A stretch of DNA of 64,000 nucleotides, taken from the NCBI GenBank assembly GCA_964036045.1, contig OZ038378.1, positions 50,344,001-50,408,000 of the forward strand, in the 5' to 3' direction. Source of the stretch: Eutreptiella sp. 'Long Island Sound 2002'. Lineage: Eukaryota; Protista; Euglenida. Positions 1-64,000 of this stretch are shown here, in pieces (the first letter of the stretch is position 1; every line of letters starts with the position of its first letter). Below the pieces are notes generated by a model. That model saw only the letters and a list, made by a program, of their open reading frames with translations, was not told the DNA's origin and ran no database searches. The translations under genes and the position numbers were made by a program.

Positions 1-577
1 GTGTGCGGGTGTGGGGGCCCAGCACTGTCCTCTTGGCTTGCATGCCCTGCGGGGGCTGTGTGCCGTGGGGGTGGTGGGGGGCCGTCCCCGGGGGGGGTGG
101 CCTGCCACCGTTGTGAGGGGCGTCTGGCGTCAGGCGCTGTTCCTCCCCCGGCCGCTCGTCCTCTGGGGCGGGCAGCTGGGGTTCCGCGACCCGTGTGTCC
201 CCGGTGCGGTTGGTGCGGGCGCAGGGACCCAGCACCAGCCCCAGAGCGTGCGCCCTTGTGGGCCGGCGTTGCGCGCTGTGGGGTAGGCGGGAGGCCGTCC
301 CCGGGGGGGGTGTGTTCCTCCGTTGTGAGGGGCTTCTGGGGTCGGGCGCTCCCCCTCCCCCGACTGCCCGCCCTCCTGGCGGGCTGTCGGGGTCCACTAC
401 CCACGTGCTGTGGGCGCGGGTGTGCGGGTGTGGGGGCCCAGCACTGTCCCCTTGGCTTGCATGTCCTGTGGGGGCTGCGTGCCGTGGGGGTGGTGGGCAG
501 CCGTCCCCGGGGGGGGTGGCCCGCCATCGTTGTGAGGGGCGTCTGATGTCAGGCGCTGTCCCTCTCCCGGCCGCCCG

Positions 578-3221
578 TGTAATAGGATATCGCAAAATCT
601 GGTTTTGAGAATCTATTTTCCCCGCAAATTCACTGGAACTTGAACAAGTGCTCGAACCGAATCAAAACCGACAAGAACGAGACGAAGGCAAACAAATCAG
701 CACAAATGCAATAACATATTAGCTTTTACGCTATTTGTTCTGCACAAAATGTGATAACATGAATGCAAAACAAAAGCGTACAAATTTACATACCAATACA
801 CATCAATGAACTCATTTCTGTCTTGAGCTCTCTGCGTAATCTGCGTCAATATGACGCGCATGCGTTCTGCTGAGATTCTATGTCCCAAATCTACACTGAA
901 ACAAATCCAGCTACTTTTCTGCAAAATTTATCTCAAAATGCGAACACTCATTACACCCCCTTCCTAAGCTTCATGTTATTTCACAAAATGAAAATCACAT
1001 GACAAGCTGATAAAAATTTAAATGGGTGTGGGCATTGCTGAGCCCTGCAGAAAATACAAAAACGAAAACGAAAACAAACAAAAATGCTGAACACCCCCTT
1101 CCTAGGCTAAGCCATAGGTAGGGTGTCATGGAATGCCTAAAATAGACACTCAGAAAAAAAAATCATCCCACAATCTGCCAACGTGTTTTTTCAAAACTGT
1201 TGTTACAGCTTTTCAAAAACCTGGCGAACAAACAAGAAAGAAAAATAATCTGCACCATGCAGTACAATGCACGAAATGCAAACAAAGGCAATGAATGTGT
1301 ACTGTGCACACTCCACCAAGTTCGCAGGGGAGTTTAGACCCCTGCCAAACCCTATCTACAAAGTGTTGTCTTCTTGTACCTCTCCTCAGTTAGATTATTG
1401 GGATCCTCATCAAAGTCCTTCTGCGATTCAATTGGCCAACCGTTGATGCACCCATCTGCAAACGCACAGTAGCAGGCGATCAACCACATAGCCTTAGGCC
1501 AAAATCAGCCACTTAGGCCCAGGCGAAAATTCGCGGCACATCCACCATAACGCTGTTAGGGTTCGTCGCCCACTGACCACTCTCCTCGCATCGAACTCAG
1601 TTGGATCACATGCTTCCAACCATGAGTTGTACCTGACCAACATGCTTCGAAAGATCTGGTTGGTGTCCTTCATCGTGAGCTTTGCTCGCATCTGCTTGCT
1701 TCTTCTAGAGTCTTGCATTTGCCCTGTTGCCGCGGGCCTTGCGTCTTGGCTTGCCCTCAATTATCTCCTGACAGCGCAACTGTGCCAAATCCTCCAAACA
1801 GCCACGATTGCGAGACTCTTCAAGCTGTAAATTCAATAATGAAACTTGTAATGCTTCCTCCGTGGGCCAGGTCTGTACTGAAACGTGGGAACGCACCTGA
1901 TCCATGACTGGGAATGCATTGTTCGCCGTTTGCTGCTCTGCCTTCTTCTCCAACACGCGTTGCAACGACTCTTCAATCATGGCGGCCAGCTGTTGATGGC
2001 CACCTGAACATACAACCGGTGTAGGTAAAGAAGCAGGATGCGACGACCGTGTAGTGCGCACCAACTGTACTGCTGGCGAAAGCGGCTTTACCTGCTGCGC
2101 TTGACGCGCGCTGACAGCCACAGGGCCACCACGGACAGGTTTTTCAGCCTCTACTTGTAGTACTTGGCGATACACGCGTTCGGCCTGCGGCTCAAACACT
2201 TCTGACAGCGACTCGCCTCGCAGCGCTGCATCCACTAGCACCGTTCGTACCCACGCTGCCATGCGTGCTTGTCTGTTGAGCTCTGACTCATGATAGTCTC
2301 GTGGATGCTCACACTGGGCAGCGAACTCTTGTTGACATACAAGCTGTGGTAGCTTCCATCTGTCTTGACGAGTTCCACCATGCACAGAGGCGTTGAGATT
2401 CCTGATTTCGTCCATATCGCGTCCCACAATGCACACCTGATATCTGAGGATATCAGTTGCTTCCTTGGTGTTCAGCTCCCAACTGGTCCCAAACTGGCGA
2501 CGGTGATGGTAGCGACAAATTTCTCTTCCAGGGTGGTTGCAGCGGTCGAAGTCATACTTCTCGCGCGGTCTACTCTCACACCCGTCCACCTGGAAGAGGT
2601 TGGACGCAAACGTTCCGGACGGTGGATGAACTTCTGCAGTACAGGACGCATCAGTGGCGACAAAAGAAACGTGTCGGCATTGACCACGCCATGCTATAAG
2701 TGCGTTACGCAACGAACTCTCAGTGTTGTACTGTACCGGCTCAGCTTGAGCGATAGCCCTCACGTACACACCAACGTTTGGCATCAGCGCCGATGTTGAC
2801 GGCGCCAGAACCAGTGAACGTAATACGGAATCGACAAAGAGCGTGTGATAGAATATCGCAAAATCTGGTTTTGAGAATCTATTTTCCCCGCAAATTCACT
2901 GGAACTTGAACAAGTGCTCGAACCGAATCAAAAACGACAAGAACGAGACGAAGGCAAACAAATCACCAGAAATGCAATAACATATTAGCTTTTACGCTAT
3001 TTGTTCTGCACAAAATGTGATAACATGAATGCAAAACGAAAGCGTACAAATTTACATACCAATACACATGAAGGAACTCATTTCTATCTTTAGCTCTCTG
3101 CGTAATCTGCGTCAATATGACGCGCATGCGTTCTGCTGAGATTCTATGTCCCAAATCTACACTGAAACAAATCCAGCTACTTTTCTGCAAAATTTATCTC
3201 AAAATGCCAACACTCATTAGA
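578..3221 (-). mobile_element. Small non-autonomous LTR retroelement (TRIM/LARD-like), 2644 bp
   Basis: Direct repeats at 578-955 and 2844-3221 (378 bp each, about 12 mismatches by hand count). The left copy has TGTAAT...ATTACA ends. GCCCG is duplicated at 573-577 and 3222-3226. A polypurine tract (AGGAAGGGGG on minus, 956-965) abuts the 3' LTR. Confidence 0.92.
1705..2784 (-). CDS. 359-aa ORF inside the LTR element, putative gag-like protein
   Basis: Long non-repetitive ORF on the strand predicted by the PPT. No RT, RNase H or integrase motifs are visible. The gag call is from position only. Confidence 0.55.
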   Translation of the reverse strand: MPNVGVYVRAIAQAEPVQYNTESSLRNALIAWRGQCRHVSFVATDASCTAEVHPPSGTFASNLFQVDGCESRPREKYDFDRCNHPGREICRYHHRRQFGTSWELNTKEATDILRYQVCIVGRDMDEIRNLNASVHGGTRQDRWKLPQLVCQQEFAAQCEHPRDYHESELNRQARMAAWVRTVLVDAALRGESLSEVFEPQAERVYRQVLQVEAEKPVRGGPVAVSARQAQQVKPLSPAVQLVRTTRSSHPASLPTPVVCSGGHQQLAAMIEESLQRVLEKKAEQQTANNAFPVMDQVRSHVSVQTWPTEEALQVSLLNLQLEESRNRGCLEDLAQLRCQEIIEGKPRRKARGNRANARL

Positions 3222-6200
3222 GCCCGTCCCCTGGGGCGGGCAGCCGGGGTTCCGCGACCCCTGTGTCCCGGGTGCGGTTGGTGTGGGCGATGCGACCCTG
3301 CCCCTGCCTCACGGCGTGCGCCCTTGCGGGCCCTTGCGGAAGGGTGTCCCCGGGGGGGCCGCCTTTCGCCGTTGTGAGGGGGTCTGGGGTTGGGCGCTTC
3401 CCCTCCCCCGACTGCCCGCCCTCCGGGTGGGCTGTCGGGGTCCGCCACCCACGTGCTGTGGGCGCGGGTGTGCGGGCGTGGGGGCCCAGCACTGTCCCCT
3501 TGGCTTGCATGCCCTGTTGCGGCTGCGTGCCGCGGGAGTGGTGGGGGGCCGTCCCTGGGGGGGGTGGCCTGCCACCCTTGTGAGGGGCGGCTGGTGTCAG
3601 GCGCTGTCCCTCCCCCGGCCGCCTGTTCTTTGGGGCGGGCAGCCGGGGTTCCGCGACCCGTGTGTCCCGGGTGCGGTTGGTGTGGGCGTGGGGGCCCAGC
3701 ACCGGCCCCACAGCGTGCGCCCTTGCGGGCCGGCATTGTGCGCTGCGGGGGTGGCGGAAGGGCGTCCCCGGGGGGGGGTGCCTTTCACCGTTGTGAGGGG
3801 CGTCTGAGGTCAGTCGCTCCCCCTCCCCCGACTACCCGCCCTCCGGGTGGGCTGTCGGGGTCCGCTCGCCACGTGCTGGGGGCGCGGGTGTGCGGGTGTG
3901 GGGGCCCAGCACTGTCCCCTTGGCTTGCATGCCCTTTGGAGGCTGCGTGCTGCGGAGAGTGGGGGGCCGTCCCCGGGGGGGGTGGCCTGCACAGAATGTG
4001 AGGGGCGTCTGGTGTCAGGCGCTGTCCCTCCCCCGGCCGCCCGTCCTCTAGGGCGGGCGGCCGGGGTTCCGCGACCCGTGTGTCCCGGGTGCGGTTGGTG
4101 CGGGCGTGGGGACCCGGCACCGGCCCCACAGCGTGCGCCCCTGCGGGCCGGCGTTGCGGGCTGTGGGGGTGGCGGAAGGGCGTCCCCGGGGGGGGCGCCT
4201 TTCACCGTTGTGAGGGGCGTCTGAGGTCAGGCGCTCCCCCTCCCCCGACTGCCCCCCCTTGGGGCGGGCTGTTCGGGTCCGCAACCCACGTGCTGTGGGC
4301 GTGGGTTTGCGGGTGTGGGGGCCCAGTACTGTCCCTTTGGCTTGCATGCCCTGTGGGGGCTGCGTGCCGCGGGGGTGGTGGGGGGCCGTCCCCGGGGGGG
4401 GTGGCCTGTCACCGTTGTGAGGGGCGTCTGGTGTCAGGCGCTGTCCCTCCCCCGGCCGCCCGTCCTTTGGGGCGGGCAGCCGGGGTTCCGCGACCCGCAT
4501 GTCCCGGGTGCGGTTGGTGCGGGCATGAGGACCCAGCACCGGCCCCACAGCGTGCGCCCTTGCGGGCCGGCGTTGCACGCCGTGGGGGTGGTGGAAGGGC
4601 GTCCCCGGGGGGGGGTGCCTTTCGCCGTTGTGAGGGGCGTCTGAGGTCAGGCGCTCCCCCTCCCCCGACTGCCCGTTCTCCGGGCGGGGCTGTCGGGGTC
4701 CGCCACCCACGTGCTGTGGGTGCGAACCCCTCTGCCCGCCCCAGAGGACAGGCGGCCGGGGGAGGGACAGCCCCTGACACCAGACGCCCCTCACAACGGT
4801 GGCAGGCCACCCCCCCCAGGGACGGCGCCCCACCACCCCCGCGGCACGCAGGCCCCACAGGGCATGCAAGCCAAGGGGACAGTGCTGGGCCCCCACACCC
4901 GCACACCCGCGCCCACAGCACGTGGGTGGCGGACCCCGACAGCCCGCCCCAATGGGGGGCAGTCGGGGGAGGGGGGGCGCCTGACCTCAGACGCCCCTCA
5001 CGACGGCGAAAGGCAACCCCCCCGGGGACGCCCTTCCGCCAGCCCCAAAGCGCGCAACGCCGGCCCGCAAGGGTGCACGCTGTGGGGCCGGTGCTGGGTC
5101 CCCACGCCCGTACCAACCGCACCCGGGACACGCGGGTTGCGGAACCCCGGCCGCCCGGCCCAGAGGACGGGCGGCCGGGGGAGGGACAGCGCCTGACACC
5201 AGACGCCCCTCACAACGGTGGCAGGCCACCCCCCCCAGGGACGGCGCCCCACCACCCCCGCGGCACGCAGGCCCCACAGGGCATGCAAGCCAAGGGGACA
5301 GTGCTGGGCCCCCACACCCGCACACCCGCGCCCACAGCACGTGGGTGGCGGACCCCGACAGCCCGCCCCAATGGGGGGCAGTCGGGGGAGGGGGGGCGCC
5401 TGACCTCAGACGCCCCTCACAATGGCAAAAGGCATCCCCCCTGGGGGACGCCCTTCCGCCACCCCCACAGGGCGCAACGCCGGCCCGCGAGGGCGCACGC
5501 TGTGGGGCCGATGCCTGGTCCCCACGCCCGCACCAACCGCACCCGGGACACACGGGTCGCGGAACCCTGGCGGCCCGCCCCAGAGGACGGGCGGCCGGGG
5601 GAGGGACAGCGCCTGACACCAGAGGCCCCTCAAAACGGTGGCACGCCACCCCCCCCGGGGACGGCCCCCCACCACCCCTGCGGCACGCAGCCCCCACAGG
5701 GGGTGCAAGCCAAGGGGACAGTGCTAAGGGACCCGTGTGTCCCGGGTGCGGTTGGTGCGGGCGTGGGGACTCAGCACCGGCCCCACAGCGCGCACCCTTG
5801 CGGGCCGGCGTTGCTCGCTGTGGGGCTGGCGGAAGGGCGTCCCCGGGGGGGGTGCCTTTCACCGTTGTGAGGGGCGTCTGAGGTCAGGCGCTCCCCCTCC
5901 CCCGACTGCCCCTCATTGGGGCGGGCTGTTCGGGTCCGCCACCCACGTGCTGTGGGCGTGGGTGTGCGGCTGTGGGGGCCCAGCACTGTCCCCTTGGCTT
6001 GCATGCCCTGTCGGGGCTGCGTGCCGCGGGGGTGGTGGGGGGCCGTCCCCGGGGGGGTTGGCCTGCCACCGTTGTGAGGGGCGTCTGGTGTCAGGTGCTG
6101 TCCCTCCCCCGGCCGCCCGTCCTCTGGGCCGGGCGGCCGGGGTTCCGCAACCCGCGTGTCCCGGGTGCGGTTGGTACGGGCGTGGGGACCCAGCACCGGC

Positions 6201-7519
6201 CCCACAGCGTGCACCCTTGCGGGCCGGCGTTGCGCGCTTTGGGGCTGGCGGAAGGGCGTCCCCGGGGGGGTTGCCTTTCGCCGTCGTGAGGGGCGTCTGA
6301 GGTCAGGCGCTCCCCCTCTCCCGGCTGCCCGCCCTCCGGGCGGGCTGTCAGGGTCCACTACCCACGTGTTGTGGGCCCGGGTGTGCGGCTGTGGGCGCCC
6401 AGCACTGTCCCCTTGGCTTGCATGCCCTGTCGGGGCTGCGTGCCGCGGGGGCGGTGGGGGGCCGTCCCCGGGGGGGTTAGCATGCCACCTTTGTGAGGGG
6501 CATCTGGTGTCAGGCGCTGTCCCTCCCCCGGCCGCCCGTCCTCTGGGGCGGGCGGCCGGGATTCCGCGACCCGTGTGTCCCGGGTGCGGTTGGTGCGGGC
6601 GTGGGGACCCAGCACCGGCCCCACAGCGTGCGCCCTTGCGGGCCGGCGTTGCGCGCTGTGGGGGTGGCGGAAGGGCGTCCCCGGGGGGGGTGCCTTTCGC
6701 CGTTGTGAGGGGCGTCTGGGGTCAGGCGCTCCCCCTCCCCTGACTGCCCGCCCTCCGGGCGGGCTGTTGGGGTCCGCTACCCACGTGCTGTGGGCGTGGG
6801 TGTGCGGCTGTGGGGCCCCTGCACTGGCCCCGTGGCTCACGTGCCCTGTGGGGGGCTGCGCGCCACAGGGGTGGCGGGGGGCGTCTGGGTTCAGGCGCCC
6901 CCCCTTCCCTGCTACCCGCCCTCCGGGCGGGCTGTCGGGGCCCACTGGCCACGTGCTGTGGGCGCGGGTGTGGGTGTGTGCGGTGTGTGTGGTGCCTGTG
7001 CTGTGCGTGCCGCGGTGCGTGGTGTTGCCTTTCCCCTGCCCCCTGGTGCCCCCCTCTCCGGTGCTTCGTTGCGGTGTTGTGCTGGCCGTGTGCTTGCCGT
7101 GCCCCATTCCCTGCGCGCGTCCCTTGCTCGGCTGCTGGCTACCCCCTGTTTCTTTCGTGGCTTCGTCGCTCTTTACACTTTCTTCTACTCTCCGCTGGCT
7201 CGCCCTCCTCCCTGGCATGCACTTTTTCCCTGCCTCCGCCCTGGTGTGTGTCTCGGTCTTTTTCCTTGCCTGCTTTCTTGCTCCCGGTTCCTGGGCCCTC
7301 TTCTTTCTCTCCTGTTGGGTCCTGTGAGACAGGGGGAGGATGGGGTGTGTGTTGGCTGTCGGGCGGCGGCTCCCTACGGTTACTAGGTAACATACTTGCG
7401 CTTGTCTCTTTACCCATGTTGGCGCCTTTATCGTTGCGTTCTCCGTTGCGTGGCACGTAACATACCTGTGTCTGCACTTGTGTTTGCGTGTGTGCGGAAA
7501 CTCTTCACCCTTCTTGTCA

Positions 7520-8800
7520 TACCATGGTGCTTGTTGCGTCACGCTTCCTCCTGCGTTGATGGCCTACAGAGAGAGGGAGGAGGGTGGTTTTCTTGGCGTC
7601 TTCTTGGCCGGCGGGTGCGCTGGCGTGGCGGTGTTGTTCACTTCGTTCTCTTAGTCTGTCCTTGGCCATCCCATTCTCGTGGCGTTCGCGGCGGCGTCTT
7701 CGGGCTCGTGCTTCCTCGCCATACCTTGCTTGTGCATGCTAGCGTGTGTGGGCATACCACTTGCTCTTTTTGTGCTCTCGGGCTTGTGGTTTGTGTGTTT
7801 GGTGGCGGTGGTGTGCCCTCCGGTGGCGTGTGGCTCCCTTCTCTCGGTTTTGTGGGGGTGGGTGCTCTTCATACCATCACTTCTTTCCGCATGGGCTGCC
7901 CATTAGGTATTCCCTCATACCACTCATGTTCCGTTCCTCGGTGTTGGCGGCCTTTCGTTCTTCGTGTGTTCTTTGGCGGTGTCCACGTTTTCTTCGGCGT
8001 TGGCGGCTTCCTCCCGCGTTGATGGCCTATGGAGAGAGGGAGGAGGGTGTTTTTCATGGCGCTTTTTCGGTCGGCGGGTGCGCTGGCTTGGCGGCGTTGT
8101 GTGTGTACTCCGTTCTCGTAGTCCATCCTTGGTCCTTCTATCCTCGTTGTATTTGCGGGTTCGTGCTCCCTCGCCATACCTCGCTTGTGTTTGTTTGCGC
8201 GCGTGGGCATACCACTCTTGCTCTTTTTGCGCCCTCAGGTTTGTGGTTTGCGTGTTTGGTGGCGGTGGTGTGCTCTCCGGTGGCGTGTGGCTCCCTTCTC
8301 TCGGTTTCGTGGGGGTGCCCTGCATACCATCACTTCTCTCCGCTTGGGCTGCCCATTAGGTATTCCCTCATACCATCCTTGTTCCGTTCCGCGGTGTTGG
8401 CGGCCTCCTGTTCTTCGTGTGATCTTCGGCGGTGTCCATAATTTCTTCGGCGTTGGCGGCCTATAGAGTGTACGTGTTCGGGAAAGGAGAAAGGGGTGGT
8501 TCTGGTGGCGGTTTCTTGGTTGGTGGGCGCTTTGGCGCCGTGGTTCGCATGTGTCTCCGTTAGCGGCGGCCCTTGTTGTGTACTTTCATACATACCTTTT
8601 GGCGCTTGCGGCGGCATATATGTGTGCGGGCATAACTCTTGCTCTTCTTGTGCCCTTGGGTATGTGGTATATGTGTTTTGTGGCGGTGGTGCGCTCTCTG
8701 GTGGCGTGTGGTTCCCTCCTTTCGGTTACGTGCGGGTGTCCCTCATACCATGCTTCTTTCCTCCGTGCGGACGGCCTAGAGTATAGAGAGCATAGAACGC
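7520..8800. repeat. Degenerate tandem duplication, unit about 460-470 bp, about 3 copies
   Basis: GCGTTGATGGCCTA..GAGAGAGGGAGGAGGGTG recurs at about 7555 and 8020. GGTGGCGTGTGGCTCCCTTCTCTCGGTTT recurs at about 7822 and 8280, with a variant near 8700. Confidence 0.75.
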
Positions 8801-9139
8801 ATACGTGGGTGGTTGGGCGGCGGCGTGGTGCTCGTGGCGGTGGTTTGTTTGGTGGCGCGTCTCCTTGTTTATACCCTGTTGTGCTTGCGGCGGCTCTCAC
8901 GGCGTGCGTGCATGGGCATACCTCATGGCTGCTTGGCGCCCGCGGGCACTCTTGCATGTGTTTCATGTTGTGGTGTACCTTTTTCTATTTTTCCGTGTGG
9001 CGCTTTGCGTTTGGGGGGTCTCTTCCCCTTTATTTTCACACACCTTGCTTGTCTCATGGCGTCCTCGTCCTATGCGTGCGGGGGATGGTAGCGGGCGTGC
9101 TGTGCTGTTACCGCGCGCAACAGTAGTTTGAGGCGTCCA

Positions 9140-9840
9140 TGGATCCGCCCATGAGCCAGAGACACCACGTACGGAAAACAGAGGGCGCGCACACGCTCAT
9201 TGAACACCAACGAGACACGGAGACCGCACGCGCAAGAAAAAAGGCAAGCACACCGGTGACCGAGCGCCAAAGAGCCAAGGCTACCGCGCAGTCAACGCAC
9301 AAGGCAAGCACACCAGGAAATGAGCACCAGTGCGCCATGCATACGGTACACGCAACGCACAAGGCGCGCACACTAGTGAACAAATGCCACGGAGCCATAA
9401 ACACCACACACGCAATACATAAGGTGTGCACACCAGCAAACCGGCGCCGAGGAGCCACGGACACCACACAGGCAACACACAAGGCACGCCCTGCGTTGAA
9501 CAATCTCCAAGGAGCCACGGACACCGCACACGCAACACACACGGCATGCACACTGTTGAAAAGGCGCAAGGGAGCCAAGGCCACCGCGCAGGCAACGCAC
9601 AAGGCGCGCACACCGGTGAACAAAGGCTAAGGAGCCATGGACACCGTCCACGCAATGCACAGGGTGCGCAAACTGTAAGCCGTTGCCACTTAGCCATAGA
9701 CACAGCAAACACAACGCACAAGGCGTGGGCAGCGGGGAAAGAGCGCTAGGAAGCCATGGGAACCGCACACACAGCGACCGTGCGCGCGAAGTGGTGACGG
9801 GGCGGCAAGGGGCCATGAACACGGTACACACACGCGCCTC
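9140..9840 (+). repeat. 60-bp minisatellite, about 11 degenerate copies
   Basis: Consecutive 60-base lines 9241-9780 align (AAGGC.CGCACACC...GGAGCCA.GGACACC.CACACGCAACGCAC). One frame translates as 20-aa repeats such as HKARTPVNKCHGAINTTHAI. Confidence 0.88.
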
Positions 9841-11479
9841 AAGGGAGGACAAGGTACGTGTTACACCGAACGACACCCCCTGTGTCGGACACACTTAGGC
9901 GACCGAGCCAATCCACCGGGCTAGGGGCGACAGCTGTACCCCAAGGCCTGTGGCCCAAGCCCGGCCACACTGCATCGGGGACCATGGCAAACGTCACCCG
10001 GAGTACGCATCTAAGTAGGGCAGTAAAATTGAACATTCAATGCAAAAAACGTCACAAGGAGCGATGGAAGCAATCAGTGACAAGCGCGCCGGTACCAAGT
10101 CTAGGAGGGGGCTGTCTGCCAAGCAACTGGACCCCGCTACTCTAGCCAAGCTGCCTCTGAAGCCGCCCCCGGAGGTGCCTAGGAAGACAGTATCGCGGCC
10201 AACCGGTCTGGGTGTCCCAATTGAGAGCGTATCGCCACATATGTCGAGAGGGTAGGCCCACAGGTCCCCTTCTTTGGGCGCCAACTGTATCAGGCTGATT
10301 AGTCTTGTGGCGTATCTCTCACCACAAGACCTTCTTCCTGCGTTATCAAAGGAGGCATCCGGAGCTCCCGAAGATACTTACCTACCTATCCTACCTACCC
10401 GATCCTACAGATGCTGATGCTGTTGATGCGCACGGCATGCATACAAGTCACACTTTAGAGTAGCTACAACACAACCATTTTCGAGCAACATGCGAGATGG
10501 CTACACAAGACGCTTTGGACGGAGAATACTTTTTCAACTTTTTTTTGCGCCACAATCATCGTTCATTAAGGGATCCGCACATACGGGACCTTAGCAATCA
10601 GATGGCCGCACACTCCCGTATACCGCAACCAACCTTTGTTTGGTCATCCTAGAACGGCCATTCACCACATTTTCAACCTCAGATCGGATTACTGGGCCAC
10701 GCAAGTGTTGGGCACTGGGTTTGGACCTCCTCACAATGGAGGTTACGGGTTCAGTTGTTTGCTGTAGGCTGCGTGGCACTTCGAGGGCGCTGTTGGGCCT
10801 CATTGCAAAAGGCGGGGGGGGGGGGGGGTTGGACAGATGCCCTCCCATAAAAACATCCACACACCCATCATCATTCCAGCCCACATTGCCATCCCCATCG
10901 CAGTCCTCATCCGAGCAGCACCCCTCAAACTCCCAGCACCACCTATCCAAACACGCACTGCTCGCATAGGTGCTAGCTCGTTGAGTCATCCCTAGGATGG
11001 CATGGCGTGAGGTCACCGATATTGTGAAAAAGATAGAAAATGAAGCATTATGACCGTAAAGGGGAAGGCGCACAACAACAGACACTACCTTGTCAATTCA
11101 AAAGCACCATTGAGGACGAGACGCAGGACCAACGGAACACGCTTAGTAGATCTCTAATGTCCGGAGCCACATCCAGAGAGAAAGTGCAAGACGCAAAGGG
11201 CGACTAGGGAAAGATGGCGACACACCAACCTCATATGTCTCAATCTTGCTGTGCATCCTCCCCTGCTTCAAAGGTTTCTGGAACGATGGCATTTTTGTTG
11301 AATTGCTTCATTTCTTTTTGCCCTTCATCGTCTATTATGAGCTTTACCGTGATCATACTGGCGGGTGGCCCCACACGTGGGACTGCCGTGTCTCCGTCCG
11401 CATTGGGGCCACGGTAGTCCTCATCCGTCTCAGGCAATCTGGAGGGTTGTACACTTGGTGTCATGCCTCTTAGTTGCCT

Positions 11480-12700
11480 TTTCTGAAGTGATACATATCT
11501 TCGGGCTCCAACTAATTCTCACTTTGGTCTACCGCATGATGGGTCATGCAATATGTTGCACATTTGCGCAATCTCTAAACATTGTGATTTGGAAAAAAGT
11601 ATGTGCACGGTCAAGATTTGACATGAATACCTCCGTTAAAGATGCGCACAGTAGTCGCGAAGAAAGTGGATTGGGCATTCGTTGGCTTCGAATACCTATC
11701 TATAAAGACAATGCTGACATAGCAATCAAAGCCCGCTAGCTTGAAGGACCTGTTGGGATCACACAGTTTTTGCGTGATTCCTACATATCTCTACATTAAG
11801 TTCATTTAAATCAGTTTTCCGTCAATGCTATCCATGTCTTAGGCCTCCATGCCCATGGCACTGGTTCCGCAAACACTTGGCGAGCCGCTACTCTTCGCTA
11901 AGAAGAAACAGTTTACACCAAGTTTTGTCCAGACAGAGGATTCAAGTTGTATCGTTTCCCCGGAATCCTGCTATAACCTCATGCATTGGTTGTGCGAGTA
12001 GAGTGGGGAGATGCAGCTCCATATGATAGACAGCAATCAATTGTGAATGCATGCTCCAATTGTTGTCTTTGACTCCAATCAACATACTGCTGTAGATTTT
12101 TAGCGACCGTCCAAAATCATCAAAAACCTTCCTGCAATTGTAGAATTAGTACACTTCCTTGGTGCCAATGAGCTGAGTTTGCATTACCATGTGAAAATTC
12201 TCTGAGAGTGGGGATCTGTTGACGCTTTGGATGTTGTACAGCCTTGCGCTAGTGCGCTTCATGTCTACTTGGACGGTTCACGGCCGCCGTAAGCGCAATC
12301 GGCGGCCATCGTTTACTTTTCTATCCGTAATACTTTGGTGTCCCCGAGTCTCTTTTTGTAAATGTTTTAAATTGTGTGCTATATACTTTGCTATTTGCTC
12401 TGCGGTATTTGGTGAAATTGGGGTCCTTTAGAGATGTTCATTTCTTCACGGACAATGCGGAGGTGGCACATGCCTTCTACAATATTCAAATCGGCGGCAC
12501 TTGTCCAATCACCACAGAAGCAATCGGTAATATGGTGCTATCACTGCTGGTCACACTACGATAAACCTCTTTTGAACGAAATGTCCGTTGCATCACGGCA
12601 CACGTGGGATCTGAGGGGAAGAAGTGTGCAGCTCGGTTGTCTAGGTGGGTGCCACCAATCTCCTTTCCAAACCTCTAATTGGGTGTTTCACCTTGGGAAC
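11480..12700 (+). pseudogene. Degenerate non-LTR retrotransposon remnant: RT C-terminal region plus RNase H
   Basis: IWKKVC...SGLGIRWL resembles the GGLG motif after non-LTR RT domains. Downstream YLDGS (about 12265), KLCAIYFAI, FFTDNAEV and TAHVGSEG follow RNase H motif order, with stops and frameshifts. Confidence 0.55.
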
Positions 12701-12999
12701 AACCGCGACCATGGGACATGTTCCGCCTGACCATCTATGTTCTCGGCCCCCTAGACACGATCACCTAGGCTTACAAAAAGCGTCTAGCTCAGATGAATGC
12801 AGCTTAGTGGTGCGCGAGCACCCAAATAATGAAAACTCCTAACCAAACCCAACAATTGAAGGAGGAAAAAGACCCTTGTGCCTCTTCTTTGTCATTGGTA
12901 TTAAACACAAAAATGTGACAGCAGCAGCAAACCATGTTGACCAGCGTTGTACGGGATTCAACCATCCGCAGGCGCTTGGGGAATCAGTCGATAAATAGA

Positions 13000-14760
13000 A
13001 CCGCTAGAGTTCATGCAAGTGGGCCATCCACTTCCATGTCGCAAAGCTCTTATTTCAGACACCACAAAGTATCCTTGTTCGTCAAACAGTGTCCTACATC
13101 CAAAAAGGTGGCTTCACCCACGATAGTTTTTTTTAGCACGCCTTTTGGAAAAGGGGGTATCAACAACGGGTGCACTTGGCAAAGCCTTTTGTCCCTTCAC
13201 CTTCTTGTATGGAACGTTGGGGGGGGGGGGCACGTAGCAATGCCTTCTTTCCCCTCACCTTCTGTGGCACGGGAAAAGGGGGCACTTGCCAAAGCCTTCT
13301 CTTCCTTCTCCTCTTGTTGTGGCACACGGCCTGTAGGAGGAGGCGCAAAGAGGTCTACCTCCCAATCCGATGACTGGTCGTCTTTTTTCTTCACCTCACC
13401 TGGGGGAGAGGCCTAAAAAAGATTAGAAAATACCTCCAACTCCTTGGCACTGGACACGGATTCCTTGAAGAAAGTGGCCGTCAAAACCTCCTCAACGGCT
13501 GCCTCCTAACGCAACTTTTGAAAAAAAGCACGTGTTACGGTGGCCCTTTCCACAAACTAGACACTTCAAAGTGTGCAGGCAAAACCCGCACCCCTCACAA
13601 TGCATGCAACACAGGTGCACGGTCTTGTGACATTTGCCACACACATAAAGTGGCCGAAAAAAAATTAAGCAAAGCCAGTTCCTCCGATGCACCTCCATGA
13701 GCACATCAACAGTAGTAGAATCAAACCCACCATTGCTGGGTGCTTTCGGAGCAAGCGTGGAGACATCAGTAGGGTTCTTGTGTTGGCTCAGTGGGGGTGG
13801 AGTACTATGCAGCTTGGCGCAGTGTGGTCCCAAGCCGCCACTCCAAGTTGCCAAAGCTTTCACTCCCCCTCCCCAACCATGCAAGGGGCAACCCGCCCAA
13901 CAAAAGCCCTATGTATGGTGTCTTCTTCGTGGACATTGGGGGAGCCTTAACCGCAGTGCGCGCGCAGTGCAACTATTTGGGCTTCTGGTTGTACTAGAGA
14001 CCCATACTTTGAGATACTAGGGGCCCCTAGGGGCATCATGGTGACCCCTGGCGTACGTTTTGACTTCTTATTTTGTCCCCCTTTGTTGGGGACCCCCGAG
14101 AATGCAGGGGTGGTAGACCTGAATGAAGTTCAGGTGGAGTCGTTCGCGAGTAAAGAGTAGCATATGATGCAGCTCTACTGTTCGCGATACCTCAACAACG
14201 CCTATCGCTTCTACTGGAGATCGATGGGGTTGTGCTATGCTAACTCCCCATTCTCCCAACTTGCTAAGGTGTTGACCAAGATCGCCCTTAAAGGAGCAAG
14301 AGTGGTACTGTGTACCCCAGTTTGCAACTTTCTTGAGCTGGGGCAGTTTGGGTCACCTAATTCTAAGGGCGTTTCCAAGGGGTGTGCTCGGGGGGAACAT
14401 AGTCTAAAAGTAGCGCGCAGTGTGCGTGCAGTGCGCGCGCAGTGCAAAGATTCCCCCATTAGTACCGGCTACCACCTTCCTGCGGCTTTTTGCAAATGCC
14501 TGTTTTTTGGGGGGGGTGTCAAGATTCTGTGACTGGCGGCTGCGAACCTTCCTTGATGGCTAGGCACGTGCCATCACCTTGCGCTCAATACGGCCCAACT
14601 TGAAAATGCATTGGGCGACAATCTCCCAAGAGTACTGTGAGGGTACCTTAGAAGTCGGTTGCCCTACGAAGAGCCACAGCAACACACCTTCACACATAGT
14701 GAACGTGCAGTAGCTAGCAAAACAACTGCTATGCGCTCGGTACACACGGTACATGCGACC
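13000..14760 (-). pseudogene. MULE-like transposase C-terminal remnant (SWIM-like and Cys-rich zinc finger)
   Basis: SSCFASYCTFTMCEGVLLW is SWIM-like. CGKCHKTVHLCCMHCEGCGFCL and NKDTLW match the paralogous segments at 29500-30800. Confidence 0.5.
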
Positions 14761-15881
14761 TCGGCCATTGCAGCACCATCAACGGCCCGATACACCTTAA
14801 CGGCTTGTCGGTTCAAGCCTCGGTTTTTTGGGTAATCTCCTGGGTCAAAGAACGGGGCATCACCATCATGGAAAAGAGCATGTGCCGGGTAGCTACATAA
14901 CCCATGCTACCTGGGGGTCCCCAACGCTTCAGAGCAGGGGACTAAATCAGCTGTGGCCCACAAATGGGCCAGGTGGCTACACAACCCAGAACCCACCCAG
15001 AACTGTGAGCCTATCCACAGAAGAGCAAGTTGAAGCACACAAACAAAGTGGAAAGGACCAGCCGAATTATACATCTGGGTCGAGGCATTATTTGAAATCC
15101 ACATTTCCCCTGGTGACATTTGAGGTAAACGTGGAGGTCGAACTGAATCGAATCTTGAGGTATGTCTCTGATGCTACAGGTGGGATCTATGGTTGTCGCT
15201 TAAGGTGGTGGGGATGGGCTAAGCTAAACCTCGATGAAGGCATGGCTGGCGGCAGTTGATGGTTATCTCATGTGGGTGGAAGCAACCGGAATACAGTCAG
15301 AGGTCAGCTGCGGGTTAGATGGCGTGGAGCCAGGATGCCAACTCACTCATGGGTCAGGGAAGAACTGGGACAACGACCTCTGAGCAGGCCCTGAACTCGT
15401 CGCCCATACACTTTGGGGGGATATCGTGGACAGTAGGGACCGCTACTAAGTGGGAGGGTTCGCGGTGGAAGCCGGGAGCGGGTGATCCCACCCTGGCCTC
15501 TGTAAAAAACGGCATGATAGAGGGATTCATGGGAGGAGATCACCCTCCACGAAATTCGTCGCAAGCCCTCCAATGGTTCCCTTGTGGAGTCCACACTCTT
15601 TGCGCCGGTCCCTCCAACACGACAATTCACAGTTTTGTCACAGCTCCTGGTACACAGTATCCCTGACAAACGTCCGGACTCGTGCAGCTCTACCTGACCA
15701 TTGTTGGTCTTGGTCTTTGTACTAATGTCTCTGTTGCACTCCTTACCCTAGTCCCTTTTCATTGCGCGCACGCCGCATTGCGCATGGCTGCGAGCGAGCA
15801 GTCAGTGTGAGGCCCCCTTGCACATCAATGGGGGCATTGGCATATTTCAACAAGCACACCAGTCCCCCTGTTTCCTGCATA

Positions 15882-15883
<2 letters not shown>

Positions 15884-15916
<33 letters not shown>
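15884..15916 (+). repeat. (CAG)11 microsatellite just downstream of the ESCO stop codon
   Basis: Directly visible perfect run. Confidence 0.95.
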
Positions 15917-15917
<1 letters not shown>

Positions 15918-16000
15918 GAACTCTATGGGCTGCAAAGCAGCAGCCTGATGTCCCTGCCCTGGTCCTGGAGTCGTTCTACAGGGGAACAACACCACGCGGT

Positions 16001-16759
16001 TCAATAGTAGACCATCAGTTGCATGGTCCCAGTATAATCCAGTGCAAATAGCTTCCCATCGATGGTGGGCTGTGAGAATGCTACTTGCTGCCTCGGGATC
16101 ATGAAGCCGTACACCAGATTCTCACGGGCGACCTCCAGCAGCCGGGATGCAATGCCCTGGCGGCGGGCGGTCTGGTGCACCCATATCCGGCTGATGCCAC
16201 ACATGCACCACTCGAAACGTTCCTCTGCAGACTTGCAGCTGTGGGCCTTCTCTGCCCAGATCCTGGCCCTCTCCCCACAGTCCCAGTGCATGCCCCATTC
16301 TGTCCCCATTCCAGGTCCTCCTGCACAGGCTCCGGGGGAAGCCGCCTTGGGTTGAGACTGGAGGTGGGACTCCGGGGTCCTCCTGGCCTTCCAGTCCACC
16401 TCCAGATCCACATTGCGAAGCTGCCGATCAGATTCTCCTTCACTTTGGGACTTGATCCCTTGGGCTCCATCGCAACGCGCACCATCCCGAAGGCCTTGGG
16501 CAGGCGACACCTTCCCGTTTGGGTCATCCTGCAGAAGGTAGGCTGTGTCAATGCGCTCCACCACGGCAACACCCAGCACTCGCCGATGCCCATCAACGTA
16601 GAAAAACGTCATGCTCTGTTTGTCCTTTTCTGTGTCCATCGCATGGCCCAGCTCTGTATCCATCAGGTGCAGTGCGGCTGAGAGCTTCCTGTGGTGGATC
16701 CCTGTGGTTGGCTGCATGAGCACGCAATCGTCATCGTCCCCGTACCATACTGCCTTCTC
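16001..16759 (-). CDS. ESCO: Terminal exon of an Eco1/CTF7/ESCO-family cohesin acetyltransferase
   Basis: CGISRIWVHQTARRQGIASRLLEVARENLVYGFMIPRQQVAFSQPTIDGKLFALDY is the Eco1 GNAT C-terminal signature. A pyrimidine tract plus CAG acceptor lies at 16760-16761 (phase 0), and TGA at 16001-16003. The upstream zinc-finger exon was not found. Confidence 0.9.
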   Translation of the reverse strand, partial: EKAVWYGDDDDCVLMQPTTGIHHRKLSAALHLMDTELGHAMDTEKDKQSMTFFYVDGHRRVLGVAVVERIDTAYLLQDDPNGKVSPAQGLRDGARCDGAQGIKSQSEGESDRQLRNVDLEVDWKARRTPESHLQSQPKAASPGACAGGPGMGTEWGMHWDCGERARIWAEKAHSCKSAEERFEWCMCGISRIWVHQTARRQGIASRLLEVARENLVYGFMIPRQQVAFSQPTIDGKLFALDYTGTMQLMVYY

Positions 16760-16977
16760 CTGGGAGGGGAGGGGGGAGAGCAAGGAGACAGGTGTACCCA
16801 GAGACGTCCCCGACGGTCATGGAGAAAAACGGGCAGGAGTTCCGGAAAACCAGGGGTTCGATGAAGGGAACTGGGCCTTTGGTGCGTGTTCCTCCTCTGG
16901 GTAGCCCCCCCTGCACCTATGGCTCCCACCCCCTGCATGAAGACCCCTTACTGCTGAACCTCCAATTACCAACCAGG

Positions 16978-17963
16978 CAGGGGTCCAAGGTTCCCGTACC
17001 CAATCGGCATTTGGTTCCCAGTAGCAAGGAAAACGGGGGAAAACGGGGAAAAACGGGGGAAAACGGGGAAAAACGGGGGAAAACGGGGGAAAACGGGGGG
17101 AAACGGGGGGAAAACGGGGGAAAAACGGGGGAAAACGGGGGAAATCTGGGGGGGGGGGATTTGGGACAAGACCCACCCACCCGACTTTTGCCCCCCCCCC
17201 CCGTTTATAATTCTGTGGGGAGCATTTTTTGCAAACCAAATTGAAGCCAAGGCGCTCTCCCGGGTTAGGCATCCCAGCTCCAAAGGGTGACGCACATAGC
17301 AAAAAGAAAATAATCGATATGCACGTCACCCATTGATGCTGCCGTGCATGCATCAGTACGTGGATCCCATTGCAGCTGCAATGCAGCTGCAGCAGTTGCC
17401 ATTGCGCTCGCACATGCATTTTTGTGTGCAGACCGGACACATTGGGGAGCAACCTGGGCAGGCACCCATTTTCCATCTCGTGCATTGCCCGCAAGACCAA
17501 TGGCAGCTGACGATTTGGATGATGCGCCAAGACGTGTGAGGGCCTTGGAGATGTCCGATGACAAAGCCCATTTTTGTGACACCAAATGTTGTATGCGCAC
17601 ATACAATACACCTTCATGAGGATGAAAATTGGACATATCTTTGTGGAGATGAGAGCAACATAAGCAGGGGTATGCATATAAAAAATAGTGGCAGTGCAAG
17701 AGACCTGAGCACCTTGACCCATTCATCACAGTTCCCATCCTCCCCCATTTTCCCCCCGTTTTCCCCCCGTTTTCCCCCGTTTTCCCCCGTTTTTCCCCGT
17801 TTTCCCCCCGTTTTTCCCCGTTTTTCCTCCATCTGTATCCCTTAACCTATGTCACAAATTTTCCTCTCTTTGATCCTTTAGTAAAAAACCCTCTCCTGTA
17901 TCCCGCACCCAAACGGCGTTTAGTCTCCTAATGTTCCCGGATCCTCGGAACCTTGGACCCCTG
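16978..17963 (-). mobile_element. Non-autonomous hAT-like element with inverted (GGGGAAAAC)n / (GTTTTCCCC)n subterminal arrays
   Basis: TIR CAGGGGTCCAAGGTTCC at both ends. The 8-bp flanks CAACCAGG / CAACGAGC match 6 of 8. Arrays lie at about 17029-17145 and 17744-17826. Confidence 0.8.
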
Positions 17964-19388
17964 CAACGAGCTTGCCCAGTCACCCCCTGGAGTGTCCCAT
18001 GAAGGCTGGTAGGGTTGCATGGGTGCAGCACATGCAATCCACCATTCCTGCAGGTGGGGTTGAGGGGCCTGACCGCAAAAAAATCCTCAACAACCCCATG
18101 CCCACATGACTACCACCTGCCATCAAGAAGAGTACAAAGCTGCATGTTGTTCGCCACCATCCATCACTACACAAGCATGCACGTGTACCATCTTCCCCCA
18201 TTTGCGGTGACTTGCCCATGTTCCGACAGCCACACCCCGCTGGGGGCTCACACTCCAGTGCTCCACCCTCACATCCCCCTTCATAACGCCCTGGCATCCC
18301 CTTTTGAAAAAGGTAACTCGTGTACAAAAAAATTGTCAAGTCGTGTATTCTTTTTTTGCGGTAAATGCGGGTAATTTTTTTGCGGTACGTCGTGTAAATT
18401 ATTTAAAAAATTGGAAAAATGAAAGAAATGCAACTTTTGCAATACATGCGCAATATGTACAATTGCCGGTGCCGTACGGCACCCCATAGTGACCTTAACA
18501 ATGGCACGCTGAATCCACACGGCATCTAGTACTCTGTGTGGCCACCAATTAGTTGGGACTCGGCCAATATAACACAATATCACATGGTGTCATTGGCACT
18601 AGAAAAAAAATCGGGCCCAAGAGTCCTGACGGGGCCATGGCCAACATCCAGTGTGCCGCCGGCATTGGGAACAAAATCAAGCTCAAGAGTAGTGCAATCA
18701 TAAAAGGCCACCACGGCACTGGGATGGGGCCAACATAATAGCATGCTTATGCGCTCCACCATTGGTACACCAAACAGGCGTAGGAAAATACAGCCCACAA
18801 AACATGCACCGGCTACAAGTAGTTGCACAATGCACGCTTGTAGATCAAGTCAAGTTTTGTGTCGCTGGACTTGGGCTTCTCACCAAGACTGGTGTTAAGC
18901 TGACAAGCGGTGCGCAACTCCACTACTCTCTGCTTGGCCAGCTCATTGATGAAAAGCTGGTCACGCTCCAGTTTGAAAAATGCATCTCTCGAGTAGCCAT
19001 CTAGCACCTTGCGCCACTCTCCACGGATGAGGACCTTGGGACGGGTGGTCTCCTCTATGGGAAAGGCCATGGAAGGTTGCGCCTTAGCTTCCGGGGCTTC
19101 CACGCTTTGGTTGGCGGAGGCCTCGTTGCCTGCGAGTGGGTGTGGGGGTGGCCTGAACACTCTCCTCGATCCCCAAAAGTGCACCTTCAACTTGGGTGCT
19201 AGGGAGGGACTCAAGAGGGCAAGGAAGCTCAGTCACGGCGCGATCAGCATTAACAATGCTCAACACATAGTCGACAAAACTTGGACCCATTTGGGGTGCG
19301 GGGCACATCCAAAAAAGGAACCCCGGCGATCCACCAAAGGGTTTGTGATGTACAAGCTCTGAAAACCACAAGACCAACCGTCCTTTTG

Positions 19389-21952
19389 CAGGGGTATGCG
19401 CCCGCCAGCGCCAGACAACGGCTCCCCGCTAGAGAATTGTGGGGAATTATGGGGGAATTATGGGGAATTATGGGGAATTATGGGGAATGATGGGGAATTA
19501 TGGGGAATGATGGGGAATTATGGTGGAATTTGGGTGGAATTATGGGGAATTACGGGGAATTATGGGGGAATTATGGGGAATTATGGGGAATTATGGGGGA
19601 AATATGGGGAATTATGGGGAATTAAGGGGGAATTATGGCGAATTATGGGCAATTATGGGGCATATGGGTGGAATTATGGGGAATTATGGGTAATTATGGG
19701 GAACCATTGTTCATTGTCTTGCGGAGATATGGGAGCATGGAATCACTGGCATGCACAGGCAACCCTGCTGCGAACCACTGTTTCAAAAAATCCTGCACAA
19801 ATCTGGGCTTCTCCTTCTGAGCAATGGTTTTTGCAGCAGGCCTCTGCACACCCTGTGACAGCAAGGGGGGCATGGGTTCTTCCTGAAAGTGCTTCCTGCG
19901 GGTGGCCCTGTCGTCCTTTGTCTGTTGCACTACCTCACAATGGAGCCGCTTCCCCCCCTCTCGTCTCTCGTTGTCCCTTCGCCCAGCCCTCTGCTCGCGT
20001 TGTCGTTGGCGAATCTCATATCCTGGAGCCAAATGGAATTGAGTAGCAAATGCACTGTGCAACAGACGCTCATCATGGTCATCGCTAATTACGTGATCAA
20101 TGACATTTTGCCTAGTGGTGCCATTTATCTTTGCATTGCAAGGGATGCAATGGAGGCTGTCACCCTTCCAAACAGTACCCTGACAGCCAAATTCCTTGTC
20201 AATGCCCTTTTCATACGGGTCGGTGATTGGGGGGGCACAAAACACAGTTTCGATTGCCAGCTTCAGAGATTCCAATAGAATATCAGCGCACATAGCTGGC
20301 ACTGTGTCCTTCATGAACTGGGCACCAGTAGCAATCGGTTCTACCCGAAATTTGGCCAGCTTGGCGACCAGTTGAGCAGCAGGACGTTGCACCACGAAGT
20401 CCGACAGAGACCCCCGCTGCAACTTGGGGGCACGGGTCGCCGAACCACCAGATTCCTGCGGAGCAGCAACAGTTTGCGTAGCACCACCATGAAGATGGTC
20501 ACTTTGTGCCACCGTGGACTCCTGAGGAGCAATAGATAGAAGTGCTTCAATATTGCCATGTGGTGCAGCAACAATGTCATCAAGTGTAGCAAGAGTGTCA
20601 CCAGGTGGAACAGCAGAAGACACAACAGGTTGTTCAGGAGGCTCATGATGAGCATTGCCCGCAGTCGCAGCATCTGCAGTTGCAGGTGGTGCACCATCAG
20701 CAGCAGCATCAGACGTGCCAGCGGCTGGCAAACCAGCAGCAGTCGCGGCCTCAGCGAAAGCGGATGCACAAGCAGCACGGTGTCTAGGTGGCACAACATT
20801 CAATGCAGCAGCGCACGACATCCATGCACCACCACGACGGCCCCCAGCCACACTAAGCCCAATGTCACTAGGGTTGAGTGCCTTGATATTCAATTTCTTC
20901 ATTTGCTTTGCCAGCAGCCCTTGGGAAATGTATTCCCTGGGGGCCTTGTATAGGTAGGGGAGTCACACATAAAGAACATTGTTGTGAGGATGAAAGTCTG
21001 ACATGTCTGGGAAGCAAGGGGCCATACGACGACAAAAAACAACGATCAGCAACACAAGAAATGACATCCCATAATTCCCCATAATTCCCCATAATTCCAC
21101 CACAATTCCCCATAATTCCCCATAATTCCAGCCAAATTCCCCATAATTCCACCCAAATTCCCCATAATTCCACCACAATTCCCCACAATTCCCCCGTAAT
21201 TCCCCATAATTACCCATAATTCCCCATAATTCCACCACAATTCCCCATAATTCCCCACAATTCCCCATAATTCCACCATAATTCCCCATAATTCCCCATA
21301 ATTCCCCATAATTCCTCCATAATTCCCCATAATGCCACCACAATTCCCCATAATTCCCCACAATTCCCCATAATTCCACCCGAATTCCCCCATAATTCCC
21401 CCATATTTCCCCATAATTCCCCATAATTCCACCCAAATTCCCCATAATTCCCATTAATTACAATTCCCCATAATTCCCCATAATTCCCCACAATTCCACC
21501 ATAATTCCCCATATTTCCCCATAATTCCACCACAATTCCCCATAATTGCCCAAAATTCCCCATAATTCGACCACAATTCCACCCAAATTCCCCATAATTC
21601 CCCCATAATTCCCCATAGTTCCCCATAATTCCAGCCAAATTCCCCATAATTCCCCATAATTCCACCATAATTCCCCACAATTCCCCATAATTCCACCATA
21701 ATTCCCCATAATTCCCCATGATTCCCCATAATTCCCCACCATTCCCCATAATTCCACCCAAATTCCCCATAATTCCCCATAATTCCCCATAGTTTACCCA
21801 TAATTCCCCATAATTCCACCAATGTGACAGGACAGCCAAAGGTGTTGGACAAGCCCACTATAGCCTTTAGGAATTATGGGAAATTTCTCCGCCACCGCCA
21901 GACGAACTTTCCCTGCCAGCGCCGCTAGCGATTTGGCGGCCGCATACCCCTG
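19389..21952 (-). mobile_element. hAT-like element of the CGGBP-related type with inverted (GGGGAATTAT)n arrays
   Basis: TIR CAGGGGTATGCG(C/G)CCGCCA at both ends. CTTTTG is directly repeated at 19383-19388 and 21953-21958. Arrays lie at about 19436-19700 and 21068-21820. Confidence 0.85.
19694..20902 (-). pseudogene. N-terminal part of a CGGBP1-like hAT transposase (C2H2/BED-type finger); catalytic domain missing
   Basis: LHCIPCNAKINGTTRQNVIDHVISDDH is a C-x2-C...H-x5-H finger. FVQDFLKQWFAAGLPVHASDSMLPYLRKTMNNGSP resembles the CGGBP1 segment DFVKMCLEANIPLEK...FLSRHVKNGGSIP. Confidence 0.7.
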
Positions 21953-22069
21953 CTTTTGGAATACCAAGGCCTAGTGCTTGGTGGTTAAGCAAAGCTTCTT
22001 GCACGCCGATAAGAAAGGACAGATCAAATGAATGGAGCTCAAGGGTTCCAAGACGCAAATAATAAAAGA

Positions 22070-22350
22070 ATCAGAAGTGGCCCACAAGTGTGCCGGGTGG
22101 CTACATAACCCATGCAGCCTGGGGTCCCCAACGCTTTAGAGCAGGGGACAGAATCAGAAGTGGCCCACAAGTGGGCCGGGTGGCTACATAACCCCTACCG
22201 CCTGGGGTCACCAACGCTCCAAACCCCGGGACAAAATCCGCAGTGGCCCACAAGTGGGCCGAGTGGCTACCTAACCCCTATCGCCCGGGGGGTCCCCAAG
22301 GCTTCATATCGGGGGCCAAAATCAGCAGTGGCCCACAGGTGGGCACATTG
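22070..22350 (+). repeat. Short dispersed and tandem repeat family (about 88-bp unit, GTGGCCCACAAGTGGGCC...GGGGTCCCCAACGC)
   Basis: Three tandem copies here. Related copies lie at about 14880-15010 (+), 14070-14120 (-) and 28960-29165 (-). Confidence 0.75.
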
Positions 22351-25300
22351 GCTACATGCATGCATTTTCAGTAAAATTGGTAATTTTTTTCTTTGCAGTA
22401 AGGTTGCGCAATTTTTTTTTTGTAGTAAACGCATGTAAAAAAAAATTGTCAAGTCGTGTAATTGTTTTTTTGGGGTAATGCGAGTACGGGTTTACACAAC
22501 TTACCGCAAAAAAAAATTACATGACGGAACGATTTTTGTGTTACACGCATTTACCGCAAAAAAAAAACGTATTGCAACATACACCATCCCCTTCTCACGA
22601 ACGCCTGACAGGGGCGAGAAGTGGCTCTGAGTGGTTACAGTCATGTGGACTGTGTGAGACACCCACCTGCACCTTGCAGACTCCAGACAGCGTTACCAAG
22701 AAAGCTGATAGAGCGGGCGGATCAGACCTTCAGACAATCCACATCCCGTCGCTGCAGCACCAAATACGGCGGAAACAGGCAGTTCGCCTGTAAACTGTTG
22801 GCCTTGGCAACAAATCCGGTGCTGAGCTGAGGTGAAGCACTCGTCAGTAGTGTGGGAGCTCGGGCCTCCTGTCGCTGTGACACCGTTGCCAGAGATGCCC
22901 GCGGCAGTGCTGGGGGTGGTGTTGGTTGTGCTCCCTTTGTGGTTTTCGGCGATTTGCGATGGGTCGTTGCCGAGGCTGCTTCCGATTTCAGTGCTGCGCG
23001 ATGCTTGTCCGGCAGCACGACACGGTCCTTGGTCGGCACCGCTGGCTGGTGTCTGCCAATGCTTGATTTGGCCTTCTTGGAGGGTGGCTCTTGCACACAG
23101 CCTGGACGTGCACGCACACCCCGCCGCTGCATCGGAATCGGAGTCTGGGCTGTCAAGGCGGGGCTGACTTTAGGCATCTTTTGGGGCTGTTGTCTCTGGA
23201 CGCTCAGGCTCTTGTGTGGGGATCGTCGTTTTGATTGCAACGGAGTCTTCGACTCCTTTAAGAGGACAACACCGCTGTCTTGGCGGTGGAACGTCCGCAT
23301 TGCAAAGCCTTACGCCAACAAAATGAGCATGGGCGTTTGATACTCAGGAGATCTTGCGAGGGCGGCCCCATGTGACAGTTCACTCCAAATGGCCAATTGC
23401 ATGCACACAAGAGCCTGGGCCAAATGGTACCGTCAAGTGGTAACCTCCCAACAAGAGGTGTACCATCCACCTCAGCGCAAATTAACTCGGATAGGTTGCA
23501 CACATGTCCAAGCTTTAGGAATGGCCCTTCATTCCGTCGCTCGAGGTGTTCAAAGCCGGCCAGACAAGCTTGCTGTGTTTCACATCCCCTCCTCTGCTTT
23601 GGCTTGCTGCAGCTAGCACACACCAAGAATGAACGTTGTTGGTGGCCGGCCACGTGTAAACGCCAAAGCCTAGGAGAAGGTGCTAGCCTTGGGGGTAAAA
23701 AAGTGGTGTTTCTCAAAAGACCTGCGTGGAACAGTCTTTGTGCCACGGAAATGCATTTGTCTTGTGTCCTGGAATGTGTCCTGGGACAGATGGTGCCAAC
23801 CTTGGCTTCTCTTTATCTTCCCCCATCCTTTCCGTCTCTGCATGCAAGTACAGTTCCAAAGGCGAACCCTTTGCACCCTTTGCACATGGGGATCTAGGGA
23901 AAGGGTGATGCACAGCGGGACATTGTATGACATGAGACCAAAGGCATAACAAAAACACAAGCAAGCTGATTAGGAATGCATCAAAGGGTGAAAAAACAAT
24001 TGCAGGGCACCTCATGGTCTACTGATGCCCACTTCTCATGTAATCTCCTCTAGGAAACTAATGTCTGGCCCCGCCAACCCCTGCCTTTCACTGACTTCAA
24101 TTTGTTTGTCACGGACTTTGCGGTCGCAAAGCAACGTAGACAAATGGACAGCAAACTACAAGGAACCAATAGTCACCACCAACGGTCACGAGCAAGTTAC
24201 CACAACAAAACAACGCAGACTCATCAGTGGCCGGCCATTGGCTGAGTACAACACAAGGAAATAGGCTGACGTGTTCCAAAGTTATCAATCAACGCGCACA
24301 GCATGTCATATGCCACAAATCAGAGCACCCTTTCAACCTTGTGAAACGTGCACCACCCACCACACACGTGCACACAAGCCTTTCATCTGCCTCATACTTC
24401 TAATCGCCACAAAACAGTTGCACAAACAGGACACTGTGTACATCAGACATTAAGCAAGACAGGGCCCCGAGTGGCCACAGGCGTGTGTACACCCTCCGCC
24501 TCCCCAAAGCTTTCCTTGTCTACAAGTCCCCGGGCTTGCACCCAAGCGCCAGCGGTACCAGGTCGAACGGCCTTAGGGTTGGCGGTAGGGGCCAGCTAAC
24601 TGATGCACACTACCTCACTACTTCTGGACACCATGAAACAGTTGCAAAACTAGGACATCATACACATTGACGCCCCATTCCAAAAGGAGTTCACACATTC
24701 GCAATTATACAGGGCAACAACCAACGCACTAAAAATCCCGTGAGGCGAGCCCCGCCAAAAAGTGCCACTCCACAAGTACCCATGATAGAGCCACCAAGCA
24801 CATGCCAAAGAGCAAGGCAACTTAATAACCTGCTTCCGAGCCTGAAATACCTTCATGGTTCAAGTCCAAGCACATTGAAGTTCAAGTTGCGTGCGTTGGG
24901 TTTGCTGTTTTCACCGGCCTTTCAAGAAGCAACCATGTCAGTGAAATGAGCATGCATGCTTACATTCATTTATTCCCTGATTTTCTTGCGGCTTATACCC
25001 CCACTTGGGCAAGTCTGCAGGTGCCTGGCCAAATACCAGCTCAGTTGTTTGTTCCTTCTTGAACAGATGCATGCGTGGGTTTGTGAGGCAAGGGAGAGAC
25101 AAGGACACTCGCAGGATGCACATACTCTAGGTTTCCGGAACTCTTTCGGGGTGATTCTTGCTTGCTATGGGGATATGGTATTCTGCACACATGGTGGTGA
25201 ACCATATAGCCTCCATTGAGGCAAGACAAATCTGAGGTAGGCAGTCCAACTTGCCGCTTGTGTTGTAGTAGCATCATGGTGCTTGGTGCAAAGTGGTGCC

Positions 25301-26134
25301 CCCCCTCCCACCCCCCTTCTACAGACGCACCAGCAAAAGGCCTTTTATAGACCCCCTGCAATTGTTTTGGGCCATTCCCGGGAAAAAAAGTCACAAGACC
25401 CACTTTCAAAAAGTACACTTTATGAGACCCACCAGGGAAATTTTTGGGGAAATTTGCAAACAATGTGTCCAATTGGCCATAGCCAGCTCCTCGTCAAGGA
25501 ACCTTGCTTTGGGTTGCGATGGTAGTGGTGCTTTCTTTGATAAATGCGGTTTGGAAGTTCACTCAGCAATTCATGACAGCATGAACAAGCCTAAAGGAAG
25601 GGACACATGGGGTGCTGGAAGGCCTCCAAACAGTTGGGTAAGTGGCCCAAGCCTTCTAGTTAACTACTTAGCTGGTGGGTACCAGCGTCAGTCATGCGTC
25701 CCCTGGCAAGGCATGCTGCCATGAACTTGTTATACCCTAGGAACACACTCTTGTTTGATAGTGTGATTGCTCCTGTGTCACGTGCACAACTATACACCCG
25801 CCCAAGTCCATTCACAGAAGTCCAAAAGGTTCCTTCCGTTCTTAATACAGTGCTGCTTGCTCCTGATGCACCTCTCTTGCTTTTCTTTTGCTTCATGCAA
25901 TGCCGTTGGGTGAAGGACAAATTTGCCAAGGCCAAATAATGAGCCATTCGTCGAGTGTCACAAGAGTGATGCACTCTTTTGCTAGCACCACATACACAAC
26001 TCAAGCGATACATGTCCTGTAGCAACCTTGCTGGTTGTCTGGATGCACTTTCCCCTTGTGAGGAGTCCGATTTTTTTTGCGAATTATGTTTTTCAACGCG
26101 AAAATGTACCGAACCCACATGCAAGTTGGTTGTT

Positions 26135-28740
26135 TGTATCCATGGAGATAACAACAAGGGCAATGCCGCTATGGGGGGGTTTCCCAATAACTCGCACCAT
26201 GCCAAGGGCAAAATTCACAATACATTGCAAAGGCAAATGGGTTGGTGCTCTATACCGATGTGTAGTTGACTTCACAAAAGTTGCCTCTGGAAACTAGGGC
26301 ATTACTCTTTGCCTAATAGTCCTTAGGTCCCGTTGGGTACAGCGGCGTCGCATCCGCAATAGGGCCCGTTGGGAAAGATGCTTGCTGCATGCCAGGCGTA
26401 GCAAGCTCAAGGCCTCGTGCTCTTGAGCTTTGGGTGCAAGGTGGCCACAAATTGCAGCAGAGCGCTGTGCAAGGCAAACAAACAAAGTTCCCCCTTGGTG
26501 TTGGCGATTCGCTCAGTATTGGAATCACCCAAAAGAACCCAAACCAGCTTTTGAACCACGTTCAACCGCCGCCGCCGGCCTTTGGGGCACTGCTATTCGG
26601 TGTAGCGCCCGTGCATTCAGACGCCTCAAGGCATGGTTCACCGCACTATCCCTTCAGAATAAGAAGATTTTTATGTAAAGGCGGGAGGAGGCACGGAACT
26701 AATGCAAGTGCACAAAAACACCCGTGATAACTCCCTTGATAACTCCCACGATACCTAGTTATCGCGCAATAACCCCCGGCGATAACCCCATGATAACTCA
26801 GTGAGGGCACATTAACTTCGCGCCATAACTAGCTAGTGCACCTAGTAACGCGATAACTATTGCAAGAACTAGTTAGTGCACACGGTACCGCACACCTTAT
26901 GGCGGGGCTAGTGCGCATTAGGGCAACCTAAACCCAAGCTCAACAAGCTGCGTGCACCAAGTAGGCTCACAATGGGGCATACAACCTGCAATATAGAGAA
27001 TCACACTTCACCTCTGACCGTCCCATGGAAAAGGAGTATGCAATGCACGTGTGTTGAAGAGGACTAGGGCCTCGGCCATGGCTTGGCATGCCCAACCTTG
27101 GAATTCGGAGACCTCGTGCACACGGGTGTGGCGCTTCTTGTCCTTGATGGACGGGTCCAACAACCCACCACCCTCCAGCCAAAGAGCACCATCATTGAAG
27201 GAACCCACACATGCAATCAACACCATAGAACACCATTCTTTAAATGCTCATGGAAATACATAGCCTCACTCTCTTGAGGGGGCACAATCTGAATGTTACA
27301 CCATGTGCACCAAAGTGGAGCATACAATTGCAGTAGTCATTCAACTATGCAATGAAAGGCAGCAATGGAGCCCTTGTTGGGGCACAAGCAAACTTGGTGC
27401 TCCGAAAATTGGTGGGTTTGGGGACACTACTTCCAACCAAGCCAAAATGGCACCTGTCCACATGGGCCCCATATCTCTTATCCCTCAAACAATGGCATGG
27501 GGCAGCTCCCTAAGCAAACCCAATAGCCATTGACTCAAACTCCTATAGGTGTCGCTATCTTGGCTGACAGCAAATGACGTGCTCAAGGTGGTTATGAGGC
27601 TCCTCACTTGTTGTACAGCAAGCTGCGACCTCTGCTTCACCTCATGCCTCTCTTGGTGAGGACGTCATTTTGTGCCCTAAATGTGGCACAATCCAACTAT
27701 GCCCTCTCTACGCCCTTTGTCTTCCGTGCTAGGTTCGCCATCATCCCCTGTTGTTCCTCCCTATCCTGCCAGACTTGCTCATGAGCCCTCTCAAGGGTTC
27801 TCTGGGTGTGGCCCTGGCCTTTGTTAGCCTTAGCAAGAACAAACATCTAGCCCTGTTGCCTGCTCTTGCTAAGGCCCCCCTCAAAGCCCGTCACCGAAGA
27901 TTGCTCGACACGTGTTGAGCAAGCATCCCTCACCTCACTTGCCATTGTGCGGCCCACAACATCCACACCTAAGGGAGGGGCGTGGGCTTGCACATTGGGA
28001 ATCTTGGTAGGTTGGGGGGCGTGTCTAGCAATTGGCTTCTTGCTATTGCAAGCGGTGCGTTAAACCTCTACCTCCACCTCTTATTCCTCCCCGGAACTGC
28101 CGGTCTACCTCCCAAAGGGCGGTGTTTAGCCGCCTAGACCTCCGTTGGCGCTCGCACACCGTAGTGCCACTCAACGCCGCCCACCCACACAATATCCCCC
28201 CCCCCCGTGCAGTTTGTACGGAACCTCCCTACCGGTGTACACATTTGTTATGTTGTCGGCGTAAAAAGTGAGGAGGAGGAAGTGGGTCTTCCTCACCGGG
28301 GGGTCTACCATGCCGAAAAGGCACAGGAAGCACACCATTGATTCACCCTCCCCCACATCAGGCCATCCGGGCAATGTCTTCTCAGCGCTCACAAAAACAT
28401 AAGTGGGGGCGACGTTGGTCTTTTGCCCCCCCCTCCTTCGCCGGAATGGCCACTGCTTCGACCAAGCAAGGGTCCCCATCCGGCATGCCTCGCTCCTTGG
28501 CTCCATCCACCTCCAAGCTCTCCCCTCCAGCATCGTCTTTGTCTTATACACCTCTCGCCCCGTCTCCTCCCGGATGGCCAAGGTCTTCGTGGTCTTGGGG
28601 GCGGGGCCTGCTGCAGCATCCTTGGCCTCCTTATTGTACAACCTTGGCAACTGCATGATGGTTGTGTGTGGGAACCAAGAGAACAGTGGAATTTGAAATG
28701 CGGAACTCCCGGGTCTGTAGTGAAGCCTAGTAAAAAACAA
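26135..28740 (-). mobile_element. Truncated family-B copy (B3): accessory ORF remnant plus transposase N-terminus
   Basis: The 28171-28740 ORF has YTGREVPYKLHGGG, matching YTGREVWRKLHRGG near 59590. DNA at 26135-26700 and 26940-27560 is homologous to 61300-62520. Homology ends after ISMD. Confidence 0.8.
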
Positions 28741-28960
28741 TTTTTAGAAAAACTTTTTACTAGGTAACAATTTACTAGGTTCACTAGTTTTTACTAGGTA
28801 TTGGGAACCTAGTAAAAAAATTTTTTTTACTGGGTTTCACAACCAAGTAAAAAAAAGTTCTTTTTACTAGGGTTCGAAACGTGGTAAAAAAAGTTTTTGT
28901 TTTTACTAGGTTTCGCAACCTGGTGAAAAAAAAGAGTTTTTGTTACTACGTTACTAGGTG
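28725..28960. repeat. Array of palindromic CCTAGTAAAAA / TTTTTACTAGG units
   Basis: About ten copies in alternating orientation, directly visible. Confidence 0.8.
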
Positions 28961-29259
28961 GCCACCTTACCCACTTGTGGGCCACCTCCGATTCTGCCCG
29001 CCGCTCTGAAGCAGTGGGGACCCCCCGGGCGGCAGGGGTTATGCATACACCTTGCCCACTTGTGGGCCACTTGTGATTCTGCCCCCCGCTCCAGGGGGAC
29101 TCACCATCCTTTTTTGATTTTGCTCCCCGCGCTTGGCGTTGGGGACCCCTGAGAATATAGGGGTGACGTAGCAATTGTGCCCTCTTTTGGGCCCCCCCTT
29201 TTTCCTTTTGCCCTTCGTGTTTGCAGCAGTGTCCTCCAAGCAAAGCTCTGCGGAAGGCA

Positions 29260-30800
29260 CTGGGGTTGTGCCTCGAATGGGTGAACAATGGACCAAAGGC
29301 TACGAACAACTAGGGGGTATAGCTATGCAGCCCGCTCCCCGGATGTGGCAAGAGGCACAATGCATACTTCATGATGCAATCTTTCTCGATGATGGAGACG
29401 CAATCTTCTTCCATCAAGGTGTTGCATCACTGCCTGTCATCATTGCCTGTCCGTGAGTATCCCCCCCATTGATGGCATGCAAGTGGTCTAGTGGAAGAAA
29501 ACCTTGGCCACCATATCTAACGGAGGTCGTGTCACATGGCCCAAATTTGTGAACTTCTTGAGGGTTCACCGTGTCACAGCTCGGGCTTGCACATGTGCCA
29601 CATATTGCAGATTAGGTGTTTATGAGGTCTGTTTGTTGTGGCTTCTTGTGAAGGAACCCGGCTTCAAGGTGCCTTTGCACTACTCCTACAAGTTTGTTGG
29701 TTCCCGTCCCTTTAAGTTTGGTCCCGTGAGACACACCGTTGTAGCCCGCAATAAAGCGCCTCAGGTGCGTGCTCTCAAGTCAAAAGCAGGCCCCCAAAAA
29801 AAGAAAGCCGCCAAGAGGAGCCAAGAATCGTCAGGCTCTAATGCTGATTCAAATTCTAATTCCTCGGCGGATGGTAGCTGTGACGGTGAGTCCCTTGCCC
29901 TTGCACCCTTGTGGAGCGGGAATTGGACCGTGGAAGCAAGTGGTGGCATTCCATGCACCTGTACTGCCCCCCCATCACTTGTGGGCAGTGCCATCGGAAA
30001 GTTTTCTTATGGTGCGTCGATTGCGAGGGGTGCATGTGGTGTTTGAAATGTGAGGACTGCGTTGCTCGCAAGTTTAAACACAGAGATGAGTCGCGATGGG
30101 TCTTGCAAAAGTTGGAGGAGGGGACTGAGGTTGGGAAGATCTTGCATCCCACGCAATCCCATGCTAAAACTAGCCCCTCCTGCCCGTGTGCTTTGCCCCC
30201 CCCCCTCCCCACACCCGTCCACAAATGCATCTCCTACCAGCCCACCTCTAGCCATGGAGGAATTGCACGTGGATAGCATCTTGCACGCCACCCCCTGTAT
30301 GAATGTGGATGGAAGTAGCACCTCTGTGGCCGAGGCATCGAGTACCCCGTTGGACCCCGTCCCACCCAGTTCCATTCCGTCCGGAATCGTTCTTCCTGCA
30401 CCATCTGGTGATCACCCAGCATCTCCTTCTAGGTGCCCTAGTGCAGAACAAATCCTGCGTGATGTGTGGAAAGCACTGAGTGATAGCCAAGGCTCGTTTC
30501 GCCCATCTATGTCATTGGTAGAGGCGTTGTTTGGCAACGATTGGAGGGAGCCACCACATGTCACAGTTCCAGGTTTGTCACCGCAACAATTTGAGTTTGA
30601 CATACTCAGCCTATTGCAAGGCCACCGTACACGAAATACCAGCAGCCCTCAACGGCCATGAAGGCCAGAGCACCAGGTCAAGTCCGTCAAGGGGGCGAAA
30701 CATTGCAGAGTGCAAGCTGCCTATTTGGGCAAAAGGACACTTTGTGGTGGGACATCCCTTTGGGGCGGCGGTGGTGGTGGTGCTGGATGTCGTACCTGAG
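29260..30800 (+). pseudogene. MULE-like transposase C-terminal remnant (SWIM finger, second Cys-rich finger, possible protease-like tail)
   Basis: RACTCATYCRLGVYEVCLLWL is SWIM-like. CGQCHRKVFLWCVDCEGCMWCLKC is paralogous to 13492-13884. SCLFGQKDTLWW is paralogous to about 13070. Confidence 0.5.
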
Positions 30801-33589
30801 GGTGTTGCAATCCATTGTCCATCCCACTTTTTGCGGACTAGTAGCGGCGACCATAATGGTTAAGCGGGGCGGGATGTGTTGACTGCCCTAGTAGCCGGAA
30901 ACGTGTGGCGAGCCAGGGGGATATCCCGCGGGTCCCTATCCAACTACGGGCAGAGGACGTCCAAGACATGCCACCACTTCCAAAGACACGAACAGAACCA
31001 AATCGCCCGACATCTAGGGCGGGTAGAATGCAAGATGGGGATTTCAGAGCCGCCACAGGATCAGACACGCACAACAAGCAGTACACACCCGTCACCTCTT
31101 GTTGGCTTTGCCCAGCTGTGCCATCTTGTGGACTTGCACCAGGATCCGGGGCTTGCTGGCAACGTGATGCAGCTCGTCAGAATCCCTTTCCGGAAAATAG
31201 CGCATGAGACCCGTCACCTTCATGCCACGCCCCTACTTGCTGACAAGATTATCCGTATTCAGTTCCGTTAGATGTTGAGCTCAAATACCCAACATATTTG
31301 AGAAGTCGTCGCCATGTCGCCAGCAACCTCCTCCTCTGCCATAGCCATGCAATGCCGCCTGCGCATGGTCATCCCAGATCTTGCTGAAGGGCAAGACGTG
31401 CTACTTTTTCGCCAGACGGGGCATGTCTTGGAAAGGAGCTGCATCATCACACCCATTTGTGCAAGATTGTACCTCACAATGGAGAGGCCGCACGAACAGA
31501 ACACGGAAAACACGTAGAATGCGGGGACAGCTGCAGAGCCAGAAGCAGAGACATTGCGCGCCGCTGCCGCAACATCCATGACAACCCACGACAGCTCTGG
31601 AGCCAACACATAGGGAACACGCATGACGCAGGGCACACCCGTTGCTATCTGTAGTGGTGTACAAGGCGGCCAATATAGCAGCCATGTGGATCCGGCTGCA
31701 AAAAAAGTTCCCTATTTGTAAGTCGTGCCGAGCTTGATGTGGTGCTCGATCCACTGAATTATGAGTAGCCTTGGTCTTCAATTTGGTCCTTATCACCATA
31801 GTCATCGTTCTTCCCCAAAATCGTGGTCCTTGGAGCCTTTCGCGTGGGCTTCATTTTGAACGACCTCATCCTCCCCCATCTTCGGCTTTTTTGATGCGGC
31901 TGTTGGCGGCCGCATCTGCTTTCCTTTCTCCTTTTTCTTCTCCTCCCCCCCCTTCTGTTGTGCCTCCTCCCTTGTTGTTTCACCATGTTTCTTCTTCTTC
32001 TGCTTTCTCTCCTTGCTCTTGTCCTTAGTTGCCACATATGCAAAAAAACTCCCCTTCTTGAGCTTGGCGAAGCGGACCATCACATTCCCCAGCGTTCTCA
32101 ATTTGTACACCTCACCCTTGGCATTGTCCACATGGTACCATCCCGCCTCCAAGAGGACCATTTCCGTCACCTTCATCACATTATCGTTTAATGTATGCAG
32201 GCGTTGGTTGCATCTAGCCTGCACCGTACCTGGTTGTGTCACAGCGAGGACACGTCTCCCAACATGAAACAAACGGCAAAGATGCGGCTGGCGTGCATAC
32301 CCTTTCACATCCACGCTTGGGCACAAAGATAGCGACGTGAGCGACGTCCGTGACGAGTAGCACTAGCCGCATAGACAAGCGCAAAGGCAAGCATCAAGAA
32401 ATTGGAGGACATGCAGCACAATCATTACCTGGACAAACCCACGGCACCCAGGAGGCACATACTCGTTTCTTGCCATATCTCAAACAACACCGCTGCAATG
32501 CAATCCGACGCGTAGTCTACATACTAGAAGAGTCAACCATCTCTAGGGGCGTACGGCTAGTTGAAATTCTTTGGGATACAACCGAATTGCCATCCTGCCA
32601 TAGCAAACCGATGGGGGGCAAGAAACGCACGAACTCCACACCCAAAACCGTCTAGGGCTCGAGGGCCACAAAGGCCAGAGCGTCAGCCGATATCAAGGGT
32701 TAAACAAGTAGGCAATCGTGACGTTTTGGGTCACAGGACCATGCGCCTAAATGTAACAAATTTGGCTCAAACATCCAACATTCTAATTAGTGGACGATAG
32801 AACTATGCCTTCAGTGCAAAGTTGCACTTCCCAAACATTGGGATGCGGCGTTCTAGGGCGTGGTGCGGAACCCCTAGTTAGAGGACAATTTCCGGAACAT
32901 GCCGATACCCCGTTAGGTGGAGGAAAACTGAAAAATGTTCCTCCATTTCTCGGCAAAAAAAGTGGAATGTGCCAAGCACCAATGGATCCACCTGGTGGGG
33001 GACCAACCTGAGTCTCCCCAAGCTCTTGAAATTTTTGTGGTCAACGCACGGTGGCATTCCACTTGGGTTAGAGTGTACATCTCCCTCCCCCTCCAAAGCT
33101 CACACAAACCCTCAATGCATTTTACCATGACATGCACAACAACCCATAGCAGAGGTCCATAAGGGCTCCTCACTGTGGGGACATGATCTTTGAGGCAATC
33201 CACAAATTGTCTTCGGAAGGGGGGGGGGGGTTAGGAAAACTTTGGTGCTTGTAAGATCAAAATCGTGTTACTTGGCCCTTGAGGCCGAGGGGAGACGTTC
33301 CCTTAGAGGAATGGCTGAGGTCTCATCCTTCAGGGCTTGTGTGACGGCTTGCAAAGCTGCAAGAGCTTGGGCCCTACCAGGGCGGGAAGAAAATTGCTCT
33401 GCAGGGGGAGGGGTGAAATGAAAACCCATTTTCCAACCCCCCCCTCCTTGGTCGCTGTGCCGGAACTATAGTTACCGAGTGCCAGCGGGGGTGGTACTTT
33501 TGTTTAAGGGTACGATGACCCCCGGTCACTTCAGGCTGCCATGCGGCGCCCCGCCTAGGCCTTACCGCGGCACCATGGAGATTGGCCTC

Positions 33590-34399
33590 TCAATCAGAAG
33601 CCGACCCTGATGAGTCATCGAAATCAGAGCTTGAGCTATTGCTAGAATCACAGCTGGAGTGATCGCTGGAATTAGAGCTGCCGTCCGAGGAGTCCGAGCT
33701 GCTGGAGGAGTTGGAACTAGAAGCAGAAGAGAAGGGCGCATCAGTGCAAGTCATAAAAGGAACATAATCTGCATCCGTACCACGTGATGGTGGTGCAGAT
33801 ACGTGGTTTCGCAGGCAGTTAGGGCACAACCATGGTCCATCAAGAATTTCATACAAAGGGGATTGACAGCACAATTGATGGCACCCACGTGGCTCTGAGT
33901 GGTCCCCATCACAAATGACAATACCATTCCCCTCAAAAACATCACCTCTCAAGCAAACAAAGCATATCAGATCATCCTCTACATCTTCGTCCTCATTGGA
34001 GCCATCTTCTTCAAGCATACTAATTGCCTACTCAGATTGTAGGCCTTGAGACTCCCTAATGCGCGCAATATTATTCTGCACCCGCTGAACCAATTCAACA
34101 TTTGGACTTGAAGTGGTTAAGCCATGGTTGCCAAGCAGCAACTTCAGATTGGCAACTGTACACTGCCCGTTCCTGCCAAAAAGACCCCGTGTTTGCCTCA
34201 ACAAGCGCTCCACATCACTCAACAGAGAGGGAGTGACCGCCCCACAGCGCCGCTTAAGCTTGGCCTCTGCTTTTGCAAACTGCAAAGAGCGCTTCACGGC
34301 AAACCACTTACTAATTCCTGATACCTTGGAGGTTGTGCCAAAAGCATTGCGTTGAGAGGTCAGCCATTTGGGCAGCAGTAGGGCTTGCAGTCTCTGCAT
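33590..34399 (-). pseudogene. SAP domain followed in frame (across one TAG) by a PHD finger, at the C-terminus of the Zator-like element
   Basis: CTVANLKLLLGNHGLTTSSPNVELVQRV is SAP-like. CFVC...VICDGDHSEPRGCHQLCC...WLCPNC is a C4HC3 PHD pattern. Confidence 0.75.
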
Positions 34400-34807
34400 A
34401 CAGTTACTTGCACAAAATAGATGGAGGTGACTGCTTCATCACTATTTTTTTTCTGTTGCTTTTTTTTGCTCAACCTCAGCAGAGGACAGAAATTGCTCGT
34501 TGTTTCCAACAATGGGATCATCCAAGAACGGGCAAATGTCCTCACAACTTACCGCAAGATTGTTGCACATTGCAAATGTGGGGGCAGAGGGGTAATCTTG
34601 TGCGGTACACAAATACCCCAACACATCCATGCACGCTATGCGACGCAACTGAAAATCGAAGTGGCGTGCACAAGAATGCAATTGTTGGTACCTGAGGACA
34701 CACCGAATGTGCGAGCGACGTTCAACTGGCATGTCCACTGCACATCCATCTAGGATTGCAAGAAAGTGTGACCAAAATTCAGCACCGTAAGTATCAGACC
34801 CTGCAAC

Positions 34808-36070
34808 TTATGGGTGGGAGGCAAGGCTCACAATATTTTTTTTCGCATACACACCAGCCGCAATGGCTTCAGTGCGGATCATTTGAAAGCGTCTCCTACG
34901 TTGTTGCAGTGCTTTAGCGGCAGGAAGACTGTCATCCTCAAGCAAAAGGAGTGCATCTTTAATGCATGCCTTTTGAACGACACGAGTTTCCACACCATTT
35001 ATCCTGTCGGCCTCATTGTAAGAGGACATACCGGCTGCCCTGAAAGTGGCATTGGTGTAGAGACGCCCGTTGTCCAAGTGTTCAAACGTCAGAGCTAGGC
35101 GGACCTCAGAGTTTCTGGGATTCTGTTCCCATCCACCATCACTGATGAAAGTGATTTTACCACCCTGTTTCTATTCACGGACCTGAGGTTGTGACAGCAC
35201 CAATTGTAGATCATTGATCTGTTGCATGGGGTTGCTACGACGCTCGCTCACCACTCTGGTGACCCCGAAAGGAACTTTTCTGATCTTAAATTCATACTTC
35301 TGCGACACATGAGAAGCAGGTGAACCACATTCCTTGGGCAGGTAAAGCAGCACAGTGTTCCTGACGCATTTCAGTTGGCCTGTTACCACTGTGGCATCAC
35401 TGTACGGTGCAGCTTCATGCAAGCGGGAGCTCATGAATACAAGCAGTTTTGTGAACGTGCTACTATTGAATTCCGAGCATGCATGGTCATCCCATGACAC
35501 ACCAATGCGCCGGCGATGCAGTGCTGTGGTGATGGCACATTTCACCAGTTTGTTTGAAAAATGCCCATCCACGTGCCATTCATCCGAAGCCCTTGCAAAC
35601 TTGCGACGCAGAACAGCTGCAATGGGTTTATGCAGGGCAGCGACGGTGCTACTGCTACGCTGAGCTGCAACACAGTGGCGCACAGTGGCCTCTGAGATCT
35701 TGAAACCATGCCCAATTCGCTCCTCAACAAGGCGCGCAATATTCTGCCACGTGGCAGTGCGTGACCTAACAACTTCCTCGGTGTCCCTCGCCCGACCCAC
35801 AGCACTCTCTTGAAAAACACCAAGATCGTTGGCGGCCTGTTCTATATGGACACCCAGATCAACGTTCAAATGTTCAGCCTGTTTTTTTTTGGAAGGACGC
35901 CCGCCCTTGTGCACAGCAGCAATCATGTCATGCATACCTGCAGACAGACTACGCTTCTGCGGCAACATATTCTGTGCTGCGCTCACATCCCTGGCTGTAG
36001 CCAAATGAAAAAGTTCAACGGCAGCAGTATGCAAGAACGTGGCAGTGACAATGGAATGCGCTGAACGCAC
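34808..36070 (-). pseudogene. Zator-like DDE transposase core, one in-frame TAG at 35171
   Basis: VSWDDHA, FISDGGWEQNP and AAGMSSYNEADR correspond to the SRDDKA / DGGPDENP / APGRSAFNRVERR motifs I recall for Zator/TP36. The frame is continuous across the stop. Confidence 0.7.
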
Positions 36071-39000
36071 ACCTGCTTCGCGCCAATTAAACGTTCTCCG
36101 CTAAAAACTGGTCCCGGTCATGTTATAGAGGATTGATTTCAGCACCCCCTTTGCTACAGCACTGGGAAATGCGCGCAGAAACTGATGCACGGGCAGAGCG
36201 CGCACCTTAGAGCGCAGTACCGCAGCTCCCTGCTGTTCAGCAGCAACCTGTGAAACAAAAGTGAGGAGAGCAGCACGTGCCTCAGCTATCGCAGGGAGTT
36301 GAAACCACAAAACAGTTGGAGCCCCCCCCCTAGCGCACATGAAACATTCTGCCACGTTCTTCAGGTGTAACGTCAGCCATTCACCCATGTGCCCAGGTGA
36401 ATGAAGGTGCCGGCTCTTTGGGGAGCAGCCACCTTCCATATGCAATGCTTGCAAATGAGACTAGCGCACACATACATGCTGTAACAGAGCATCAACACAC
36501 AGCACCAGATGGTGGGCATTTGTCACACTCAAACGCGCAATGTTCGGGAAAGTGTGTGCCACCTTCTGTCTCTTAGGTTTTTTTTATCTGACACCTACTT
36601 CGCAACGTGCGCACGTAGTTCCTGCAGCAGCACGTACAACTGTGTTTCACGCCAAAGGGGGCTGGCACCCACATTCAGGGCCGCATACAAATCCAAAGTG
36701 GCCGGGGCTCTTTGTGCCTCCGAGTCTGTCGATGCCTCCGACATAATGGGAGATGATGGACCAAGGACAGGCTGTGCGTTGGTGAGGGGGGGGCTGAATG
36801 TGGTGTAGTGATTAGTGGTCTACAGTAGCACAGCATGCATTCCAGAGCCATATGACACATCAGGCTTTGCCACAATGTAAAAAACCCCATCCAGATCTTG
36901 CACCACGGTGCGGTACACTCCAAGCAGGTGTCCTAGCCTAACAGCGGTTCGTGGTTCTAAGCCCTGCAAATGAAGGAGTTCCTCCCGCATTGGCACACGT
37001 GGCACCATCACACGGATCATCTGCCTGACAGCGCAAATGCGTACAGCAGCGGCTGCCTCGGGATGCAAAGGAGGTGGGCGCAACAATGGCAGTCCTACAA
37101 AGAACATACCATACAATGCACAATCTGCCATTACCGAAGTTGCTTGAGATGTCCCTTGCACAGTCATAGGCCTACACACTTCATTGACCCCACACGTAGG
37201 TCGTGAAGAGTACACACCAGGAAGCATTGCTGAAATTGCGGTGCGAATGCGTGCAGTCAGACGAGGCAAGGGCGGTGATTCTTTCAAAGATGAAACTTCA
37301 TTGCCTCGGGCAGTATGCAATATGTGATCCAAAGCACCGGTGGCATTAATACCTTGGTCACTAACAATTGACTCTACAAAGGAAACCAGAGTTTCTTCAT
37401 GGGACAGGTACTGTGGGGATGGCTCAGGCAAAAGGCCCATGACATGACAAATGCGTTCCGTAGGGGGGTTGGAGGAACTGGGGCTGCTCCTTGGTGAAGC
37501 AACAAAGCGCTCCAAAGTTGCACTGTTGCAGGCGGGTTGCTGAGGCGGGGGGGGGGGGGGTGAAATAATCACGCAATGTCCTTTTTTTGGGAGTCTCAGA
37601 CCAAGGTTCTGCACCCTCTGCTGTCACTATCTCACCGGCTCATGATAATTTGGTCATTAAAGCGTTCAGCTCACTCAGCCAGTGGCTATCGGCACAGCTC
37701 ACTCAGCCAGTGGCTATCGCCACGTGGGTGTGCATTTTTTTCAATGCGCAAACGCACAGCGCGTTGTGCATCACACGGCAAACCTTTGTGGTGGACAAGC
37801 AGTGCACAACGGGCTGGCCGTAGCATAGATGCCTCCATGCTGGCAACCTGAATTTTCAGCTTCAAAGTACTCAATGCATCTACACTAAAGTTCTTGTCAG
37901 CCAGTTGTTTTTCGACGCTACGGATCAAAGCCCACCGTTGTTGGACATGAAGACTGCTTTCCTTCAAAGGCAAAGAGAAATGCACTTCATAGAAATGCAC
38001 ATGGTCGGAGTTCCAGAATACCTCATATGGGATCCCTGGGCGCGGAAACAGAGTGACTGCTAGAGGAATGACTTCCGACATTCTAAAAGCAAGACATTCC
38101 AAGTGTGAAAAAAGATACTTTTTTTTTAGGCATGGTAATGCATGGGTCACGTTAATCTTTGGTACCGGGTGCAGAATTTGGACCTACCCCAGCAACCCGG
38201 GGTGTGAGTGCGTATTTCGCTTAGCCCACTTTATAACAGGGTTGGGCATCGTGACCCTCAACTGATGAGAGCCCCAGGCATCCCTAGTCATCAGTTTTTT
38301 CTTTTCCCCTGTCTCCCAAGGCAGCCCTTGTTGGGAGGTGCATACACTTGCAAAAGAATGGTAAGTCAAGGCTACCGGTCCCCGGCCTCTAACAAAAAAG
38401 GCCTACTATCCGCTCAACCATTGGCGGGCGTATCATGCCAGCCCACGGCACTCATTGTCGCCGGCAAATTTTCAAACAAAGCTACAGAAATGCCCCTTGT
38501 TAAGGAGCGCGGCACGAACGTCCATTTCTCCAACACCCCCCCTCCTTCGGCGGGCGTTCATGTCACCCCCCCCCCCCCTGCAGAGCAATTTTCAGGTCGC
38601 CCAGGGGTACCAGGGGGGAGGGCCTGAAAGGTGGTCTCAGTGCGCTTTGCAGTGCTATTGCGAATGCAGCATGCTGCATGTTGGTAGTCCCCCGGCCGTC
38701 TATCGGGGGTCAGACATCTCAAAAATGCCCCCCATCTGGAGGTGGACGCCACCCCCATTTGCTCAACAATACCATTGGGGTCTTTGCACAACCAACACTT
38801 AGACCCAGCCTCCCGCATTGCTTGCATTCCCTTCCCATCCCCCGTCAAAATAACAATGCAAGTCAAAAATTGGTTTTGAAAGAGGACAACGTCCTCCTCC
38901 ACATCCCTGTCTTGGTTGGTTGAGGTTGGCGGAGATGTCGAGGCTTCTCAAAAAAGCGTGTTCATCCCCGCCATCCATGCAAAACCATGAGGCCCATAGC

Positions 39001-40549
39001 TTCACCTTCGAAGCACACTTTGCCCCCCCCCCCCCCATACATTGATCCATACATCCGCATCGGTCGAGGATGCCTTCCACAAGAAAGTCGCATCAACTGA
39101 AATGGCAACAATGGCAACGCCACTAGGGGGGGGTATCCCAATAACTCGGGCCATAGATATTGCATTATGCACAATTGACTTCAAAGGCACATGGGCAGCA
39201 ACCCAATTGCGGCCTGTGGTAGACCTTACAATAGTTGCTTGGGAAAGGGCCATTGTAGATTATTTGAGAGCTGAAGCGAAGAGGGGAAACATGGAACAAG
39301 AGAAAATGAAGCGCGATAACCTACGCGATAACTCGCACGATAACTAGTAACTGCGCGATATCTAGCGCGATAACCGCCGCAATAAGTATTGCTCTAGACC
39401 CGTTGTAACTAGTTAGAGCACAAAAAGACCAAATCGCAAAAAGTCCAAAACGGGCAATACCGAGCAAACGAGACATGCAAGGCACATTGTTGCATCATAG
39501 TGCGGCCATGTAACATGCAAAAGTCCGGGTGCCAACCATATTAACAACCCTAAATTGGGGGTGTCCTGCACCACGCCCTAGAACAACGCATCCCAGTCAT
39601 TGCACGTGTGTTTGCCACCAACCTTCACATTTGAGCTGCACACATCTCCCTCCGTTGTCTAGCGGCCCCCTTTCAAACAACGTGCAATGTCCTTGCCAGC
39701 ACGTGGCAAAACGTCTGGCCCATTTGTCTTGGACACAGCTGTTGGGGCGTGCAAACACACACCGTTCCCAAAGATGACTCAAAACATCGGCACCCTTCCC
39801 ACAACAGTCCGCGGCCTAGTTTGCAACGTGGCGGCACATGCCTATCACCTCCGGACCACCGCGTCTGCAATCCTCACATGCTTTGAGCGCTTGCTTGGTC
39901 TACGCTTGTGTTTTCTAGTGGCGATGAAAGCAAAGAAACAAGGCTACAAGAAGAGACACCTGCCCGGTGGCAGCCGGCCTACAAGGCCTATTATATACCC
40001 TCGGGCCTCAAGAGGGCTGACGCCCTTCACAGGTTTGGCCCCTAACCCTTGCACACCGTAAAACAAACATAACCGAAAACCGCAAAAATTCCAGAACACA
40101 ACACTCAACCTCCAGAGCGACAACCACGCCCAGGCAAAATGTCCGGAACACGTGCGACATGCACGGCACATGCAAGTGAAAAACAAAACACCTAGGACAT
40201 GCAGAGCATTGGAGCCACCCTCCAAAAGTGGTTCTACCCTTCCAAACGTGACAATTGAAAAAATTCGACTACACCATTGCAATAGACACCCTCGAAAAGC
40301 CCAAGTTCCACTTTTATCGGTAGAGCGTCGCTGGTATCCTACGTGCCCCCCTAAAACACAGCCTAGGGAGTATAACGCAAGTGAAGTGGTGAAGGTCATG
40401 GCCCAAATGCATTCCACATAATGCAGCGAAACTCCCGCCGTAGTGCATCGTGGCTATGAGCATCCACTTGCATGAACTTGTACCAAATTCGTACAAGGTT
40501 GGTACAAAATTCAGACAAATTTTGTATGATTTCATGTGAACTCTGTTCA

Positions 40550-42780
40550 AATCTAACCTGTGCATGTGCAAAAGAGCGGGACTATGCACCCCATGGCACC
40601 CCAACACGCACCGCATTCCACAGGCAACCGTGGTATTTGTGCATCATGCATCTTTATGTATTTCTCTTGCGCCATGGGAACCGCCTCTCTCAGGTATGAA
40701 GGTGCTGCATGTTGGTTGGAAACCGTCTTCTTGTACGGGCCACGTGATTTTGTACAGTGAGGGGCATTTCCTAGTCTTGTGCCCTGTTGCTCGCATCCCA
40801 ACTGTTTGCCGCACGCCAATCATCAATGGTGTCGTTGTCCACGACCATTTGAAACCCTAGCCTAGGCGCAGGCCCTCGCTATTTGCACAACATGCGCTTT
40901 AGCATCCCCGTCCATGGAAACGCGGGAGAACTTTGACAAGATTCCCCATACACTTCACTGTGCACTTCTTTGGGAAAAAATAAACACCATTGATTCAAAG
41001 ATGCGTCCACAGAAGTTTGCCCTCATGGAGCTCATTATGCGCAATGCCCATGGCCAGACTACGTGCGCGGAGCCGCCGCAAGTTGGCACCAGGGAACGGT
41101 CAGCCAAGTGAAAAACATACCTTATCAAAAATATCCCTCTATGCCTTGCACACTGGCCTCCAATTTTTCCCTGCTGCCTAATGGTGCAATACATTTGGCT
41201 GTTGTAGGCAACATAGATAAACGAATATCTCACGTGGAGGGCCACTGCATGTGTTGCCCAAACCATCTTGGCGGCCAATTTTCAAGGAGGCACAGGTTGC
41301 TTCAAAAACTTGCACCCATTGAGCAATGAGAAGGTGAAAAAGAAAGGCAAGATCTGGATGGAGTTTGCTACCGCCCGTTGTGTCACTCCGCGTCCTGTCG
41401 GAAAGCAAACCCTATTTTGGTTGTTTCAAAATACTACTTTTCACTTGCAACGACCTATTTTTTGGGTATTTTGAATTGCGCAACCGCCTTATGCAACCGG
41501 TACCCCTTTTTGCAACCGCTTTATGCAACCCCTTCTGCAACCCCGAGGTGTTTTCGTGCAACCCCCTAAGCAACCCCAGTGCAACTTGCAACCCGTGAGC
41601 GACAATCACTGAATGAGGCAATGTTCGCACAAGCCAACCCATGGTGTGCCAGACACGGTGGTTTTGAGCCTACTTTTGTTTTTTTGTATATTGCCATACT
41701 ATAATGTCCACGCCTATGGGTGGCTGTCGAAACATGACCGGGTGTTATCCCGTGTCCTATGGTTTATGCACCATTTTTGTCGCGTTTTGTTAAACAAAGG
41801 AAGGGCGTGCCCAATGACGCACATGTTGTGGCTAAGCCATGGCTACCAAAGCAGGAGTCCGCGGAAAGTGCAACACCAGGTGGAATTTTTGTGGTCCACT
41901 AGCTTACTACTTTGGCCGGTGTTAGTTGGGGCTTACAACACCAGGCTTTGAGCACTACAAGAATATGTTGATCACGTAACTCCGGCATGAGTCGGCTAAA
42001 ACATAAAGCTTTAGCCAGGTCTGGTGGGGCTTTCGCGGAACAAACTGGCGAAGGCGACCAGGTTTTTTGCCTTTATGGGGGGCAATTGTTTCGTCCTCCG
42101 CGTAGCAAGCGCCGGAGTGCCAGGTGTGTTGACATTGGCGCTTGCACATGTGCAAAAGGTTGCAGATGTCTACCCTAAGCAACGTCCACAATAGGCAAAA
42201 AGTGCCAAAAAAACTATGCAACCGCCTTATGACACCGTGTTTTTTCAGCCGCAACCAAGAAAGCGACGTGTGCAACCGCCTTATGACACCGCTTTTTTCC
42301 GTGTGCAACCGCCGACATAGTTGTGCAATGTGTAATACTCGGCGCTTGCGACAAGGCCCCATTTCGGTCCTAGATGTCATCCACACGTCCACATTGTTGG
42401 TGAACTGCGGGTGTGTACCCTTCGTGAACGGGGGGTAAGTGGCCGCTTGAATGGGGGACGAACATTCGCGCGAATTTAGCCGAAGTTTGAGGTTTTGGGA
42501 GGAAAACACCATATTGTTGGTTGCTTCTTAGGAATTTGAGGGGGTAAAATTCATGCCCCAAATTCATTACACATCATCCAGTGAAAGTCCCGCCCCAAAC
42601 GCATCCACCATGCCCAAACGGCGCCCAAAATGAAAGGAGCCAAAAGCCGGCAAGCCTGTAGCCGACCCATAGGCATGAATTCGTACAAATCCATCCAAAT
42701 TTCACCCTTGTCCACCATCTCAGATGCTCCAACACCCGGAGTACCCCCCAATGCACCGCTGCATGCACGCTGGCCACAGG
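40550..42780 (-). pseudogene. Degenerate piggyBac-type transposase
   Basis: AEDETIAPHKGKKPGRLRQFVPRKPHQTWLKLYVLADS, then LSADSCFGS...FLCLTKRD and VAYNSQMY, follow the piggyBac motif order. Confidence 0.8.
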
Positions 42781-43428
42781 CAACATGAGCACATGTGTGT
42801 GGGTGTGGCTTGGTGTGGGGTGTGTGGGTTTGTGTGGGTTTGTGTATGGGTGTGTGGTTGGGGTTGCATGTGGGTGGATGTATGACTTTTTGTTTGTTTC
42901 TAGGTGCGGGCGTGCGGCTGTGTGCTGCTGTGTGTGAGGATGTGGGGGCCACCCGACCAGATACGCACACAAACGCGTACAAAACCTCTTACCAACACCC
43001 ACACACGCACACGCAAAACCAGGCACCCAATTAGTCATGGACACACACCCACACACAAACACACACCCACGCGGACAAACCAATCCACACACCAACACAC
43101 ACACACACACACAAACACAATGATCCCGCCCCACATACCTAACCACGACACATCCACTACAAGTGTGTGTGGGTATGTGCGGCTGGGCGGTGTGTGGGTG
43201 TGGGTGGGGTGGCAGCGCGGTTTGATTTCGTTGATGGTACGTGGGTGTGTGTGTGTGGGGGGGGGGTGACTATTTGTTTGGTTTTGGGTGTGGGTGCGCG
43301 CCGGTGTGGGGGGGGGGGGAGATGTGAGCAGCACCAAACCACATATACGCACAAGCCACACACACACACACACACACCCTTCCCGCACCTCACACCAACA
43401 CGCGCGCACACACAAACACACACTATAC

Positions 43429-43563
43429 AATATTTGTGCCTATGCCACGGATATCTGCGTTGTATCCCGTGGCATATACCACGGATATCGACCGTCCGGT
43501 CGATATCCGTGGTATATGCCACGGGATACAACGCAGATATCCGTGGCATTGGGCACAAATATT
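43429..43563. other. Near-perfect 135-bp palindrome (about 65-bp arms, GTCC loop)
   Basis: Arm 43429-43493 is the reverse complement of 43498-43563 apart from one local difference (CATAGGC vs CATTGGGC). Confidence 0.93.
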
Positions 43564-44479
43564 ATATCCGTGGCATTCAGGCCCGAGGATATCCGCAGAT
43601 ATCCATGGTATATGACCCGAGGAAATGGGTCACAGCATGGGTCACATGTGACAAGGTGTTGGGTACCACATGCACTCTTCTTGGTGGCATGGTCACAATG
43701 GTAGCATTGCATTTGCTTTTTCACTTGCACTTCCTTTCTCACTTTTTTGGCGGTTGCTCTTCAGACACAACCTTGCCCAAGGGTGATGGAATGGCTAACA
43801 AATCTTAGCTCATTGTCAATGTCCAGGAAGCTTTGCAGGTGTTGCCGAGGCTACCCATGAATGAGAACGGCACATCTCACACTTATATACAATGCCCTCC
43901 TGCTCATTAAGCTCATATGTAGACGCCTCCGGGGTTGTGTTGAAAAAGAAGAAGAGGGCGCTAGCAAGCACGCAAGGTGAACGCCGTCATCAGCACAATT
44001 CGAAAAGGTTGTGTACAGAGGAAAACATTGCACTGTGCGCTCCAGGTACGGTCATCAGGAAGCCTTTACGTTCAGACCAAAGGGCACCTGGCTGTTCTTG
44101 GTACACATGCCCCGGCCCTTTCTGTCTCTCACCTGCTATACACATAGGCCGGGCACACAGCTCCCATACTCCATGCATACAGGTCTTCCCACCCACACGG
44201 TTCCTTCTCACTCGATTGTGTCAATGGGAAGGTGGCATACTTCTCCCCGTAGTGAGATCAATGATCATCTTTGCAGAGGACGGAGAGGGTGTTTTTGTCT
44301 GGAAAAATAGGCTCATTGCGAAAAGCATTTTGCGAACGCACATCATTGAGTTTTGAGGGAGTTGACCCGGGATATCCGCAGATGTCCGTCGTATATAACC
44401 CAGGTTATCACCGTTGTGATATCCCGGGTCATGTACCACGGATACCTGCGGATATCCACGGGCCTATGCCACGGATATA
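43563..44479. mobile_element. Non-autonomous TA-flanked element with TIRs of about 60 bp beginning TATATCCGTGGCAT
   Basis: 43563-43620 is inverted relative to 44422-44479, and both ends read TATATCC. Confidence 0.75.
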
Positions 44480-45312
44480 ACCACACACCCAAATACACAT
44501 GGACACACCGACCCACACACACACACACATCCGCACGAAAGGATCCACACACACAGGCAGACACACACAGACACACACATAGAGCTCCCCCCCTAAACAT
44601 TTAACCGTGACACATCCACTGTCCGGGTACATATGAGGGTGTGCGGGCGGGCGGTGTGTGGGTGTGGTTCGAGTGGGGGGATGTTTGCTTTCATTTGGGG
44701 TATGTGTGTGTTCGTGTATGGGTGTGTATGTGCATCTGTGTGTGTCTGTGTGTCTATGTGTGTGGGCGCCGGGGGGGCAGGTATGGGGAAATGTGTGTGG
44801 GTGTGGGGAATTCGGTGCATGCATAGGTGGTGTTGGTGTGGCTTTGCAAAAATGGTACGAAATTAGTATGAAGCTTGCAGGAAATTCCTACGAAATTCGT
44901 GCGAATTTTGTACGAATTTCGTTCAAAATTCGTCCCCAAAATGCCTCAAACGTAGGTACTATAAATGCGGTTGTTACGAATTTCATCCGAAATTCGTACG
45001 AATTCCGCATACTGTTCGAACAATTTGCAAGAACTCATATCATTTTTGTGCAGAGCAAACACACTCAGCCAATAGCACACAACACAGCAACACAACAACA
45101 ACACACAAGAACAACACGGTCGGGTCATGAGCAACAATCACCAATGAGGAGCGGCAGACAGACGAAGGACAACAAGCAGCAAGCAAAAAAAATATACCAA
45201 CACAGCCGAAAAGCAAGCATCACACACAGATCAATTAGCAGCAACACATTAGTCGGCAAACATCCAGCCATGGCAACCACTATACAAGAAACGCTATCGG
45301 GTAGCGTTTCAC

Positions 45313-46661
45313 TATATCCACTATCGAAGTCTCACAATTTCTTTGCAAAGAAATGCTATCGCCCACCCTCCATGGCGAAACCCGCATTCCCACGACAATG
45401 ACATCAAGAGGGGTAAAGAAGTCACGTTGAGTTGCGAAACGTCACCGTTTGTTGTGGCACCCCGTACATTCGGAGGCGGAATGGCTACCACATGGCTACT
45501 ACCTCTTAGCCATAAATAGGGAAGAACTACGGCGTGATGGTGCAGCTTTCACAAATCCATGACCCATGACGAGGCACTCGAGTCAACTTGGCACACCGAA
45601 GGTGGTAGGTTGCACGGCATGCATCACATGACACCCGTTGAAGAGCAACATTGTCACGTTTCCTGGGGATCGGCTCATCACACATATAGCATACACTCGG
45701 TTCCACCTTGGGTCTACATGGGGCCTTTTTAGGCTTCTTTGCTGCTGTGAAGGGGTTAGGCATGTCTTCAAACACCTGATTGTGTGCTACACCCTCCTCA
45801 CTAGGTGGGGCGGCAAAAGCTGCATCACGATATTCATTGATACCTTCTGCAAGTGAGGCAAACAAATCACCCTTCTGAGACAATTGAGTCGGAGGAAACT
45901 CTTCATACTTTGCTTCATCTCCGAAGGAAAGCTACGAGGAAACCACATAAGCATTCAACACATCGCAAGAATGCGAGTTCAACAAATCATCATCAGAGAT
46001 GGTACAAATACTTACTTGACGATTGTCCATCTCTTGGGGAGATTCAAGTTTCACTTTCATTGGTGAAGGGTTCTGTGGTGGTTTTGGGCAAGGTTCGTCT
46101 TTTATCTCTGGTTTGGGGCACGGTTCGGCTTCGCTTTGCTCCTCCTCTTTTGCCACATTGTGTTTGCTCAAGAGCATTGCTGCTTTGGATTGCACCTGTT
46201 TGCCTTTTTGGTGATATACATTTAGTGTCCTTGGCTGCACACCAACATGCTTTGCGGCATCATGCCTTCTCTTGCCGTTCTCTTGGTATTCTTGGGTTTT
46301 CCGGTTTGATCCTCATGATTCGGGTCATCCTAAAACATATCGCTATTGATTGGTTCTTTGTTACCTTCTGTCTTATCTTTGCATTCTTGAAGTACACGAG
46401 TGAATTGTTCTACACGGGGTGGCGTGGGCAGTTGTGCCTCGGAAACCTTGGAATCTTTCTTGGACATTGTTGTGCTATTCTAGTAAACACAGAGGGGGAA
46501 AAATGCACACTAAAATTTCTTTGCGAAGAAATGCTATCGCCAAACATTTCTTTGCGAAGAAATGATACCCCTTAGTGTTTCTTTGCAAAGAAATGCTATC
46601 TCCAGGAGGGTCGGCGATAGCATTTCTTTGCAAAGAAATTGTCAGACCGATAGTGGATATA
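45313..46661 (-). mobile_element. TA-flanked element with TIRs of about 65 bp (TATATCCACTATCG...TTTCTTTGCAAAGAAATGCTATCGCC) carrying a PHD-finger ORF
   Basis: Inverted terminal match at 45313-45375 and 46595-46661. Internal subterminal copies of TTTGC(G/A)AAGAAATG. Confidence 0.8.
45527..46240 (-). pseudogene. PHD-finger protein remnant, one in-frame stop at 45932
   Basis: CYMC...VSCDACRATYHLRC...WICESC is a C4HC3 pattern. ORFs 45932-46240 and 45527-45883 share a frame. Confidence 0.8.
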
Positions 46662-49600
46662 AAGCACAACCAACCAAGACACCACCAACCAAACAAAATT
46701 TTTGGCCTTTACTGTTTGGTTTTGTGGTTTATTTGTAAGCAATTGTGTGACGGTGTTGGACTGTGACGTTCTCTTTTCTATTGTGTGTGATTTAAGTTTG
46801 TTTGTTGCGTGGTCTTGGCTTTCTTTCGATGCATTTTTGATTGTGTGTTTTGTGTGTTTGGTACTGTTGTTTTTTTCTGTTTTCATGTTTGTTTTGTGTC
46901 TCGTGCTATGTTGCGTCGGATTGGTTGGACAAGGGGCAACTATTAGCATACACAGGGAGCCAAACTCGACAACAGCACAGCCGACATAGCTCTGCAACAC
47001 AACATGACAAGCGACATCCACATTACGCAAATGACACTAAAGCACTCGCCAGCCAGTACAACAAAAAAAGGGAAGTGTGGCAAAAGACACAAAATAGAGA
47101 CACAACATGGCTGACGAAACGAATGCAGTGAGCAACCAGTTGGAGTACTACAACATTGACTTGTCCAGCACCACCAATGAAGCACAAAAAGCACACAAGT
47201 GCAAGACAAACAACAATGAATCAAACCACGAATACAAATCCCAAGCATTGATAATCAGTGGCAAGGATGAAGGGTCAGGTGCCACAAATCGAGCACAAAG
47301 ACCAAGGCTCAGCGAGATCATCTAAACAACCAAAACAATGAGACACAAACACCACAAAAGTAGTGCGACACATGATTCACCAAAAGGCATCCACCCATCC
47401 AACCATCCACACCCACACACACCCAGACCCCCACAACCCAAGAACCACCAATGCATGCACACATCACCCACCCACGCACACACCATCCACCCAAGCCGAC
47501 ACAAACAACAACCGCTATGACCACGCACGCACACACCAACAAAAATGATACAAATTCGTGCAAACCGTTCGCACTTTGTGCAAAATTCGTACAAAGTTCG
47601 TACGAAATCCATGCGAAATTCGTAACAACCACATTCACAGTACCTATGTTTGAGGCACCTTGGGGACGAATTTCGTACGAAATTCGTACGAAGTGTGCAC
47701 AAATGTCGTATGAATTTCGTGCACACTTCGTACGAATTTCGTACCATTGTTGCAGCACACTGGCAGAAAAGCCACACAAACAGCACCTATGCACGCGCTG
47801 AAGTCCCCACACCCACTCACATTTCCCCATTCCCGCCCCCCCCCCCAAGCACACACACACACACACACCCATACACAAACACACACATACCCTCAATGAA
47901 AGCAAACAGCCCCCCCCCTCGACCCACACCCACACACCGCCCGCGCACACACCCTAATACGAAAGAGAGAAAGTCATACACAGGCATACATATACCCTCA
48001 ATGACATCGAGAAGCCCCCACTCCAGACACATCCACGATATGTTGCAGCACGAAACAACTACACGCAACATACCTCAAACTCGATGCACCCAATGGCACG
48101 AAGCCATGAACACGAATGTTGCTACCCGCTGGCGTGTGAACACCCAAGTCAGGATCCCTGTTGGTGGGTGAACAAATCCAACTCTTCTACCCGGCTGCAC
48201 GTGAGAATCTTGGAAGAGCCGACATCGAAGAATCAAGTAGTAGAAAAAACCTGTGAAGAGAAAAGGAGTACGCTCCCTAACCTTGACCGCACTGCAACAA
48301 GCAAGCCACCCTCATAACCCCAAACCCCGACACTCAGGGGGTGTAAGTGGAGGTCTGCTTGCCCCCCCCCCCCCTCCCAACCCTGGAAGGGTTGATTACG
48401 CTCCTACGGTTTGGCCCTATGGATCCCCCCACCCCACCCTCGTGCATCTACTAGCACCTATAATGTATGCTCTTCCTAACAAATGGGTGAGCAATGGAAC
48501 AATGGTTTGACCCCAATGGACCCCCCCCACCACTGCATCCACTATCACCTATAGGCTATGCCCTTTCCAACAACTTTGTGAGCAATGCAATAAAGCATAA
48601 GAAATGTAATGTGTAATGTTTCGATTTGTTATTTGTGTTCTAGTGTAGAACAGATGTAGGCCAGCATGATTCCTATTCTAGTCTACGTTCTAGCTAGATG
48701 TAGTAGGCTAGAATGCGCTCGCGATGTGGTTCTAGGCTAGAACGAAATCGTGTGTGCTGACGTGTATCTAGGGATCTACAAAACAAATTGTTCCATATCC
48801 AATGTATGCAACCAATAACGGTGACAAGACAAAATGGGGCCAATTCGTACGAATTCGCATCAAATCTTCAATCTTGAATTTGTGTCTCTTGTGTGAATCT
48901 ATGTGTGAATTTAGGTGCATTTGCACCAGGTTCGACCCAACAACACCAAATATGTGGAAACAGGTGGCTACTTAAAACGTTAAACTTCGACAAATTTACT
49001 GTAGCACCATTTTGGCGAAGATAGCACGAGAAACGCACAAGATGCCACCAAGTTACGCGCAACACACAGCCAAACATTGCCAAAATCGCACCTCTGCGAA
49101 ACTCCCATTCAAACGGCCGCTTCCGCAAAGGTACATGCGAAATGACAAAGCACAACACAAAGACAAGCTGCTCACAAATGCATTTGAAGCTACAGAGTAG
49201 CGATCACACGTCACCGATCTAGTCCGTGGTCAAAAAGGGCTTGCAGTGCAGCACAGTACCCACCCCACGGACCCTACCGTGAGCTCCCCCTTCCGTTTCT
49301 CTACTTGCAGTCCCGTTTACGTCTGGGATGACAACATTTCAGTGTTGTAAACTTCACCTTGGGGCCTCTAGAGGCTCAACGACGAAGGCCAAAGGCACCC
49401 ACATCAGAGTCCAAGTGTATCATACCACCAGCAGATGCTGCTCTATGCACATGTAAACCTGCAACGTAGTATGTAAGGGCACAGAGAACAGTGGAAAAAG
49501 CCGTGAAAAAATAGACAAAGCCCATCAGGAAGAGGGTGCACATATATGTGAAAATGTGGACCTTCAAAGCAACACGGGACGCCTGAAGTGAATGAATCAC

Positions 49601-50057
49601 ATCTGTAACAAAGCCTCGCCGTACAGAGCATGCATATATGCAGCATGCTTTCACATAGCACTGATGCATAAAATTGGCTGGCATTTAGCACCAAGCATCA
49701 TGTGAGACCATGGACTTTCCACAATGGGATGCGCTGTTCTAGGGCGTGCTGCGGAACCCCCCCAATTTTGGGGGTTGTTAATATGGTTGGGACCCGGACT
49801 TTCGCATGCTACATGGGTGCACTATGATGCAACAATGTGCCTTGCATGTCTGATTTGCTCAATAATTGCCCGTTTTGCATTTTTTGCGATTTGGTCTTTG
49901 TGTGCTCTAACTCGCGATCACCTAGTTATCGCGTGAGTTATCGCGCTAGTTTTCGCACGATAACTAGCTATCGCGCGAGTTATCGCGTAGGTTATTGCGC
50001 TTCCTTTTCTCTTGTCCCATGTTTCCCCTCTTCGCTTTGGCTCTCAAATACTTTGTA

Positions 50058-50741
50058 ATGGCCCTTGCTGCTGCCCACGCTTGGTGCGAGCACCATCAGA
50101 AACTCCTTGGGATCCGTCACCTTGGCGGACCCGAGGGGCTCACGATGGGTGACACCACTGTGAGGCGCCCTGTGGCGAGTCATTTCGAAAAGGGTGTGGA
50201 CTTTGGACTCATCGTCCATAAGTCCCCCTTCATGACCGACGAGAGGGACCCCCTGCTTCTCAGCAACTACATCTTCGAGTTGCTAGAGGTAAATCCGGGG
50301 GTTGCTGGATTTTTGATCCAGCTTCATCCGGAGGATGTGGACGCCGTGGTGGAGTCCGTCACCGCCCATGCCGAGAAGTGTGCGGGGACGAAGACGACCC
50401 TCTATGCGGGTCAGGAGGAAGAGGAGGAAGTGGAGGAGGAAGTGGAGGAGGTGGAGGAAAAGGGGGGTGGGAGGGGGAAGGACAAGCCCCACCACCCCCT
50501 CATGATTGATGTCCAGAAGGTAAGGATCCGACCTGGTAAGGGGAAGGGGAAGTCCGATGGTTGGTTCCCCCAACCCCTCACCCACAACACCCGGCGGGTC
50601 TGCACTGACGACCCCGAAACCAAGCTCACCATGCACTCCCTTTGCCCCACAAGGGAGTGGGAGCGTGAGTGGTATGGGATCACCACTCCCAACATTGTTT
50701 CGTGGCAGGGGGTGATTCTTTTTTGTTTTTGGAGCAACACC
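50058..50741 (+). pseudogene. B1 dioxygenase gene, part 1 (N-terminal domain), cut by element A
   Basis: LLEVNPGVAGFLIQLHPEDVDAVVESVTAHA aligns with YLEDTPAVPILQVWLHADDVDDVIQACTRRA in the element-A gene. The frame continues exactly at 57474. Confidence 0.75.
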
Positions 50742-50824
50742 TCGGGTGCGTCGCTAGAAGGTGTGCGCAAGAACCCCCCCCTTCTAGCGCCCTTTTTGCA
50801 TGATTACCCAAGCCACACCACCTT

Positions 50825-51144
50825 GGCTCCGATCGGGTTGGAAGTCAACCCCATGGGTCCACTAGACAGTGGCCCATTGTGGAGCGGTGCTCCAAAAGTA
50901 TCGCAACTCTTATGTGTTCAGCAGTATACCTGTGGAACACAGGCATAAGCCTTTCAAACTTGCTTTCAAAAACAGCATGCGTGGGTGGTGCCTTCACCGT
51001 CCACGCATTTCACGACGTGGTCTCACCCATGTATTGAACATGGAGACCCTTGACGTGGGGTTACGACACCGAGCGGCCCGGCAAAGGTTTGCCTTTGGCA
51101 AGGCCACAAAGGACCGAAGAAAAAGGCACTGCATGTACACTTGA
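50825..51144 (+). pseudogene. Element-A transposase C-terminus, flipped by a local inversion (about 50825-51457)
   Basis: GWKSTPWVH*TVAHCGAVLQKYRNSYVFSSIPVEHRHKPFK contains the third catalytic E candidate. The uninverted version is on the minus strand at 60663-60990. Confidence 0.75.
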
Positions 51145-51457
51145 GAAACCGAATTTGAACCGCGTGGATGCATTTGGTGCCCTTCCTGCAAAAATCCTCG
51201 GCGCAGAAACCCCCCCGCAGAAAGGGCGCAGAAATGGGGTTCTAGCGCACAAAGGGTGTGCAGAAAGGGTGCAGAAAGGGGGTTCTAGCGTAGAACGGGG
51301 GGTGCACAAAGGGCGCACAAAGGGTGCAGAAAGGGTGCAGAAAGGGCGCTAGAACCTCCCTCCCAGCAAAAGGGGGGGGGTGTAGAAAATCCGGCAAAAA
51401 GGATAGAAGTGAAAATCAGCCACCAAAAGGGGCGTAAACATGTGGTGAATGGCCCCC

Positions 51458-52803
51458 ACCTGAATGCCTCACCGATTTTACGGCAGTGAGTCTTGGCCTC
51501 TTGCACGTGACCATTGGTCAATGGTGTCTTTTGCCACCACAAGGCATATAGGCTACGCATATAGCGCAGCAACAGTTCAATAAGTGTCCACAAGAGGACA
51601 CCGCCAAACATGGTGTTAGGAAAATGGTTCCTGAGGCCATGTACAATTCGAACATGGTACTTGGGGTCTGTCAGGAACAACATAGAGGTGCTGATATCAA
51701 ATTGCCCTGCCTTAGTGGTCTTTTGGAAAAGCCTGTCTGCAGAAGCCACATGCTTTACATCTGCTCAAAGGGTATACCATATAGACAAACTCACTAGAAA
51801 TTCGCCGCACTCCAACAACACCCGGTGTTAACGTGGTAATAGTTTTTGTTAGGCGCTTCTTGAAAGCATTGGTTACCCTACAACCTGCGTGAGCATAGTC
51901 TCCAATGCGAATACAAACACTTCGAAGAAATGCCCCCCATTCAATTTTGTTTACTGTGCCCTCTATCGGCGCCAAGCCGGTGGCATCGGGGCAGCCCCAC
52001 CAACACTTGCCCCCCCCCCCCCCCTTCGTCACCATCATTAGTTTCCCATCCCTGGTCAGTTTACATTGAAACTTTTTGGTTTCGTTTTTGACTCGGAATG
52101 TACAACTTTCTTGTAGGATGATAATTTGGGCATTGAGGCCCGCATCCTCATCTAAAGCCTGCAACCTTGCGGCGTCATCGGGCCCATCCATGCAAACCCA
52201 CATCACCCATTTGTGGATGTCCCCTGTAGAAGAAAACCCCGAGGCCCAGCAGTTTACAAAAACATCGATCTTAGTGACCGATGTGTACCACAATGACGTT
52301 GCATCGGGGCATATTAAAATCCAAATCTTCTCAGTTTCCACTTCAAGCTCCCCTAGGGTCTCGGCTGTCTTCAACTGCGTAAAAACGAGGTCTTCTAGTG
52401 TTGCTGTCGCTGCGCATCGCCGCTCGATCATGTTGGGGCCATAGATAGCGTAGGTTGTGGTGGAGTACGGTGTTAACCTTGTGCGCGCTTCCGCATGATC
52501 GCGGCAAGTGCATTCACGCGGGAGGGCCAACATCTGCCGTATTGATAACTTCAATCTCCTACCGGTGGCCCATAGTTTGATTGCGCACACGACACAAGGG
52601 TCCTCGTCGTCGTCGTCGTGCCCGGCGAAACAAATGTACAAGCCCCAACCACCCTCAACGACAACTGCCTCCGGATCCACTAAAAGTTCCCGCATGATGG
52701 TCTGTATGTGGTGCCGCCGCTCTGCTCGGGCCTCCCCCTTGATGGCCCTATATGGCTTGAGCTGTGGAATGCTACCCACAAGTGCGGCAACTGCCTTCTC
52801 CAT
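51458..52803 (-). pseudogene. Element-A RAG1/Transib-like DDE transposase (N-terminal and core)
   Basis: ICPDATSLW (D1), LTRDGK (D2), CWWGC, and GDYAH (D-x2-H). A frameshift near 51750 leads into ORF 51285-51749. Confidence 0.75.
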
Positions 52804-53429
52804 GGTTTCTGTGACAAACGGGAAAGGTGTGACCGCTGGAACTCCTGCTGGAACCCCTTGCTAGAACCCCTTTCTGCGCTGGCACTGCTGGAACCCATGC
52901 TGGAACCCCTTCCGGCGCTGGAACCCCCTTCTAGCGGACCCTTCCAGCGAACCCTTCCAGCGCTGGAACCCCTTCTAGCACCCCTTCCAGCACCCCCTTC
53001 CAGCACTGCCCCCCCCCCCCTTGTTTTGCCTTACCCTCTCACTGAGCCCAAGGTACAAACATAGGCACAGTGCAACGTCATGGTCAACACTTTGCAATGT
53101 CGTACAGTGTATTCATGTGTTGCACCCCATGGTACCACCGCCTTCAGTCCAGAATCAAACAGGCTACAATAGTATACCAAAACTTTGAAGGAATGCATGC
53201 ATATAGGGCGTAAATCTTGGTGACGTCCCCAAGGGGTAGGCTATGTGAAGCCTCCCATTCGTGACACCACCTTAGGCACTTCCTGCACATCGCAACTGAT
53301 GTCCGACGCGAGGTAGCACGCAACCCAGGGGCTAAAACCAAAAAAGGTTTCCGTTCAAGGTGGCGCATTGCCGTCGGCACCATCGCAGCGCACCACGTAC
53401 CTGCACATGCACATGCACGTGTTATCTCA

Positions 53430-53625
53430 TGTCCCAACAGGTCTGCTCTGCAGGTCCCAAAAGGTCTGCTCTCTAGGTCCCAACAGGTCTGCTCTCCAAG
53501 TCCCAACAGGTGTGCTCTCCAGGTCCCTACAGGGCTCCTCTCCAGGTCCCAACCGGTCTCATCACCAGGTCCCAACAGGTGCCGACAGGTCTCGTCTCTA
53601 GGTCCCAAAAGGTCTCGTCTCCAGT
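53430..53625. repeat. Tandem repeat of about 22 bp (CAGGTCCCAACAGGTCTGCTCT), about 8 copies, just 3' of the element-A accessory gene
   Basis: Directly visible. Confidence 0.85.
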
Positions 53626-53627
53626 GC

Positions 53628-54635
53628 CTACGCCTTCTTGTAATTGCCCGCCAGCACCGCCAACAGCTGCTCCGCCTGTTGCTTTGCTTCAGCCGTCTTC
53701 GTGTTGCCCTCCACCAGCTGCTTCTTCATGCTCTCATTTTCCAGCTCCAACTCCCTGACCCGTTTCCGCGCGTTGTCCAACTGGGCCTCGGCGTTCGTCC
53801 GTCTCGTGCGCTCCGTGTCAAGTTGCTTGGTCGGCCGGCCAATCAGTGTCTCTGCCTTGCTCTGGGAGGCGTCAGACATCGCCTTTGCCAGTGCCGAAGG
53901 GACGCAATCTCTCAAGGTCACACTCATCTGTTGCGTCAAGGAGTCCTTGCACCACTGTACCACCTCGTCGGCCATAGCCCGAGCGTCAACCATTTGCTGG
54001 GACTGCTCGGACTGCTGGGACTGAGACTGCGATGACTGAGATGCCCGGGTTGTCTTGTCCTTGTCCTTGTCCTTGTCCCTGTCCTTGTCCTTGCGCTGGC
54101 CTTTGTCCTTGCCTTTCTGCTTTCGCTGGTCCTTGGCTTTGTCCTTGCCTTTGTCTTTGTCTTTGTCCTTCGGCTGCTCCTTGTCCTCGGCATCATCGTC
54201 GTCTCCTTCCACCTCAATCGCACCATCAACGTAACTCTCCTTGCGCTCGTTCACCCATGCAGCGCACACCTTCATGACGGACTCCGGGACCTCATCTCCT
54301 CCAACGCCTTGCAGCCCCCGCAGACCATACCACATGCTCCGCCCATCATGCTCATGGTACATCTGGTACGACCAAGATCGGTGCAGCCCTTTTCCAACGC
54401 CAAACATGAACTCAGCTCGCTTCTTGCCTTGCAGACCCTTTACTCGCACCGCAAAAAGGCACACCACCTTCATGCCGCTGGCTGTCGCCACATTGAGCTC
54501 CAGAACCTTGTACCACGGCGTTTGACCAAACTGGAACATGAGCTCTGCCATGGCCCCGGCTTTGCTGCTGCACTCGTTGGCCAAGTCACCTCCTCGCGGG
54601 CCTGCCACGCGACCTACACGCTGTCCACCACACAT
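53628..54635 (-). CDS. Element-A accessory protein: conserved N-terminal domain, KD-rich linker, C-terminal coiled coil
   Basis: 335-aa ORF. HDGRSMWYGLRGLQGVGGDEVPESVMKVCAAWV matches YTGREVWRKLHRGG...KAPQSVCDATATWV in B1. The heptad-like tail is LDNARKRVRELELENESMKKQL. Confidence 0.7.
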   Translation of the reverse strand: MCGGQRVGRVAGPRGGDLANECSSKAGAMAELMFQFGQTPWYKVLELNVATASGMKVVCLFAVRVKGLQGKKRAEFMFGVGKGLHRSWSYQMYHEHDGRSMWYGLRGLQGVGGDEVPESVMKVCAAWVNERKESYVDGAIEVEGDDDDAEDKEQPKDKDKDKGKDKAKDQRKQKGKDKGQRKDKDRDKDKDKDKTTRASQSSQSQSQQSEQSQQMVDARAMADEVVQWCKDSLTQQMSVTLRDCVPSALAKAMSDASQSKAETLIGRPTKQLDTERTRRTNAEAQLDNARKRVRELELENESMKKQLVEGNTKTAEAKQQAEQLLAVLAGNYKKA

Positions 54636-54997
54636 ACTACAGTGCCCCCTCGCGCCTGCGGCCCAGCCACCGACTCGTCCCGCTGTACCAGTTGCGGCCA
54701 GACATCCACTTTAGCCTGAAGAAAGACGAAATGGAGGTGAAACGGGTGATACGATACCTGCTGGAACCCCTGCTACAACCCTTGCTGGAACCCCTTTCTG
54801 CGCTGGAACCCCTAGCTAAAACCGTGCTGGAACGCCCGTTCGAGTGCTAGAACCCCTTCCAGCACCTTTCTGGCACCCTTCCAGCAGAACCTTCCAACGC
54901 TAGAACCCCTTCCAGCGACCCTTTCAGCGACCTTCCAGCACCCCCCCCCCTCCGAGGCCTGTTTTGCCCAAAGCCTTAGCCCCACCAGACTGCCGGC

Positions 54998-57085
54998 TCA
55001 TAATTGTTGGCAAGGGCATCCATACTCCTTCGGGCGCTCAGGGTTGGCCGGCAGAAGCCCCAATTGGACCCGGACAGACGCGTCAACGACGCTCGGGTGG
55101 GTGCAGGCAACATCCCATCGAAGTACTTGGGCGACCGGGGGGTCCGAGGTGTCCTCCACCACTGCCATCCCACCCACCTGGCCTTCACGCACCACGCTGC
55201 GTGGCGATGACGGGGAACTTGCTTGGGGTCGGGGCCTCCAACTCCTCCTCCTCGTGGACAAAGGTACCAAGGGGATAATTTTCGGGGGCGCAGGGTTGGG
55301 CGGACGCGTCGATCACCGGCCTGGTAGAAATCTTTGCCGCCAGCGGCCCTGGGCAATGGGTGGTGTACAGCACCGTCTGGTCCAAGGGCATCATCACCAG
55401 AGCCGCAAACCCGCATAGATCCTCCTCCACGATCTTCTGCTTCCCCAGGTCCTCATCGACTTCCTCTGCTCCCTCGGCCGACATCACCACGGCCTCCACA
55501 GCAGCTCGAGGGGCGGCCTCCACAGCAGGTCCAGGGGCGGCCTCCAAAGCAGGGTCTCCGGAATCCCGGTGACAGTCTTCACAGAGTTGCCCGACATGTA
55601 GAGCACAAAAGGGACGTTCGTCACAGGCGAAACGGTTCGCCGGCGGGTCGGCCTTCACCACGCGGTTGCACTGCGCTTCTTTACAGTGCACGACCTTCGG
55701 GGACGGTGGCGACGGTTGTTGCGCGGGGGCTTCAGCCCAGGGTGGCGGGATGATCGGCCCGGTGGTCTCGTAGTTGACGCGGCATGTGGCAATGGCGGCA
55801 AAGGCGATGATACCGGTTGATCCAGGCGGCACATCTCTCGGGACAGCCCCACCACGGTGAATGATGTACCTGCTCAGGATCTACAGCTCGCCCGCCAGCA
55901 TACTCATCGAGACCTCCTGCCACAGATAGGGAACACCAGAGCCAGAACCGTACAGGAACATGTTCTCGCGGCCGTCCATGGGGCAGTCCACATTCACGGG
56001 CATGAAGCAGGAGAAGGCGTGCTCCACCCAAAGGGTTTGCAACTCCAGCGGCAGATGCCGATGCCATAGTTGTGGCTGATCCAACGTTGCCCGGACATAC
56101 CCAACCTTCACTAAGAACAAACCCGGGTATTTCGTAGAGAGGGCTTGCAGATTGCTTTGCGGCCAAAGTACAACGTGAGGAAGCTGAAGACCTTCTTGAC
56201 CCCCATTACCCGTAGGAATCACCGCGTACACCGCAGCCCTGTCGCCTGGATCAGGTGGCCGGTTTGGGCTTGGCCATGCCAGGTTGAAGATGCCGCCCCA
56301 CCTCTGACCCACGTTGTCCGCCTCGATCTTCATGTTCGCCGGCATGTCACCATCCCTCGCCAGGAAATCGTCCTTGAACACGTGCACCGTCCGACCCAAC
56401 TCCGAGAGTTCCTCGTTCGCTTCCCGGAAGATGTCCACCTGCTACACCGTTTCGCTTGTCCCAATGAGCGGCAAGGCGTGGCACGTGGGGAGGGGCAAGA
56501 CCGCGTCCTCGCTCTCCATCAGCACCGGTGTAGTCAACCCCACGAGCTCCGGCTTCCAACGGTAGGGGGAGTGGCTGGTGAAGGAGTAGTTGGGCAGGGC
56601 CATGGCGGGCTTGCTGTCCACCACGTACCGGAGGGTGTTGAGGTGGGGGTGCTTGAAGGGGTACTTGTCCTTCCCGGCCTTCTTGGTGGTGGGCTTGTGG
56701 GCGGCGAAGAGGAGCGTGGTACCCTCCGTCCCCACATGACGCCGTTGCATATTGTTAACGGTGGGGTTCGCCCTCCTGGTGCAGGCTTGGATGACATCAT
56801 CCACGTCGTCGGCATGCAGCCAGACCTGCAGGATCGGCACAGCGGGGGTGTCCTCCAAGTAACCCTGCAGCCAGTCCCTAAGGGCTCAAGGTGGCTTGTC
56901 GGCGGCGGGGAGGGGGCGCGTGAGGCGGATGCGGGCAATGGTGGTGCCCGAGGGGATCGCCACCTTGGTGTCGGGGTGGGCGGTGAGGTTGGTGCAGCCC
57001 AAGCCATGGGGCCAGCATAGCCCCGAGTGCCCACGGCAGCCCAGGCAGCCTTGGCCCAGTCCACCGAGGGGGCCAACAAAGGCAT
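54998..57085 (-). pseudogene. Element-A multidomain 2OG-Fe(II) dioxygenase-like gene (DSBH domain, Cys/His finger, C-terminal domain)
   Basis: ORFs 56442-56858, 55881-56438 and 55185-55832 share one frame, split by single TAGs. Motifs: QLWHRHLP (HxD position, H in place of D), FSCFMPV, YIIHRGGA (distal His), GIIAFAAI, then CKEAQC...CDERPFCALHVGQLCEDC. Confidence 0.7.
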
Positions 57086-57090
57086 GTGGG

Positions 57091-57280
57091 CTGAAATGCA
57101 AGGGAACAAAGGTGAAACAAAGGTGCTGGAACCCCTGCTGGAACCCCTTGCTGGAACCCCTTTCTGCGCTGGAACCCTCTGCTGCAACCTTGCTGGAACC
57201 CCCTTTCTGCGCTGGAATCCCTGCTAGATCCCCTGCTGGAACCCCCCTTTCTGCGCTGGAACCCCTGCTGGAACCCACCT
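57091..57280 (-). promoter_or_regulatory. GGGTTCCAGC repeat array plus pyrimidine tract and AG acceptor upstream of the element-A dioxygenase; equivalent modules at 54716-54950 and 52809-53010
   Basis: On the sense strand: array, then TTCCCTTGCATTTCAG|CCCACATG. The others read GTCTTTCTTCAG| (54716) and CCCGTTTGTCACAG|AAACCATG (52809). Confidence 0.6.
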
Positions 57281-57473
57281 TTGTGCGCTTTTCATCATTT
57301 TTGGAAAATCAACATCTGTGTGGCCCTTCACAACCTAGGCGTGCTTTGGACTTAGGACACTACAGGAACTCCTACAGTGACTCTTAGGCATTGTAAACGC
57401 GTGCACATCGTGGTTCTAGTGGTACCCAAAAGGGGGGGAGGTTTCTGCGCACACCTTCTACCGACGCACCCCA

Positions 57474-58027
57474 CCCCTCCTTATTGGGGAGGCCGAGGAA
57501 GTGGGTGCGGCAGAGCCCATGGGGGCCTGGAATAGGGATCCAAATGATCTTGTGGTCACCACCGGGGACAAGTTGGTGGTGAACCGCTTGCTGGAGCATT
57601 ATTTTTTGAGTGATGTGCAGCTCGACAGTCTTTTGGGTGATCTTGAGAGGGTGCCTCTCTAAGAGAAGGCAGCCATTTTCAATGAGAACCCCCCCATTGT
57701 GGGCAGGCCACAAGATGAAGGGACCCGCCACACAATGTATGGCAACTATGGGGGGCGCAACCACCATAAGCACAAGCCCCACCAGCTGCACGATCTGCCG
57801 GTGCTCAAAAGGGTCGCAGAGCGTGTGGTTGAGACTGCGAAGAAGAGTGTGGTGGGGCGGGTTGGGTGGAGCAGCACCATTCTTGACATGGCACCAATTT
57901 GAGGCTATGACCACACCCTGCAGCACCACCATCGCGATGCCCCCCCCTACATTGTGCCTGAAGGCACATTGATTGTTAATTGCCTCGTTATGCTCACCCA
58001 TAATCATGAGGCCGATGATGGGTTGCA
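57474..58027 (+). pseudogene. B1 dioxygenase gene, part 2, containing the HxD motif
   Basis: AIFNENPP...GTRHTMY...LQHHHRDAPP...IVNCLVML, with two in-frame stops. It ends at the inversion breakpoint. Confidence 0.72.
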
Positions 58028-58209
58028 TTTTCTTTTTTTGCCCTCCAGCATTTCGGGGTTCCCAGCCTCTTCTCCCCCTCCAGCTCTGCACGGGCCGCCA
58101 CCGGCTTGGGGCCCCGTGCCCGTGCTGCTTCTGCTGCTCCTCCTCCTGCTGCTGCTGCTGCCTCCGCTGCCTCCTTGACGAAGAGAAGCGGGAGCTGCAG
58201 GATTGTGGC

Positions 58210-58410
58210 CTGGGAAGAACAAAAGAAACAAAAAAAACACGCAATAGCTACCGCGATAACTCGCGCGATAACCTAGTTAGAGCGCGACAACACATGCGAT
58301 AACCCCCGCGATAACCCCCGCGATAACTAATTCGAACGCGACAACCCAGCACGATAACTAGTTAGAGCACCCAGCTAGAGCGCGATAACTGCCGCAATAA
58401 CTAGTTAGAG
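58210..58410 (-). promoter_or_regulatory. GTTATCGCG repeat array plus pyrimidine tract and AG acceptor upstream of the B1 accessory gene; same array at 49915-49990, 39310-39420 and 26725-26880
   Basis: On the sense strand: array, then TTTTTGTTTCTTTTGTTCTTCCCAG| at 58210. The array always reads TTATCGCG on the sense strand of the gene that follows. Confidence 0.6.
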
Positions 58411-58442
58411 CAAAGGTTAGAGCAGTGTGTAGTGGGCACTTT

Positions 58443-59313
58443 TCACACCTGGTGACATGGGCACATGCCTTTGCCCGCCTCCTTCTTGGGGTCGTCGAGC
58501 ACCAAGTTCACCCTCCGCAGCCAGACGAAGTCCGTGAGGGCTGCATACTCCTGAACTTGCCTCTACTCCACAACCTGGGCCACCCCCTCGAGCTCAAGGG
58601 GGATCCTTGCCACTCCTCCATACATTCCCTTCCTCACCACCAAAATGGTGCCAGCCGGCACCTTAATCCCAACATGCCCTTGCAAGGTGGGCCACGGTAG
58701 TGCCTCCCCATGGCACACCTTGGCCAAGGGGCACTGATCGGGGTGGCCTGCGACCCCCACCTCCTCAGTCCTGAGGGGGGCAACCACCTCCCTCCCAACC
58801 CTCCACCAAGACAACAAAAAATGCCCGGTGTTTGTTCCCACCGGGAGCAATCATTGACCACATTGCTCAATGTTGACCCCATTGGGGTCCTCCACCAACT
58901 ACTCCTTCTCCCTCCCCTCCGGCTCCTCCCCCTCCTGGCATGGCACACGAAGACCATCTTTGTGTGCGGCACACAAACCCGCCCGCTCGCAGCCGTAGCA
59001 CTTGGCAACAACCTTCCCCCTACACCTAACCGCCCCCTCACATGGCGCTGTCTTGGGACCCCGAGCACCATGTGCCCCTAGCTGGGGCCGCTTAATGGCC
59101 TGGGTGACATGCAGGTTGGAGAACCGCAGGTTAGGGCCTTGGGTTAGCTCAATTGCAAAAAATGCCATGAGGCGAGGATGGGTCACACCAGTTGGCGAGG
59201 CCTTTGGAATGCCCAACACCCGGTGTACATCAAGGGCATTAAAAAAAAAGGCAGTGCCCCTCTTGAATGGCAAAGCCCTCTCGACCCAAGGGTTAGTGCC
59301 GGAGGGGGCAACC
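58443..59313 (-). pseudogene. B1 dioxygenase gene, part 3 (distal His, Arg, Cys/His finger, C-terminal domain), inverted
   Basis: WVERALPFKRGTAFFFNALDVHRVLG...HPRLMAFFAI, CYGCERAGLCAAH and VVRKGMYGG...CPCHQV all align with the element-A gene. Confidence 0.75.
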
Positions 59314-61900
59314 TGGCGGTGGGGGCAGCCGGCGCACGAGGCCTGCCAGATGGGGGGGACCGGATGGTACCGCCAGGTCACCATCACGGGGAAGGAGGGG
59401 GGGTGGAGAGGGAGACCAACTTCACCCTCCCCTCCTATCTGTGGGTTCGGGGTAGACGGCCAAATAGCCGAATCCTGCTGAGGGGGAAATGGTTGCGGCT
59501 TTGTTGTGTTTGTTTGGGATGAGTGCCCCCCCCCCCCCCAAAGGAAAAGTTTTTTTTGTTGAGGCTGTGCTTCATTGATGAAGCATCGGGGGAGTACACT
59601 GGGAGGGAAGTGTGGCGGAAGCTGCACAGGGGGGGGGGGGGGGGGGCATCCACCAGGTTGGGGGGTACAAGGCCCCCCAATCTGTGTGTGATGCAACTGC
59701 CACATGGGTCCAGTCGTATGCGCCTAAGGGGGGAAGTCCCACCAAGCATATGAAGCGGGGGCTGAGCTGGTGGTCGTTGAGCCGGATGCCCCCCCCACCC
59801 CTAAGGGTAAGGCTCCCACCCCCTCCCCCGAGCCGTCGTAGGTGGACAAGGTGGCGGCCTAACCCCCCCCCCCCCCCCAAGGCCCTTGATGTGGGGGCCT
59901 TGGCGGCTAGTGTGGCGACCCACGTGACGGACACTTGCAAGACTTTGGTCGACCAAGCGGCCGCCACGGGGGTGGAGGCCGCCCTGGCCAAGGGTCGGGC
60001 GGCCGACCAAAAGTCGGCCTTGTCGAAGGCCTAGAAGGTCAAGGGCAACACTCAGCGCGCCCTGCACCAGGCCCTCAACTTGGCCACGAAGAGGGGAGAG
60101 GAGCTGGGGACGGTGCGGGGGGGCCTGAAGGAGGCCGAGGAGGGGAGGCAGAAGGCCGAGGTGGACGAGGCCCAGCTGAGGGTGGAGGTGGAGGCGCTGC
60201 GGAGGACTGGGGATGACCTCCAACACGCCTGGGGGTGGCTGGGGCGCAGGTGCGCAGCCTCACCTCCACCCTCAGTGCCACCTTCACCGCCCATTAGGGG
60301 CCGGGTCTGGGGTGCGTCGCTAGAAGGTGTGCGCAAGACCCCTCTTTCTAGCGCCCTTTTTGCATGATTACCCAAGCCACACCACCTTGTGTGGTTGGCA
60401 AGTGGTTTGGGGCCATTCACCACATGTTTACGCCCCTTTTGGTGCCTGATTTTCAGTTTTGTCCGAAACGGTCGGTTTTGCCAGATTTTCTACACCCCCC
60501 CCCTTTTGCTGGAAGGGGGGTTCTAGAACCCTTTCTTCACCCTTTCTGCACCCTGTGTGCGCTGGAACCCCCGTTCTGCACCATTTCTGCGGGGGGGTTT
60601 CTGCGCCAAGGATTTTTGCAAGAAGGGCACCAAATCCATCCACCGGGTTCAAATTTGGTTTCTCAAGCGTACATGCAGTGCCTTTTTCTTCGGTCCTTTG
60701 TGGCCTCGCCAAAGGTAAAGCTTTGCCGTGCCGCTCGGTGTCGTAACCCCACGTCAAGGGCCTCCACGTTCACTACATGGGTGAGACCACGTCGTGAAAC
60801 GCGTGGGCGGCGAAGGCACCACCCACGCATGCTGCTTTTGAAAGCAAGTTTGAAAGGCGTATGCCTATGTTGTGCAGGTATACTGCTGAACACATAAAGG
60901 TTACGATACTTTTGGAGCACCGCTCCACAATAGGCCACTGTCTAGTGGACCCATGGGGTTGACTTCCAACCCAATCGGAGCCATGCCTCACCGATTTTAC
61001 GGCAGTAAGACTTGGCCTCTTGCACGTGACCATTGGTCAATGGTGTGTTTTGCCTCTACAAGGCATATAGGCTACGCATATTGCGCCACAACACTTCGAT
61101 AATAACATTTGGAAATTCGAAATAGCGTGTGGCCCTTCACAACCTAGGCTTGCTTTGGACTTAGGACACTTATGGGAACTCCTACAGTGACTCTTAGGCA
61201 TTGTAAACGCGTGCACATCGTGGTTCTAGTGGTACCCAAAAGGGGGGGGGGGGGTTCTGCGCACACCTTCTAGCGACGCACCCCATTCACCAGGAGTGCA
61301 ATGTCAGGGTAGCCAGAGCAGGAGTGGGAGTCAATGACTGGTGGATTTGCTCAAGGGGTTGCCTAAGGGCATTTTTCGTGGGGAGGAGCGATATGGGGCC
61401 CAAGTGGACATGTGCCACTTCAGCCTAGTGGGAAGCGGAAACCCCAGCCGCTCTGATTTTAGGGCGACCAACATGGCTGCTGCTACCCTGAGGCCTCCCC
61501 TCACCCCCTTGGTTGTGGGGCTGAATGAGTATTGCACTTGGAATGCTCCGCCATGGTTCACATGGTATCCAAGTTGTTTTGCCCCCAAGGGACGGACACC
61601 ATGGGCCTTCACGCCCATTTGCGTGCTGGGGCGCCCATGGCGCTGATTGTGTGTGTGGGGTCTTTCAGGGGGGGAGATTTTGGGTTGAGAGTGGTGGCCT
61701 GCCGAATCCCTCCCTGATGGACAAAAAGCGGCACACACCTGTGAGCAAGAGTAGGGAGGTGGGGGGTCGGGCATGCAAGGCCACGCCCGAAGCCCCGGTG
61801 TTGCTCAACACCCGGGCACTACACACTCCATTGCCATGGGAGGGTGAGCGACGGAGCGTGATTTTTCACAGTGCAGAGGGGTCGCTGCATTGCACGCCTA
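59314..61900 (+). pseudogene. B1 accessory gene remnant, with its N-terminus inverted at 58028-58209 and interrupted by A' at 60308-61285
   Basis: WRWGQPAHEACQMGG matches WRWMEPRSEACRMGT in B3. It has YTGREVWRKLH and a coiled coil (LKEAEEGRQKAEVDEAQLRVEVEALRR). DNA after 61285 matches B3 at 27000-27560. Confidence 0.65.
60308..61285 (-). mobile_element. Internally deleted family-A derivative (A'), 978 bp, both TIRs intact
   Basis: TGGGGTGCGTCGCTAGAAGGTGTGCGCA at both ends. 61128-61285 is nearly identical to 57320-57473. It retains only the transposase C-terminus. Confidence 0.9.
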
Positions 61901-61987
61901 TGTGGCGGTAACAGCTTGTGGGCCTAGGTTTTAGGGTCCTTGCTTCAAAACCCTCCCTCATTTCCCGCCCAGGACCTCTTATTCTTC

Positions 61988-63635
61988 ATGGATGTTGCTG
62001 ATAATGAGGCACTGAGGGCTCTGAATTCCGCTAACCTGCGGCGGTACACCGATTTGCAATGTCCCAAGGTCCCGCGCCGGCGGTTGAAGGCTGTTCCGAG
62101 GCTGGTTCGAATTCTATTGGGGGATCCCAACATTGTGTGTGGCACCAACACCAAAGGAGAAGGTTCTTTGAGTGGCGGGGCGTGCACAGCCATCTATGGC
62201 ACACTTGGTGGCCATCTTGCATTCAAAGCTCAAGAGCATGAGGCCCTGAGCATGCTACGCATGGCATGCAGCATGCATCTTTCCCGGCGTGCGTTTTTGC
62301 GAATGCGCCGCCGTTGTACCCAACGGGACCTAAGGACCATTCAACAACGGATAATGCCCTACTTTCCCCAAGCAACTATTGTAAGGTCTACCACAGGCCG
62401 CAATAGGGCAGCTGCCCATGTGCCTTTGCAGTTAATTGTGCATAATGCGATATATATGGCCCGAGTTGTTGGCAAACCCCCCCCTAGTGGCGTTGCCATT
62501 GTTGTCATTTCAGTTGATGTGACTTCCTTGTGGAAGGCATCCTCTACCCGTGGGGATGTATGGATCAATGTATGGGGGGGGGGGGGGGCAAAGTATGCTT
62601 CGGGGGTGAAGCTATGGGCCTCATGGTTTTGCATGGATGGCGGGGATGAAGAGGCTTTTTTGAGAAGCCTGGACATCTCCGCCAACCTCAACGAAGAAGT
62701 GAGGGATGTGGAGGAGGACCTTTTCCTCTTTCAAAACCAATTTTTGACTTGCATTGTTATTTTGACGGGGGATGGGAACGGGATGCAAGCAATGGGGGCG
62801 GGGGGTCTAAGTGTTGGTTGTGCAAAGACCCCAATGGTATTGTTGAGCAAATGGGGGTGGAGACCACCTCCGGAGGGGGGGCATTTTTGAGATGTGTGAC
62901 CCCCGATAGACGGCCGGGGGACTACCAACATGCGGCATGCCGCATTCTAAGAGGCATTGCAGGGCGCACTGAGACCACCCTTCAGGCCCTCCCCCCTGGT
63001 ACTTGCTAAGGGCCAAGCTCTTGCAGCTTTGCAGGCCTTCAAACAAGCCCTGCAGGAGCCATTCCTATGAGGGAACGTCTCCCCTCGGCCTCAAGGGCCC
63101 GGGGAAAAGGATTTCGATCTCACAAAGAGCAAAGTTTTCCAAACCTCCCTTCCAAAGACAATTTGTGGATCTCCTCAAAGATCATGACCCCACAGTGAGG
63201 AGCCCTTATGGACCTCTATTGTGGGTTGTTGTTCATGTCATGGTAAAATGCATTGAGGGTTGGTATGAGCTTTGGAGGATGAGGGAGATGCACACTCTAA
63301 TCCAAGTGGAACGCCACCGTGCGTTGACCACAAACTTTTCAAAAGCTTGGGGAGACTCGGGTTGGTCCCCCACCAAGTGGATCCATTGGTGCTTGGCACA
63401 TTCCACTTTTTTTGCCGAGAAATGGAGGACTATTTTTCACTTTTCCTCCATCCCAACGGACTATCGGCATGGGCCTTACAAGAGGAGGCTCAAAAATTGT
63501 TTTAAGGGTTGGTCCTTGGTGAGGCCAAATATTTCCCTCCGCCACATGCACCATTGCATGTCCATGAACGCCCTAGAGCAAGGGCTTTTGGGACTAGAGG
63601 CAGGCAAGGCCTCAGACATTGACGAGTTTGTGTGA
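61988..63635 (+). pseudogene. B1 RAG1/Transib-like DDE transposase, frameshifted at about 62795 and about 63000
   Basis: ISVDVTSLW, LTGDGNG, KCWLCK, GDYQHAACR, and PTKWIHWCLAHSTFFAEKWRTIFHFSSIPTDYRH. The last parallels RAG1 [28 protein letters not shown] in spacing. Confidence 0.78.
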
Positions 63636-64000
63636 AGAAAGACCATAAATGCTTAGTGCCAAGTGCTTTGTGTTGTTTGTCCGAGTGAGGGATGGAGGCT
63701 AGATGGGTGTTCCGGAAATTGTGCTCTAACTAGGGGTTCCGCACCACGCCCTAGAACGCTGCATCCCAAAAAAAAGTGCTTTCCGCAACAAAACTTCCGA
63801 ACTGAAATCACACAAACAACATTCTCGGAAAATCAAGGCAACATATATATACCCATCCATGCCCACAAGAAACCATGCCAAGAAGTGACGCTGGTCATAA
63901 TTCGGCAAAATCATTGCACGCCATTTCCTGCTCATTCGTTGCTGGGGTGAGTTAGTGCACTGCAGCGTAAGTCAGACTCGCTCCCTCACGGGCCCAGCCA

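Follow-up and report, generated by a model that had tools for sequence, protein, structure and literature searches.

The 64,000-nucleotide stretch of DNA analysed here (the window) raises the question of whether a RAG1-like DDE transposase and an Fe(II)/2-oxoglutarate dioxygenase belong to one family of DNA transposons, how long the two have been associated, and what the dioxygenase does for the element. The initial annotation placed two diverged elements with terminal inverted repeats (TIRs) in the window, and both are present at essentially those positions, element A at 50742–57473 and element B1 at 49725–63768, with A and a deletion copy, A', both nested inside B1. Full elements span about 6.7 kb and have TIRs of about 36 bp, 5'-TGGGGTGCG...GAACCCC; the TIRs of A are of this length, and the 36-bp ends of B1 are mutually inverted. 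The three partial copies proposed alongside them, A', B2 and B3, were all recovered. The ends of A' are 92–94% identical to those of A by blastn, and A' joins position ~51583 of A to ~57300, and is thus an internal-deletion copy. The ends of B1 also flank B3 (38607–39595 plus 32839–33379), whose two pieces are separated by a 5.2-kb insert, and B2 (~26145–27544) has 65–75% nucleotide identity to B1 61320–62511. The ends and derivatives are as follows.

49725–49760, plus strand: B1 left TIR, TGGGATGCG...GGAACCCC, the reverse complement of 63733–63768 and the same as the B3 ends; AA flanks on both sides
63733–63768, minus strand: B1 right TIR
50742–50777, plus strand: A left TIR, transposase side, with one mismatch to the A consensus TIR; its end is the same as that of A' at 60308 and of the L002 and L004 copies
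57438–57473, minus strand: A right TIR, gene 1 side; CC flanks on both sides
50824–51456, plus strand: A-only inverted segment, carrying the C-terminal part of the transposase, including, on the plus strand, the catalytic E motif (SSIPVEHRH), and a repeat array
60308–61285, plus strand: A', a non-autonomous, internally deleted copy of A
32839–39595, minus strand: B3, a deletion derivative of B, with the left-hand 342 bp fused to the right-hand 1.4 kb and a 5.2-kb insertion at 33380–38606
26145–27544, minus strand: B2, a diverged fragment of a B-like transposase region

None of the copies in the window is intact; all are decayed, and B1 is broken by the A and A' insertions. Two inversions had also been proposed. 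The first, 50824–51456, is inverted in the window's A alone, with the opposite orientation in A' and in the A copies of contigs L002 and L004, and it stands as described. The second, B ~58028–59313, lies on the minus strand and encodes the distal-His/Arg half of the dioxygenase (BLASTP E 2e-5 against an intact A-lineage protein); its coding content bears out the inversion, with limits that are approximate, being judged by coding logic alone.

The target-site duplication is 2 bp in length. Identical dinucleotides flank five of eight copies (tallied by hand), which a binomial estimate puts at about 5e-5 by chance, and the duplicated dinucleotides seen are TG, AA and CC. An A element nested in A provides both a filled site, GATG[element]TGGTAGG, and the corresponding empty site, GGTGATGGCGGG. 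In all three lineages, A, B and C, of which the last is described below, the termini are TGGGG...CCCCA (TGGGGTGCG or TGGGATGCG ... CCCCA). Two alternatives, duplication of 3 bp (ATG) and termini lacking the outer T/A, were considered and are ruled out by the eight copies and the empty site.

The assembly that includes the window (ENA ERZ25074135) has further copies on other contigs, and a distant relative, L006, comes from another metagenome. The search for better copies that the initial annotation had called for was productive, with the ERZ25074135 contigs containing superior A copies and a third lineage, C, represented by a nearly intact element with all three genes (L005:8975–15702). The order dioxygenase, accessory protein, transposase, all on the same strand, which had been claimed for A and B1, is found in A (window, L002 and L004), in B1, and in C (L001 and L005). 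Homology between the A and B proteins, proposed at motif level, is clear for the transposase by tblastx and alignment; gene 1 is alignable among A, B and C, including its HRD motif, and for the accessory protein of B the likeness is at motif level only. L006 has a transposase only 35% identical and a linked homologous dioxygenase, and the linkage is therefore old, as had been suggested; in a midpoint-rooted tree, the deepest split also has lineages with the cargo on either side. The gene order in L006 is, however, transposase then dioxygenase, and no dioxygenase was found near the transposase on the short metagenome contigs L007, L008–L013 and L017, so that neither the cargo nor its order is universal in the family. 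We conclude that the elements form a true family of TIR transposons, whose three-gene architecture is old and conserved.

Gene 1 encodes a protein of about 700 amino acids with an N-terminal domain, a PhyH-type Fe(II)/2-oxoglutarate core (HRD...H...R), a Cys-rich cluster that is probably zinc-binding, and a C-terminal domain. The segments in the window are:

55188–56885, minus strand: A gene 1, decayed multidomain PhyH-type dioxygenase, a single frame interrupted by two stops; identity to L002 ~79% over 389 aa, and aligned to intact A- and C-lineage proteins
49968–50741, plus strand: B1 gene 1, N-terminal part, cut by A, with the frame resuming at 57474 once A is removed; the motifs GITTPN and PLLIGE are alignable to A and C
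57474–58027, plus strand: B1 gene 1, middle part, including the iron-binding motif HHHRD and two in-frame stops
58028–59313, minus strand: B1 inverted segment with the distal His/Arg dioxygenase half, Cys cluster and C-terminal domain; E 2e-5, boundaries approximate

The dioxygenase assignment made from the window holds, with Pfam PhyH (PF05721) matching three independent copies outside it, at 25.4 (L003), 22.4 (L005) and 27.9 bits (the L006 relative) against a curated cut-off of 22 bits; the decayed pieces in the window have no Pfam match. The TET_JBP model (PF12851) does not match, even at E values up to 10, and there are no NCBIfam matches. The best PDB profile match, to 9wyc_A, is weak (E 0.59) and shares a WHRD...HRGG pattern, and Foldseek returned no fold matches for the dioxygenase model, which has a pLDDT of 29.7. 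Judged from these profile searches, the dioxygenase is PhyH-type and not TET/JBP, contrary to the kinship first suggested, and as a consequence both the analogy with base J or 5mC oxidation and the description of the cargo as a DNA- or chromatin-modifying enzyme rest on nothing measured. Enzymes of the PhyH family are mostly hydroxylases of small molecules or proteins. Gene 1 resembles the family in its HxD...H...R core, but its product is far longer, multidomain (N-terminal domain, Cys cluster and C-terminal domain) and transposon-encoded; no close cellular relative was found.

One account of this gene is that it is a passively captured host gene without a role, as in Pack-MULE or CACTA capture, with the lineages sharing a single capture. 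DNA transposons of this clade do often pick up host fragments, TET/JBP genes in fungi have moved 'passively' among transposon lineages (PMC12730594), and gene 1 is dead in all window copies: that of A has in-frame stops at 56442–56444 and 55881–55883, with HRD changed to HRH and the 2OG-binding Arg to Gly. The B dioxygenase in the window retains HRD, His and Arg. Against capture, the HRD, distal H and R are intact in the proteins P0119 (A), P0109 (C) and that of L006, and the multidomain layout is kept, even though these proteins are only 25–35% identical to one another. Comparison of two A copies gives dN/dS of ~0.45–0.48 for all three genes, placing gene 1 well below 1 and equal to the transposase, and gene 1 is complete in length, is preceded by an array of its own and bears no sign of being a fragment. 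We consider passive capture very improbable, and favour retention of the dioxygenase because its catalytic activity would aid the element.

Gene 2 lies between the other two and encodes a protein with a globular domain, a charged (acidic/basic) linker and a coiled coil, for which there is no Pfam family. The A and C proteins are related (BLASTP E 4e-20 over 333 aa), and those of B and C at motif level only (E 0.44).

53631–54710, minus strand: A gene 2, accessory protein; matched by C-lineage gene 2 at E 4e-20
59400–60306, plus strand: B1 gene 2, coiled-coil end, decayed and cut by A'; motif-level likeness, with a position between gene 1 and the transposase that fits

Upstream of each gene is an array of a short unit, GCTGGAACCC, which the TIR also contains as its inner part. 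The arrays are placed before every gene and at both ends of the element. A has 21 occurrences of the motif GCT(A/G)GAACCC and the rest of the window none; the array motif occurs 26 times in the C element and is absent from flanking stretches of 15 kb and 50 kb.

52835–53030, plus strand: GCT(A/G)GAACCC array, upstream of the A transposase gene
54728–54968, plus strand: GCT(A/G)GAACCC array, between A genes 1 and 2
57093–57289, plus strand: GCT(A/G)GAACCC array, upstream of A gene 1

These arrays may be binding sites for the transposase or for the gene 2 protein, comparable to the CACTA subterminal repeats bound by TnpA, or they may be per-gene promoters. The recurrence of the TIR motif before every gene and at both ends would also suit a different account, in which genes 1 and 2 are cofactors of transposition and not anti-silencing cargo: the gene 2 protein would bind the GCTGGAACCC arrays and pair the ends, like En/Spm TnpA or the Myb-like partner in PIF/Harbinger, and the gene 1 protein would have the transposase or the synaptic complex as its target, in a partnership a little like that of RAG2 with RAG1. 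The equal dN/dS values across the three genes agree with this, as do the renewed linkage of a homologous dioxygenase to the divergent L006 transposase and the Cys-rich cluster and extra domains of the dioxygenase, which are suited to macromolecular contacts. However, several transposase lineages seem to be without either gene on their contigs, suggesting that the transposase can probably work alone, and L003, a C deletion copy from which gene 2 and half of gene 1 are missing, has an intact transposase ORF. We also know of no DDE transposase that requires an oxygenase, and we regard the cofactor account as unlikely.

Gene 3 encodes a DDE transposase of about 545 amino acids, with the catalytic residues and zinc ligands arranged as D, ~85 residues, D, 12 residues, C-x2-C, ~190 residues, H-x4-H, 19 residues and E (C266-x2-C269, H462-x4-H467 and E487). 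Among 16 proteins that are 31–51% identical, the D, G-D-x2-H, H and E are invariant and C-x2-C is near-invariant. The A copy in the window has suffered a frameshift as well as the inversion.

51464–52818, minus strand: A transposase, N-terminal part and core, with a 363-aa ORF at 51712–52803 followed by a frameshift; first D (CPDATSLW), second D (TRDGK) and Cys pair; relatives 100 to 40% identical
61940–63635, plus strand: B1 transposase, ORFs 61940–62890 and 63003–63635, alignable to the A and C proteins; D replaces the final catalytic E (SSIPTDYRH)

Aquatic metagenomes yield 695 clusters of this family at 50% identity, making it a large one, and a scan of JGI metagenomes for transposase relatives gave two short loci. 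No Pfam family was found for any scanned transposase, with the KDZ, Plavaka and CACTA (Transposase_21) models unmatched, and neither the Pfam models nor the literature searched contains a description of the family. Searches of PDB sequences with phmmer and with profiles found nothing for the transposase, and RAG1 and HzTransib sequences lie beyond the reach of a HMMER profile built for the family. With Foldseek against the PDB, the top 43 matches are all to RAG1, HzTransib or BbRAGL, ahead of hAT, for a query model of pLDDT 43 and at TM-scores of 0.15–0.21. Both AlphaFold2 models are poor (pLDDT 43 for the transposase and ~30 for the dioxygenase, from shallow in-genome alignments), and the RAG1/Transib fold match is accordingly low in TM-score and rests on local 3Di/sequence similarity. 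The spacings of C-x2-C and of H-x4-H-x19-E equal those of mouse RAG1, whose residues we take to be C727/C730, H937/H942 and E962. In motif layout, as read from its sequence, the transposase is RAG1/Transib-like, as first proposed, and the same layout is present in CACTA/Mirage/Chapaev (CMCT) elements.

That part of the proposal does not extend to membership of Transib proper. In 2005 Kapitonov and Jurka reportedly assigned Transib a 5-bp target-site duplication and RSS-like termini. Transib elements have 5-bp duplications and RSS-like CAC...GTG termini (PMC4411706), and a canonical Transib is ruled out by the 2-bp duplication and the TGGGG...CCCCA ends. Likenesses to Transib, ProtoRAG and RAG1 are the DDE layout and a zinc site formed by C-x2-C, which follows the second D, together with H-x4-H, which precedes the E by 19 residues; ProtoRAG, too, has a second gene (RAG2-like). 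The present transposase is nevertheless shorter than those of Transib and RAG1, is without a Chapa or RING domain, and has no sequence-level match to them.

Mirage has a 2-bp duplication and CACTA elements have subterminal repeats. The likeness to RAG1/Transib could be superficial, with the transposase on the CACTA/Mirage side and in no special relation to RAG1. The 2-bp duplication and subterminal arrays are unlike Transib, and the failure of HMMER to find RAG1 or HzTransib points the same way. CACTA (En/Spm) and Mirage have in common with the present family the clade signature, short duplications (2–3 bp), subterminal repeat arrays and multiple gene products (En/Spm has TnpA and TnpD), but the present family lacks CACTA termini and a Pfam CACTA match, has arrays between genes as well, and carries a dioxygenase gene. 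Across the entire CMCT clade (CACTA/EnSpm-Mirage-Chapaev-Transib), C-x2-C and H-x(3-4)-H are common and duplications are 2–5 bp, and most members have 5'-CA...TG-3' termini (PMC12730594); the element has the C-x2-C/H-x4-H signature and a duplication within that range, but not the CA...TG termini. Against a CACTA/Mirage placement are the spacings shared with RAG1, the absence of a Transposase_21 match and the Foldseek result, in which chains of the RAG1/Transib family alone precede hAT, although the PDB has no CACTA, Mirage or Chapaev structures and Foldseek is thus silent on the closest CMCT branch. We view this placement as somewhat doubtful while giving it appreciable weight. For Lanisha, from the moss Ceratodon (GenBank MT647524), the comparison covers its name and its placement, which is EnSpm-like (PMC8245031).

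Taking the three-gene family as a whole, we think it likely that it moves by RAG1/Transib-like transposition, that the arrays are binding sites or promoters, and that the dioxygenase is kept for a helpful catalysis. The transposase would excise and integrate the element by a RAG1/Transib-like mechanism. By analogy with the TET/JBP genes of fungal transposons, the most likely contribution of the dioxygenase would be to oxidise a host or element-bound target and so counter silencing, and given its PhyH affiliation the candidate substrates are a protein, a small molecule or a nucleic acid.

TET/JBP dioxygenases in KDZ elements were reportedly described by Iyer et al. in 2014. The initial annotation knew of no such cargo in RAG-like elements, but the ESTA elements of rust fungi are RAG1-like and carry a TET/JBP dioxygenase (Kojima 2025, PMC12730594), and it is the PhyH-type cargo that is new and not the carriage of a dioxygenase by a DNA transposon. 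ESTA transposases are RAG1-like by HHpred and make 2-bp duplications, specifically of TA (PMC12730594), whereas TG, AA and CC are duplicated here. The fungal TET/JBP transposons (ESTA, EnSpm and Plavaka) likewise move by cut-and-paste, have an Fe(II)/2OG dioxygenase inside the TIRs and sometimes contain a third gene. The present family is set apart from them by its TGGGG...CCCCA termini and by an apparently non-fungal aquatic eukaryote as host, and the association of cargo and transposase appears old within the transposase family and not the product of recent exchange.

Previously reported dioxygenase-carrying transposons have only TET/JBP enzymes, in fungi, which are thought to undo methylation-based silencing. 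If our interpretation is correct, the present family follows the same strategy with a different class of dioxygenase, beside RAG1-like transposases of another family that is apparently large. With its 2-bp duplication, new termini and a transposase with no Pfam model, it also broadens the range of variation known around the catalytic core of RAG1/Transib. We further speculate, with little confidence, that the family is an unnamed branch, at superfamily level, within the RAG1/Transib-CACTA group, widespread in aquatic microbial eukaryotes, which has had its PhyH-derived multidomain dioxygenase and coiled-coil partner since near its origin; the dioxygenase would act on chromatin, DNA or the silencing machinery and would form, next to TET/JBP, a second and independent class of oxidative 'anti-silencing' enzymes borne by transposons. 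An enzyme long kept by a selfish element is now open to testing, and nearly intact copies such as L005:8975–15702 allow experiments. As for the remainder of the window, Rfam identifies no RNA genes in it, and the sole conserved host gene seen encodes an ESCO1/2-like acetyltransferase.

Self-comparison of the window bears out the nesting of elements A and A' within B1 that the initial annotation had described, and its observation of a three-gene transposon family with terminal inverted repeats (TIRs), encoding a dioxygenase (gene 1), a coiled-coil accessory protein (gene 2) and a DDE transposase (gene 3), is confirmed overall. The DNA of the region is repeat-rich and eukaryote-like, with a G+C content of 48–61%, and contains the following copies:

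50742–57473: A, with both ends common to A' (92–94% identity)
60308–61285: A', with ~51583 joined directly to ~57300
49725–63768: B1, with 36-bp inverted repeats at its ends
38607–39595 plus 32839–33379: B3, a second, internally deleted copy bounded by the repeats of B1, its halves split by a 5.2-kb insert
~26145–27544: B2, a diverged fragment

The direct fusion in A' identifies it as an internally deleted copy of A, and the B1 reading frames are restored once A and A' are taken out of the sequence. Segment 50824–51456 has the A' orientation in both further A copies (L002 and L004, below), and its inversion is thus private to the A of the window. The insert in B3 (33380–38606) carries ORFs of 299 aa (35171–36070) and 264 aa (36820–37614), both on the minus strand and without Pfam matches, and is possibly another unclassified element.

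The protein collection searched yields 66 relatives of the A transposase ORF. Of these, 65 come from ENA, and the contigs fetched for five of them are megabase-sized and belong to a single assembly, ERZ25074135. Loci L002 and L004 contain further A copies, 83–92% identical to that of the window, and L001, L003 and L005 contain a third lineage, C, with transposases 43–48% identical to that of A. L005:8975–15702 is a nearly intact C element:

9422–11845: gene 1, with one in-frame stop
~11845–12900: gene 2
13593–15242: transposase ORF, 549 aa

The L003 copy has an internal deletion and lies inside a LINE-like retroelement (regions 5177–7393 and 12477–13250), flanked to one side by reverse-transcriptase-like ORFs and to the other by a zf-RVT domain that falls narrowly below the cut-off (E = 1.1e-5). 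In L001:296–14291 a C element and 2.2 kb of flank are tandemly duplicated (1528–5434 and 10384–14291 match at 98%); the full copy there lacks the outer 12 bp of its left TIR and is not a normal insertion. Gene 1 of the L004 copy is interrupted by a 3.5-kb insertion (6423–9939) carrying an 831-aa ORF (6678–9173) without a Pfam match.

The transposase matches no Pfam, NCBIfam or PDB-sequence profile, and several conserved features emerge from an alignment of 16 sequences, members of which are 31–51% identical (residues numbered as in the transposase P0068). First, the first catalytic D is D168, within (P/A)DATPLW. Secondly, GDGK (D253) and G301-D302-x2-H305 are invariant, and C266-x2-C269 is near-invariant. 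Thirdly, H462-x4-H467 is followed 19 residues on by an invariant FSSxPxE (E487). We take these spacings to be the same as in mouse RAG1 (C727/C730, H937/H942 and E962). In a Foldseek search of 350,542 PDB chains with a poor AlphaFold model (pLDDT 43), the top 43 matches are all RAG1, HzTransib or BbRAGL, followed by Hermes; the best has E = 5.6e-4, with probabilities up to 0.96 and TM-scores of only ~0.15–0.21. This model-based result supports a RAG1/Transib-type core; it does not place the family closer to Transib than to CACTA/Mirage, since the PDB contains no CACTA or Mirage structure. An exhaustive HMMER search returned 695 cluster representatives, 423 at E < 1e-10, many of them full length and located on aquatic-metagenome contigs of 2–5 kb. 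The transposase family is large and unnamed.

The dioxygenase copies of the window are without Pfam matches. TET/JBP, the class with which the initial annotation drew a parallel, finds no match at any threshold, and intact relatives instead match PhyH (PF05721; 25.4 bits for L003, 22.4 for L005 and 27.9 for L006, with a cut-off of 22). The intact proteins P0119 (A) and P0109 (C) share WHRD, (I/L)H(R/T)GGAVP ~70 residues on, and then the Arg of (T/P)RIIAF, together with a PPW motif, a C/H-rich cluster and a conserved C-terminal domain. The A copy of the window has HRH for HRD, Gly for Arg and two in-frame stops; in that of B, HRD is retained on the plus strand and the distal His/Arg half lies on the minus strand in an inverted segment. 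The best PDB profile match, 9wyc_A, has an insignificant E-value of 0.59, and the WHRD...HRGG pattern fits.

Gene 2 of A and C can be aligned over 333 aa (E = 4e-20), sharing a globular part, an acidic/basic linker and a coiled coil; that of B is recognisable only from its position and short motifs, and no family was matched by the protein. The L005 element has 26 copies of the unit GCT(A/G)GAACCC, the inner portion of the C TIR, and the A of the window has 21; they cluster at both element ends and ahead of each gene. The unit is absent from 15 kb of sequence flanking the L005 element, from the remaining 49.7 kb of the window and from the B-only parts. The arrays of B are different, as the initial annotation had remarked. 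Between gene 2 and the transposase array, A carries a tandem repeat of 23 bp, GTCCCAACAGGTCTGCTCTCCAG (53431–53614), which is also present in L004. A matching stretch at L002:11881–12304, just outside an inner A copy, is part of the outer A copy into which this is inserted, and so represents the same position rather than a separate site.

The TIRs are related across the three lineages: TGGGGTGCGTCGCTAGAAGG...GAACCCC in A, TGGGATGCGCTGTTCTAGGG...GGAACCCC in B and TGGGGTGCGCCGCTGGAAGC...GGAACCCC in C. Of the eight copies that retain both ends, five have the same two bases on either side of the T...A termini (TG, TG, AA, AA and CC), and in the other three the first of the two bases agrees between the sides; by our binomial estimate the chance of such agreement is ~5e-5. 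L002:1921–11875 is an A copy inserted into another A copy, and comparison of the empty site GGTGATGGCGGG, uninterrupted in L004 and the A of the window, with the filled GATG[element]TGGTAGG reveals a TG duplication. Together these show that the family makes 2-bp duplications, which departs from a canonical Transib reading, with its 5 bp.

Locus L006, from a different metagenome (ERZ27267618), encodes a transposase 35% identical to that of C (E = 4e-106), followed on the same strand by an ORF matching PhyH across nearly the whole model, in the order transposase then dioxygenase. The alignment of this ORF to C gene 1 spans 450 aa (E = 4e-27) and takes in the N-terminal GLTTPT, WHRD, IHRGGGVP, PPWA and the Cys cluster. 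A midpoint-rooted tree of the transposases joins A and C as sisters with 99/98 support, with L006 on the other side of the deepest split. In three other lineages, represented by short contigs (L007, L008–L013 and L017), no dioxygenase is seen within ~1–2 kb. The dioxygenase is thus an old cargo, though not one shared by the whole family. Comparison of two A copies gives dN/dS values of 0.45 (gene 1), 0.48 (gene 2) and 0.47 (transposase); all three genes were under similar constraint while the lineage was active. Beside the L008 transposase we note a hAT-family dimerisation domain (3279–4010; PF05699, E = 4.8e-13), placing hAT elements in the same or a related host, and a GGGGGAAAAT satellite (2692–2831) resembling the 10-bp satellites of the window.

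That DNA transposons can encode a dioxygenase is established in fungi, where elements of eleven lineages carry TET/JBP, among them the CACTA/EnSpm-Mirage-Chapaev-Transib clade members EnSpm, Plavaka and ESTA, the last with transposases like RAG1 by HHpred (PMC12730594). The present family differs from these in its PhyH-type enzyme, its termini, its non-specific 2-bp duplication and its apparent host, an aquatic, non-fungal eukaryote; a PhyH-type enzyme tied to a DNA transposon was not found in the literature searched. The original interpretation is partly supported: the old three-gene linkage and a RAG1/Transib-like motif layout stand, and the parallel with TET/JBP enzymes and the DNA- or chromatin-modifying role are not supported. 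By analogy with the fungal cases, we speculate that the dioxygenase may act in anti-silencing, and rank second the alternative that it serves as a direct cofactor.

Elsewhere in the window, the only recognisable host gene is an ORF at 16001–16783 (minus strand) with a clear ESCO1/2 acetyltransferase domain (PF13880, E = 8.5e-29), which marks the DNA as eukaryotic. Positions 1–7000 and 7543–8460 are satellite of 419-bp units, very G+C-rich (up to 76%), with blocks in both orientations (e.g. 4727–5446 and 5841–6560, 94% complementary) and an adjoining 453-bp repeat. The 10-bp satellites GGAAAACGGG and GAATTATGGG and their complements occupy 17028–17144, 17741–17832, 19434–19703 and 21068–21817, the last two mutually inverted and flanking a 402-aa ORF (19694–20902, minus strand) without a Pfam match. 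A 74–83-bp unit, single at 14914–14987 and in a 3.3-copy tandem at 22069–22362 (81–89% identical), may represent a small mobile or satellite repeat.

Follow-up and report, generated by a model that had tools for sequence, protein, structure and literature searches.

The first gene (ORF1) of a cut-and-paste transposon family occurs twice in the window, the whole 64,000-nucleotide stretch of DNA analysed here; both copies are dead, and one element is nested in the other. Profile searches and structure models predict the core of the ORF1 product to be a Fe(II)/2-oxoglutarate (2OG) dioxygenase of the PhyH clade with a double-stranded β-helix (DSBH) fold, whose turnover would depend on 2OG and O2. 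The context of the gene may point to a nucleic-acid or chromatin substrate. In the reading that we favour, at a probability of roughly one half, the substrate is a methyl mark carried by the element's DNA or chromatin, and its oxidation would loosen host silencing; a DNA base is a possible target, and a chromatin protein an unlikely one. Transposon-borne TET/JBP enzymes are known from fungi and AlkB enzymes from orchids, and the cargo described here comes from a clade with characterised small-molecule members.

Architecture of the nested elements

Element A (50744..57471, minus strand) lies within ORF1 of element B (49726..63767, plus strand). The terminal inverted repeats (TIRs) of A start with GGGTGCGTCG and match at 25 of their first 26 bases, while those of B start with GGGATGC and match at 31 of the first 35. 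In both elements, ORF1 is the first ORF and is followed by a coiled-coil ORF and a DDE-type transposase, in a shared gene order. ORF2 of A (53628..54548, minus strand) comprises a beta-rich N-terminal part, a charged linker, and a coiled-coil-like tail, and searches against curated families reached no match for it. The decayed ORF2 of B (59330..60309, plus strand) retains a short stretch homologous to A ORF2 and is interrupted by an A-type remnant at 60310–61283. Element B carries, in addition, a candidate second oxygenase-like gene of about 205 aa (ORF3; 61341..61941, plus strand) with the pattern H-x-H...H...R-x-S, for which neither a database or family match nor any kinship to ORF1 was detected.

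The A transposase (51453..52809, minus strand) displays D, CxxC, DxxH, HxxxxH, and E motifs by eye, with its C-terminal end inverted at 50800–51060, and the decayed B transposase (61931..63635, plus strand) has the same series. The transposase part of P0182 contains the motifs SVD 683, TGDGK 766, CWLC 782, DYQH 818, HWCLAH 978, and SIPTE 999. As a reading of motifs, the series in P0182 and the A transposase agrees with the definition in PMC12730594. The 5′-CA..TG-3′ termini, a trait of most members of the transposon class tested with that definition, are absent from the four bounded copies in the window, all of which start with GGG and end with CCC. At the insertion of A into B, a 6-bp near-duplication (5/6) fits the empty site, compared with the 2–5-bp target-site duplication expected of the tested class; a clear duplication was not seen at the other three bounded copies. 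A transposase profile from a shallow alignment, compared with RAG1, Transib, and Plavaka, gave no Pfam or PDB match.

ORF1 copies in the window and their active sites

ORF1 of element B is broken into three pieces. The first, encoding the N-terminal domain (residues 1–197 of the intact protein), lies at 50145..50738 (plus strand; 84% identity to P0127), outside the interval 54998..59313 given in the initial annotation. The second (57468..58064, plus strand) encodes residues 200–397 and has stops at 57660 and 57900. The third (58443..59321, minus strand), covering residues about 398–680, is inverted, has three premature stops, and holds the distal His, the Arg, the finger (58938–59042), and the C-terminal domain. 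An intact 680-aa database protein is collinear with all three pieces at 77–84% identity, aligning to 50145–50729 and 57468–58064 (both plus strand) and to 59321–58446 (minus strand). Contigs from other runs connect 58063 to 59299 on opposite strands, in the uninverted order, and 50723 to 57472, a site without element A. The inversion, already assumed in the initial annotation, and the nesting are real. The H-x-D...H...R set of the B copy is intact, with HRD at 57930–57938 (plus strand), DVHR at 59231–59220, and PRLM at 59177–59166 (both minus strand).

The element A copy (54998..57085, minus strand) is a pseudogene with three in-frame stops (56888, 56444, and 55883), frameshifts near 57010 and 55200, and two of the four active-site residues gone. 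In the alignment of relatives, it has H-R-H where the family has H-R-D (56055..56063, minus strand; WHRH reads 56063–56055), the CAT codon differing from GAT by one base. The segment at 55812..55859 (minus strand) contains the distal His (55857–55859, in IIHRGG) and, at the position of the 2OG-binding Arg in relatives, Gly (GGT, 55814–55812). The Cys/His finger (55572..55685, minus strand) lacks one Cys, and the final part of the C-terminal domain (55001..55213, minus strand) ends in CxCxQ. The motifs that the initial annotation had named in both copies were all found; it had noticed the Asp change in A and missed the loss of the Arg.

The proposed Fe/2OG ligand set HxD...H...R is the majority state across relatives. 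Among covering matches, H, D, H, and R are conserved in 59/62, 52/61, 40/48, and 31/40 relatives of A, respectively, and in 58/63, 54/63, 45/49, and 42/44 relatives of B. The ungapped rows of 27 divergent relatives give 24/25, 22/25, 26/26, and 21/24. Cluster representatives retain the H-x-D...H iron triad in 22/23, 20/23, and 22/22 cases and the late Arg, which would bind the 2OG C5 carboxylate, in 18/20. Since the set is the majority state in A, B, and the divergent relatives, the signal exceeds chance. It is common to about 23 subfamilies, with cargo status being read from the A and B elements. In the numbering of the intact B protein, H353, D355, and H421 are the likely iron ligands and R438 the likely 2OG ligand. 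A catalytic-domain tree with a poorly resolved backbone places A apart from B.

Intact ORF1 copies are numerous, hundreds of young copies keep the gene intact, and decay occurs preferentially at CpG. Chance capture of part of a host gene, carried passively and without function for the element, would accord with the two dead window copies and with the many truncated or chimeric database members of the family. Such a capture is nevertheless very improbable, given that ORF1 comes first in two elements of the same gene order whose proteins are only 24% identical (intact B protein versus A, E 1e-16), that young copies are full length with the triad intact, and that the database matches include no named host gene. 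Scans of viral_contigs, metagenome_contigs, genome_contigs, and GenBank phages, sensitive to close relatives only, yielded no ORF1 relative. One viral_contigs locus was rejected as a chance match inside another giant-virus ORF.

Probable assignment of the catalytic core to the PhyH clade

The DSBH fold posited earlier is supported by structure prediction. The oxygenase clans had been considered indistinguishable by eye; sequence and structure searches now favour PhyH over TET/JBP and AlkB, neither of which is the closest neighbour of the core by sequence or structure, and PHD2 ties with PhyH-type enzymes by structure alone, in VIA-align. PF05721 is the top Pfam family, matched by 8/40 members at E up to 0.5. 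The intact B protein scores 15.8–16.5 bits against a gathering score of 22 bits and A has no match, while two relatives, P0301 (30.7 bits) and P0334 (24.3 bits), exceed it. ESM features gave a value of 0.95 for a cluster in which 25% of the members carry PhyH, and a BFVD search returned generic 2OG oxygenases. Searches of Pfam and PDB with single sequences from the window gave no matches, an A+B profile found nothing real in PDB, and PHROGs and NCBIfam searches gave nothing useful. JmjC proteins were absent from the best 50 structure matches listed.

The enzyme could instead resemble the PHD/EGLN prolyl hydroxylases and hydroxylate some protein unconnected with chromatin marks (the element's transposase or ORF2, or a regulator of the host), with the AN1-like finger and the C-terminal domain binding protein. 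This is distinctly unlikely, as PDB profile searches returned no prolyl hydroxylase and reached PhyH-type enzymes (9wyc, E 3e-6; FtmOx1, E 2e-5), and the matches listed at the top by Foldseek, led by AndA and AsqJ, are all PhyH-type small-molecule enzymes.

The ORF1 protein shares with PhyH-type enzymes (PF05721; FtmOx1, AsqJ, OkaE, AndA, EasH, and PHYHD1) the DSBH, Q-x-x-H-R-D, a distal H-x-G-G, and the late Arg. Their solved chains have about 270–330 residues and 11–18% identity to it, whereas ORF1 adds a 200-residue N-terminal domain, two predicted zinc-binding parts, and a transposon location. The nearest characterised relatives, FtmOx1, AsqJ, OkaE, AndA, EasH, and SnoK, act on small molecules, which counts against a DNA or chromatin substrate. 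A small molecule, either a modified nucleoside or a metabolite, of indirect benefit to the element would fit the finding that every significant solved relative is a small-molecule enzyme. It would also fit the occurrence of stand-alone, single-domain relatives of 203–224 aa that lack the finger, a further point against DNA or chromatin. PHYHD1 and related enzymes are reported to demethylate only free 2′-O-methyl nucleosides, not nucleotides or methylated RNA (PMC12709175), which likewise speaks for a small molecule and against DNA or chromatin. We regard a small-molecule substrate as rather unlikely, because it does not account for the persistence of two predicted zinc-binding accessory domains over about 75% divergence, or for why two or more selfish families, distant from each other and high in copy number, keep the gene. 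Were it correct, the puzzle would be why selfish elements retain a metabolic enzyme.

Accessory domains

The description of ORF1 as a four-part protein carried as transposon cargo is upheld. Models predict that the finger holds two zinc ions through eight ligands and that the protein has a further zinc site (C/H/C/C). The CxxC-CxxC-CxxH-CxxC pattern occurs in 12/29 proteins, many of the others ending upstream of the finger. The PDB matches of the finger, AN1-type (best, E 0.011) and piggyBac (E 1.1–1.3), are not significant, and the lead of AN1 over piggyBac counts against DNA or chromatin as the substrate. The ligand order C,C,C,C,C,H/C,C,C is that of AN1 fingers and the piggyBac cysteine-rich domain, but the first ligand pair is spaced wider in most ORF1 members. 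The N-terminal domain has a ribosomal protein as its best match, at E 0.26 only. Its LH.[DE]DVD.V motif is shared by A and B as initially annotated, while in more distant members conservation is limited to the Leu and the position of the helix. The C-terminal part had been called reader-like; ESM features (best 0.78), structure comparison (TM ≤0.32), and PDB and Pfam searches gave no match. The fold searches, with the flanking domains modelled as parts of a longer chain, had little power for those domains. A likeness to PUA/EVE-type reader domains, seen by eye, was dropped without support from these searches. Neither terminal domain has a convincing match or is net basic, and both points count against DNA or chromatin as the substrate.

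Proposed role and known systems

If the enzyme does act on the DNA or chromatin of its element, it would be brought to the motif arrays or to neighbouring nucleosomes by the finger, the C-terminal domain, or ORF2. There its target for hydroxylation would be a base (5mC or another) or a methylated protein of chromatin, and this would keep the transposase promoter usable. Such an activity would mean a family of epigenetic modifiers that is new, perhaps with sequence targeting built in. The intact natural genes allow direct assay and, since they exist, a repaired consensus is unnecessary.

TET/JBP dioxygenases ride fungal DNA transposons, including the CMCT lineages EnSpm, ESTA, and Plavaka (Kojima 2025, PMC12730594). 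They resemble the elements described here in three respects: a complete DNA transposon bounded by TIRs encloses the gene for a 2OG/Fe(II) dioxygenase, the transposase carries the motifs C(2)C and H(3-4)H, and escape from methylation-based silencing is the proposed role. A literature search for PhyH-type or similar transposon cargo found this precedent only, and its supplementary Data S1 could hold related transposases. In Phalaenopsis, Ty3/Gypsy elements carry AlkB-type cargo with demonstrated RNA m6A activity (PMC9289625). There too, an ORF for a 2OG dioxygenase has become a fixed part of a mobile element, plausibly as a defence against surveillance by the host, although that carrier is a retrotransposon with an AlkB-clade enzyme, whereas ORF1 belongs to a DNA transposon and its PhyH-clade activity is predicted. 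By analogy with this cargo, the ORF1 substrate could be RNA, namely element mRNA or small RNAs targeting the element, which we consider improbable. A more elaborate version of the favoured reading, speculative and somewhat doubtful, is a third 2OG-oxygenase route to polymeric DNA beside TET/JBP and AlkB. Here, the enzyme, of the PhyH clade, would bring zinc modules that recognise specific sequences and would be spread by an unclassified lineage of RAG1-like transposons with GGG ends. It would read the CpG-containing arrays of its family and write or erase a modified base on the element that encodes it, joined in family B by a second oxygenase, of the H-x-H type.

The genes of each family are preceded by arrays of a short motif peculiar to that family. 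By exact-match count, the A-specific motif GCTGGAACCC occurs 17 times in the window against 0.26 expected, with arrays upstream of ORF1 (57125..57276, unstranded), ORF2 (54760–54899), and the transposase (52835–52971). The CpG-containing B-type motif CGCGATAAC occurs 13 times against 0.18 expected, in arrays upstream of B ORF1 (49913–49991) and, before the inversion, upstream of ORF2 (58252..58393, unstranded). The arrays may equally be promoters or transposase sites. The VANC anti-silencing proteins are not known to be oxygenases. In the VANDAL DNA transposons of Arabidopsis, VANC is likewise the product of an accessory gene, and short motifs specific to each family stand in tandem arrays in non-coding regions (PMC5735166), whereas the arrays described here are known from sequence and their binding is putative.

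The dioxygenase gene in elements A and B

Every motif named in the initial annotation was found in a six-frame translation of the window. The dioxygenase gene (ORF1) of transposon A runs on the minus strand from about 57085 to 54998 and carries three in-frame stops and two frameshifts. Its H-R-H, in place of the H-R-D of its relatives, is indeed one base from the family state, and the late Arg of the relatives is a Gly in this copy, also one base away. The gene of transposon B lies in three pieces (50145–50738 and 57468–58064, plus strand; 59321–58443, minus strand). The intact 680-aa database protein P0127 is collinear with the three pieces, which are in turn 84%, 79%, and 77% identical to it; its identity to A is 24% (E 1e-16). 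The proposed four parts are an N-terminal domain, a predicted PhyH-type Fe(II)/2OG core, a Cys/His finger, and a C-terminal domain.

Other public sequencing runs contain the junctions 50723–57472 (X1, two contigs; X13, one contig), 58063–59299 on opposite strands (X1, two contigs), and 60307–61290 (X1, three contigs). These contigs confirm the insertion of A and the second A remnant, as well as the inversion presumed in the earlier reading of B, since they unite 58063 and 59299 in opposite orientation. Those runs share no more than 28% of A's words, so the contigs represent related sequence rather than the window's own copy. Local inversions are present in both elements (58064–59299 in B and 50825–51456 in A), and numerous B copies are in-frame deletion chimeras in which ORF1 is fused to ORF2, ORF3, or the transposase (P0124, P0125, P0126, P0163, and P0182).

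An unnamed protein family with a conserved catalytic set

The ORF1 product represents a protein family without a name; among the cluster members of 20 proteins looked up, none was named beyond 'hypothetical protein'. The A core search yielded 119 matches among 472 candidates, all from ENA except the window's own ORF and nearly all on contigs of 0.1–5 Mb, and the B search yielded 44 among 643 longer candidates. Two B clusters at 90% identity hold 491 and 220 members, possibly all from one assembly (40 members per cluster were inspected, with 15 listed). P0179 recurs without change on 17 contigs, possibly likewise of a single assembly.

The HxD...H...R set proposed as the catalytic residues is retained in most relatives of A (H 59/62, D 52/61, H 40/48, R 31/40) and B (H 58/63, D 54/63, H 45/49, R 42/44), and all four residues are kept in each of the nine different full-length B proteins examined. 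When 1.84 billion representatives were searched with a profile, 293 matched at E up to 0.001; among the 150 matches listed, 133 were new and 30 showed less than 55% identity to both A and B. Leaving out three at 49–55%, the 27 divergent members together with A and B form 23 clusters at 45% identity, in which one representative per cluster retains H353 (22/23), D355 (20/23), H421 (22/22), and R438 (18/20; P0127-type B protein numbering). The divergent members are mostly on 1–8 kb contigs, and several are full length (696–775 aa) with all four parts. Single-domain relatives of the catalytic core (P0292, P0315, and P0288; 203–224 aa) occur on contigs of up to 23 kb from JGI/IMG and ENA, and their surroundings could offer a route to the origin of the family.

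Element structure and transposase

Element A (50744–57471) is nested in element B (49726–63767). A second B copy (32840–39594, minus strand) and an A remnant (60310–61283) also have bounded ends, and terminal inverted repeats of about 26–35 bases, starting with GGG, are found in all four bounded copies. In both A and B the dioxygenase gene comes first, followed by an ORF whose product has a coiled-coil-like tail, a third ORF that varies, and the transposase gene. The transposase has no Pfam or PDB match, and in both elements it contains, in order, the series D, D, CxxC, DxxH, HxxxxH, E. Kojima (PMC12730594) assigns this motif set to the CMCT clade, together with RAG1 and Transib, a clade in which CA..TG termini are usual. 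Since the window elements carry CMCT-type motifs but lack these termini, we call the lineage RAG1/Transib-like and unclassified.

The second B copy is internally deleted, retaining only ends and transposase pieces, and is split at about 33400–38600 by an unrelated element, which contains a long decayed ORF and encodes a PHD finger (33593–34027, E 0.007). A third element of the same lineage (about 25500–28800, minus strand), more decayed than A and B, has an ORF2, ORF3, and transposase with 45–60% identity to B and a CGCGATAAC array at 26723–26849; neither a dioxygenase gene nor ends were found for it. By eye, its third ORF and that of B (P0361, about 205 aa; 27544–26927, minus strand, and 61341–61941, plus strand, respectively) resemble TET/JBP-like oxygenases (pattern G-x-F-x-G-G-x-F-W...F-N...H...E-R-x-S). 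H-x-H replaces H-x-D in both elements, and P0361 has no match in Pfam, PDB, PHROG, or NCBIfam. In element A another ORF occupies the corresponding place (about 53000–53420), and a 23-bp tandem repeat of at least eight copies (53405–53644) lies between its ORF2 and third ORF.

Flanking domains

The N-terminal 200 residues, which match nothing in the searches, are predicted to fold confidently in part (pLDDT 73–93 at residues 11–90) and carry a conserved motif of their own, P-x-x-S-L...W...G-x-T-T-P. In the finger, eight ligands (C482, C488, C496, C499, C505, H/C508, C513, and C516) follow the order described for the piggyBac cysteine-rich domain (PMC8086355), and its matches are weak, at E 0.011–0.43 to AN1 fingers and 1.1–1.3 to piggyBac. 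The piggyBac domain is described as binding transposon DNA, and the related PiggyMac domain as binding histone H3 (PMC8086355; PMC5861402). The C-terminal domain is beta-rich, and its conserved C586-P, H593, C675, and C677 likely form a second zinc site. Nothing similar to this domain was found in ESM Atlas, PDB, or Pfam; its earlier designation as 'reader-like' is therefore unproven.

CpG decay, motif arrays, and proposed function

C/T and G/A differences between the window copies affect 29 of 151 CpG sites, compared with 78 of the 1010 remaining sites (p 3e-5), a bias that would fit host CpG methylation of the elements. The genes of each family are preceded by arrays of a family-specific short motif. 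The A motif is GCTGGAACCC (17 exact matches versus 0.26 expected), and that of B-type elements is CGCGATAAC (13 versus 0.18). These arrays recall the tandem targets described for VANC anti-silencing proteins (PMC5735166), but the same appearance would be expected of promoters or transposase sites.

The sequences show the cargo position of the gene, its intact young copies, the conserved catalytic set, the CpG-biased decay, and the arrays; the dioxygenase fold and zinc sites are predicted. In the mechanism proposed here, the enzyme would bind Fe(II) and 2OG, the finger, C-terminal domain, or ORF2 would bring it to the element's arrays or nucleosomes, and oxidation of a methyl mark there would keep the element transcribable. 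We assign this reading a probability of about 0.5.

The nearest characterized enzymes use small molecules, which counts against this mechanism, and a small-molecule substrate is the leading, though improbable, alternative. PHYHD1-type enzymes are reported to act on free nucleosides and not on RNA (PMC12709175), which also counts against it. One RNA-editing complex is reported to include a recruited protein of PhyH fold, which is probably inactive (PMC5855954). An RNA substrate is doubtful. A non-chromatin protein substrate is unlikely, slightly less so than RNA, and passive capture is very improbable. The substrate question of this family is directly testable.

Dioxygenase cargo as such is already known: fungal DNA transposons carry TET/JBP enzymes (PMC12730594), and Gypsy elements of orchids carry AlkB (PMC9289625). 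Here the cargo belongs to an unnamed protein family. A literature search, with subscription papers largely and Repbase wholly outside its coverage, found neither PhyH-type cargo nor any account of this architecture or these elements.

Host and neighboring features

A scan of 75 window ORFs identified an ESCO1/2 (Eco1) acetyltransferase domain (16001–16816, minus strand, E 1e-28), a piggyBac-type transposase remnant (DDE_Tnp_1_7; 41955–42527, minus strand, E 7e-5), and PHD fingers, including one at 45527–45931 (minus strand, E 4e-6), which together indicate a eukaryotic host. The ESCO1/2 ORF is probably the last exon of a host gene. Inverted repeats at 44632–45049 and 47539–47959, with 11-bp subrepeats, suggest further elements. 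Inverted 10-bp tandem arrays resembling GGGGAATTAT (19417–19735 and 21007–21870) flank a 422-codon ORF (19694–20962, minus strand), which contains Cys/His clusters and matches no Pfam family; arrays and ORF possibly constitute another element. Window positions 1–7000 consist of a 419-bp satellite of about 76% GC with two related halves and an inverted block at 4727–5725.
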